NCBI GenBank assembly: GCA_002269645.1
Contig: NIVC01000143.1
Coordinates: 620,001 to 684,000 of the forward strand
DNA: 64,000 nucleotides
Reading direction: 5' to 3'
Origin: Macrostomum lignano
Lineage: Eukaryota
Both the position numbers and the translations under genes were made by a program. Shown one piece after another: positions 1 to 64,000 of the stretch. How positions within the stretch are numbered: the stretch's first letter is position 1; the number at the start of each line of letters is the position of its first letter. The notes under the pieces were generated by a model. That model made no database searches. It saw only the letters and a list, made by a program, of their open reading frames with translations, and was not told where the DNA came from.

Positions 1-796
1 CAAAAAACTGCTCAAAATGCGCGATTTTTTTACTAAAGCCTCCTTAGCGCCGCTCCACTTCTACCGATCCTCTTCAAATTTAACACAATTGATCTTCAAC
101 TATTTTGGCACAATCGTGTAAAATTTCGAGTCGGAAAGTTAATCCTGAAAGGCGCTGTGCACTTTTAAAGTTAGGCTGTTTTTTTCAGCGAGGCAGCCAC
201 CCCAACCTCCGCCCGCCTGCCTCTCTTTCCCGATCTGGGCCCAGATGTGTAAAAGGGTTTCAAAATTGACTAACTTTCAGCTGCCATAAGTTTGCTCCAC
301 GTAAAGCGATTGACTTTAAACTTGACACAATTCTTCATTGACTCATTTTCTATCTAAATGTAAAGTTTCAACTCTGTAACTCAACCGAAAAAGAAACTGT
401 AAGCATGTGAAGTTTGTCTGCTTTTTCTGTTGTTTGTGCCACTCACTCACTCATTCCCCCAGAGCCAGACGAAGGGTCAGGCGATAGGACTAAATGTACA
501 TAGCAAATGTACAGTGTTTTGGAATAACTTTATTTATAGCCTTCTCTGCACCCCGAGAGTGGAGAGGCTACGTTTAGCCATAACAGTTTAGTGAGAAACT
601 CTAACCACTGTCCTCTGTATTGGCAAACTCTGCAGCAGTTTAACAGTGGATGGCAATTGGCAAATCGAGGGAATCCAGCATGATTTGTAAAAGCGAAAGA
701 TTTATGAAAAGGCGATGCAATGCAATACAACCCTACTAAATTAGTCACACCATAGAAATTTTAGGTTTCTCTTAAAAAGTACTTTAAATTTTAAAT

Positions 797-1010
797 GTCC
801 TCCTAAGAAATGCTTATTTCCTTGGTTGTTAGACTGATGCAGACTGCAGTGGAACTGAAAATACACAAATTCCTTTCAGGACTTCAAATTGGCAAGAAAA
901 ATGACGTGATCAAAGCATGAGAACAGCCATGAGTGTACTACGTCCCACAAACTGCATGGCTTTCCAAGCAGGAATGGGCAGACTTTCACTTCAAAAGCCA
1001 GATAAAGAAT
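797..1010 (+). repeat. Dispersed repeat segment A, direct copy at about 61861-62070
   Basis: Hand alignment: tatttccttggttgttagactgatgcagactgca vs tatttccttagttgttagactgatatagactgca; ggctttccaagcagg...aaaagccagataaa vs ggctttccaagtagg...aaaggccagataaa. Both copies are followed by GA-rich sequence. Confidence 0.8.
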
Positions 1011-1040
1011 CCAGCTTATGTGCGGGCTAGATGAGAGTGG

Positions 1041-2040
<1,000 letters not shown>

Positions 2041-3723
2041 AGACGATAGAAATTTTAAAGGATCCAAGGGACATAGGGAGAGTCAGGGAGAGGCCAGAGT
2101 TTGCCAATACATGTTTTAGAGTCAGACAGACATTGCCTGGCATTCTGTGGAGTACCCCAGCATTCCAGCAAACAATATCAACGTTTGCCTCAAACCCTAA
2201 TTTTACACGAATGTGCTCCATTTTATGTCTACCTCTATCCTACTAACTATTAATTTGTTTGTGTATGGGGTATGGCCTTAGATTTCAGAATACATGCAAA
2301 AGTAGTTCCGGGGATTGGAATTCCCCGGGTTCAAAATCCGCGGGTTTCAACAGCTTGTTTATTTTATAAACGCGATTTTTTTATGATCATCTTTTGATCC
2401 GATCCGACCGACAGTAGTTGTACGGCAAGGATATAGTTATTTATTATCAAGTTTGGAACTTTTGCACACGCTAATTTCCGTCATTTTAGGACAACAAAAT
2501 GTGTATAAAAATGGTTTATTGGGCCAAGACTGAGAAAACATAAGTAAAAGTCACGAAGTCAGATTAAAAAGCAGAATCTGATAGGTCTGAATTCGATTAT
2601 TTGGTCTTGAACTCTGCAAAAGGAAACTGCTAAATCCTATATACTAAGAATATCTGTCTGTTAAGAAAAAATATATGGAAGCCACACTACCATCAAATGA
2701 AGCAAATTTTCGAGCGATCATGCAAAATGTTAGAATGATTAAATAATCTTTGACAATTACATTCACCTCATTTTTTATGCTGTCAATTTGTAATTTTTAC
2801 AAGTAGGTCTAATTTCAGGCATTCACACTGCATTCAACTGTCTGAGTCCGATGAAAATGACTGGGCTTCAGCTTAGAGGAGGGTGATACAAGAGTTCCAA
2901 ATTGATTGCATAGCCACGGACCATATTGTTGTGTTGCACATGTTTCTTGCTGGGTCTAATAAATCAAACTTTTTTATTCAGTAGAGTTGAAAAACTACAA
3001 GCATTTTGTGTATTAGGTTATTACTCATTAATAGTGTATAGTCTATATCAGAATACAAAGGCTAGTACTCTTATTGATTGGTGTAACTAGTGCAAAGCAA
3101 GCTAGCAATAAATCTAACTTTAGTTTATTGTAGGCTTAGGCTACTAGTAGTAAACTTAAAAATTTGTTGAGGGGGAAGATTCTTAGATAGTAAAGACCTA
3201 GGGAAAGGGTGGAAGGGTCACAGGTGGCTTTGTTTTTGGCAAAAAATTGCTTGGTCTTACCTTTGTTCTTTTTTAGACCTTTGCGGCTTTGCCTAGGCCC
3301 TAAGAAGAAAAGAAACTAGGATTTTGAAATAGGGCTTTTTATACAATCTTTAATAAGATTAGGCCTAAGAATAGCTAGGCCTAAGCCTAATGATCTTTAA
3401 AATAATTTTCAATTAATCAAATATATATTAAATTTGACTAGGAGCCTAAGGCCTATATCTGTATAAGGTACCAATGTGGTTTTATTTTCAAAATCATTTT
3501 TCATTTGAATTTTTATTAATACTGATAAGTTATAATGCTAATACATATAGTACTAGTATAGCTATAAGCTATGTCATTACTATATATCCAAAAATTACTA
3601 GAGATTACTAGATATTAGGCCTAACCTAGGCCAACTCAGAGTTGGATAATGCTTATTATTTACTGAGTTGCTTACTATAGCTTAGACAGTTGCTTATTAT
3701 TTATAGTATTAGGGTACAGACTT

Positions 3724-4738
3724 TTGCAACCTCCAAAATTCGGTTGACCATGTGACTTAGTTTTAACAAAAAATGTGACTTACATATAAAAAGAGCTCTA
3801 AAGCAAAATTAATGCAACTTTGGATAAATAGCAGGAATAACTATGACCGAGGTTTTTTTTCGCCAGAGACAATGTGCAAAATCGCACCTTGTGCCAAATT
3901 TCAAGGTGCAATTTTAAGGCTCAGAGTGCAATTTCTCTTGAGTCTTGTTTCAGACAACTGGGAATGTATATTTTAATATCTTACATAAGACTATAGCCAT
4001 AGGCTATATCGCCTATATGACTTAATAGGATTTAAAGAGTTATTTTGTTTCATATTTTAAGGCAGTGCATGAAAAATAGCTTAAGCATAGTTAAGCCTTT
4101 AAAGAAAAATGGTTATAAGACTGCACTTAAACTGCACCTACTTTTTTAATTTCAGGGTGCAATTTTAAAATTTATTAAGGCCCTACATATATGTTAGGCT
4201 AGAGATAAAAAGAAGACAATAATGATGCACAAGTGAAACATAGCTAACCATATTGCAATTGCACCTAGTTGTTCTTTAATTACCCTATGCAAGTAGGCAG
4301 ACTTAGGCCAATGGCCAACTATTCAAATTGACAAAAGCAAGTTTTTTCATAGTAAATACTAGCAAAATACTCAGGAAAATCATTGGGTCCTTTAACAAAA
4401 TAAAATAGTACTATTAGTTCTACTAGTATAGTGTTTACTACATTTTTAAAATAGTAAAATAGGGAACTAACAAGTATGATAGATAATCAAGGTGCCTAAT
4501 AGGTTTACTAGGCAATCTAGTTTATTGCATTAAACTAGTTTTCAGTTTTTTACACAGAGATGATTGGAACCAATGGAATATGAGCATGCATGTGCAACCT
4601 CCAAAATTTGGTCAGCCGTGCAACTTAGTTTTAACAAAAATGTGATGTAGTTTTTGGCCAAAAATGCAACTTACATATAAAAAACCCTAAAGCAAAATTA
4701 ATGCAACTTTGGATAAATGGTAAGAGTAACTATGACTG
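3724..4738 (+). repeat. Pair of direct repeats of about 130 bp (3724-3850 and 4594-4738)
   Basis: gcaacctccaaaatt.ggt...acttagttttaacaaaaa.tgtga...acttacatataaaaa...ctaaagcaaaattaatgcaactttggataaat...taactatgac occurs in both places. Confidence 0.85.
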
Positions 4739-6414
4739 TCTTATTAAGCCAAAATGCCTCATCAGCTACTTAGTACTACTACTTAAGTATCTGTTTGGGT
4801 GGGAATTTTTGCGACTTCCTTGGTTGGCCACCAAATCGGTGGGCCAGATCGGCCAACTTGACTAACTGTTGCACATGTATGAATATGAGTAGTAGGTATA
4901 TTATAAATATTAGACAAAGGTCAAATCTTGTCTCATCTCATCACTGTAGCTGTATGGCTAGAGTCTTAGGACATTGTTCATAGACCCAAAAATTCCTCAG
5001 AGCCCATGTGTCTAAGTCCAACTAATAAATAGTCAATATCTTGTTGGCTATCATCAGTGAAAGCTTCTATAAGTTAATAACAATGTCAAAGGCAGACAAA
5101 GGGCTTTGCAGTTAGCCTAAGGTTGGCTTTAAAGGCAATTATGATTAGTGCTCTGGGCATTCTAGCAATTGCAAAGTTGATAAATTGGTTTAAAAGTTTG
5201 AAAAAAACGCAAAAATAATTTAATATATAGCAAACTAAGAGATTGTCAGTCTACTAACACTGTTATTTATCATCTAGCACCATATCTTGCACAAGGTACC
5301 AGAATCTCATGGATAGTTAGTAATCTTAAAACCAACTTGCTAATCATAAGTTTGTAACTCATTGTCTTGATTTTGTTGACCCAAATGACCTAACCTACGA
5401 GTATATAAGTTACTTAGTTAAAGTTTTACAAAGTTACAAAGTTACAGTAGACAAAGCCAAAGTTACTTAGTTACAGTAGACAAAGCATAAATACCATTTA
5501 AGGCATATGAGCACATTGTAAGCCAAGTTCTAGTGTCTTAAAAGGATTTCAAGTGAGAACTTTGAGTTCTTTATTTAGGAGTTCATATGGTGGCATGTGC
5601 ATGGAAATCCAGAAGCAGCATTTGCCAATATACCATATTAGATTATATTAGATCTATCATTATTACTAGTATTCATTGATCCATAACTACTAGTTATACT
5701 ATTGAACTTTTTTTCTAGTTTATTGTTACATTTACTGTTATAGTTAAACAAGCCAACAAATGTTTTCAATGTTAAAGCTTAGCTTATAGCTTAGTATATA
5801 GCTTAGCTCAAAGTTTAGCTAAATCCAAATGAAAAATGAAAAAGCCCAAAAAACAATTGCATTAGCCTAGTGCCCTTTATAAATGTAGACTATGTTTATA
5901 TGATTCCTTTAACAAAAATTTAGTATATTCTATAATAATGGGAAGATATCAAAAGTGAGGGGAAGTGCATGTATGTCTATACAAATATATACTTAGCACT
6001 ATTAAAAAAAATGACTATTTTGAAAAAAAGATCTGAGAAAACTGATTGGGGTAGCTTCTATCCAGCCCTTGCACACCACTCCCCCACTTTATTCCTTAAC
6101 TCAAGTCTGGTGTAGTGTAGTTAAATTGCATCACTGGCAAGATTGAAAGACTTTACCTGCACTGTTAAAAGTGGCGACCACAGATGGAATCTTCTGTGAT
6201 ATTCGATGTTGCTGAGTATACATGGAAAAAGCGAGCATGATGCAAAGTGTGCATTAAATATGACTTAATATCTTTAAAAAGCATAGCCTATATATTAGGT
6301 ATTGAAGTTGTAATGTTGATTGGGACTGCTAAAACTTGTTTTCAGTGGAGCTGAAAGAAAAATTCAACAACAATCTAAATAGACCTGTAAGTAGCAGTCA
6401 GCAGAAGTGCTTCA

Positions 6415-9400
6415 ATGTCTACTGAGGCTGAACCAGCGGCTGATGGCAACAATTCAGCTCAGGCCACGGACAAACCTGTCAAGCAGGCATCAACAACGGA
6501 TGCCAGTGCGCCTAAGAAAGGCAGCAATTACAGCGGGGATAATAACAGTGAGGCTGTGAACTCCAATGACAATGAGGCTACTGCTACAGAAAAAGAATCA
6601 ATAGTTGCCAAACTGAACTCAGACAGAGGCATCTCAGCCGAGCTAGCTAATTTTTTAGCCGAGTTAGTTGTCTCGCCGAATAAAATCTTCTCGCTAGACG
6701 ACTTCGACGAACGAGCGACTAACGCCGTGAAAGATTTGGACGCTGAATTTCTTCGCTCAGTAGTTGACGAACTGCTGGTTAAGGATTATACCAATATCAG
6801 TAACAAGTCTGCCTGTCTGTGCGGTCTTGTGAAACAGATGAAGCTGAAGAGGCAACAGCAGCAGCTGGGCGATCCCGCTGATGCTGATCGACGTGGTTCC
6901 GCCGCCTCCAGTGGCGCTCCGTCGACGTCCGGCGCTTCGGCAACCGGAGCAGCTGCTGGTGCGGCGGCTGCATCAGGTGCCACCCTGTCCAAACTGGGGC
7001 CTGATGAAGCTAAACTGAAGGAGCTGCTAGCCGAAATTAAATTCTGCCACGAGGTATGCTGCTAGTGTTTTAAGTTGGACTTTGAGTGGCATTACTGCCC
7101 ATTCCGCCGACTCCCCTGAGCAGGCACACAAGCGAGCGGATACTTACTCAGTCATACGCACAGGCACACACTCACACAGGAGTGTACAGCTTCCTTAACT
7201 TTATTTATCGCTAGGCATGTACACTTCACTGTGCCTTGGGGGTTGGGCCTCAAGGGCGTTAATTGCACGAGCAGAGCCAAAGCCGAGATTCTAATTTAGC
7301 CTCAAATTAATGCGACTGCACTGGTAATCTGAGGGCTGCGCTACACCACTAGGATACGCCCCCATGATACTAGTGTTAGTAGTGTATATCAACAAATATA
7401 AGCGGCGCTTCATCACTCGCAGGTGACGGTTGGCCAACGCCGCCTCGGGCCACCAATCGGAGCCGAGGAGCTCAAGGACAGCTCCCAGTGCGAGATATTC
7501 GTTGGCAAACTGCCAAAAGACATGTACGAGGATCGGATCTATCAGATGTTCAGACCAGTTGGTCCGATTTACGACATCCGGGTGATGGTTGACCCTCCTA
7601 CTGGCATGGGCCGGGGGTTCTGCTTCGTGTGCTACACCAGCAAGCAGGACGCCTCAAAGGCGGTCGAAAAGTTTCACGAATACGAAATTAAACCGCAGAG
7701 ACGGTTACAGGTTTGTTAATTAATCAGTACATTGTGTCCTTTCTTGTTAGCTGGCTCACTCTGTCACTCACACTGTCACTCCTGCTGTCATACTGTCTCA
7801 CCCCTGTCTCTGTCTCCCTCTGTCACTCCTGCTGTCTCACCCTGTCACTCTCATTGTCTCACTCTGTCACTACTGCTGTCTCACCCTGTCACTCTCATTG
7901 TCTCACTCTGTCACTACTGCTGTCTCACCCTGTCACTCTCATTGTCTCACTCTGTCACTACTGCTGTCTCACCCTGTCACTCTCACTGTCTCACTCTGTC
8001 ACGCTCACTGTCACCCTGCCACGCTCACTGTCTCACCCCGTCACTGTCTCACTCTGTCACTCTCACTGTCTCACTCTGTAACACCTGCAGTCTTTCTTTC
8101 ACTCTCGCTGTCTCGTTTCACTCTGTCACCAATTCCTCTCCGCACCTGTCACCCCCAGGTGAACCTGGCCACCCCGAACCTCCGCCTATTCGTTGGCAAC
8201 ATACCGAAAACCCTGGACCGAGCAAAACTCATGGACGATTTCTCCCGCGTCCTTGACGGAGTTGTGGACGTGATTGTCTATGGCTCAGCTGACGATCCCC
8301 GGAAGAAGAACCGAGGCTTTTGTTTCTTAGAATTCGACAAGCACAGTTCGGCTAGCGCAGCCCGTCGCAAGCTGATGAAATATCCCCGGGTCTGGTCGTC
8401 CGATGTCTGGGTGGACTGGGCTGACCCACTGGACGAGCCCGATCCGGACGTCATGGCCAAGGTTCGGGTGCTGTACGTGAAGAGCCTCACCATGGATGTG
8501 ACTGAGGATAAGCTGCAGGAGGTATGCGATTTTCAACTGGGATTGGGTTCTTGGAGTTAGGATTTGAATTCTTGGAATTGCGTTTTGGTTTCTTAAAATT
8601 GGGGATTTGGATTCTTAGAATTGGGGATTTGGACTCCTAGAATTGGGGATTTGGATTCTTAGAATTGGGGATTTGGATTCTTAAAATTGGGGATTTGAAT
8701 TCTTAGAATTGGGGATTTGGATTCTTAGAATTGTGGATTTGGATTCTTAGAATTGGGGATTTGGATTCTTAGAATTTAGGTTTCTAGGAATTAGGGATTT
8801 GAATTCTTAGAATTAAGGTTTCTAGGAATTAGGGATTTTGGATTCTTAGAATTTAGGTTTCTAGGAATTGGGGATTTGGATTATTAGAATTAAGGTTTCT
8901 AGGAATTAGGGATTTGAATTCTTAGAATTTAGGTTTCTAGGAATTAGGGATTTTCGTTTCTTACAGTTGATTATGTGCGTTTTCTAGAATCGGGGTTTTG
9001 TAATTTTGTAATTTGTAATCTTGGATTTTTTATTCGTCATTTTTGGGATTTCGTAAATTGATTATTGAATTAGGGACATCAGGCTAACCTTATTAACTTA
9101 AGCTAAAAACCTGATTTCATCTCCGCAGGCATTCTCAGTCTACGGCCCCCTTGAACGCGTCAAGAAAGTCAAAGACTACGGCTTTGTGCACTTCGAAGAA
9201 CGCGAAGACGCCCTGAGGGCCATGGAGAAGCTGGACGGCACCAGCATTGGCAATAGCGGCCCGCTCAGCGTCACCCTGGCCAAGCCCGTGTCCGAGCGAG
9301 CCAAGCAGCGCAAGGAGGAACGGCGGATGCGAAACACCGGCATGCCGCCAATGCCACCGCCTGCGGCTGCCGCCTACCCGCACCATCATCCTCAGGCTGC

Positions 9401-10661
9401 CTACCAGCCAGGGTTCTATTCCCAACACCAGTCCCAGCACCATCCCGGATATCATGTGAGACATTTGTTTGTTGTCCGCTCTTGTTCACGATCCCCATTC
9501 AGCTATTCACAATCCTTTCAGCTATTCACAATCCTTTCAGCTATTCACGATCCCTATTCAGCTATTCACGATCCCTACTCAGCCGTTCACAATCCCTTTT
9601 CAGCCGTTCACAATCCTTTTTCAGCCGTTCACAATCCCAATTCAGCCGTTAAAAGTCCCCATTCAGTTATTCACGATCCTTTTCAGTTATTCACGATCCT
9701 TTTCAGCTATTCACGATCCTTTTCAGCTATTCACGATCCTTTTCAGTTATTCACGATCCTTTTCAGCTATTCGCAATCACTGTTCAGTTATTCACGATCC
9801 TTTTCAGCTATTCGCAATCACTGTTCAGTTATTCACGATCCTTTTCAGCTATTCACGATCCTCTTTTAGCCATTCACAATTCCCCATTCAGCCGTTCACG
9901 ATTTCATTCAGCCAATCACAATCCTCATTTAGTTATTCACGATCCCCATTCAGCCATTCACGATCCTCATTTAGCCATTCTCAATTCCCAATCAGCCGTT
10001 TGCGATTTACATTAAGTCATTCACAGTCCTTATTCGGCTATTCACGATCCCTATTCAACCATTCGCGATTTACATTCGCCATTCACAATCCCCATTCACC
10101 AATGCTCTTCTGTCTTCACAGGGCATCCCGCCAGCGCCAGCTGGCGCTCCGTGGGCCGCAGGCGGAGGCTACGGGCCCAGCTCCAACGCCCACCATCAGG
10201 AGCAGCAGCAACAGGCCTACGCTCCCACCGGCACACCCGGTGATCAGAGCACCTGGTCTGTACCTGGTGACCAGCAGCTGTACTATCAGCATCTGCCAGC
10301 CATGCCTTATCAGCCTCCCTATCCTCATCAGCTGGCTTCCCCTCCGCCACCGCCGCCGCCTCCGTTCCAGCAGCAGCAACAACAGGCGCAGCCTCCTCAG
10401 ATGATGCAGCATCCAGCTCCTACTGGCAGGCTTCAGCGAGGTGGTCGAGCCTATCCGCAAAGCCAGCTGCCTCTGCAGCAACAGCAGCAGCAGCAGCAGC
10501 AGGCTCCCATGCCCAGTATGAGAGGCCACAGAGGCGGCGGCAGACCACCTTACGGTCGGAACGGCGGTCGCGGTGGCCTAGGTTCGAACTCGCGACCTCC
10601 TGCTCCTCTTCCTCAGCAGCAGCAGCAGCAGCAGCAGCCGCCTCCTTACCAGAATTCTTAA
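6415..10661 (+). CDS. SYNCRIP: hnRNP Q/R (SYNCRIP-like) RNA-binding protein, about 718 aa; join(6415..7053,7423..7710,8159..8521,9129..9455,10122..10661)
   Basis: N-terminal acidic domain (DFDERATNAVKD...NKSACLCGLVK), linker GPDEAKLKELL...VTVGQRRLGPP, three RRMs (IFVGKLP/RGFCFV, LFVGNIP/NRGFCFLEF, VLYVKSL/KDYGFVHF), WADP..EPDPDVMAKV signature and a Q/P/RGG tail. All four introns are GT-AG, phase 0, and the frame is continuous. Confidence 0.96.
7740..8125. repeat. Intronic minisatellite in hnRNP intron 2 (CTGTCACT-based, 44-bp higher-order unit)
   Basis: cctgtcactctcattgtctcactctgtcactactgctgtctcac recurs with period 44 (7841, 7885, 7929). Confidence 0.9.
8575..8955. repeat. Intronic minisatellite in hnRNP intron 3 (22-bp unit)
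   Basis: Unit aattggggatttggattcttag; it drifts into a longer variant containing aggtttctagg towards the 3' end. Confidence 0.9.
9485..10095. repeat. Intronic minisatellite in hnRNP intron 4 (20-bp unit)
   Basis: Unit tttcag(c/t)tattcacgatcct. Confidence 0.92.
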
Positions 10662-12084
10662 TGCCACGTTTGCAGTTTAAACTGCTAGCTTATATTTGTC
10701 TTAAGTGTTTTCAGTTTTGTTGGTGCTTGCCCCAAATCCCAGATGCTCCATTGTATGCTCAGCCCCCCACCCCACCGTGTCCCAGTGAGTTGTCACCAAG
10801 CCGTGCCTATTGACTCTGTCACAAGCCCTAGCTAATGAACTCCATTTGAAGCCCTATTGCGCGTGACCAATTTTGAGTTTATTGATTTTTACTACAGCTG
10901 ATATATTTCTCTGTTTTTTGGGTAGAAACTAACTGACCACACTACTCAGAGCTCAGCTCCACAGTTTGTTTGTTGTCTTTTTTTGCTTGTTTGTTTTTTT
11001 CTATCTGTCTGTCTCTATGCTTATTTTATCATCTCGTGTTTTTCCTGTGCTCATCTGTGCTCACTTGTGCCAGTAAAAACTGTACAGACTGCGCGTTGAC
11101 ATTAATTAACTAATAAATTAATAAGAGAATTGCAGTGACAACAGGACAGGGTTAACGCACTTGAAATGAGAAGATATTAATGCTCAACCGGTCCTCGACC
11201 TTAGCAGTGCCAGTTGACAATATCATTAGCTTCCTTAATTGTTGACCGGTGTAAATTCCTGTGTTTTCGATACATATCGGCTAAGTAGATCCTATAATGA
11301 TGGCTAATTCTTTCTGATGTCTGTCAATCTTCTACTTGATCCCCTCTTTCTCAAATCCCAATTCTCAAAGTCCATCACTTATGCAACTAGAAATCGCAAG
11401 GTGAAAAAACGTGTGCTGTTTGTTTTTTAAATCGCTGCTAGAAAAACGCTTGTTATGCTACTTGTATCTTCAATAGTAATAGTAGTATAGTAGAACTCAA
11501 AAAATATGAATTTTGCGCTTCAAAATTATTTATTCAGCTTTTTTTCTAAAAGCCCAATTGGCTTTATCTGTTTTGTGTTTTTAAAATTAAAAATAACCTT
11601 TTGTCATTCTAAATAAAAGTTTCCTTTAGAACTGTTGTTTTGTTTTGTTTGTGCGTTAGTCTGCGTTTGCCGTGACTTTTTATATTATTTAGAAAGCTAA
11701 ACAAGAAGTTGTTAATTGTTAAATCAAAAACTTTTCTCTCCGAATTTCCATCTTGTCTACCCTCCCCTATTTCCCGCTTTTTTGCTGTTTGTTCGCGCAC
11801 TTCTCTGCTTTCCACTGCGTGCACTACCGCTTCTGAGCTCCACCTTGGGCCGATAGCCACTTTTGGACCCGACAATGTCAGTTCATCCTGACTCGAACCC
11901 CGGCACCCCACTGCTCTCTGCCTCTCTGTCTCTTGTTGATCTTGAACCTGGTTTCCTAATTTATCTGTAATAAGTATTTATAATATACCTATACATATTT
12001 ATATAATATGAATTGTGCTTCTGCCAGACTGCTTCAAAATTTTTTATGTGCAAAACACTGCTTTTTTATTTTCCATTTCCATTC

Positions 12085-13390
12085 CCAGATCCTCAGTTCC
12101 TGGGCCAGCCTCCCAGATCCTCAGTTCCTGGGCCAGCCTCCCAGATCCTCAGTTCCTGGGCCAGCCTCCCAGATCCTCAGTTCCTGGGCCAGCCTCCCAG
12201 ATCCTCAGTTGCTGGGTCAGCCTCCCAGATCCTCAGTTGCTGGACCAGCCTCCCAGATCCTCAGTTGCTGGGCCAGCCTCCCAGATCCTCAGTTGCTGGA
12301 CCAGCCTTTCAGATCCTCATCAGTTGCTAGGCCAGCCTCCCAGATCCTCAGTTGCTGGGCCAGCCTCCCAGATTTTCAGTTGCTGGGCCAGCCTCCCAGA
12401 TCCTCAGTTGCTGGGTCAGCCTCCCAGATCCTCAGTTGCTGGACCAGCCTTTCAGATCCTCATCAGTTGCTAGGCCAGCCTCCCAGATCCTCAGTTGCTG
12501 GGCCAGCCTCCCAGATCCTCATCAGTTGCTAGGCCAGCCTCCCAGATCCTCAGTTGCTTGGCCAGTCTCCCAGATTCTCAGTTGCTGGGCCAGCCTCCCA
12601 GATTCTCAGTTGCTGGGCCAGCCTTTCAGATCCTCATCAGTTGCTAGGCCAGCCTTCCAGATCCTCAGTTGCTGGGCCAGCCTCCTAGATCCTCAGTTGC
12701 TGGACCAGCCTTTCAGATCCTCATCAGTTGCTAGGCCAGCCTCTCAGATCCTCAGTTGCCTGGCCAGCCTCCCAGATCCTCATCAGTTGCTGGGCCAGCC
12801 TCCCAGATCCTCAGTTGCGGGACCAGCCTCCCAGATCCTCAGTTGTTGGGTCAGCCTCCCAGATCCTCAGTTGGTTGGCCAGCCTCCCAGATCCTCAGTT
12901 GCTAGGCCAGCCTCCCAGATCCTCAGTTGCTGGGCCACAGCCTCCCAGATCCTCATCAGTTGCCTGGCCAGCCTCCCAGATCCTCATCAGTTGCCTGGCC
13001 AGCCTCCCAGATCCTCATCAGTTGCCTGGCCAGCCTCCCAGATCCTCATCAGTTGCCTGGCCAGCCTCCCAGATCCTCATCAGTTGCCTGGCCAGCCTCC
13101 CAGATCCTCATCAGTTGCCTGGCCAGCCTCCCAGATCCTCATCAGTTGCCTGGCCAGCCTCCCAGATCCTCATCAGTTGCTTGGCCAGCCTCCCAGATCT
13201 TCATCAGTTGCCTGGCCAGCCTCCCAGATCCTCATCAGTTGCCTGGCCAGCCTCCCAGATCCTCATCAGTTGCCTGGCCAGCCTCCCAGATCCTCATCAG
13301 TTGCCTGGCCAGCCTCCCAGATCCTCATCAGTTGCCTGGCCAGCCTCCCAGATCCTCATCAGTTGCCTGGCCAGCCTCCCAGATCCTCAG
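12085..13390. repeat. Intergenic minisatellite, 28-bp unit changing to a 31-bp unit
   Basis: cccagatcctcagttgctgggccagcct at the left; cccagatcctcatcagttgcctggccagcct from about 12940. Confidence 0.97.
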
Positions 13391-13571
13391 TAGCTATGCT
13401 GCCCTCCCAGTTTCATAATTTTGGCATCGTAAAATTGATCAATAGAAAGCAAATAGCAAACAGATAGAAGTCAACTTGCACTACTCGTCAGTAGTGCTAC
13501 GCAATGTTCTCAACGCAAGCAACAATGAAACAAAGTTGCTTTATAGTCGCGCAAAGCACAATCTCAGCCCC

Positions 13572-13596
13572 ATTGGTTGAGCCGCTCTCAGCCAAT
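13572..13596. promoter_or_regulatory. Candidate collagen promoter with two inverted CCAAT boxes
   Basis: attggttgag-ccgct-ctcagccaat (10-bp arms, 1 mismatch) about 180 bp upstream of ATG 13774. Function is inferred. Confidence 0.3.
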
Positions 13597-13773
13597 CGTA
13601 GCCAAGCTTTCAGTTTTCACTGGGCCTGGCAGATGCAGTAAAAGCTACGGGCATGGAAGCCAGTGCCACGCAGAGGTGTCGCACAGATTTCATCGCTGCA
13701 CCGATTAGAACAAAAAATAACAAGCACACGGAGCGAATTCAATTTTATAGTTGTCCGCTGTTTGACCTGGAAG

Positions 13774-28477
<14,704 letters not shown>

Positions 28478-28619
28478 GGATTCCGCAATGAATTACCAGT
28501 TGGTAGCCAGGCAGGTAAGATTGAAAAAGTGTAATTAATATTACACGAAACCCATTAACCCAGGTATGAATCATATGCGTTAATAGATTCTGTTCTTAGT
28601 TGGTACAGTAGCTTAATTG

Positions 28620-29005
28620 GTGCTGCTGGCGCCTCTGGTGCTGGCGCCCCTGGTGCTGGCGCCCCTGGTGCTGGCGCCCCTGGTGCTGGCGCCCCTGATT
28701 CTGGCGCCTCTGGTGCTGGCGCCCCTGGTGCTGGCGCCCCTGATGCTAAAGCCCTGTGCTAAAGCCCCTGGTAGGCTGGTACTAAAGGCCCTGTGCTAAA
28801 GCCCCTGGTGCTAAAGCCCCTTGGTGCTAAAGCCCCTAGTGCTAAAGACCCTAGTGCTAAAGCCCCTAGTGCTAAAGACCCTAGTGCTAAAGACCCTGGT
28901 GCTAAAGCCCCTGATGCTAAAGCCCCTGGTACTAAAGCTTCTGTTGCTAATGCCTTTGTACTAAAGGCCCTGTCCTAAAGCCCCTGGTGCAAAGCCCCTA
29001 GTGCT
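28620..29005. repeat. 15-bp minisatellite, with short relatives at about 34398 and 35220
   Basis: ggcgcccctggtgct drifting to aaagcccctggtgct. Confidence 0.9.
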
Positions 29006-30203
29006 AAAGACCCTGCGGCGCCAGAGTGCCTGCGGCGCCGAAATGAGTGTAAATGTCTGGGGCGCCAAAATGAGTGCTGACAATCTGAAAATATTGTACA
29101 TATAGGAATTCAGTCCGGTAGTAAATTTAGAATTCTTGGCTTTGATCCCCCCACCATGAAATCCATGACAAAGCCCCTATCACCAGTAATGCTTAATAAT
29201 TTCAGACTTCGAGTTCCATTCGGATCCAAAGACAAAACCTGAGATATCAAACGGAAGCAGCTCAGAACGATATATTTATATTGTACATTATTGTTGCATA
29301 ATTGAATCATTTTCAATAACCCACTGCACTTGTAGCCAGTAGAGGCCCATCAGGCCCAGGAAATGCATGAAATTGAATTAATAATATTTCTTATTAAACT
29401 TGTAAACCGAACTAATAAAGCACTGTGCACGTTTGTCCTCTTACTTCACCTAACGTTGTCAGCGTTTTCAAATTTTATTTAACTGTAAATAAAATTATAT
29501 ACTTTTTCAGCCGATCAATTTTTCACAGTTGGTTTTTTATAGAAAACCCAAACTCACATTACCTCATATGTTGCAAATGCAACTGAAAATTAGGCATGAA
29601 AAATGCCCATCGAAAGTCATTTTTTATTTGTTAAAACTGCGCAAGATTTCTACCTTTGTTATAATCAACTTCTTGTACTTGTCTCTGCCGTTTCTCTAAC
29701 TTCATTTGCACAGAAAATGACCCCAGAGAGTACATTTCGTACTTTAAACAAAAAAGCAATGTTTCTGAAAATACTTTGCGAATTAATTACTTTCGCTGAT
29801 GAGATTTGTTTAAATCTAGGCGCACCATTTTAAAATAAAAGATTTTTGTTTCAAAATATTGTTTCACTTTCGAAAATACAAACAAGCAAAGATGGTCGTG
29901 TTTTTTCAGCTTTTTTATTAGCTTATTAACCGTTATTGCAGTTTTGAAGTAAATATATATTTATGTAAAAATGAAGAAATAAAATCAAACAACCGTTATG
30001 GCATTTTACAAACAGAAAAAACACCGCTAGCTAATAAATAAACGATATTTTTGCGGAAGAGTTAAGCGAGGGGGGCTGCGTTTGCTAATTTTGAAATATA
30101 AACCGTATTTATTAAATTTTCTTTTATTAAATCTTAGTTCTGTCAGTGTTGAATCATTACTTATAATATACAACAACAAGGCCAACTAAAGCAACGTATA
30201 CAC

Positions 30204-30590
30204 AGGGCGCGACACTGACGTTTCATGGAAAAGGTTTTGAAGGCCACTTTTCGCCGAAAATCACAAGTATATACTACGAAGATAGGAAGTTTTCATTTTT
30301 TTCAGCACAAAAAAATTGTTTTTTGTTTTTGATAGGAGGCAGATCCAATGTTTATATTTTTATATGTTGTGCCTTTCTGTACGTAGGCACAGAAATGTAC
30401 GTAGAATAAAAAATTTTCTGAACGAAAAGCTTTATGAATATCAATAGATAAACACTGGATCTGCCTCCTATCGAAAGCAATAACAATTTTTGTGCTGTAA
30501 AAATGAAAACTTCCTATCTCCGTAGTGTATTTTTCGACGAAAAGATGCCTTCAAACAAAACATTTTCCATAAACTCGAGTGTTGCGTCCT
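30204..30590. mobile_element. MITE-like element with about 150-bp imperfect inverted arms; partial second copy at about 51870-52085
   Basis: gataggaagttttcattttt.tcagcacaaaaa...ttttgataggaggcagatcca.tgttta is mirrored by taaacactggatctgcctcctatcgaaagc...tttttgtgctgtaaaaatgaaaacttcctatc. No TSD found. Confidence 0.8.
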
Positions 30591-31258
30591 TCGACTTTAG
30601 TAGTCAATATCAATATAATCTATGAATACTGTATATTATATATTTTATTGTATAATCTAGAACAAATATCTATTATATATTATTTTTGAAGAAAACATTC
30701 AATATTTTCATTATGCTTCTATAACATTAAATATTATATACTTAATAACATATTTATTTTGTTCCAATTTCCAATTCCAAAATCAAATTCAAAAGCAATA
30801 AAGGCAGCAGTGTGGGACGCATGCAGAGCTGACGCGCACCGAAGGCAAATGATACTTAAAAAAAAGAAAATCATTGGCAATAATATTCATACTATAAGAA
30901 ACTGTAAGGCAAAAGTTAATATTCAGATTAATTAATCGTCTCTCACTCAAAACCAGGCAATTATGGAAGCTTCTAGAAATGTTGACGGCACCAGAAGAGT
31001 AGCATAAAGCAAAAGACTTATAGAAATATAAATTTTAAAAAATTGGCAAAACTACAACCGATCCGTATGCTATAAGTAGCACACGAAGCAATAAGCTTGT
31101 TAATACAATTATTTACCAAAATAATGCAGATAAATTAAAATGATAACAAATTATTCGGCTGAGAAAACATTAACCATTAACCAGTGTTTGTTCCTCTTGT
31201 TCGTGACGCTTCAATCCGCAAAACAACTTGTGCTTTGGCAAGCGGCTTGTCAAACTAT

Positions 31259-34200
31259 TTAACTGCTGAAATATGAATTTTGCAATTGCATTATTAATGC
31301 ATTAGAATCTTGGCTGACTATCTGAGATAAATTTGATATTCTAGATTCACACAGGGGTTGGCAAACTCCGGCCCGCGGGACACATTCGGTCCGCAAAACC
31401 TTTCGAACCAGTCCTCAGGTCCTTTGGAACTTCATATCCGGTCAGCTCATGGTTTGTGTCTCTTCTCAGCTCTCTAATCTCCTATCTCTTTTCTCTTCTT
31501 CTCTTCTCTCCTCCCCTCTCCTTCTCTCTTCTCTTCTTTCTTCTCTCCCGTCTCCTCCCTCTCTTTTATTTTCTCTCTGCTCTCCTCTCTTCTCCTCTTT
31601 CCTCTCTCCTCCTCTCTTCCCTTCTGTCTCCTCTCCTCTATTTTCTTCCTTCTCTGCTCTCCTCTGCTCTTCTCTCTCCTTCTCTCTCCTCTCCTCTCTT
31701 CTCTTCTTCCCTCTCCTCTTCTCTCTCCTTCCTCCCCTCTCTCCTCCTCTTCCCTCTTCTCTTCTCCTCTCCTCTCTCCTCCCCTCTCCTCCTTCTCTTC
31801 TTCTCTCCTCCCTTCTCCTCGATGGGAAACAACTTTAATTACGTACCTGTTAAGCTCTCGGCGAAGCTCCTGCATCTTGTGAAACGACTCGGCGTGGTAC
31901 TGCATCTGAGCCTCGGTAAAGTCTTTCAGAGCGCGCAGATGATTGACCTAAAATATTTATTATACACAGTTTTAATTAATATTAAACACGACAGCATCAG
32001 CTAATGGTCATCCAATATAATAAAGACGACTCACATGAGCACCCTTGATGCCCTCAAGCAGCAGTCGGGTTACCTCAAGCTGCCGCTCGTACTGCTGCTG
32101 CTCCTTGGCGTAATCAGACTCCGACTGGGGAAGGAGAGACCGGACAAGAGGGGATAACAGCGTAACTTTGAATTCAAGAGCTGGAGAAACCGTACTTTTC
32201 AAAATTACAGATCCCATCTCCCCTTCAGGAACCTCCGATCCCATCTCTCCCCTTCAGGAACCTCAGATCCCATCGCTCCCCTTCAGGAGCCTCAGATCCC
32301 ATCTCCCCTTCAGGAACCTCAGATCCCATCGCTCCCCTTCAGGAACCTCCGATCCCATCTCTCCCCATCAAGAATCCCAGATCCCATCTCTCCCCTTCAG
32401 AAACCTCAGATCCCATCGCTCCCCTTCAGGAACCTCAGATCCCATCGCTCCCCTTCAGGAACCTCCGATCCCATCTCTCCCCATCAAGAATCCCAGATCC
32501 CATCTCTCCCCTTCAGAAACCTCAGATCCCATCGCTCCCCTTCAGGAACCTCCGATTCCATCGCTCCCCTTCAGGAACCTCAGATCCCATCGCTCCCCTT
32601 CAGGAACCTCCGATCCCATCGCTCCCCTTCAGGAACCTCCGATTCCATCTCTCCCCACCAAGAATCCCAGATGCCATCTCTCCCCATCAATAATCCCAGA
32701 TGCCATCTCTCCCCATCAATAATCCCAGATGCCATCTCTCCCCACCAAGAATCCCAGATGCCATCTCTCCCCATCAATAATCCCAGATGCCATCTCTCCC
32801 CATCAATAATCCCAGATGCCATCTCTCCCCATCAATAATCCCAGATTCCATCACTCCCGATCAATAATCCCAGATTCCATCGCTCCCCCAATAGAATCCC
32901 AGATCCCATCTCTTTTAACAGAATCCCAGATCCTATCTCTTTTAACAGAATCCCAGATCCCATCCCCCCAATAGAATCCTAGATCCCATCTTTCCCCCAA
33001 TAAAATCCCAGATCCCATTTCTCTCCCAAAATAATCCTAGATTCCGTCTCTCCGCCAATAGAATCCCAAATCCCATTTCTGTCCCAACAGAATCGCAGAT
33101 CCCATTTCTCCCCCAATAGAATCCCTGATCCCATCTCTTCCCCCAATAGAATCCCAGATCCCATCTCTCCCCCCAATAGAATCCCTGATCCCATCTCTTC
33201 CCCCAATAGAATCCCAGATCCCATCTCTTCCCCCAATAGAATCCCAGATCCTATCTCTCCCCCCAATAGAATCCCAGATCCCATCTCTCCCCCCAATAGA
33301 ATCCCTGATCCCATCTCTTCCCCCAATAGAATCCCAGATCCCATCTCTCCCCCCAATAGAATCCCAGATTCCGTCTCTCCTTTTGATGAATCCCAGATCC
33401 CGTCTCTCATTTTGATGAATCCCAGATCCCGTCTCTCCCTTTGATGAATCCCAGATCCCGTCTCTCATTTTGATGAATCCCAGATCCCGTCTCTCCCTTT
33501 GATGAATCCCAGATTCCATCTCTCTCAACAGAATTCCAGATCCCATCTCTCCCAATAGACTCCCAGATCCTATGTCTCTCCCTATCAAGAATTCCAGATA
33601 TCAATCTCCCCATCAAATCCCAGAACCAATTTATCTAGGTGTAAAAATGATAAGATTTCATTTCTGCAATGTAAATACATTTCACAACTCTAAAGGGCCA
33701 AGGGTCTAATACAGACAGCCAATTATCAATCAGATTTACAAAACCCACCACGGAGTCTGCGTCCCGACCCCTCTTGGCCCGAGCCTTAGCCGAGTCCAAG
33801 TCCAACCGCGCATTGTCCAACTCGCGCTTCTCCTTAGCGGCCGCTTTCACGTCGGTCTCCAGAAATTCTCTCAATGGTCGAAGAAACGACAGAGTAGACG
33901 TTTTAATAAAGTCCCTCTCCAGTACGGCTAGCTCCTTCTCTACCTGACCTACTCGGGCCAGGGCGCCGCCGTAGTCGGTGGTGGAGCCCAGCTCAGCGCC
34001 GGCCGTGGCCATCACGCAGCCGAGATCTTCCAACGGGCTTAGCCGGTCTCGTTTCTCCCGTTCGAATTTCTCGCACATGAGATCTTCGACGCGATGAGCG
34101 GGGTTGGGCTGCAGCACAGCTTCGGTGCTTTTAAGAATCCGCTCAGTCCACTGCTGGGTGGCGTCGGATACGCGGACCAGCTCCTCGAACTCGGGAGGGA

Positions 34201-35824
34201 ACGCGGTACGCTCCGCCTGGCCCAGCTTCTCCTCGGTTAACTGTTTGTTGTTAGAAGGCAACAACGCGTGATAGTGTAAATTGATTACATAAATTTGCAA
34301 ACTTGTGAGTTTCTTAAAGTCAGGTCACCCCAAATCAGCTAGTAACGAGTAGATGGCGCTCAACTCTCTTGCAGTATGTTTTGCTTTTTGTCATTTCTGG
34401 TGCTAAAGCCCCTGGTGCTAGTCCATACCCCCAAATATAATTAAATATATAAAGTTTTATTGGCCTAATTGAAAGTCAAGTTAGACAAGCTATATAACTT
34501 TGAAGATTTAATCAATAGAGAAAATTAAACTGTCAATGCTTAATCAAATGCTTCTTTATTTAATGGATTATTTTTTTATATTGTAAAACCTTAAGTATTG
34601 CATTTTAAAAAGGAGAAATTATATTGATATCTGTAAGCATATGGTTTAATTTTACAAAGTAATGGAGTATATATTCTAAATAAAATTAATATAAAATAAA
34701 TATAACAAATATAAAATATTTTAAATATTGTTATGCAAGATTTTTGTAGTAATATTTTATACAGAATATTAAAAAGAAATATTATCAAACAAAGGCCTTG
34801 CATTTATATTTTTAAAAAAAACATTTTTCAAAAATGGTTTAAAATGACAAACATTTTAGTATATAGGAAGTTATATTATTAAACTTGTTCTTATACACAT
34901 TTCCTAGGGCTATAGATATAAATCCAAGGCCTTAGGTATTTATTTCTTATTTTTTATAAAATATTACAAATAAAAAACTTGCACAACAATATTCAAAATG
35001 TTATATTTGTTACATGACATATAACAAATTTCTTTAAGTTAAGAGTATAATCTAAAGTACCTATAAAGAAGTATACTATACTATACTATATATATAGTAT
35101 ACTATATACTATACTATATATATAATTTATATATTAAATATATAAACATTTTGAACCCTTTTTGCAAGTTTTTATTTATAATTTTTATTATATAATATCA
35201 ATATCATAGTGCTAATTAAGACCCTTGTACTAAAGCCCTTGGTACTAAAGACCTTGGTACTTCTAGAAATTTGTGGTATATTCCAGCAAAACTGTATATA
35301 ATATATATTATGTATATGGCTAATAACTAATGATCTCTAGCCAGCCCATAGTAGCCTATGTTAAAATATAATAAAGTACAAATACTTTGTACTATTTGTT
35401 GATTTTTGAATAGAACTTAAAGTTGTAATATAATTGTATACTAATTTATCTGTTTATCTTATATATATATATATATATATAATTACTTTATGCATTATAT
35501 CATATTACATTATTTAAATACCATATTATATTTTCAAATTGAAATAATTAATAAATATAATCTTATATTTATATATTAGGGCTATATATAAAACTACTTT
35601 CTTGTTGCTATATTGTTTCATTTTAAAAAGGATTTCCTAATTTCATCAAACTTACTATGAATAGATAATATAAATATAAACAAGTAGCTAAATCATTTGT
35701 AAATTGGTCCTATAATATTGGGAAATTGTAAAATAATGAATAAGTTATATAAATTATTGTAGTTTACCTGAACTGCCCTATTAAAGGTCGAGGATATGCC
35801 ACTACTCAATTTCTTAAAATCCAT
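31259..35824 (-). CDS. SH3GLB1: Endophilin B (SH3GLB-like) N-BAR protein, about 248 aa; exons 35824-35768, 34240-33749, 32124-32035, 31947-31847, and a putative stop exon 31265-31259
   Basis: MDFKKLSSGISSTFNRAVQ|LTEEKLGQAERT...LQPNPAHRVE...SFLRPLREFLE...RLDLDSAK|SESD...QLEVTRLLLEGI.GAH|VNHLRALKDFTEAQMQYH matches the endophilin B BAR domain; GT-AG junctions are in frame. The last exon is low confidence and no SH3 exon was found. Confidence 0.88.
31352..31400 (+). mobile_element. Isolated hAT (Charlie-like) terminal sequence
   Basis: caggggttggcaaactccggcccgcggg resembles typical hAT non-autonomous ends; the partner end was not found. Confidence 0.4.
31455..31820. repeat. CT-rich low-complexity tract
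   Basis: Seen directly, in the last endophilin intron. Confidence 0.95.
32210..33610. repeat. 29-30-bp minisatellite with progressively drifting unit, in endophilin intron 2
   Basis: cagatcccatcgctccccttcaggaacct changes to atcccagatcccatctctccccccaataga and then cccagatcccgtctctcattttgatgaat. Confidence 0.95.
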
Positions 35825-36329
35825 TTTAAGTTGTCTTTTATTGTAAAAACCTATGAATGCCCAAGGATTTAAAATTTGTCCAAGTTAAATTCTTTATTTG
35901 ATAATATAATGCTATGAAGTGGATTAGGAAAAGAATAAACACTTTTTTGTGATACTATTACACTGAGATAAAGCACTTATTGATAGATTAATCCTTTAGT
36001 TTTGGCACAGAATTTATTTAAAACTTTAGATTTCAAAGTCGAACGACGGCGAACGCGATAAATCAATAATTATTTAATTTTTAGTAAACATATCTATGTT
36101 TGGAAGCTTTATTTAAAAGATAATAAATTTAATAAATCTTATTTAGTAGAAAATTGTATTAAGGCTTTAATTCTATCCGAAAATAAGAAATACTACGTTA
36201 AGTATTTGTGCTTTGTTATACTTTTTAGCATAGGCCTCTTCAGTTATCGAAAAACTTTAACGAAGCGAATTTATGGAACTGATGCTTTTCAGCAATACTG
36301 GGGGTCTTCCTCACAATTAACTTAAGTTG

Positions 36330-37456
36330 TTTTTTCACTCGTTTGCCCCGTCACGTCTGAGATGCAGTGCTCTAAATGAAGAGCAGCGGCGTAAACTGGT
36401 TGTACAATATAAAATTGAGCACCCGGGGCTGAGCAACAATGCAATCGCAAAATATTTTGCTGAGCTTGGTGTCCCAAGATCAACCATTTATGGAACTCTG
36501 GATCGCTACTCAGCAACTGGAGAATTGATTCCGTGCTACTCAAGGAGGGGTCAGGACGACCAGCTACCAAGGTCACTGCCATGCACTTGATGGAGAAGAT
36601 GTCAAATGATGCCAGGATGGGTCTGTCCCAGCGCGAAATTGCACGCAAATATGACATCAGCCAGCCGTACGTCAACGAGATTCTCAAGAAGCAGGGACTG
36701 AGTGCATACATTAGAAAGAAAAAAGTACGAGCCATTTGTGTCGTTGGAGCAGAAAAGAGCGCCAGCATGTGAGGATTGACGGCTCTACCGTGTTGTGCTG
36801 GCAGGAGATGGACGGCGGACTGGACATTGTCATGGACGATGAATCGTACTTAGCTCTCTGTCATCCAATGTCATCCCTGGTAACAGGTTCTATTATATGC
36901 AGCAGCTCGAGGTGATGCACCTGATGAGGTCAGGTGTTCACCCAGCAAGAAATTTGAGGCCAAAGTCTTGGTCTGGCTGGCCATCAGCAAGAAGGGCATG
37001 TCCAAGGTCTTCTTCTGCCACGGCATCTCAATGAACAAAGAGATCTACATAAGAGAGTGCATTCACAAAGCGTCTATTGCCATTTATAAAGGAGCAGCAT
37101 GCCGACGGCAACTACCTGTTCTGGCCTGACCTGGCGAGCTGTCACTATGCTCGTGACGTCATTGACACAGTTGGACGGCAGACAGTCTGGAACAGCTGGA
37201 AAATCGCATTCGCTACTGCTTCCGCCAGGTGGATCTGCACTGTGTACAGGAGATGATGACCAATGTCAAAAGTCCCGGATTCGCCGAGTTCGGGCTAATG
37301 GTGTCGGAGCCGTTTGGCAATGAGCCAGATAATCCCTTATACATTATACATTGTATATTGAACTAAATCCAAGTTAAAAGACATGCGTTTAATTTGTTAA
37401 TTGTTGTCTTACTAAAACAAATAAAAATGTCCAGATTTTTACCATATCATCCAGTA
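36330..37456 (+). mobile_element. Decayed Tc1/mariner-superfamily transposon (frameshifted, internally deleted transposase at about 36360-37323)
   Basis: HTH regions (VPRSTIYGTLDRY; LSQREIARKYDISQPYVNEILKK), GSGRP linker, first catalytic D in MDDESY, KVLVWLAISKKG, second D in FWPDLASCHYA, C-terminal QLENRIRYCFRQVD. A candidate right end ...atcatccagta|ta lies near 37456; the left end was not found. Confidence 0.88.
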
Positions 37457-37541
37457 TACCACATATAAGTGCAGCAAAAAAGGCTCAGATATCATGTTAC
37501 GGTAATATTATTTAATAAAACAGTTATATTTGCAACGTTTG

Positions 37542-37544
<3 letters not shown>

Positions 37545-37576
<32 letters not shown>

Positions 37577-38098
37577 CAACAACAAAATACGCTGTCAGGA
37601 TGGCAAAAGTCAGCGTCACAGGGCGCGCTTCATGGCTTGGGCGCGAACAAAGGCCGCGCCACCGGCAGTGTCCGGGGCGCCGGCGTCAGCCAGCAGACAG
37701 TCGATGTAACGCCGAGTTCGCGCTTGACCTCGCCGGTAGGGTGCCTGCAGCGTGAGCAGCAGCACCTCCTGCACCGGCTGTGGGCAGTACGACTCGGTGC
37801 GGATGAGATGGCCTGCGAGCTGGAGTCGCCGACGGCGCAGTAGATCGCTTGGACGTGGCAGGCCAGCGCGGCGATAAAGTGCCGCGTTGGTGACTCGCTC
37901 GACGCCGATGTTGAAGGCGGCGCGCAGCAGGCCAGCGTGCGCCGCATCGACTTGCTGTTCGAGTGAGTCCGTCAGCGTCCAGGTCTCGGCGTTGTACAGC
38001 AGGACGGTCTCGATTACCGCCTGGAACAGCGCCGCCCTCTTGCGGTCCGGTAGGGCCTCGGACTGCAGGACTGCCCTCACAGAACGAAAGGCTCACAG
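37545..38098 (-). mobile_element. 5'-truncated RTE-like non-LTR retrotransposon with (TTG)n tail and 11-bp TSD
   Basis: ORF 37616..38080(-) has LLYNAETWTLT and RRRRLQLAGHLIR (post-RT C-terminal region of RTE-type LINEs). (CAA)n at 37545-37585 is the 3' tail. aacgtttgaaa occurs at 37534-37544 and 38099-38109. Confidence 0.9.
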
Positions 38099-38979
38099 AA
38101 CGTTTGAAAAGATAATTTAAAATTTAGCTAAGCCTACGTGCGTTACCTAAATGATTTTTGCGTGTATTTACATTTTTGTGTAAGTTAAGAATATTTGGGA
38201 TATATTTGCATCAGGCGTCACTCTAGCTCAAGACCTGCAGATAAACTTTTACGTACGATTACAGCTCGAACAACATTTACATGGTTCGAGAATACACCTT
38301 GAAAGATAACTATTCCTAATCCAAAAGGGATGGATGTTTACTAGTAGCTCTTGTATGTATCCTTACTAGATGTGTTGGATTTCCATGCATCCTCCAAATA
38401 TTTGTACTTTCTGTATTGCAACACAGCCTCGTACTTTTCAGTTAGCAGACTCCCTAATAAGAGTTAAAAACGGAATTAAGGAGAATTAGAGAGCTCCGAC
38501 ATGACCAGAGCCCACTAGAAAAATGAGCGATCGGTGAGGGAGAGAATTAGCTAGTGCAAACAGACGCCAGCAAAAGCTGACAAGACGCGCCCCTGCCCCG
38601 CCCCCTATCATTTTAGCCAGCCAGAGCGACCTGGAAAAGAAATTAAAGCCAGAACTGGGTCAGAGGGCCCGAAAAAAGCCACGGATGAAAAGCAGGTCTG
38701 GACAAGCGAGAATTGCCTGATTGCAAGTTGCCATAGACAACTTGCAATCTGCGTGCAATGATGCTAAACTTGGAAGTAGCAATCGTTCTATGGTCGAAAT
38801 TGTCGCCTTAATTTACTCGTATGGTACAAAGCATCATGCGTGAGATACAGAAGTTTTTCTTTCATTATTTAAAAAAGCTGCACTTTCTCAGTCAGATCTA
38901 AGCTTTGAAACATCGAATCACTCGTACCCATTCTTTCTGTAACATACGAAACGAACTCATAACTTTCACAAAGTCGAAA

Positions 38980-41088
38980 ATGCGAGCCCGACTCCGCACG
39001 GTGACCGGTGCCGCCCAGGAGGTGGCTGGCATCACGAGAACCCACGGCTTGCTGCACATCTTCCTGTCCAGAGGCACAGCTCGACGGCTCTTCTGGCTGC
39101 TTCTGTTCGTAGCTGCCCTGATCGGCTGCACCGTCCACCTGGCCAAGTTGGTGCAGAAGTTCACCGAGCACTCCGTTGAGTCGCAGCTGAAGCTGAGGAG
39201 CGAACGAGCCCAGTTTCCCGACGTCACAATTTGCAACTTCAAGCCCGCTTCTGCTAGCTTAAAAAGGTTGAAGCTTTATCACGACTACCTGAATGAATCT
39301 TGGGGCAACTTCGACAACTGGTTCCAGGAGGACACCAAGAAGCGCCCTCATGAATCGGCTGAAAGCTACGAAAACCGACTTGAGAAGGTGTGTAAGAAGC
39401 TCCTGGACGTGATGTGGGTGTCGGGCGACACCAGAGACATCTCCCACCTCGATAAGACCATGCTGCTGAGCTGCCGCTACAACAGCGAGCCCTGCAGTCA
39501 CAAGAACTTCTCGCTTGTCCAGACCAGCCGGTTCTGGAGCTGCTACACGTTCCACCCGGACCCGGGGCAGTCGTCCAGCGGTTCTGGGGGCAGAGGAGCC
39601 GAGCTGAACATGGTGCTCTTCACCGATGGCTACACTGGGGCTTCTGTCCATTATAGTGAATTCTTACATTCCGATTCTGTGGGAGTCTGCAACAAGCGAC
39701 TAATTTTGGGTCAGGCTGCGACGAACACCTTGCTGGGAGGCAGTGATCCTCAGTCGACTGGACTGCGAGTTTTTATTCACGCGGCGAGCAGCTACCCCAT
39801 GAGCCGTACGTATCATTTCATTGAGGTCTTATCTGAGTTATATTCATTTGAGCATTTATGAAAAAATAGTTACAAGATCACGGACACATGAAAACCCCAT
39901 GCAAAACTGCAGAGACCGAGTTCGTGGACGTGGCCTCAGCCAGCAGCACCTCCATCAAACTCAGGCCGATCCACAACCGACTCAAGTCGACGCCGAGCCG
40001 CAGATGCTCCGAGCCTCCAATCGAAACCATCAACTATGTCAGGCACTTCTCCAACGCCTCGCTGAACGTGGTCACTAAGGCCTACTCAAAGTCCGTCTCC
40101 GATTTCGTAGTCGAGGCACAGCAGAGCATCCTGCACAGCAACTGCGGCTGCTACTCGCACCTGCTCCCGTTCTCGGTAAATACGAGCGACCTTTGCTACT
40201 TCGCTCCACCGCAGGAGTGGATCACCCCATCGGATGCTGTGCTGAAGAGAATTGACTGCCATGATCACTGGTTTCAGCACGCAAAGAGGAAAAGCGAGGA
40301 GCTAACGAAGGAATTCCAGCACCGGATGTGGTGCCAGTTCACTCAGCAACGGCCTTGGCAGCAGAGCCGCGGGTGGCCCCCGTTCAGCGCCGTTCAAGAG
40401 ATCTGGGAGAACCTGATGGTGCCGCAAGTGAGACATGGAGTCGAGTTCCTGCCCGAGGATGGCAAAGAGCATCACATATTCAGGAATATGAATCAATCTC
40501 GACAATTTTATCAATTTAATGTATTTCTTACGCAAGACGATAACTGCTTAAGCTTCTTCTGCAGAAATTCCTCTATAAAATATTACGAATGCAATTCTTC
40601 ACTGATGCTGCAGCATTTGGAGAATGCATCCTACTGCATCTATCAAAAAAGTTTGGCTCGCAGCCTGGCATCAGTCAGCATCAGCTTGCAGAGCCCGGCA
40701 GCTGACGTTTACGAAGAGAAGGCCGGCTACCACTGGACTGAAACTCTGTCCGAGGTGAGGCATTTCACACATTGGCCTTAGAAATGCGGAGAGTGTTGCC
40801 ACCTGTCAACATTCGAGTTGAAAAAGTTATTTTTGAATCCTGTTTTAGAATTTGATCAGGAACTTTTTTCAGCAGCATTTTCGGTTGGATTGAAGAATGT
40901 TCTCAAAGTTTTGCACGTTTGATTCATTATTCGATCGGTTTGAAATCCCGCAGGTCGGAGGAACTCTGGGGCTCTGGCTGGGAATCAGCGTTGTCAGCAC
41001 GTTCGAGCTGCTCGAGTTTTTCTACATCCTGGCTAAGCGCTGCCGCGGAGGAACGACCGGCTCCGAGTCCGAGGGGTCTCGAGACTGA
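38980..41088 (+). CDS. DEG/ENaC (amiloride-sensitive sodium channel family) subunit, about 600 aa; join(38980..39805,39913..40754,40954..41088)
   Basis: N-terminal THG motif, TM1 (RRLFWLLLFVAALIGC), FPDVTICN, LLSCRYNSEPC, GLRVFIH, Cys-rich loop, TM2 TLSE|VGGTLGLWLGISVVSTFE. Both introns are GT-AG and the total is a whole number of codons. A further intron inside 40430-40565 cannot be excluded. Confidence 0.92.
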
Positions 41089-42167
41089 CCGAGAATGATT
41101 GTGGAAGTACAATAAAACAACTGTAAAATGGTCAAGAAACTGCCAATGAGCATTGCCATTTGTTTGGTGCTTTTCATAGGGGAACCCAGTCGCTGTATTG
41201 TTTTTTTAAAATCTTATTTGCGAAAGTAAAAAAAGAATATTGAAGCTTCGATGTCTACTTGATGATTTGTTTTATTTTCAGTATTAGCTGTTTGAGTATA
41301 TATAATTTTGCTGGCCTTGTTTTTTTATTTGAAGCTGTAATCAAACCCAATCAAACTAAATTCAGCATTCATTGTTAACAAAAATAAGAAGAATGCTTTT
41401 CACTGGCAACTTAATTAGCTAATTGCTTTTAGTAGCACAATGCATTGCGAGATAAGAATTCCTTAATCACGAGCGCATTTACGTGCCCAAAGTTGATGCC
41501 AAAAATAGACAAGAAATAAAACAAAATTGTATGATGACGGAACAGAGAACCGATGGACACACTCGAGTATAGCTATACAGATTTAAGCCGTGCCTTTCTG
41601 GTTAAATAGTCGGGTCGCTTTCACGAGACCGAAACTACATTAGACCGAATTTCACATCGCAGAAAACTTATTATAGCAGGGACCATGCAGAATTTTTGAT
41701 TGTGTGAAACTTCGGTCTTATAAAGTACCCTGAAGTAGCCCGAGTGATCATTGCACTTTTCTTTCTCTTCAAGGCATACAGAAATTTGATAATGCAATAG
41801 TGCATTTCCAGTTGGCAGGTTTTTTCTTATTTTATTCGGGAATCCGGTTTCAAGTGCATGTTTTAAATTGAAAAAAGAGCTAGCTGTCCTCACTGTGGAT
41901 TCTCTAGCACTATAGTAAGTAGGTTTTAGCCATAGACGATTATTTCACAGATAGGTAAAGAGCCTACAGGGAGTTTTTTTAGCTCCCATTTGGCTTATTG
42001 TCATCATCTCTCCCGTTCCAGTCTGCTGGCCGCTTCGTGCCATAGACAAAATAAGTCCTTTACTGTCATGTCAAGACTAACCAAGTTTAAAAAGAAAGTA
42101 GCATATCGATTTAGCTCTTTTAGTTGAGTTTTGTTTAGATTATTTGAATATGTTGTTGAGTTGTGCT

Positions 42168-42482
42168 GGAGCTTCTTCGCCAGCTCCTGGCTTCGCGTCT
42201 CTCTGCGTGCTCAAACCAGGTGTCGTGGCAGCTGATTCTTTTCAGCACAACACCCGATGGTGTTATCCAGTCCTGCGGTGGTGCAAAGTAGCACAGTTCG
42301 CTCGTGTTCACTGAAAACCGGAGGAGGTGCGAGTAGCATGCAGTCTTAGTCCTTTGGCAGCAACATTCAATGAGGCGTTCAAGAAGTACCTGACGCAGCC
42401 TACAGTCTCTATTGGAGGTTTGGAGCACCGGTGTCGACATGAGCTTAAGCTGCTGGCCGATGCCACGTCCACGAATCTGTCT
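42168..42482 (-). pseudogene. Inverted, frameshifted fragment of the DEG/ENaC exon 2
   Basis: FVDVASAS, CSKPPIET, NASLNV and CYSHLL.FSVNTSELCYFAPPQDWITPS..VLKRI.CHD.WF.HA are split over two minus frames and match 39913-40330. Confidence 0.9.
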
Positions 42483-43269
42483 CTGTCATTTAGACAGACG
42501 TACGATTTTGTGAACTTTGCGGTAAAATTGTGTGCATAGATTAGAGTTACCAGGTACCTAGCAAGCATTTTAATGACTGCTATTATTAATATATCATCTC
42601 AAAAGCTTTCATCAGATCAAAAGCCCACTGGATTAAATATAAGAAAAGAGTAACTATCCCAGTTTTTATCGTTTTGCTCTTTTATAACAAAGAAAACTGT
42701 TACGCGACGCACGAGTTCGATAATATTATTCGAATTAAAACAAAGTTTTGGTCACTACAAGTAAAACCGATCAATTTTTATTCGAGCAGAAAATGTCTAT
42801 ATTATAGTATGCTACCTCGTAATATGGTTTTGCAAAGCAGCTTTGAATTAGAAACTAAAAACTTTCCATAAAAGGCTAGAATTTGAGCATTGCATTTGAA
42901 AACTCATTCTTTATTGTAGAAAAATTTTCAAACCATTCAACCCTGTAGTGAAGGTCTCAGCTATAGGCCGCTTGCCTATAGGTAGCTGCATGGCCTTTGC
43001 TTTTCAAAATTGAACTTTGAAACTTCTATTCGTAGCCCACTGCATACCATCGCTAACATGGCCTCGTGGAGGCTAAGTAGAGCAGCTCTTGACCCTAACG
43101 ATCTCTGCCCACGTAGGTGTCAATCTCGCATGCCTTTTTCTGTACACAGTTCTGCCCCTAAAATTTGAGCAAATTTTTCGCTAATTTAGCTTAGCTTATT
43201 CAATATGGCCAAAAAATAAAGCCTAAATTTTGTTGTGTCTTGTTCTTTTAAAAGTTGTTTGCTGGATAA

Positions 43270-44222
<953 letters not shown>

Positions 44223-45225
44223 TTGTATCGGCATTCATCTAGTAAGAGTATGACACCAAATTTCTGTCTATAATATGTATATCAAGGCAGATCCAGGCGG
44301 TGCCACATTCAATCCGGCTTTTGTGCGCAGTAAACAGTGACCGAAGAGGTGCAAAAAGGGTCTACCCTCAAATAAAAAACGCCATTTTTCACCTTTGGTG
44401 GCGCCGATTTCAAATCCGACGAAGCAGGAATTTAGGGGTCAATTTATCGGAGCCCAAGAGGCATGATGAGTATATATAGTTCAGCCAGGTGCGCAGTGAC
44501 TGTGAAATTGGGCAGGTACCTGATCGCAGTTTTACACTCACCTCTGCTACGGAGTTTCCAAAGTTAGCTCCCCCCAGGCAATTTTGCCTTAAAATTGGAT
44601 ATGCCACCCATATAGATGGTAAACAATATTCCTGGGTCTGGTTTAGGTGGCATTTATTAATTCAAAGGTAAGTGCAGTGGAGTTAATAAACACACTTGAC
44701 TTGAGCTGAAGTGACTTTCTACACGTTGCTTATCTCTATTTATTCTAGCACAGAAAAGCATTAAAACGCAATATTTTATGATTATTTTTTCATAGACGCG
44801 TTCACTGATGAGCTGCTACCCCCTCCAGTTCCTGAGACCTTCCTATTAGTAGCAAAATTTAACTTAAAAACTCAATCCGTGGACGGAATTCAGAGAAACA
44901 AATGCAAGACAGACAGACTCCTGTTGAGCAGGGCCAAGCCAGTGCATGTGAGCTTAGTCCTGCCCTCAATAATTTATTTGTGTCGCATTACTTTTCTGAG
45001 CTGGGTTAGTTTTAAAACAGGAAACTCTCGTCAATTGTGGAGCCAGATAAGAATCTCAATGCTGAGTTGAGTTTACTTGCAGCTTTACAGCCGGCTCATA
45101 TAGATAAGGTACAGCTGTAAACTGCTCAAAATGCTGACTGTACATGTAATTCTGCAGATATTCCTTCAAGCCGGTTGTGGTTGATTTAAACAAATGTTTT
45201 ACTTACGTAGTACATCAATATTTTA

Positions 45226-45925
<700 letters not shown>

Positions 45926-46291
45926 GGTGGATCAGATAAAAATAGTAATACTATAATGCTATATTGGTTGCAGACAAATTTTTCACCAAGATGTGTTTGT
46001 CAACACCTGGTGCCGAAAAAGCAGGACAAGTGTATTTTAACCATGTCTACGGTTCGCTACTTGAATAAGGGATGAAGCTTGACTGGTTGATAAAATGCAG
46101 GGAAGTCGGCAATTTTAGTGAGTCTGCAGTGATTTGAGTCCAGCTTTAGTTATAAATCTAATGTTGCAATTGCCCAGCTAGCACTGGAAATCAAAGCGAC
46201 AAGGATCAATCGATAAAAATGGCTGTACAAGCGACTATATGCAATTTGGTGTAAAAGTTCTCCCGACTACTTCGGGGGTCATTCGAGGTCA

Positions 46292-48628
46292 TCAACGACT
46301 GGCCGCTTCGTCCCGCGTTCCGGTGAGCTGGTGAAACCGCTGCTCGTCCAGGCGCTGGCTTTTGTCCGACTGGCGAAGTCGGAGGAAAGCGGCGCCCCCC
46401 AGGAACTCGACCAGAGTTTTGCACAGGCCCAGCCTCGAAGCCGACCTGGCGACGTCATGCGGCTGCGGCACCAGCAGCAACTCGTGGGGCGGCCGGGCCA
46501 GCCTCACCTGCACGCTGAGCAGCTCCCAGTTGATGGTCCACGAGCAAATCTCTTCCAGTCGCCAAGCGCCAATCACCTGGCCTGTCGACGAATCCAGACG
46601 CATCAGCCGATTTGACGCCACGCCAATCAACTCGACTTTGCCAGCAGTTTTCTCTCGTTTGAAGTCACTGAAGCTCACCACTGCCGGCCTCTCTGGCTGC
46701 GGTCCTACCGTGCATTGGACCAGGAAGTGGGCCACTCCGTACATCGGCAAGCGTTGGCAGATGCGGATGTAGTCCAGTTTTGCGTCCAGCAAACCTCTGT
46801 CGCGCACGTTGTCCAACCGGATCAGAATCTGCTCGCGCAGCCAGCTCTGCTTTCGGGCTTTCAGATGACGCTGGGCCAAGAAGTTCTCCGGATCGAAATC
46901 GATTGAAGGCTGGCCGTTTCTTTCTCGACTTCGCTGCTGCGGCTTCGGAGTTTGCAGCTCCATCTGGGCCAGCGTGGCGGATAACTCAGCCTCGAAGGCC
47001 GACCTGCTAGCTAGAGTTTTGCCGCTAGCCACCAGGGTTATGCCCGCGATCCACTCGGCGTACTGATCTTTACCTTCGCAGCGTAGTAGGAGCTCCTGCA
47101 TCGGGGCATCCAGTTCTTGACTGCCGGCGTCGCTAACAAACAAGTGAATGCCGAACTTCTGAGTAGTTGTGCTCACGTTAGCGTTCACCTCGGCGCTTCT
47201 TAGATTAAAGACTTCTTCTAGACGATTCCTGGCCTGATCAGAGTACATTTCCAGCGTTGTCTCGCCCAGAACAAAGTACTTCCGACGGTAGCCGCGTAGA
47301 GTGCTCTTTCGGGGCTTTAAGAACTTCAGGTAGCCAGCTAGTTCGGGCATTTTGTCCAGACTCTGCTGCTGCTTCACCGGTTTAGACTTCTCCGGCTGTT
47401 CTTCAGGCACTGAGCTCAGTCTAGCGGGCGAAGCCAGGGTGAGAAAGTTGTCGGACATCAGCGAGGCTTCGAGTTCAGCGAGGGCGGCGTCGATTTCATC
47501 GTCATTGGAGCCGCTAGCATCGACACTTGGCGAAGCCTGTTTCGCTTTGCTGTCAGCTTCGTCCAGCAAGACGCTACCGCTTTTCGAAACGGGCGACTCG
47601 GCATGCGGCGATGCTGGCAGATCTGCCTGCAGGTAAATTTGAAGCTGAAGGGCAGCTAGAAGCAGGGCTTCTTCTTCGGTGCTCTCCAGTTCCTCAGATA
47701 GCAGCGACCATTTAGTCTGCTCGTAGATCTGGTTGATTCTCACCGAGTCGTACTTCACATTTAAATCGTAGAAGACGTGAAACTTGTAGCGCAACTGCAG
47801 CGAGTTGAGCTCGTTGGAGTTCGGCCGGACGCCCTGTTCCATCAGGGAGCGAGACGAGTCGAACCAGGCCTCGCTGGCAGCGGAAAGATTGGCCAGAGAT
47901 TTTGACCGAATGACGCCTTTTTCGAGCAGAGCAGTTTGCAGCGGTATCCAAGGACTGTTGGCCAAGCTTGCCAGCTCGTCTCTCTGGAACCGCAGAGAGT
48001 TGAACGATGTTGGCGAGGCTTCGGGCGGGCCCAGGGAGCTGGGTGTCCGCGGAGACGAGCTGGTCCGACTTGTTTCGCTGAACTGGCGCGGCATAAGCGG
48101 ATTAAAGTTGCCACTCCCGCTGCCGCCGTTCGACAGTTCCGGTTTGTCCGCCGACTTCCGGTTGGATCGTCGGAAGCTGCCGAATCGACTGCCGAGGGTG
48201 CCGTTGGATCCGGCAGAGCTTGCCATCAACAGATGCAGCGGACGCCGCAGCGACAGCTCTTCTGGGTGCCGGATGCCGAGCTCGCGGCACAGTCCGACTA
48301 CGACGCCGAACACTGATTGAGAATAGTTTATTGTCATCTCGAGCTCCTGGAGGTCGGGCAGCTGCACCTTGGTCACATTGTGCATCCGGTGGAACTCCAG
48401 TCTGGAATCCGACTGCACGCCGATTTGATCCAAAGTTCGACGCGTCTTCAGCAGCCAGCGATTTTCGTCTGGCCACCAGATCGCGTGGTCGGACCAGTCC
48501 ATGCGAACCTCGATACTCTCGATCAGCTTCAGCATGACGCCGCCGAGGTGCGTGTCGCCGCGGACTCGAATCCGCCGGTTTAGTTGCAGATCCTCGACAA
48601 GGATGCAGAGCTCCCAGCCTTCTTCCAT
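46292..48628 (-). CDS. FERMT: Kindlin / fermitin (UNC-112-like), single exon, 778 aa
   Basis: F0 (WELCILVE...GGVMLKL...DWSDHAIWW...WLLKT..TLDQ.GVQSD), F1 (LGIRHPEELSL), WFDSSRSLMEQGV, LRYKFH.FYDLN.KYD.VRINQIYEQ.KW, PH domain (PELAGYLKFLKPRKSTLRGY), F3 (ELIGVASNRLMRLD..TG). The ORF-track start 48634 is a TTG; the first ATG is 48628. Confidence 0.96.
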   Translation of the reverse strand: MEEGWELCILVEDLQLNRRIRVRGDTHLGGVMLKLIESIEVRMDWSDHAIWWPDENRWLLKTRRTLDQIGVQSDSRLEFHRMHNVTKVQLPDLQELEMTINYSQSVFGVVVGLCRELGIRHPEELSLRRPLHLLMASSAGSNGTLGSRFGSFRRSNRKSADKPELSNGGSGSGNFNPLMPRQFSETSRTSSSPRTPSSLGPPEASPTSFNSLRFQRDELASLANSPWIPLQTALLEKGVIRSKSLANLSAASEAWFDSSRSLMEQGVRPNSNELNSLQLRYKFHVFYDLNVKYDSVRINQIYEQTKWSLLSEELESTEEEALLLAALQLQIYLQADLPASPHAESPVSKSGSVLLDEADSKAKQASPSVDASGSNDDEIDAALAELEASLMSDNFLTLASPARLSSVPEEQPEKSKPVKQQQSLDKMPELAGYLKFLKPRKSTLRGYRRKYFVLGETTLEMYSDQARNRLEEVFNLRSAEVNANVSTTTQKFGIHLFVSDAGSQELDAPMQELLLRCEGKDQYAEWIAGITLVASGKTLASRSAFEAELSATLAQMELQTPKPQQRSRERNGQPSIDFDPENFLAQRHLKARKQSWLREQILIRLDNVRDRGLLDAKLDYIRICQRLPMYGVAHFLVQCTVGPQPERPAVVSFSDFKREKTAGKVELIGVASNRLMRLDSSTGQVIGAWRLEEICSWTINWELLSVQVRLARPPHELLLVPQPHDVARSASRLGLCKTLVEFLGGAAFLRLRQSDKSQRLDEQRFHQLTGTRDEAASR

Positions 48629-49368
48629 TGCCAATGGTGTAACAATAGTTCTTCCTTTGACTCAAGTTGAGAAGACCAGCGCTTTTATCAAACCTTAGAG
48701 TTTCATGCCAGTACGTGAGCTTATTATTGACGTTAAACGCGAGGTGCCTTTTGTATTAGAATTCCTTTAATGGCTTTATGCTAATAGCCACTCTGAGCAG
48801 TTGCCCTTCAACTCCGAGCAGACCTTTATATTGCGAAACAAAACAATGAATGGAGCAGCGCGTGGGCAGCTGACTGGTTTGCTAGCCAAATAAATACGAT
48901 TCTTCTGCCCTGGTACTAAAGCAAGACGAGTCTATTGCCACTCTCCTTTCTGCTCTCCCCGTCTATATCTGTTCTGTCGCAAAAGCTATTCACCTCCATT
49001 GCATTGCTGCCCAAAATGTGCGCTCTGCGGAGACCGCGGAGCGGCCCAAGTGCGCAGTGGAAACACAAACTAACCAATCCCAGAGGCTCTTGACACTTTT
49101 TTATCTCGCCCTGCCTGTCTGCTTCTCTCTTCTATGGTTTCCACTGGCCAGTGTGTCGGGTCTCTTATTAGTCTCGATATATTTGGCGTCAATCCCGAGT
49201 CACTTCATGGGCGGCTTGCGTTCGATTGTATAATTTTTGCAACGAATCTCTGAAAAGCAGCTCGTGTCGTAAAAAACGTGGCCAATATTTTTAACCCACA
49301 AAATGCGCTCGTAGATTTGCATGTATAAAAAAACTGTACCATCGATAAGTGATGATATACGCTCGTAC

Positions 49369-50538
49369 GGGTCGCCATCACAAGCTCGAAAAATCACATC
49401 GTCGAAACAGGGCTCCATCACAAGCTCGAAAAGTCATAAGCTCGAAAAGTCACATCGTCGAAAACTGATTTAGCAACCACCATCACAAGCTCGAAAACTC
49501 ACATCGTCGAAAAGTTTAGCAACCACCATCACAAGCTCGAAAAATCACATCGTCGAAACAGGGCTCCATCACAAGCTCGAAAAGCCATAAGCTCGAAAAG
49601 TCACATCGTCGAAAACTGATTTAGCAACCACCATCACAAGCTCGAAAACTCACATCGTCGAAAAGTTTAGCAACCACCATCACAAGCTCGAAAACTCACA
49701 AGCTCGAAAAATCACATCGTCGAAAACTGATTTAGCAGCCGACATCACAAGCTCGAAAAGTCATAAGCTCGAAAAATCATATCGTCCAAGAGTTTAGCAA
49801 CCACCATCACAAGCTCGAAAAGTCACAAGCTCGAAAAATCACATCGTTGAAAACTGATTTAGCAGCCACCATCACAAGCTCGAAAAGTCATAAGCTCGAA
49901 AAATCATATCGTCGAAAAGTTTATCAAACATCATCACAAGCTCGAAAAGGCACAAGCTCTAACCCTAACCCTAACCCCAAGGCACTAACCCTAACCCTAA
50001 GGCACCAGTACCCTAGCCTAACCCTGAACCATAACCCTAACCCCAACCCTAACCTAACCCTAAACCCTAACTTAAAGGCACTAGTTCTAACCCCGACCCT
50101 AACCATAAACCCTAACCCTAAGGCACAAGTTCAACCCCAACCCTAAACTTAACCCTAAGCCCTAACCCTAAGGCACAAGCTCTAAACCCTAACCCTATTC
50201 AAGCTTGTGATGGTGGTTGCTAACCTTTTCGACGAGGTGATTTTTCGAGCTTATGACTTTTGGAGCTTGTGATGGTGGCTGCTAAATCAGTTTTCGACGA
50301 TGTGAGTTTTCGAGCTTGTGAGTTTTCGAGCTTGTGAGTTTTCGAGCTTGTGATGGTGGTTGCTAAATCAGTTTTCGACGATGTGAGTTTTCGAGCTTGT
50401 GAGTTTTCGAGCTTGTAATGGTGGTTGCTAAACTTTTCGACGATATGATTTTTCGAGCTTATGACTTTTCGAGCTTGTGATGGTGGCTGCTAAATCAGTT
50501 TTCAACGATGTGATTTTTCGAGCTTGTGATGGGCCCCC
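49369..50538. mobile_element. Foldback-type element with modular inverted arms and a telomeric-repeat core
   Basis: Left arm 49369-49958 of cacaagctcgaaaa / cacatcgtcgaaaa / gatttagcaaccaccat modules; right arm 50201-50538 of the reverse-complement modules; ends gggtcgccatcac / gtgatgggccccc; direct repeat gctcgtac at 49361-49368 and 50539-50546 (9 bp if the preceding c is counted). Confidence 0.88.
49959..50196 (-). repeat. Degenerate interstitial telomeric repeat (CCCTAA)n
   Basis: About 16 exact CCCTAA hexamers counted by eye, plus variants. Confidence 0.9.
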
Positions 50539-52405
50539 GCTCGTACAAGCTACTAATACGCTATTATACTATCTTGAAATTAAACAGAATTGCTCTGCTA
50601 TTAACTATACTCTCTACTTAGAGTAGAAATACAACAGAGAACGTTAAATAAAAAAAATCTTTAGGGAGTTCGAATAATTGCTATGTGGAACAATGGACAC
50701 TGGAAAACAATGGAAATTGACTCCGATTTTGTGTCCATGTGTCGGTGTTCAGATCCTTCTGCACTTAATTTGCTGTAATATCATTTTTTACAAATCAAAT
50801 ATTTTGTATTTTTCAGTCACGAGGTCAATCTGCAACTCTCCAATTTAACATGGTGCAAAAGCATTGTATAATATGCAGACATGCCTGGTTTGGTACCTTG
50901 ACAGGAAAATCACGATGTTGGGGTGCCAGCTCGTCAGGCCCGCGTGGTGGCACTCCGTTGAAGGTCCCGAAGGTCGCTTGTATGTCTACAGGTCAACCTG
51001 GAGGGTCGCCATCGTCCATTTCATTCGCCGATTATGTCTACTGACTGAATGCTGCATGCAGAAGAGGATTCTTTCATTTCAGTTTTGGAAACGCATGAGC
51101 CATCTCTGAGATGCCGATCGGGTGCTTTTTTGAAGGTCCTGACGGTCGCCGCCGATGCTCCAGACGGTGATGAAGGGGACCCTGGTGCCTGGGATGCTGA
51201 GAAAAAAGGCCTCTACGACTGATATGCATAGTTTGTTGAGCCGACGTGGTTTTATGATAGATTTTATCAGCAGAAAAAATTTGCCAATGTTGGTGGTTTT
51301 TTTCTCCGGACACCCCGAGAAGAATCGTTGAATATCTGGACGATGCCGATTTTTCGTGATTCTTAAAGTTGCTCTATCGAATAGAGCGGAAAATTTTAGC
51401 CCGTGTTCTGGATTTTCATGGCAATTGGTTGAACATTCTTGGAGATCCAGGCACAGGAAAAATGTGTGTATTTGAAATACACCCCCAGGGTCTTTCTACT
51501 GTAAACTGATAGAAAATGAAAGCGTCTTGTTGTCTCTGTGAAAACCTCAAACCGTTCTTTCTATTCTGGCTCATCGTTTCATATTGTATTCGATTTGTGC
51601 AGTGTTTGCATATTTCAAACGCTTGGCCAATAGAACTCCAATGGACCGTTCCCTTTTGCATGCAACAACCAAGGACGACTTAAGTAGAATGGACGGGAAA
51701 CCTCGTTTCTGCCTAAATTTTAGAAGGCAAGTTTTTCCGAAACAGGACACAGCTCTAATTCCTGGTTTTATGAATCTATTTTATCATCTCTCTTACAAAT
51801 ATTTGCTACACAGTCAGCTAAGAATGATAAAATAGACACAAAACCAAAGAGCCGAGCCGTGCCATTTCAATGTTTTTTAGGCACAAGACACGTGCAAATG
51901 TACGTAGAATAAAAAATCCACATAGACTCTAATTTTTTGAACGGAGAGCTTTATGAACATCGATAGAGCACTAAGAAAGGCACACCATATCAAAAAATGA
52001 AACACTGGATCTGCCTCCTATCAAAAGCAATAACAATTTTTGTGCTGAAAAAATGAAAACTTCCTATCTCCGTAGTGTATTTTTTCGGGAAAACCTAGCT
52101 GCCTTTTAAAATTTTCAAAGAAACCAGGTTTCCCCTCCTTCTACTTTAAGTCGTCCTTGGCCACGACACATACATGTATAGCGCGACAAAATTTATAATA
52201 AAATCGGCAAGATTCTGTTAACAATAAAATACCTACAGTATAACTATTAATAGCTTTTAGTATCCTATACTTTTGAAAGCTTTAGTCTGTGTCATAATCC
52301 GTCTAAAATTGTGTCTAAATCTACTAAAAACTGACTGACGAACTCGTTAAAAGATATTCATTCTCAGCTTCATCAAGTTATAACTCAACAGTCGCACAAA
52401 CCACA

Positions 52406-52834
52406 ATGAAGCAGCAGCAGCAGCAGAAAAAAAGCCCAAAAGATGAGGCAGACCGGACTCTCGATCTGGTCTGCCTGCTCGACGCCCACCTACGAGCTAG
52501 CGGTCTGAAACGAGAGGTGAGCCGGTACATAGTCAGTGAGCTGAACAACTGCTCAGAGCTGAAGGCGCGGATTCACGAGCAGACCAAGCTGCGCATGCAG
52601 ATGCTGGACGTTGAGTCAGACTCAGTAGCCGAGAGGAACCACCTGGTGCGAGATATCTTTGAGGCTGTGCGGCCCCTGGTGCCCGATAGAATTCAGCTGC
52701 ACGCGGCCGAGATGGTGAAGCCGGCGGCGACCGAGCTGCTGAAGAAGCGGAGGCTGGGAGCCGAAACTGGGCTGCAACGCGTCATCGATCAGAGGCTGAG
52801 TTCGACAAGGAGCAATTCGTTCCCTGAATTTTGA
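52406..52834 (+). CDS. Hypothetical helical protein, 142 aa, single exon
   Basis: ATG-started ORF with the GC3-rich codon usage of neighbouring genes, standing out from AT-rich flanks; acceptor-like ttctcag 39 nt upstream. No family recognised. Confidence 0.65.
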   Translation: MKQQQQQKKSPKDEADRTLDLVCLLDAHLRASGLKREVSRYIVSELNNCSELKARIHEQTKLRMQMLDVESDSVAERNHLVRDIFEAVRPLVPDRIQLHAAEMVKPAATELLKKRRLGAETGLQRVIDQRLSSTRSNSFPEF

Positions 52835-53184
52835 ACTTTTTTGAGACTGAGTTTTTAGTCAGAAAAAAAGACGTAAAACTCTTCATTTTTTAAACTCAAA
52901 TCAGAGCATTTGGGCGACATTTCTATTTATTTGAACCGCACTGCACTAAAAAAATAAATTTCTTTGACTATGCCTTTTCATTGTTTTTTTGCAAGGCTTC
53001 TAATAGTCAATTGAACGAGACTGACCCACCATCGCTGCACTGCACAAGATGTAAATATCTTATATATCTTAAAGATCATGTGGTTAGTGGTGAAAAAGTA
53101 GAGTTTACAGGTATAAATCAACGTTCGCTTCGCGATACTTTTTGAGTTTAACTTTACTTTAACCAGTACCCCCCAGTTCTGCTC

Positions 53185-53452
53185 ATTTCAGAAAGACACC
53201 TCCGCTCAGCCGCAGCTATTGCGCGGCGCATCTGAAGGCTGCGTACGGCTGTTCAGTCCAAGGAGTGGGGGTCGCTACACACCCTCAGTTACCGCGGCTA
53301 ATGCTGGCACCCATTTTACAGCTGGGTGAATTGAAGCAATGCATGAATTAAGTGTCTTGCTCAAGGACACAAATTGTTCTCATTGAGTCGAGAATCGAAC
53401 CCCCGACCTTTCAGTCGTAAGTCCGACGCTCTGACCACTAGGCTACAAACCA
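53185..53452 (-). mobile_element. tRNA-derived SINE with a conserved central domain (Meta/V-SINE-like)
   Basis: Minus strand: A box tagcctagtgg, B box ggttcgattc, then gtgtccttgagcaagacactt and cacccagctgtaaaatgggtgcc. The acceptor stem does not pair, so it is not a tRNA gene. Confidence 0.8.
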
Positions 53453-53800
53453 CTTATAGGATGAATAAAGAAAACTAACAAAAACAGGTATCAGGTGCTA
53501 TAAAAACAGCATCTCAGGTCTGCAGCAGCACCTCCCGCACCCGATGAGGGCAGTACGTACTGTACGTTGTTAACTGCATGCTTTACTGAAAGTATAGCGA
53601 CGGACAAACTATGATGTAGAAAGACAACATAGTGAAAAGACGTGTTACCTTTTTGAGTGGAAAAATTTCTAGACGAATCAGAGCAGCCCTCAAAAAGCTC
53701 CGCTTACAAAACTGACGCACAACAGCGAGAGCAGCTAACAAAACACAGAAGCGCTCCAGCTTCGGTGATTGCGATTTTTGAAAACTGGTGTTTTGAAAGC

Positions 53801-54811
53801 ATGAAGCAGGAATTTTTATTCGTTGCGCTAATGTGCGCCACAATTCACGGCTGCGATGCTCAAGAGAAAACAAAAGTGACGACGTTCAAACTAATGAAAG
53901 AACGCTGCCTGAACTTTTCTTTGTCTGCTTGGCAGAAGCCTTCGCCCTCCGCCTCCCTGCTCGACTGCTTCGTGTCGAGTCGGTCGTTCCGTCTCGGCAG
54001 CGTCGGCGTGGTGCAGCGGAACAAGCGAGACGCCTCGTGCGCGCTGTTCCGCTTCGGTGAGGTGTGCCGCCTGCTCAACTTGACCTCCACGACATCGACT
54101 TCGGGAGTGGCCGCTGAGAGCAGCTGCGAAACCCTGGTGGACTCGGAGTACGACGCGATCGCTGCGAACGAGCACTTCAGCGCTGTGTGGGTCGGAGACA
54201 GGGGACCGGCGCTGGAGAACCTGGTGTGCGGCTCCGAGGGACAGAGGAACCCCGTGAAGTCGCTCAATGTGACCTGGACGAGTGAGGGCGCTCGCATGGA
54301 CGGAGTCTCGTCTCGGCTGTGGGTGGACGACCCCACAGGTCTGGACTTCACGGCGTCCTACACCTGGGTGCTGCACCTGAAGAGGACTCCCAAGAAGCAA
54401 TGCTATTTGGAGTTGAGCAGCTGCAGCAATTTGGGCGGCAGCTTCGAGTACCGTGATCATTTCTGGGAGCTCAGCATGCTCTCGAACATCACGCGGTCCC
54501 TGAATCTGATGCCGGGCCAACCACGCCGATTCCAAACCGGCTCTGTGCTGCCCATCGACCCGCAGCAATTTTTAATTTTAGGCGTTGTCTTTGACCGAAC
54601 GGCGAGTCAGTGCAGATTTTTCCCAGGCTCCGCGCACTCCATCGATTCGGAATTTGTCACCTATACTTTGTCCAGCTACAATACCACTGGTGCCTGCATT
54701 AAGATCGGCTGGCGCTACCCAAACTACGGCCTACTCGATGGGGTCATCAGGGCTGTGGCCGTGGCCAACACGGCTCTGGACGATGAGGCCGTTCGAAAGC
54801 TTTTTAATTAG
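53801..54811 (+). CDS. Secreted protein with a C-terminal LamG/ConA-like domain, 336 aa, single exon
   Basis: Signal peptide MKQEFLFVALMCATIHGCDAQ; Cys-containing N-terminal part (possibly degenerate PAN/apple); LamG-like motifs GARMDGVSSRL..LDFTASYTW and IKIGWR...LDGVIRAVAVANTALDDEAVRKLF. The ORF-track start 53657 is a GTG. Confidence 0.75.
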   Translation: MKQEFLFVALMCATIHGCDAQEKTKVTTFKLMKERCLNFSLSAWQKPSPSASLLDCFVSSRSFRLGSVGVVQRNKRDASCALFRFGEVCRLLNLTSTTSTSGVAAESSCETLVDSEYDAIAANEHFSAVWVGDRGPALENLVCGSEGQRNPVKSLNVTWTSEGARMDGVSSRLWVDDPTGLDFTASYTWVLHLKRTPKKQCYLELSSCSNLGGSFEYRDHFWELSMLSNITRSLNLMPGQPRRFQTGSVLPIDPQQFLILGVVFDRTASQCRFFPGSAHSIDSEFVTYTLSSYNTTGACIKIGWRYPNYGLLDGVIRAVAVANTALDDEAVRKLFN

Positions 54812-56224
54812 GCAGTCGATTTAAAAATACTTTGATTCAGACGAATGTGACCTTTGGTAAGTGAAAATCTTTTTGGAACTTTGTCTGGAATTCTGGCAAA
54901 GGCTCGGTCAATGCTCTTGATAAAAATATGTAATGCAGATTCTTTTTTGTGAACGTGCATGTGATTAATGACCAAATATCTGGTTGAAAAGAACTTAATA
55001 TTTGACCTTTGTCCGTGACAATTTTACACGAATCAGGTGACTTTTAAAAGTGAAGAAGGAATTGGTTCTTAAGAAAATGTGCTTTTTTAATTGTTTTCCA
55101 TGAACTTTTTTTGCTCCTTGCTTTTTGGGCGCCCTGAAGGGGGGCCGCACTAGATTGCTAGTATATTCTAAGAGTACTTAAAGTGATATAATGAACTCTC
55201 GGCTTATTTCTTTAAATGGTTTCGGTTTTTGTATGCCTGAATCGATGAAGATGGGATCAATTACGTAAACCAATAAGCTTAAGTAAGAATAAGCAATAAA
55301 TTGATAATAGTCTCTCACGCACGACAGGGGTCCTTCTATCGAGAATAGTAATAGCATGCACAATTAAAAATTCGATTTTATATACTTTACGGTCTCTTAT
55401 ATATTGTCTCTTTATTCTTCTTGTCATAAATGAAAGTGCGAAATTCGGATGGACTATCAATTGGAGACACTGTTTTCAAACATTCGCAATTGTCAACTTG
55501 AGCCACCTGTTGGAGGTCCAGAAATTTGAGAAGTCATAGCTGATGCAGACACATGCGGTCGACGTGCTGATGAAATTGGAAGGCCTGGGAAGGCTGCACT
55601 GAGTTGTATTGAACAAATTAGCGTTCATGGGAAAATTCCGACTTTCTGGGAGAATTGGGAGAGTTTTCTGGGAGCATTCCGTTTTCGTAGCTAGCCATCC
55701 CCCACAATGCATACTGGGAACCCACGCGTATTGCTGTTTGCTTTAATTAACTCCTTAATTAATTAATGAGAGACTTTGGCAGTTGAGCCAACAAGTCCAA
55801 CAAAGGAAAGAACAATAGGTACAATGAGTAGGTAAGACGGCTTGGAGCCTGCTTGAAAAATTTATTTCTATTGTCTTAGCCCAACGTTGAGTTGAGTTGA
55901 ATATAATGCACTATTTGTCTCAAAAACCATTGGTAAGTTTCCAAAGAAAAAATAGAAAAAAGTGGGAAGCCAAAGTGGAACACTCGTTTTACATGCATAC
56001 GTTTTTTTCTTCCCAAATTCCAGAGAGACTTGTAGCTTAGTACAATTTAAGTTCTGCTAAGGCAAGAGAGCTAGTCGACACGCACACAGGTATATTTTTA
56101 ATTGGACAGGCTGCAACCCTAAAGAGGCGCCAATATTTAGTGTCTCTTGGTGGGTGTCAGTCAGTTAGTCAGTTAGTCAGTCAATCAGTAGTGAGTCAGT
56201 CAGTCAAAATTGAGCGCACTCAAA

Positions 56225-57250
56225 ACCGAAGTTGAAATCACAGAATATACACAGAATGCCGATTCGAGAATTTTTGTTTAAAAAATCGGTGCAAGAATTG
56301 AAATCACACCAGCCTACTCTTGTGAAGCGTTGTTGTGAAGCGTTGATAAGTAGGGCTTGAGTTTTTGCCATAGACTATTCCAAGAGCGATTTTTATTCTT
56401 TGCTTTCAAATGAAAATTAGGTTCAGTCTGAGCCAAGGACAACTTGATAACTCAGGACCGGAAACGAGCCAATTCAAGGCGAAAAAAGTATGAGGCTCGT
56501 TTAAAAGCATTGTTCTATGGCCCATCCGTATGCGCATGCTTTCAGTTGCCAATGTATACTCGTATCATATTTGACTTTTTGATAGGCAGTCAGAAGGCGG
56601 GTGCAGGGTCGGTTTTCTTAAATGTTGAATAGTTTTATTATCTTTCACTTTCTGTTTGTGGGATGGTTGTCACACACAAGCGCTACATGTTGATTGACGA
56701 GTTGAATGCACACGCCCATGTAGTCTGTCACGGTCTAAACAACAACAAAATTGTTAATGAATTCATGTGGCCAGGCTAAATCTGATTCACAAAGCACATT
56801 TGAAGAAATTCTTACCGTCAGTTGATTAGGCAGAGACAGTCGCCAAGCCTCTCGTTCAGTTGCATCTTTAGGAAATGAAAATACTGCAACATTCCGATCA
56901 CGGTTACTATTGTAGTTTGCACAACAGAAAATGACGCTGCATTTTCTCGGCATGATATTTAGTTTCAGCAAGAATAAAAGTTCTCTCTCTCAATTGCAAG
57001 TGCATGCGAAGAACTCAATTTTCAGCTCAGATTTCTTCGCTTTCGTAGCACACGGATGGGCCATAGAACAATGCTTTTAAACGAGCCTCATACTTTTTTC
57101 GCCATGAATTGGCTCGTTTCCGGTCCTGAGTTATTAAGTTGTCCTTGGTCTGAGCTAAGTTCAGGCAGTAGTGCACACGAATTTTAATTCGGCTTCATGG
57201 AAATCGCTCGATTTGGCATTCTGTGTATATTCTGTGGTTGAAGTGGTTAT
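56225..57250. mobile_element. Non-autonomous foldback element with nested inverted repeats and an internal decayed THAP exon
   Basis: Inner arms 56433-56532 / 57048-57147 (about 100 bp, few mismatches); outer arms 56235-56268 / 57203-57240 (cacagaatatacacagaatgcc). Confidence 0.8.
56735..56953 (-). pseudogene. Decayed THAP zinc-finger fragment
   Basis: MPRKCSVIFC...VFSFPKD..ER.AW...P...VLCESD retains the THAP C-C, FP and W landmarks; the CxxH histidine is replaced by D and the AVP motif is absent. Confidence 0.7.
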
Positions 57251-57432
57251 AAAGGTGTGCACTGAGATTTTTTGTCTAATTTTAGTTTCAGACTTTTGTC
57301 TATGGTCGAAATGTTGGATTTTTTGCCATAAGCTTTAATAGCAATACCTATAATTATGACTAACTATAGCAGTATTTATCTATATATCTAACTAAATGAG
57401 TATAGCTTAAAAAAGCTTTGATATTGCCAATC

Positions 57433-58638
57433 ATGACTCACGAAGCTCCCGCATCCCAGAATGGCGTGTCGAACGACTTTCAATCTTTTTGTCAGTCAGC
57501 ACTCGGTAAGATGCTTTATTTCTCAAGAAGGCGGCTGCTGCTGCTGCTGCCGCTTGCATGCTGCCTGCTTGCCGGTCTGTTCTACCTGCATCTGCTCAGC
57601 GTGCCGGCTCTGACCCCGAGACACCAAGTTGCACAGGCCTACACTACACACCTGCAGCTGGACTTGCAGGCTCTCAGGCAGAATTTCCCAAAGCTTAGGG
57701 ATGAGGTCATCAGGCAGCACAGCGGCCCGCACAGAAACCAGCTGGACCAGATGATGCTGAGCTACCTGCCGGTGTTCAATACCAGTGCGTGGGTGCTGCA
57801 CAGCCCCCGCGGCAGGCGCTTCACCATAGCGGAGGTCCAGGCTGTCGCCAAGTCCACCGTTCAGCCTGGCTTCCTGGTGCCAAACGTTGCCCACTTTGTG
57901 CTACCCTTCGGCGACACCCAGCTGCAGTTTCACCACATGGTCAGCATTCTCAGCTGCCTTCACGTGATGAAGCCGCACCGCATGATGCTGTGGTACGCTC
58001 CAGGCAGGCTGCCTACCGGACAGTGGTGGGACCGAGTGAGGAAGAACCTCACCGAGGCGGAGTGGGATGAGAAAATTATCATGGCTCAGAGACCGGTTCC
58101 CACATCGGTGTACTCGGTGCCAGCTCGTGGCAGAGAGCACCAGTCGGATGTGATGAGGCTGGAGGCTGTGCTGGTATTTGGCGGCGTGTATCTAGACATC
58201 GACGTTCTCGTGCTGAAGCCGCTGGACCCGTTGCGGAAGTTTGCCTTCACTATCGGCAGAGAGACGAGCGATGGACTGTGCAACGGCATCTTCTTGTCCG
58301 CTCCAAACTGGACATTTCTGGCCATGTGGCACACCGCATATCAGGTGTTCAATGATGACGCGTGGAATGAGCACTCGGTACGTTTGCCGCACTCGATGCA
58401 GCGCGCGTTTCCAGATCTGTCCCACGTGGAGGAAGACAGTTTGAACCGTCCGAACTGGACTCCGGACGAGGTGGCCTGGATCTACGGGATCGGACAGCAG
58501 CACCGGTGGGACTGGAGGAAGAAAAACTACGCTGTACACCTGTTTGGTACATTCGAAGATGAGAACATGTCTAGCATAAGAAGCCGGAACTCCATGTACG
58601 GAGAAATGTGCCGCCATATTCTTTTTGGGAGCGGCTGA
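57433..58638 (+). CDS. DXD-motif glycosyltransferase (GT32 / Gly_transf_sug-like), type II membrane, single exon
   Basis: TM RRRLLLLLPLACCLLAGLFYL; PNVAHFV; HQSDVMRLEAVLVFGGVYLDIDV; LCNGIFLSAPNWTFLAMW; YAVHLF. The start could be 57433 or 57511. Confidence 0.9.
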   Translation: MTHEAPASQNGVSNDFQSFCQSALGKMLYFSRRRLLLLLPLACCLLAGLFYLHLLSVPALTPRHQVAQAYTTHLQLDLQALRQNFPKLRDEVIRQHSGPHRNQLDQMMLSYLPVFNTSAWVLHSPRGRRFTIAEVQAVAKSTVQPGFLVPNVAHFVLPFGDTQLQFHHMVSILSCLHVMKPHRMMLWYAPGRLPTGQWWDRVRKNLTEAEWDEKIIMAQRPVPTSVYSVPARGREHQSDVMRLEAVLVFGGVYLDIDVLVLKPLDPLRKFAFTIGRETSDGLCNGIFLSAPNWTFLAMWHTAYQVFNDDAWNEHSVRLPHSMQRAFPDLSHVEEDSLNRPNWTPDEVAWIYGIGQQHRWDWRKKNYAVHLFGTFEDENMSSIRSRNSMYGEMCRHILFGSG

Positions 58639-59189
58639 ATAACCCTTATTACCCTGTCATGACGTGGTAGAAGAATTCAGATTTGGTTAAAGCAAAACAT
58701 TGCTTTTAATTTCTGAAGTACATGTACAGAGAAAATCCATGGACCCATGTTGTAGAAGTACATGTATAACGTTATTTATGTTCAGTGCTTGAAAACAATA
58801 AACTTAATTAATCCTACAACGGCTAATTTATTTTTATTATAGCTAGTACAGCATCACATTTTAGGCGGGTACTGTGCAGAATTTTTAATTGCTTTCGGGC
58901 GTGTGACCTGCTGATAATCTTTAAACTATCTTTAAATGTATGTCGAACGATGGCCAGAGATCATATGGCATCAGACTAATTGTATACATCGTAGGCTCTC
59001 TCCATGCAGCGAGGAGCTCCTCGGGGTTCTTATAAGCAGCGGCCGGGTCAACAAGCTTTGCCAGCCGAAAGTTGCCTGCAGCCGGAAATTTGCCAGCCAA
59101 AAAATATTTGCCAGCCAAGAAAGTTACCAGCGAAAAAATACAGCAAGCTAGGATTAAAAAGAAAGGTATATACAGCTAGATTTTATTTT

Positions 59190-59370
59190 CAGATCGGATG
59201 TCAGCGAGATCCAAAATGCCAGCTGTTTGCCGAAAAGGGCGTCAATGATATGGTGATGACAGACTGGGACTGCGACAGCTGCAGGAATTGGTTTCACGTA
59301 CCGTTGCAGGGGTGCGATACTTCAGGCATTTTTTAAATACATGTATTAAAATGTAATGCGAATGATACAT
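59190..59370 (+). pseudogene. Decayed PHD-finger-like fragment
   Basis: C.....C...DWDCDSCRNWFHVP; removing one t gives HVPCRG and removing one a downstream gives TCIKC. It follows an acceptor-like ttattttcag. Confidence 0.4.
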
Positions 59371-61160
59371 GCCACGAGGCCGCGGCGCGGGTGCACTGCA
59401 CTAGTTCTGAGAGATCATAACTAAAATACAATTGTACAAGTAGATTAATTAATCATTCAGTGCAGATGAACAGCTAACAGTCTAACATGACGGGTGAATA
59501 ATTTTGGCTTTAATAATGAATAATGGGTGAATATAATGTCGGGTTGCTGCGCAAGTTGACCAAATATCCTAGAACCGTTAATAGTATTACCGTAAGCTAA
59601 AGTAGCTCCTTATGTGGTTTAGAGCTGCAACTTTTTGCGGTATTTCTTGTACTTTTGCGTTTTGCAATACGGTAGGTGTAGCTTATTTAGGCTAAACCGA
59701 TGCTAAACCCCATATTTATATTGCTTTTATGCACATTCCTCAATTATTGATCGCACCACTTTCACTCTTTATTGATCGCCTCACCCCATTTTACGCTCAC
59801 TCGTGTATGCCTTGCTTTCTCTGAACTCATAAAAATATCGAACCATACCCAAATATATCGCTCAAATACTTTTCCGTTCCCATCGTTTCTATAGCGCATC
59901 ATAGTTTGTTTTTTTATCTGTAGTTATATTAGAGAAAACTATGTTTAATTGCTAAAGTAATTTTTTTTTAAATGAATTTACTAAATTAGCTAAAAGGTAA
60001 TTATGTATTTGTTATATTAGAATAATTTTTTTTAAGAAACGAACTTTCCAGAAAGTTCCTTATAAATTCGAAAGAAATTTAAATTATACAGTTCGTGCGC
60101 GGACCGCACTTACGTCACATGTAATAACCTATGTTGTTGGACTCACATCTAAGACTAAGTAAAGGCATTCAGAGTCCATACGCAGCCAGGTTTTTAATAA
60201 TACAATAACTCATTTATCTAAATGTGTTCCGTGTCGCTAATCACTATATATCACAATTCACAGTGCTTTTGTTTTTATTGCATTGCATTGTGATTTAATT
60301 GATCTCTTTTTTTGACAATTTTTAAGCCGACTAATTTTCTATAGTCAATATATTGGTTTTTATTCAATATTTTATTATACGTATTTATTTCAAAAGTAGT
60401 ATATTTTGTCTAATTTTTACTCTCTTCTGTCTCAGTTCCTGTTTTTTAAAACAATAAATAGGCTAGAGATAGGGATAGGCCTAGAATAGAACTTTTGCAC
60501 ACAAATGAAAGTATTCCAAAACTACAAGAGAAAAAGTTTTATTTTATTTTTCCACTTTTCAGCAAAAAAATAATTAGTATTCTGCAAATTTATGCATACC
60601 TTCAGGCTTCAGCTTCAGTTACTATTTATATCTTTAAGAATCAAAACTGTCTATATAGTATATTTGTCAATGTACAATTTTGATTGCTATAGACTCCCAA
60701 ACCAAACTCCTCAACTAAATTACACCAAATTTTGTTCTTACCCTAAACTCACTACAAAGATAGTCTTAGGCTAGGCCTACCTTAAATTTTCTAAAATCTA
60801 AGTCTAGTTACTCAAACAGTAAAAAAAGCAGTTTTTTTCACTAAATCATACATAGTGCCATTCTACTTTTACTAATCCTCTTAAATTTGAGATAGACAAT
60901 CTTCAACTATGTTATGTTGAAAATTGTTATATTATTTTATTGGCTAAGATGGCTATGTTAGCTATAATAGTTTGGTAAAAAATTTGAACCATTTCCCTCT
61001 ATATAGGCAAACTCTATCAATTTAATAGTAAGTAGCAATTTGCAATCCAAGGCAATCTAGCATGGTTTGTAAAAGCAAAATATTTTTGAAAATGCAATAC
61101 AAACCTAATTTAATCATAACAAAATTTTAATATTAAGTTTCATCTAAAGGTAACTGTAAT

Positions 61161-61837
61161 CCATAGTCAGGAAGGTGGCAAGTGCACGCGGGAATCAATT
61201 TATGGAAAAATCCTTGGTGCATGCCAATGTACGCCAATTTTTTAAAACCCTTAACATGACGTTTCTGTTGCACACCAAAAATCTTGAATACCAAAAATCA
61301 TGTACGCCTCATGTACATGTGATTTGAATATTAACCGTATTAGATACTATTTTTAAATAAATTTTCTACTTACATTAAACAAAGTTTATATAAAAAAAGG
61401 AAATTCGCTACAAAGAACATACTGAGTATCAAAAACTTTTTCTTCAAATTTCAAGAATTAAATAAACTAAAAGTCTACAAGAGTCACAAAATAAGAGCAT
61501 TTAAAAGTTATTGGATATTTTAATTTTAATGTAGGCTGTAGAGTGTAGGCCTGGCTGTAGCCTCAACTAGTTGGTTTAATCAATATTCAAATTCAATTGT
61601 TCACGTTTAACTTTATATATTGTATATATATAGTGTATACATCTATATCTGACTTGTTGATATACTGTCAGTTTGTAATTGCACGCCAAGGTTACACGCC
61701 AAGTAAAAAACTTGTACGCTGAAAATTTAGGTGTGGCTTGAGACCCCTATTTGCACGCCAACTTTGCATGCCAAAATTTTAGCGTGGCTTGTGCACGCGG
61801 GAAAATTCCCGCGTGCAGGCCACCTTCCTGAGTATGG
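61161..61837. mobile_element. MITE with about 35-bp TIRs and subterminal gcacgcca/gtacgcca repeats
   Basis: ccatagtcaggaaggtggcaagtgcacgcgggaat vs attcccgcgtgcaggccaccttcctgagtatgg. Confidence 0.82.
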
Positions 61838-61860
61838 ACTATAATGTAAAATTTAATATG

Positions 61861-62460
61861 GTCTCCTAAAAATATGTATATTTCCTTAGTTGTTAGACTG
61901 ATATAGACTGCAATTAGGTAGAAGATATAGAAATTCTTTTTTGGGCTACATATTGGCTAGAAAAATGATATTATTAAAGCATAAAAACAATGATAAAAGT
62001 ATTATGTCCCATAAACTGGCTTTCCAAGTAGGGATAAATAGCCTTTTACCTCAAAGGCCAGATAAAAAGGCTGAGAAGCAGATAAGAATAGAAATAAAAA
62101 GGAATAGGCAATTAAAAGAGTAGAAAAAGGTGAGAGAAGGGATAAAAAAGATAGAAGAAAAAAGGATAGACAATCAAGGGATAAGGATTATGAGAGAGAG
62201 AGAGAGAGAAAGAGAGAAGAAGGTGGAGAGAAGTAAAAAAAGTGTAAAAAAGAAAGGGAAAGAAAAAAGAAAAAGAAAGAGAGACAAGAGAAGCTAAAGG
62301 AAAGAATAGAGTTGAGAAAAAGGAGAGAATAGATGAAACATGATAGAGTAAAGAGGTGAAAAGCCAGGATAGAGTGGTAGAAAAGAAGAGAAGAAAAGAA
62401 AAGAAAGATAAGAGAGCAAAGATGGGAAAGATAATGAGACAGGATAAAGAAGAGAAGGAG
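61861..62460 (+). repeat. Second copy of segment A followed by a GA-rich tract
   Basis: Direct homolog of 797-1010, strongly AT-shifted. Confidence 0.75.
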
Positions 62461-62777
62461 AGCCTCCAATCCCAAAGGTACAAACTATTGCAAATACAAA
62501 AATATCAAATAATCCCTAACTAATAGAAATACAAACTAATAGCTTGAAGATAAATTGTTTATAATTATAGATAAGCAAAAATATCCTTTGAATAGAACAG
62601 TGTGTTTACTAATATAGATTTTATTTGTTTATTGAAATATATATTTTATATAGTTATTATTTTATAAATTTTATATGCTGTTATTAAAGACATATAAACA
62701 TATAGTGCAAAGGCTATTTTGTACTTTATTTTCTTAGGATAAATTGAGTATTTTACTTTTGTTTTATTATATTCTTG

Positions 62778-63455
62778 CAACAAGCTGTTGAAACCTGTGG
62801 ATTTTCAACCCAGGGAATTCCAATCCCCGGAACTACTTTTGCATGTATTCTGAAATCTAAGGCCATACACAAACAAAAACTTGTTAATAGTTAGTAGGAT
62901 AGAGGTATACATAAAATGGAGCACATTTGCATAAAATTAGGATTTGAGGCAAACACTGATATTGTTGGCTGGGCCGCTGGGGTACTGCGCAGAATGTCAG
63001 GCAATGTCTGTCTGACTCTAAAACATGTATGGGCAAACTCTGGCCTCTACCTGCCTCTCCCTACATCCCTTGGATCCTTTAAAATTTCTATTGTCTCTTC
63101 TGTTTCCTCTCTTCTCTCTCGTCCCTTGTCTCTCCTCTCTCATCTCTCCTTCTCTCGTATCTTCCCTCATCTCTCTTCTCTTTCATCTCTCTTATCTCAT
63201 CTCGTGTCTCTTCTTTTCTCTCTCCTCTCCTCTCTCCTCTCTACTTTTTCGTTTTCTCTCTCCTCTCCTCTCTCCTCTCTACTCTTTCGTTTTCTCTCTC
63301 CTCTCTCCCATCTTTTGTCGTATCTTCCCTCATCTCTCTTCTCTTTCATATCTATTATCCACTTATCACATCTCTTCCCTCTTCAGCTCTTCTTTTCTCT
63401 CTTCTCTTAACTGTCTCCTCTACTCTCTCATCTCTCCTCTCTACTTGTTCCTCTC
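62778..63455 (+). repeat. Inverted copy of segment B with a CT-rich tract
   Basis: Reverse complement of about 1850-2356. Confidence 0.92.
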
Positions 63456-63922
63456 TATAGACATAGACACTATAGACACTTATATATTTTAGACACTAAG
63501 TTTATATAGAAAACTAACCTTTCTTAATTCTTATGAAACCAAAATTAGTCAAAAATGGCTGCAACAATTATTTACCCCTGAGTCTCATATTATATTGATA
63601 ACACAAAATTTCTCATTTGTACACAAAGCAAGAAAATCGTTTACATAGGTTTAATAATAGTATTATAATGCTGTTTTAACATTCTTATGTTACCTATGCA
63701 TAGAACTTTAGGTATGTGTGCTCTAGACTTCCTGGAGGGGTTGGAAGCACTATTTTCATGTTTAAAAATCCAATTTTATTTGAACACTGTTTTTAAATTT
63801 AAAAAGTTATAGCAAGTTTTTTTAATTATTCACATTTTTATCTTGGTCAACCTATTTGATCGTTTCTAAAAGGCTTTAAAATGTGCTTCAATATCGTTTT
63901 TTGTATTCAATTTTATGAAAAC

Positions 63923-64000
63923 ATGTCCAGTTTAGAATCAACTTCTGACAAGCCTGCTGCCAAAAATAGAGAAAACGATGAGTCATCCAAAATGCTTCCC
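63923..64000 (+). CDS. Possible start of a gene running off the window (MSSLESTSDKPAAKNRENDESSKMLP...)
   Basis: ATG followed by 26 open codons up to the window edge, placed at the end of a CpG-depleted block in the same way as the hnRNP ATG. No homology recognised. Confidence 0.3.
   Translation, partial: MSSLESTSDKPAAKNRENDESSKMLP

What the first reader, a model, noticed from the sequence alone, without database searches (positions are those of the whole stretch)
797..1010. Paralog pair shows directional C>T/G>A decay in CpA as well as CpG context (RIP-like signature in an animal)
Seen: aligning about 912-1008 with about 61976-62069 by hand gives about 22 mismatches. About 16 are C>T or G>A in the right-hand copy, about 7 of them CpA>TpA or TpG>TpA (cccacaaa>cccataaa, aagcagg>aagtagg, catgag>cataaa; just upstream tgatgcagac>tgatatagac, cttggtt>cttagtt). 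Only about 3 go the other way. Established: CpA>TpA conversion with TpA enrichment is the hallmark of fungal RIP, whereas ordinary animal 5mC decay is CpG-centred. Inference: the right copy sits in a domain under a localised cytosine-deaminating mutational process (dense CpG plus non-CpG methylation, a deaminase, or transcription-coupled damage). Direction is inferred without an outgroup.
Basis: partly seen in the sequence, partly recalled or inferred. Interest (0 to 1): 0.85.

Follow-up and report, generated by a model that had tools for sequence, protein, structure and literature searches.

The report
Old flatworm repeat decayed by cytosine loss
Two copies of a repeat in the flatworm Macrostomum lignano differ mainly by C-to-T changes in the older copy, a real regional cytosine-decay signature (strongest at CpG, then CpA) that hints at DNA methylation of old repeat DNA but is not fungal-style RIP.

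Summary
Over all alignable blocks (461 bp) the count is 60 against 15 (p=1.6e-7).

The window is Macrostomum lignano, NIVC01000143.1:620001-684000. The two sequences are copies of a composite repeat that contains a hAT-like MITE with a GA-rich core.
- Copy A (41% GC) is young. It is missing from the same site in a sister contig.
- Copy B (27-30% GC, no CpG left) is old. It carries a nested transposon.
- Two GC-rich relatives of the MITE support the direction GC to AT.

The decay is strand-symmetric and has no 5'-neighbour effect. It is graded by the 3' neighbour: CpG 61%, CpA 41%, CpT 27%, CpC 17%.

Independent comparisons of sister contigs show the same grading, but only in CpG-depleted AT-rich tracts (17%, 4.6%, 2.0%, 0.7%). 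In coding DNA it is flat.

RIP is not supported. Copies A and C are untouched, CpG rather than CpA leads, and the RIP substrate index is 1.55.

The best reading is tract-limited deamination of cytosine and 5-methylcytosine, probably linked to methylation, since the species keeps DNMT1 and DNMT3. The "RIP-like" label is not.

The parts
25..1030 (+). Copy A, left part (41% GC, 26 CpG in 1-1030). Blocks 25-106, 574-720 and 786-1030 align with copy B. The left arm of a hAT-like MITE starts at about 968.
   Evidence: alignments. (alignment of the left arm with element E). (composition).
1031..2046 (+). Copy A, GA-rich core of the MITE (92% purine, G/(G+A) 0.48).
2047..2359 (+). Copy A, right arm with a degenerate right TIR (about 2094-2125) plus a tail shared with copy C. 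Homology to the sister contig begins at 2358, so A itself has no counterpart there.
60825..61150 (+). Copy B, first two blocks (26.6% GC, no CpG).
61157..61841 (.). A 685-bp element with terminal inverted repeats, nested inside copy B (34% GC, 17 CpG). It is present in both sister contigs. Of its 18 differences between the sisters, 7 lie at CpG.
   Evidence: (23-nt TIRs, 91% complementary).
61842..62090 (+). Copy B, block 3.
62091..62505 (+). Copy B, decayed GA-rich core (G/(G+A) 0.35 against 0.48 in A) and a remnant of the right TIR at about 62481-62505.
   Evidence: (weak alignment of the TIR remnant, read by eye).
62779..63455 (-). Copy C, inverted and truncated. It is 83% identical to A 1677-2359 and 91% in the tail, with 42% GC. 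It is not AT-shifted although it lies 300 bp from B.
31352..31822 (+). Element D, a GC-rich truncated member of the same MITE family (TIR CAGGGGTTGGCAAACTCCGG plus a TC-rich core). Used as a rough outgroup.
2360..6000 (.). CpG-depleted, AT-rich, ORF-free tract next to A (33% GC, CpG o/e 0.27, GpC o/e 1.56, TpA/ApT 1.14). Transitions between sister contigs are graded CpG > CpA > CpT > CpC.
60801..62778 (.). The second CpG-depleted tract: copy B, its nested insert and the 21%-GC spacer. It shows the same graded spectrum between sister contigs.

Best explanation
B is an old, dead copy and A a young copy of a composite repeat that includes a hAT-like MITE with a GA-rich core.

Since the two lineages split, B has lost about a third of its cytosines and guanines through C:G>T:A transitions. 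The losses fall on both strands and in every dinucleotide context, graded CpG > CpA > CpT > CpC.

The cause is a cytosine-centred decay confined to certain tracts of old, AT-rich, CpG-depleted DNA. That is hydrolytic deamination of 5-methylcytosine at CpG and of cytosine (or weakly methylated cytosine) at CpA and CpT. The tracts are probably methylated in the germ line.

It is not a process triggered by duplication.

Shown: the asymmetry, the grading, the strand symmetry, the relative ages, and the tract-specific spectrum between sister contigs.

Inferred: the link to methylation, and that deamination is the chemical step.
For: 1. Size of the asymmetry. 60 C>T/G>A against 15 reverse in 461 bp, or 33% of C/G sites against 5.5% of A/T sites. 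The MAFFT recount gives 64 against 17.

2. Direction.
- The GC-rich family members D and E exist.
- In the A/B/E left-arm alignment, B has 4 GC>AT and 1 AT>GC change. A also has 3 GC>AT changes of its own.
- The GA-rich core of B is shifted from G to A (G/(G+A) 0.35 against 0.48 in A and 0.45 in C). This shows decay in CpT and CpC contexts as well.

3. Relative age.
- B carries a nested TIR element and has 0 CpG.
- A is absent at the same place in sister contig NIVC01001521.1.

4. Context. CpG 61%, CpA 41%, CpT 27%, CpC 17%. There is no 5'-neighbour effect and no +2 preference at CpA. Strand counts are 29 against 31.

5. Independent replication between sister contigs, with adjacent double changes removed.
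- Tract 2360-6000: CG 8/48, CA 19/391, CT 8/419, CC 2/198.
- Tract 60801-62778: CG 6/34, CA 8/196, CT 5/240, CC 0/105.
- Pooled non-CpG context effect: p=0.0009.
- Coding DNA is flat. Other low-divergence non-coding DNA gives CG 1.5%, CA 1.0%, CT 0.3%, CC 0.8%.
- CpG against non-CpG odds ratio: 7.4 in the tracts, 1.4 elsewhere (p about 1e-6).

6. The locus-wide spectrum, polarised with three sister contigs, is nearly symmetric. The GC>AT to AT>GC per-site ratio is 1.2-1.5. B's ratio of about 5-6 is therefore not the ordinary local spectrum.

7. CpG o/e is 0-0.27 while GpC o/e is 1.5-2.0 in these tracts. CpG o/e is about 1 in genes.

8. By my reading of the alignment, most of the A-against-C transitions in the tail lie at CpG or CA/TG pairs.

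9. M. lignano keeps DNMT1 and DNMT3 and has low-level 5mC (PMC11292947 and PMC9246332, both citing Wasik 2015).

10. Faster CpG decay in GC-poor DNA is an established idea (abstracts of PMC3169530 and PMC5054122).
Against: - There is no family consensus. Only five related elements could be reached. The outgroups D and E overlap the A/B alignment over only about 60 bp.
- The sister-contig comparisons in the tracts are unpolarised. In CpG-depleted DNA, TpG>CpG changes inflate the apparent CpG rate. The contrast among non-CpG contexts is immune to this.
- Divergence between sister contigs is mosaic, 0-4.3% per 1.3 kb. Absolute rates in the tracts are therefore not outliers. Only the within-tract ratios carry weight.
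- Other low-divergence non-coding DNA also shows CpA above CpT (18 against 6 events). Part of the grading may therefore be genome-wide.
- C lies in the same AT-rich neighbourhood and shows no AT shift. This fits 'old repeat DNA' better than a broad 'domain'.
- Methylation at these sites has not been measured. The CpA > CpT > CpC grading could come from weaker base stacking and easier melting rather than from methylation.
Confidence: 0.55

Rival explanations
1. Age alone. B is simply much older than A and C, and it drifted toward the AT-rich composition of the surrounding DNA under the species' ordinary, genome-wide AT-biased mutation. No tract-specific process and no methylation are needed.
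For: - B carries a nested insertion. A is missing from a sister contig. A and C differ by 9% against 24% for A and B.
- DNA around B has 21-29% GC. A process with that equilibrium would give a GC>AT to AT>GC rate ratio of 2.5-3.8, which is only marginally below the observed value of about 5 (my calculation).
- B's distribution over contexts is not distinguishable from the locus-wide polarised C>T distribution (chi-square about 4.2, 3 df, my calculation).
- CpA above CpT is also seen in other low-divergence non-coding DNA.
Against: - The three-way polarised spectrum of the locus is nearly symmetric, with an implied equilibrium GC of 0.40-0.46.
- Scaled by transversions, the A-against-C or sister-contig spectra predict about 20 transitions in each direction, not 60 against 15.
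- AT-rich tracts come in two kinds, CpG-depleted and CpG-normal, at the same GC content.
- The context grading is strong only in the CpG-depleted kind.
Confidence: 0.2
2. B descends from a different, already AT-rich source copy (subfamily). On this view most A/B differences arose in active master copies and not by decay in place.
For: - A and C share a TIR variant (CATGTATTGG...) that differs from D and E (CAGGGGTTGG...). Subfamilies therefore exist.
- No consensus could be built.
Against: - Differences between subfamilies would not be expected to be 80% one-directional transitions, nor to remove all 9 CpGs.
- B matches its own surroundings in CpG loss.
- All three W-specific transitions in B since the split from sister contig L003 that A can polarise are C>T or G>A. 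The one polarisable transversion is C>A.
Confidence: 0.1
3. Reverse polarity. The AT-rich state is ancestral, and A and C were enriched in GC, for example by GC-biased gene conversion.
For: - No full outgroup exists for most of the alignment.
- Gene conversion among sister copies is plausible, given the mosaic divergence.
Against: - The GC-rich relatives D and E support GC-rich ancestry.
- A lies next to AT-rich DNA and is a structural novelty in its contig.
- Creating 9 CpGs and 60 T>C/A>G changes, graded by what would then be the product context, is not what gene conversion predicts.
Confidence: 0.05
4. A RIP-like, duplication-triggered hypermutation, in which repeated copies are recognised and their cytosines are deaminated, preferentially at CpA.
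For: - C:G>T:A transitions dominate and CpA>TpA is the largest class by count, 26 of 60.
- TpA/ApT rises from 0.73 in A to 1.04 in B.
- CpA is about 3 times as changeable as CpT and CpC together in the tracts.
Against: - Partner copies are not co-mutated. A and C keep 41-43% GC and differ symmetrically, with 16 transitions and 13 transversions.
- CpG, not CpA, is the top context.
- CpA<->TpA dominance is about 0.76.
- The substrate index is 1.55 in B and 1.04-1.47 in the AT-rich tracts. The threshold is 1.03 or less, and RIP-affected fungal repeats score 0.3-0.7.
- The same spectrum appears in 2360-6000, which has no second copy in the window.
Confidence: 0.03
5. Editing by a single-strand cytosine deaminase (AID/APOBEC-like) or transcription-coupled damage on one strand.
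For: Only the excess of C>T changes as such.
Against: - C>T 29 against G>A 31 on the same strand. In the tracts the counts are 26 against 30.
- No 5'-neighbour (TpC) effect, p=0.62.
- Divergence is even across the three blocks, at 75-77% identity.
Confidence: 0.02

Closest known systems
Methylation-linked C>T decay of transposons and old repeats (5mC deamination, CpG depletion), as in vertebrates, plants and some basidiomycete fungi
   Same: - CpG is the most mutable context.
- CpG o/e is 0-0.27 while GpC is normal.
- The effect is confined to repeat-derived or AT-rich DNA, and genes are spared.
- It is strand-symmetric.
- The host has DNMT1 and DNMT3.
   Different: - A large non-CpG component: 49 of 60 changes, graded CpA > CpT > CpC.
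- No gene-body CpG depletion, unlike the usual invertebrate mosaic pattern.
- Methylation at the locus has not been measured.
Fungal repeat-induced point mutation (RIP; Neurospora crassa, Stagonospora nodorum)
   Same: - C:G>T:A transitions turn a repeat copy AT-rich.
- TpA rises.
- CpA>TpA is the largest single class by count.
   Different: - The other copies of the repeat are untouched.
- CpG is favoured over CpA.
- CpA and TpG are not depleted relative to ApC and GpT (index 1.55).
- No dependence on duplication is shown.
- No RID-type machinery is known in animals.
Isochore-type feedback: faster cytosine deamination in GC-poor, easily melting DNA (Fryxell and Zuckerkandl model; negative correlation of CpG mutation rate with local GC)
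   Same: - The decay is stronger in AT-rich tracts.
- It acts on CpG and on non-CpG cytosines.
- It is symmetric on both strands.
- It drives GC-richer inserts toward the local composition.
   Different: - AT-rich tracts of equal GC in this window fall into CpG-depleted and CpG-normal kinds, so GC content alone does not explain the pattern.
- The scale here is 1-4 kb, not hundreds of kb.
APOBEC3-type G>A hypermutation of retroelement copies in vertebrates
   Same: One copy of a mobile element shows a directional transition excess.
   Different: - Here both strands are hit equally.
- There is no TpC or CpC 5' context.
- The element is a DNA-transposon-like MITE, not a reverse-transcribed copy.

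Membership tests
RIP (repeat-induced point mutation) | C:G>T:A transitions dominate the differences between repeat copies | tested here: met
   60 of 110 differences are C>T or G>A, against 15 reverse transitions.
RIP (repeat-induced point mutation) | Both or all copies of the duplicated sequence are mutated (PMC2621366 abstract) | tested here: not met
   A (41% GC) and C (42% GC) are not AT-shifted. The A-against-C tail has 16 transitions and 13 transversions, with 9 against 7 by direction.
RIP (repeat-induced point mutation) | CpA is the preferred target, so CpA and TpG are depleted: (CpA+TpG)/(ApC+GpT) of 1.03 or less | tested here: not met
   Per-site change is CpG 61%, above CpA 41%. CpA dominance is 26/34, or 0.76. 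The index is 1.55 in the B blocks and 1.04-1.47 in the AT-rich tracts.
RIP (repeat-induced point mutation) | TpA/ApT of 0.89 or more | tested here: met
   B scores 1.04 against 0.73 in A. This is far below the 1.65-2.2 of RIP-affected fungal repeats, and the index is not specific.
RIP (repeat-induced point mutation) | Restricted to duplicated DNA | tested here: inconclusive
   The same spectrum appears in 2360-6000, which has no second copy in the window. Genome-wide copy number could not be checked.
RIP (repeat-induced point mutation) | RID/DIM-2-type cytosine methyltransferase-like enzyme acting before meiosis | not testable with these tools
5mC-deamination decay of methylated DNA | CpG is the most mutable dinucleotide, with CpG o/e low and GpC o/e normal | tested here: met
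   - A to B: 11/18 CpG sites changed, and all 9 CpGs are lost.
- Tracts: CpG o/e 0-0.27 with GpC o/e 1.5-2.0.
- CpG against non-CpG odds ratio: 7.4 in the tracts, 1.4 elsewhere.
5mC-deamination decay of methylated DNA | The organism has maintenance and de novo DNA methyltransferases | not tested
   Literature only: DNMT1 and DNMT3 are retained and 5mC is low (PMC11292947, PMC9246332).
5mC-deamination decay of methylated DNA | The affected DNA is methylated in the germ line | not testable with these tools
   No methylome is available. [quoted passage not shown]
AID/APOBEC-type editing | Strand-coordinated C>T or G>A changes with a 5' TpC or WRC context | tested here: not met
   29 C>T against 31 G>A. 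The 5'-neighbour chi-square test gives p=0.62.
hAT-like MITE (the repeat itself) | Terminal inverted repeats flanked by an 8-bp target-site duplication, with no coding capacity | tested here: met
   - Element E (L006:4588-5195) has 17-nt TIRs, 82% complementary. Its flanks are TTTTAGTA and TTTTAGCA (read).
- In A and B the TIRs are degenerate. The tool found none in A.
- Assignment to the hAT superfamily rests on the 8-bp TSD and on my memory of CAGGGGT-type TIRs. It was not tested against a repeat library.

The most novel reading that the evidence does not exclude
Macrostomum lignano methylates old transposon-derived AT-rich DNA in its germ line, and not its gene bodies. It does so at CpG and, more weakly, at CpA and CpT, in the order known for DNMT3-type enzymes. 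This methylation is mutagenic enough to erase repeats by C>T decay. Functionally that would be an animal counterpart of RIP or MIP-style genome defence, arising from methylation rather than from duplication sensing.
Probability: 0.2. Interest if true: 0.7.

Novelty: new member of a known kind. Interest (0 to 1): 0.4.

Why it matters
[quoted passage not shown] M. lignano is one of the few flatworms that keep DNMT1 and DNMT3.

The substitution footprint found here has three parts:
- strong CpG hypermutability;
- a CpA > CpT > CpC grading confined to old AT-rich repeat DNA;
- CpG o/e of about 1 in genes.

Together these predict methylation aimed at repeats and not at gene bodies, which would be unusual for an invertebrate. 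The prediction can be tested directly with one germ-line methylome.

The finding also explains part of the patchy GC content of this repeat-rich genome. It does not establish a RIP-like system in animals.

Tried and rejected
- Homology of B's 62463-62778 spacer with A's tail 2130-2359. Plain, transition-tolerant and purine/pyrimidine-alphabet alignments gave z = 0.9-2.2, the same as a reverse-complement control. Rejected: B has no tail.
- Homology between A's right flank and the DNA left of C (z = 3.5 in the R/Y alphabet). On inspection it is full of transversions. Rejected as chance.
- Finding other copies through proteins. A spurious ORF across the repeat gave no hits.
- An exon-1 query of the hnRNP Q-like gene gave no hits, although P0127 and P0128 contain that exon.
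- 'B plus its insert is a recent mutation hot spot' (1.9% divergence against 0.5% in the flanks). Rejected as evidence, because divergence between sister contigs varies from 0 to 4.3% per 1.3 kb across the locus.
- The transition/transversion contrast between the tracts and the rest. Not used. The baseline is heterogeneous, and transversions in minisatellite-rich DNA may be alignment noise.
- A third sister contig to polarise changes in the tracts. L004 is interrupted by an LTR retroelement before it reaches B. No protein handle exists for the A side.
- A +2 base preference at CpA (CAC or CAG, as for mammalian DNMT3A and DNMT3B). None found, p=0.25.
- Other dispersed, complex repeat pairs in the window for a second test case. 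None exist.
- ORFs in tract 2360-6000 to identify its origin. Only one 62-aa ORF was found, so the origin is unknown.

Full report
**1. The observation**

A MAFFT alignment of window 912-1008 with 61976-62069 gives 22 mismatches. Of these, 16 are C>T or G>A in the right-hand copy and 3 are transitions the other way.

The homology is wider than reported. The aligned blocks are 25-106 with 60833-60913, 574-720 with 60958-61102, and 786-1030 with 61849-62086. A GA-rich low-complexity core follows in both copies.

Over the three blocks (461 aligned bp, 75-77% identity) the differences are:

| Class | Count |
|---|---|
| C>T | 29 |
| G>A | 31 |
| T>C | 5 |
| A>G | 10 |
| Transversions | 35 |

The 60-against-15 split has a binomial p of 1.6e-7. 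It survives re-alignment, at 64 against 17 in 491 bp. In a purine/pyrimidine alphabet the two copies are almost identical (z = 42), so most differences are transitions.

**2. Where we are and what the sequences are**

The 780-aa ORF at 46292-48634 is a kindlin, 99% identical to a Macrostomum lignano protein. The window is NIVC01000143.1:620001-684000 of assembly GCA_002269645.1.

The same assembly holds two sister copies of the locus, NIVC01001521.1 and NIVC01000038.1. They are 97-99% identical to the window.

The paralog pair is part of a small repeat family.
- **Copy A** spans window 1-2359. It has a left part, a 1-kb GA-rich core and a right arm.
- **Copy B** spans 60825-62505. It has the same layout and is interrupted by a 685-bp element with 23-nt terminal inverted repeats at 61157-61841.
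- **Copy C** (62779-63455) is inverted and truncated. It matches A 1677-2359 at 83% identity.

The part from about A 968 to 2125 has the build of a MITE. A complete GC-rich relative, E, lies in the sister contig at L006:4588-5195. It has 17-nt TIRs and 8-bp flanking duplicates TTTTAGTA and TTTTAGCA (read). A truncated relative, D, lies at window 31352-31822.

An 8-bp duplication and CAGGGGT-type ends suggest a hAT-like element. That assignment rests on my memory and was not tested against a repeat library.

**3. Direction and age**

E and D are GC-rich and CpG-rich. A has 41% GC and B has 27-30%, with no CpG left.

Where A, B and E can be aligned (about 60 bp of the left arm):
- B has four private GC>AT transitions and one AT>GC.
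- A has three private GC>AT and one or two AT>GC.

Both copies therefore decay from a GC-richer ancestor, B much further. Some of the 15 "reverse" differences are in fact G>A changes in A.

B's GA-rich core is also shifted from G to A (G/(G+A) 0.35, against 0.48 in A and 0.45 in C). On the other strand that is C>T in CpT and CpC contexts.

B is old. It hosts a nested insertion, and both B and the insert are present in sister contig NIVC01001521.1.

A is young or at least a structural novelty. Homology between the window and that sister contig starts exactly at window 2358, and the sister has other sequence in A's place.

**4. Is it RIP-like?**

Normalised by available sites, the fraction of A's cytosines that are T in B is (similar values):

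| 3' context | Changed / sites | Fraction |
|---|---|---|
| CpG | 11/18 | 61% |
| CpA | 26/64 | 41% |
| CpT | 17/64 | 27% |
| CpC | 6/36 | 17% |

CpA is thus moderately favoured over CpT and CpC together (p = 0.02), but CpG leads.

Further points against RIP:
- CpA<->TpA dominance is about 0.76.
- TpA/ApT rises from 0.73 to 1.04, but (CpA+TpG)/(ApC+GpT) stays at 1.55. The usual criteria are 0.89 or more and 1.03 or less. RIP-affected fungal repeats score 1.65-2.2 and 0.27-0.74.
- RIP mutates both partners (PMC2621366). Here A and C are not AT-shifted.
- A and C differ by an ordinary, symmetric spectrum (16 transitions, 13 transversions, 9 against 7 by direction), although C lies only 300 bp from B.

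A single-strand deaminase or transcription-coupled damage is also unlikely. The changes are equal on both strands and show no 5'-neighbour effect (p = 0.62).

**5. Is it just ordinary decay?**

I used the three sister contigs to polarise recent substitutions over 17 kb of clean alignment.

That spectrum is nearly symmetric:
- The GC>AT to AT>GC per-site ratio is 1.2-1.5.
- The implied equilibrium GC is 0.40-0.46.
- CpG is only 1.3-1.9 times more mutable than other contexts.

B's ratio of about 5-6 (33% against 5.5%) is far from this. Scaled by transversions, neither this spectrum nor the A-against-C spectrum predicts 60 against 15.

The ratio is only marginally above what a relaxation toward the 21-29% GC of B's immediate surroundings would give. 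"Age alone" therefore cannot be excluded.

**6. Independent evidence for a tract-limited process**

AT-rich DNA in the window comes in two kinds at similar GC content.

| Kind | Tracts | CpG o/e | Other features |
|---|---|---|---|
| CpG-depleted, TpA-rich | 2360-6000; 34300-36000; B; the 62463-62778 spacer; 63456-63900 | 0.27; 0.13; 0; 0; 0.37 | GpC o/e 1.2-2.0 throughout |
| CpG-normal | 18000-18960; 29000-31300; 59000-60800 | 0.9-1.2 | |

I compared the window with its sister contig across both kinds and scored transitions by the 3' neighbour of the C-bearing allele.

| Region | CG | CA | CT | CC |
|---|---|---|---|---|
| Tract 2360-6000 | 8/48 | 19/391 | 8/419 | 2/198 |
| Tract 60801-62778 | 6/34 | 8/196 | 5/240 | 0/105 |
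| Both tracts pooled | 17% | 4.6% | 2.0% | 0.7% |
| Other low-divergence non-coding DNA | 1.5% | 1.0% | 0.3% | 0.8% |

In the pooled tracts the non-CpG context effect has p = 0.0009, and CpA against CpT plus CpC has an odds ratio of 3.0 (p = 0.0006). The changes are strand-symmetric. Adjacent double changes were excluded. Coding DNA is flat.

The CpG against non-CpG odds ratio is 7.4 in the tracts and 1.4 elsewhere (p about 1e-6).

Caveats:
- These comparisons are unpolarised.
- In CpG-poor DNA, TpG>CpG changes inflate the apparent CpG rate.
- The contrast among CpA, CpT and CpC is immune to this, because the ratio of TpN to CpN sites is the same for the three.
- Absolute divergence in the tracts is not unusual, since divergence is mosaic at 0-4.3% per 1.3 kb. 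I rely only on ratios within tracts.

The grading in the tracts is the same as in the A-to-B decay.

**7. Mechanism**

The best-supported reading is that old repeat-derived, AT-rich tracts in this genome undergo a cytosine-centred decay that genes and CpG-normal DNA do not.

The strong CpG effect, the loss of CpG with GpC kept, and the CpG-dominated differences in the MITE copies and the nested TIR element point to germ-line CpG methylation of such DNA (7 of the TIR element's 18 differences lie at CpG). M. lignano retains DNMT1 and DNMT3 and has low 5mC levels (PMC11292947, PMC9246332).

Two things could explain the non-CpG component, graded CpA > CpT > CpC:
- weak non-CpG methylation, which follows the same order in DNMT3 enzymes (established knowledge, not tested here);
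- easier melting and deamination at weakly stacked pyrimidine-purine steps in AT-rich DNA. The known negative relation between CpG decay and local GC is the nearest precedent (PMC3169530, PMC5054122).

I found no CAC or CAG preference and cannot separate the two explanations.

The "domain" may be no larger than the old repeat DNA itself. The AT-rich DNA just left of B has normal CpG.

**8. Verdict**

- The inferred direction is probably right.
- A localised cytosine-decay process is partly supported by independent data.
- The RIP analogy fails on three defining features: partner copies spared, CpG above CpA, and no CpA/TpG depletion.
- The finding is a new instance of a known kind of process, deamination-driven decay of old and probably methylated repeats, in an animal whose methylation pattern is unknown.
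- Interest is moderate. It gives a concrete prediction for a flatworm methylome that is cheap to test. It does not establish a new genome-defence system.

Noticed in passing
window 1-64000; L001, L003, L005, L006: The window is Macrostomum lignano NIVC01000143.1:620001-684000. The assembly holds two further copies of the whole locus (NIVC01001521.1 and NIVC01000038.1). Their divergence from the window is mosaic, from 0 to 4.3% per 1.3 kb, consistent with the species' hidden polyploidy plus gene conversion.
   Followed up: partly
window 1-2358 against L006:1-6200: Copy A and everything to its left in the window have no counterpart at the same place in sister contig NIVC01001521.1. Homology starts exactly at window 2358. 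The sister has about 6 kb of other sequence there, including a complete GC-rich MITE.
   Followed up: partly
window 61157-61841: A 685-bp non-coding element with 23-nt terminal inverted repeats (91% complementary) is nested in copy B. It is CpG-rich at its ends. Of its 18 differences between sister contigs, 7 lie at CpG.
   Followed up: partly
window 31352-31822; L006:4588-5195: A MITE family with CAGGGGT-type ends and a GA/TC-rich microsatellite-like core. The copy in L006 is complete, with 8-bp flanking duplicates TTTTAGTA and TTTTAGCA. The window copy is truncated next to what looks like a coding exon on the minus strand.
   Followed up: partly
L004: about 12045 to the locus end (21206): The third sister contig carries an LTR retroelement insertion, with an LTR repeated at about 12045 and 20840, that is absent from the window and from L003. 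It was seen only while reading the locus. It was not analysed, assembled or saved.
   Followed up: no
window 46292-48634, 57433-58638, 38905-40781: Coding sequences have CpG o/e of 0.8-1.05 (kindlin 1.05), so there is no sign of gene-body CpG depletion. Some AT-rich intergenic tracts have CpG o/e of 0-0.27. This is the opposite of the usual invertebrate mosaic pattern.
   Followed up: partly
window 22210-22617 and 45226-45933; also 12083-13410, 17320-17970, 18968-19742, 24315-25321, 32199-33630, 43270-44224: There are many long minisatellite arrays. One family is shared between two places 23 kb apart at 95-96% identity. Several arrays lie inside introns of the hnRNP Q-like gene (7100-8190 and 9440-9975).
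   Followed up: no
window 6415-10658; P0127 and P0128: The hnRNP Q-like gene has at least five exons. The annotated product of the sister contig (P0127) runs out of frame after RRM3, compared with the UniRef model P0128. This is probably an annotation or frameshift problem.
   Followed up: no
window 37616-38080 (minus strand): A 154-aa ORF resembles the C-terminal part of a non-LTR retrotransposon reverse transcriptase, judged from memory of the motif. It has no Pfam hit.
   Followed up: no

What the first reader, a model, noticed from the sequence alone, without database searches (positions are those of the whole stretch)
49361..50546. Foldback transposon carrying a telomeric-repeat core
Seen: a 1170-bp unit bounded by an 8-9 bp direct repeat, with GGG...CCC ends, unequal inverted arms (about 590 and 340 bp) built from shuffled short modules, and a 240-bp core of degenerate CCCTAA. 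The core is interleaved with the arm module (aaggcacaagctct), so the hexamers look like part of the element rather than a healed chromosome end. Established: TTAGGG is the ancestral animal telomere repeat; modular arms with 8-9 bp TSDs occur in FB/MULE-type foldbacks. Inference: a mobile vehicle spreading interstitial telomeric sequence that may recruit telomere-binding proteins; it sits about 740 bp upstream of the kindlin ATG.
Basis: partly seen in the sequence, partly recalled or inferred. Interest (0 to 1): 0.8.

Follow-up and report, generated by a model that had tools for sequence, protein, structure and literature searches.

The report
Old foldback transposon with telomere-repeat loop
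A 1.17-kb hairpin-shaped, non-coding DNA transposon relic sits upstream of a kindlin gene in the flatworm Macrostomum lignano. Its loop is made of telomere-type repeats, but nothing I could test shows that it is a family spreading such repeats around the genome.

Summary
The window comes from Macrostomum lignano (assembly Mlig_3_7). At 49369-50537 lies a 1169-bp unit flanked by an exact 9-bp direct repeat (CGCTCGTAC). It has GGG...CCC termini and inverted arms of 590 and 340 bp built from about 40 copies of a 16-bp module. A 239-bp core of one-orientation CCCTAA repeats is interrupted six times by a truncated arm module. As single-stranded DNA it folds into a ~340-bp stem with the telomeric core as the loop.

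This matches the structural definition of Foldback / Mutator-Phantom-type non-autonomous DNA transposons such as FB, Tm1 and Tetris.

All three homeologous kindlin loci in the assembly carry the element at the same site, with an identical core. Two other nearby insertions do show clean empty sites in the homeologs. The foldback insertion is therefore older than the subgenome split, and no empty-site allele exists in this assembly.

I found no second copy in about 130 kb of unique M. lignano DNA, in predicted proteins or in the metagenome collection. No searchable flatworm DNA collection was available, so copy number, an autonomous partner and whether the telomeric core is shared by a family all remain untested.

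Verdict: an ordinary kind of element with an unusual loop. The claim that it is a vehicle spreading interstitial telomeric sequence is unsupported but not refuted.

The parts
49360..49368 (.). Left copy of the 9-bp target-site duplication, CGCTCGTAC
   Evidence: Exact match to 50538-50546. It abuts the first base of the left terminus and is present in homeologs L002 and L003.
49369..49407 (+). Left terminal inverted repeat, GGGTCGCCATCACAAGCTCGAAAAATCACATCGTCGAAA
   Evidence: Aligns with the reverse complement of the right terminus with one indel and two mismatches.
49369..49958 (+). Left arm (590 bp): 16-bp modules CAYAWSSTCGAAA+NNN with 17-20 bp spacers. Includes a 151-bp higher-order unit present 2.2 times (49375-49700).
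   Evidence: One 151-bp unit is absent from both homeologs, so arm length changes by whole units.
49959..50197 (+). Middle domain, the loop of the hairpin: degenerate (CCCTAA)n in one orientation, interrupted by GGCAC(AAGCTC) arm-module fragments. Higher-order period is about 45-50 bp.
   Evidence: It is unpaired in the predicted fold and 100% identical in all three homeologs.
50198..50537 (-). Right arm (340 bp): the same modules in inverted orientation
   Evidence: The homeologs differ here by an 8-bp indel and 3 SNPs.
50500..50537 (-). Right terminal inverted repeat (reverse complement GGGGCCCATCACAAGCTCGAAAAATCACATCGTTGAAA)
50538..50546 (.). Right copy of the 9-bp target-site duplication, CGCTCGTAC
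   Evidence: In L003 it carries one SNP (CGCTCTTAC).
46292..48628 (-). Context only: intronless kindlin/fermitin-family CDS (778 aa) whose ATG lies 740 bp from the element

Best explanation
This is a fossil insertion of a non-autonomous foldback-type cut-and-paste DNA transposon. The superfamily is most likely Mutator/Phantom-Foldback.

Shown: a transposase-style staggered cut duplicated 9 bp of target, CGCTCGTAC. The element has ~38-bp terminal inverted repeats starting GGG, followed by arms made of dozens of copies of a 16-bp subrepeat. It has no coding capacity. It was already in place, with its present core, before the three M. lignano subgenomes (S, L1, L2) diverged. Since then only the arms have changed, by gain or loss of a 151-bp repeat unit and small mutations.

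Inferred: the element was mobilised in trans by a transposase that binds the termini and the reiterated 16-bp modules. It is now probably immobile.

Inferred: the telomere-like loop is a secondary product rather than a function. The centre of a long palindrome is a preferred breakage site. One break there was extended by telomerase; on the minus strand the inner end of the right arm, ...CACAAGCTTGAA, is followed directly by TAGGGTTAGGG. The extended end was rejoined to the other arm inside a 16-bp module. The junction-containing unit (telomeric run plus AGCTTGTGCC) was then tandemly duplicated to give the 45-50 bp higher-order repeat. Whether this happened before the element last moved or after it landed here cannot be told from one insertion.

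My sub-probabilities: transposon insertion about 0.8; Mutator/Phantom-type given that, about 0.55; telomerase-repair origin of the core about 0.5.
For: - The 9-bp flanking repeat is exact and is the only one at that spacing in the window.
- The terminal inverted repeat and the module anatomy are defined.
- The fold gives a ~340-bp stem with the whole core as loop, dG -320 kcal/mol against -90 +/- 5 for shuffles, z = -42.
- The arms and core account for all 1169 bp, and no protein family or predicted protein matches the arm translations.
- Published definitions match. [quoted passage not shown] MULEs have 8-10 bp TSDs and subterminal tandem repeats (PMC5225508).
- Age: all three homeologous loci are filled at the same site with the same TSD. 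A P-like element and a LINE fragment in the same 22 kb are absent from the homeologs with clean empty sites, so the comparison can detect post-split insertions.
- Core: all hexamers point one way. Every unit has the same GTGCC|TT(A/G/T)... junction, which indicates duplication of a single junction. TRF finds a 45-50 bp period.
- (TTAGGG)n is the M. lignano telomere repeat by FISH (PMC5068713).
- Telomerase-mediated insertion of telomeric repeats at double-strand breaks is an established origin of short interstitial telomeric sequences (PMC8537989 abstract; PMC6410037).
Against: - No second copy, no copy with a different TSD, no empty site and no autonomous partner were found, so transposition rests on structure alone.
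- The arms are only about 92% complementary. Tm1 arms average 93%, so this is not unusual.
- The superfamily cannot be assigned without a transposase. Merlin also has GG termini and 8-9 bp TSDs.
- The telomerase-repair history is a reconstruction from junction sequences and has not been demonstrated. Capture of a pre-existing telomeric tract as cargo would give the same end state.
Confidence: 0.7

Rival explanations
1. One reading: the element belongs to a multi-copy foldback family whose middle domain is intrinsically a telomeric array. Transposition then disperses interstitial telomeric sequence, which may bind telomere proteins, around the genome.
For: - The hexamers are interleaved with arm-module fragments, so the array has co-evolved with the element rather than being a bare healed end.
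- The core sits exactly where foldback and MULE elements carry cargo.
- It is the only telomeric run in about 130 kb of unique sequence surveyed, so its position at the element's centre is not a coincidence of abundant interstitial telomeric sequences.
- Transposon-mediated spread of telomeric repeats has been proposed in general terms (PMC6410037).
Against: - Only one insertion is known, and it is shared by the three homeologs.
- No other copy was found in any reachable data.
- (TTAGGG)n FISH in M. lignano shows signal only at chromosome ends (PMC5068713). A few hundred dispersed 240-bp tracts would probably escape FISH, however.
- The interleaving is equally well explained by local tandem duplication of one junction.
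Confidence: 0.2
2. Not a transposon: a local palindrome made by fold-back replication or inverted duplication of a minisatellite, or by a break-fusion event, with telomere repeats marking a healed or fused end.
For: - The genome is extremely rich in minisatellites: 13% tandem repeats (PMC5730564 supplement), with dozens of arrays in this window.
- No second copy was found.
Against: - Such mechanisms do not predict an exact 9-bp direct duplication of flanking DNA abutting GGG...CCC inverted termini.
- A telomere-telomere fusion would give head-to-head TTAGGG/CCCTAA, but all 16 exact hexamers point one way.
- The arm module occurs nowhere else in the window as a free minisatellite.
Confidence: 0.08
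3. A transposon, but of another superfamily, either Merlin or a P/Galileo-like foldback, rather than Mutator/Phantom.
For: - Merlin has conserved 5'-GG termini, TIRs up to 462 bp and 8-9 bp TSDs, and occurs in flatworms (PMC8101967).
- A P-superfamily element has been recently active in this same locus.
- Galileo shows that foldback architecture can evolve in the P superfamily (PMC3573991 abstract).
Against: - Foldback architecture with short tandem subrepeats and a 9-bp TSD is most often Mutator-related.
- The P-like neighbour makes an 8-bp TSD and has unrelated termini.
- The 590-bp left arm exceeds the TIR range reported for Merlin.
Confidence: 0.15
4. An exapted regulatory element: the hairpin or G-rich loop is retained because it affects kindlin or the divergent 166-aa gene, for example as a source of hairpin RNA, a G-quadruplex or a boundary.
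For: - It is retained in all three subgenomes with a 100% identical 239-bp core.
- It lies in the 3.7-kb divergent intergenic region between kindlin and the 166-aa ORF.
Against: - Zero differences in 239 bp is not significant when the flanks differ by only about 1%; about 2 differences are expected.
- The arms tolerate a 151-bp unit change and an 8-bp indel.
- There is no Rfam match and no expression data.
Confidence: 0.05

Closest known systems
Tm1 Mutator/Foldback family of root-knot nematodes (PMC3169594)
   Same: 9-bp TSD. Composite TIRs of variable, unequal length made of ~14-bp tandem repeats behind short, slightly asymmetric end motifs. MITE-like members of about 1 kb with a non-coding middle. 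Arms about 93% identical.
   Different: The sequences are unrelated. The Tm1 middle domain carries a histone-hairpin motif or a transposase, not telomeric repeats. Tm1 was shown to be multi-copy with different TSDs, and its Phantom-like transposase was found. Neither has been shown here.
Drosophila Foldback (FB) and Tetris (PMC4079207)
   Same: Long internally repetitive inverted arms, a variable middle domain, 8-10 bp TSDs, and arm repeats that gain and lose units.
   Different: Insect elements with unrelated sequence and larger arm repeats in Tetris (220 bp). No telomeric loop has been described. That FB itself makes a 9-bp TSD is from my own knowledge.
Galileo (P-superfamily foldback-like element, PMC3573991)
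   Same: Foldback-like long TIRs with internal tandem repeats.
   Different: Galileo belongs to the P superfamily, whose TSDs are shorter (7 bp for Galileo, from my own knowledge). The element here has 9 bp.
Merlin superfamily (PMC8101967)
   Same: Terminal 5'-GG, 8-9 bp TSDs, occurrence in flatworms.
   Different: Merlin is not typically a foldback with modular subrepeat arms. No IS1595-type transposase is linked to this element.
Short interstitial telomeric sequences inserted by telomerase during double-strand-break repair (Nergadze et al.; PMC8537989, PMC6410037)
   Same: A short, one-orientation, degenerate telomeric tract at an internal site. The junction is compatible with extension of a broken 3' end.
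   Different: Here the tract lies at the centre of a transposon palindrome and has been amplified together with a piece of the arm into a higher-order repeat. Classical short ITSs are simple and not interleaved.
Ciliate transposons with telomeric repeats (Tetrahymena Tel-1, Oxytricha TBE1; from my own knowledge, not checked here)
   Same: Telomeric repeats physically associated with inverted-repeat transposons.
   Different: There the telomeric repeats sit at the outer termini of the element, not in the loop. The organisms and the repeat sequences also differ.

Membership tests
Foldback-type non-autonomous DNA transposon (Mutator/Phantom-Foldback) | Target-site duplication of 8-10 bp, typically 9 bp | tested here: met
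   Exact 9-bp CGCTCGTAC on both sides, and the only such repeat at this spacing in the window. Criterion.
Foldback-type non-autonomous DNA transposon (Mutator/Phantom-Foldback) | Long composite terminal inverted repeats built from short tandem subrepeats, of variable and often unequal length | tested here: met
   Arms of 590 and 340 bp made of 16-bp modules. The left arm differs by one 151-bp unit between homeologs.
Foldback-type non-autonomous DNA transposon (Mutator/Phantom-Foldback) | Single strand folds back into a long hairpin with a non-coding middle domain as the loop | tested here: met
   dG -320 kcal/mol, z = -42, and the loop is the 239-bp core. No ORF with any homolog.
Foldback-type non-autonomous DNA transposon (Mutator/Phantom-Foldback) | Several dispersed copies with the same termini and different TSDs and flanks | tested here: inconclusive
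   None found in the window, about 67 kb of other M. lignano loci, predicted proteins or the metagenome, prokaryote and viral collections. The M. lignano genome itself could not be searched.
Foldback-type non-autonomous DNA transposon (Mutator/Phantom-Foldback) | Insertion polymorphism (an empty site) | tested here: not met
   All three homeologous loci are filled. The same comparison does reveal empty sites for two neighbouring insertions. This shows age, not absence of mobility.
Foldback-type non-autonomous DNA transposon (Mutator/Phantom-Foldback) | Autonomous partner encoding a Mutator/Phantom DDE transposase with the same termini | not testable with these tools
   No transposase in the window or the fetched loci, and no way to search the flatworm genome.
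Merlin superfamily | Terminal 5'-GG and an 8-9 bp TSD | tested here: met
   Termini GGGTCG and GGGGCC, with a 9-bp TSD. Criterion.
Merlin superfamily | IS1595-type DDE transposase in autonomous members | not testable with these tools
   No partner could be sought.
P superfamily / Galileo-type foldback | 7-8 bp TSD | tested here: not met
   The TSD is exactly 9 bp because the flanking bases differ. The genuine P-like neighbour has an 8-bp TSD and unrelated termini.
Interstitial telomeric sequence from telomere-telomere fusion | Head-to-head (TTAGGG)n(CCCTAA)n | tested here: not met
   16 exact CCCTAA and 0 TTAGGG on the + strand.
Short interstitial telomeric sequence from telomerase-mediated break repair | One-orientation telomeric tract starting at a non-telomeric 3' end, and absent from the orthologous site of relatives | tested here: inconclusive
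   Orientation and the junction ...CACAAGCTTGAA|TAGGGTTAGGG fit. But the tract is identical in all three homeologs, and no outgroup species was reachable.

The most novel reading that the evidence does not exclude
The element is one member of a still-undescribed flatworm foldback family whose loop is always a telomeric array. Transposition would then scatter telomerase- and telomere-protein-recognisable tracts next to genes. These tracts would be a ready source of chromosome-healing seeds and fragile sites in a genome known for karyotype instability.
Probability: 0.15. Interest if true: 0.65.

Novelty: new member of a known kind. Interest (0 to 1): 0.3.

Why it matters
If it is just an old foldback relic, it adds a structurally clean foldback-type element from a free-living flatworm. 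It is also a tidy example of telomeric repeats lodged at a palindrome centre, which is consistent with hairpin tips being break-and-heal sites.

It would matter more if other copies carry the same core. That would be direct evidence for the long-suggested but poorly documented idea that transposons disperse interstitial telomeric sequences. It would be relevant to M. lignano, a neopolyploid with unstable karyotypes.

The three-subgenome comparison used here is a practical way to date insertions in this species: shared insertions predate the split and private ones follow it.

Tried and rejected
1. Empty-site test. I fetched the two other homeologous kindlin loci. Both are filled.
2. Other copies via predicted proteins. 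Arm-only six-frame translations from both strands, searched against 5.8 billion proteins, gave 0 hits.
3. JGI metagenome scan with the arm 18-mer. It returned 31 isolated single hits, none extending beyond 28 bp, which is chance level.
4. Two-module pattern in the prokaryote genome and viral collections. 0 hits in each.
5. Extra M. lignano DNA via the kindlin paralogs P0002 and P0003. No arm, core or telomeric run was found.
6. Genome sampling through a LINE RT-tail ORF. This returned only 0.5-3 kb metagenome contigs and was useless for sampling.
7. Rfam and tRNA scans of the window. Nothing found.
8. Literature. I found no described foldback with a telomeric middle domain and no M. lignano DNA-transposon superfamily breakdown.

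Rejected readings:
- Telomere-fusion scar, because the orientation is wrong.
- P/Galileo-type element, because the TSD length is wrong.
- Chance flanking repeat.
- Significance of the 100% conserved core, because it is not significant against flanks that differ by only about 1%.
Full report
**Source and context.** The kindlin-like ORF of the window was found by exact look-up on contig NIVC01000143.1 of assembly GCA_002269645.1. Several papers identify this assembly as Macrostomum lignano Mlig_3_7, and the close protein hits are named M. lignano. The ORF (46292-48628, minus strand, 778 aa, no introns) has Kindlin_2_N, FERM_M and PH domains. The finding lies in the 3.7-kb intergenic region between this gene and a divergently oriented 166-aa ORF (52328-52834, plus strand). 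The wider window holds BAR-domain, ASC-channel, hnRNP-Q/RRM and glycosyltransferase genes and dozens of minisatellite arrays. This fits the published 13% tandem-repeat content of the genome.

**Check of the observation.**
- The unit is 49369-50537 (1169 bp).
- It is flanked by the exact 9-mer CGCTCGTAC at 49360-49368 and 50538-50546. The neighbouring bases differ, so the repeat is exactly 9 bp.
- At this spacing it is the only 9-mer direct repeat among 62,813 positions in the window.
- The termini read GGGTCGCCATCACAAGCTCGAAAAATCACATCGTCGAAA and, for the reverse complement of the right end, GGGGCCCATCACAAGCTCGAAAAATCACATCGTTGAAA. This is a ~38-nt terminal inverted repeat with one indel and two mismatches.
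- The arms are 590 and 340 bp. Their best ungapped inverted pairing is 223 nt at 92%.
- The arms consist of a 16-bp module (CAYAWSSTCGAAA plus three bases; 26 and 13 strict matches) separated by a 17-20 bp spacer, (AC)TGATTTAGCARCCACCAT.
- The left arm contains a 151-bp higher-order unit 2.2 times at 98-99% identity.
- The 18-mer CCATCACAAGCTCGAAAA occurs 22 times, all inside the element and in opposite orientation in the two arms, against 0.06 expected.
- The core (49959-50197, 239 bp) has 16 exact CCCTAA and no TTAGGG on the plus strand, and 67% of its bases lie in exact telomeric 6-mers. Telomeric 12-mers occur nowhere else in the window.
- The core is interrupted six times by GGCAC, three times extended to GGCACAAG(C/T)T(C). 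This is the arm module CACAAGCTC truncated. TRF sees a 45-50 bp higher-order period.
- As single-stranded DNA, 49600-50537 folds into one long stem with the entire core as an unpaired loop. The energy is -320 kcal/mol against -90 +/- 5 for shuffles, z = -42.

**Is there an empty site?** M. lignano is a neopolyploid with three subgenomes (S, L1, L2) that differ by roughly 1.4-2.4% in SNPs (PMC10733133). The kindlin protein cluster has three genomic members in the assembly. I fetched the other two loci with 10-kb flanks.

Both carry the element at the same position with the same flanking 9-mer; the right copy in L003 has one SNP. Their copies are 1010 bp. They lack one 151-bp left-arm unit and differ by an 8-bp indel and three SNPs in the right arm and one SNP in the left arm. 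The 239-bp core is identical in all three. The flanks are about 99% identical.

This negative result is informative, because the same comparison does reveal private insertions. A 716-bp TIR element with a THAP ORF (56433-57148) and a LINE fragment (about 37545-38099) are present only in the window's copy. The homeologs show clean empty sites with a single copy of the duplicated target.

So the foldback insertion, already with its present core, predates the subgenome split. The most parsimonious reading of the 151-bp difference is a recent unit duplication in the window's lineage, because the two units are 99% identical.

**Are there other copies?** I could not search the flatworm genome directly, because none of the DNA collections holds it. 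Indirect routes gave nothing.
- No arm module or telomeric run in the rest of the window.
- None in about 67 kb around two other M. lignano kindlin paralogs.
- No predicted protein reading through an arm among 5.8 billion.
- Only chance-level isolated 18-mer hits in JGI metagenomes.
- Nothing in prokaryote genomes or viral contigs.
- An attempt to sample the genome through a multi-copy LINE ORF returned only sub-3-kb metagenome contigs.

Copy number, family membership of the core and the autonomous partner therefore remain open. About 130 kb of unique sequence cannot exclude a family of hundreds or even a few thousand copies in a 764-Mb assembly.

**What it is.** The anatomy matches the published structural definition of foldback-type elements.
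[quoted passage not shown] It has short asymmetric end motifs followed by 13-15 bp tandem repeats, MITE-like members of about 1 kb, arms about 93% identical, and a Phantom/Mutator-type transposase (PMC3169594).
- MULEs have 8-10 bp TSDs and subterminal tandem repeats thought to be transposase-binding sites (PMC5225508; PMC4079207).

I therefore read the unit as a non-autonomous foldback transposon that was mobilised in trans, most likely by a Mutator/Phantom-type enzyme. Merlin (GG termini, 8-9 bp TSD, present in flatworms; PMC8101967) is not excluded. A P/Galileo-type element is unlikely because the TSD is exactly 9 bp, and the genuine P-like neighbour makes 8 bp with unrelated termini.

**The telomeric loop.** (TTAGGG)n is the M. 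lignano telomere repeat by FISH, and no interstitial clusters were seen at cytological resolution (PMC5068713). The core is not a telomere-fusion scar, because all hexamers point one way.

Read on the minus strand, the inner end of the right arm (...CACAAGCTTGAA) is followed directly by TAGGGTTAGGG.... Each telomeric run then ends in (G)AGCTTGTGCC, followed again by TTAGGG. The last GAGCTTGTGCC continues as the normal arm module (TTTTCGAGC...).

Because all six interruptions share the same junction, they are tandem copies of one original junction rather than independent events. The simplest history has three steps, all inferred rather than shown:
1. One break at the palindrome centre.
2. Telomerase extension of one end and rejoining to the other arm. 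This is the established route to short interstitial telomeric sequences (PMC8537989; PMC6410037).
3. Unequal exchange or slippage that amplified the junction unit.

Capture of a telomeric tract as cargo would leave the same result. Whether the event preceded the last transposition cannot be told from a single insertion.

**Function.** Nothing suggests a function. The perfectly conserved core is not statistically remarkable against flanks that differ by only about 1%. The arms tolerate unit gain or loss and indels, and there is no Rfam match. Effects on kindlin expression or recruitment of telomere proteins were not testable.

**Verdict.** It is a new member of a known kind with an unusual middle domain, and of modest interest unless a genome-wide search shows a family sharing the telomeric core.

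Noticed in passing
window 56425-57156: A 716-bp TIR element (56433-57148; 101-nt TIRs at 97%; termini CAAGGACAACTTG...) with an 8-bp TSD, GTCTGAGC, and an internal minus-strand THAP-domain ORF (56735-56971; Pfam E = 2e-5). It looks like an internally deleted P-superfamily transposon. It is absent from both homeologous loci, which show a clean empty site, so it inserted after the subgenome split and its family was recently active. It lies about 270 bp upstream of the glycosyltransferase ORF.
   Followed up: yes
window ~37545-38099: A non-LTR retrotransposon fragment (RT C-terminal tail ORF, 37619-38092, minus strand) flanked by an ACGTTTGAAA-type direct repeat. It is absent from both homeologs, which show an empty site. 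Its closest protein relatives (60-88% identity) are on short JGI and ENA metagenome contigs, so Macrostomum-like DNA is present in some public metagenomes.
   Followed up: partly
window 40149-40288 and 42199-42338: A 140-nt inverted repeat at 82% complementarity, 1.9 kb apart. One arm lies inside the ASC (amiloride-sensitive channel) gene, so this looks like an inverted partial duplicate of genic sequence rather than a transposon.
   Followed up: no
L003 ~16654-17126 versus window 40606-41578: One homeolog (NIVC01000038.1) has a replaced or shortened segment at the 3' end of the ASC channel gene, and no ASC gene is called there. This is a possible homeolog-specific gene loss.
   Followed up: no
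window, throughout (e.g. 18968-19725, 12083-13395, 32208-33624, 43270-44223, 45226-45925): An extraordinary density of minisatellites and microsatellites. Examples are a 77-bp unit x 9.8 at 99% identity, a 28-bp unit x 45, an 87-bp unit x 16, and long (CTGT)n and (CTAT)n-type arrays in both orientations. Several of these create long spurious ORFs.
   Followed up: no
window 46292-48628; L035-L037: The kindlin gene is intronless and present in three ~99% identical homeologous copies. At least two further diverged kindlin paralogs exist (47% identity over the full length for one; for the other, 69% over only 16% of the query), also as single-exon ORFs.
   Followed up: partly
window 49307-49314: The 8-mer CGCTCGTA, which is 8 of the 9 TSD bases, also occurs about 50 bp upstream of the left TSD. 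This is probably coincidence.
   Followed up: no
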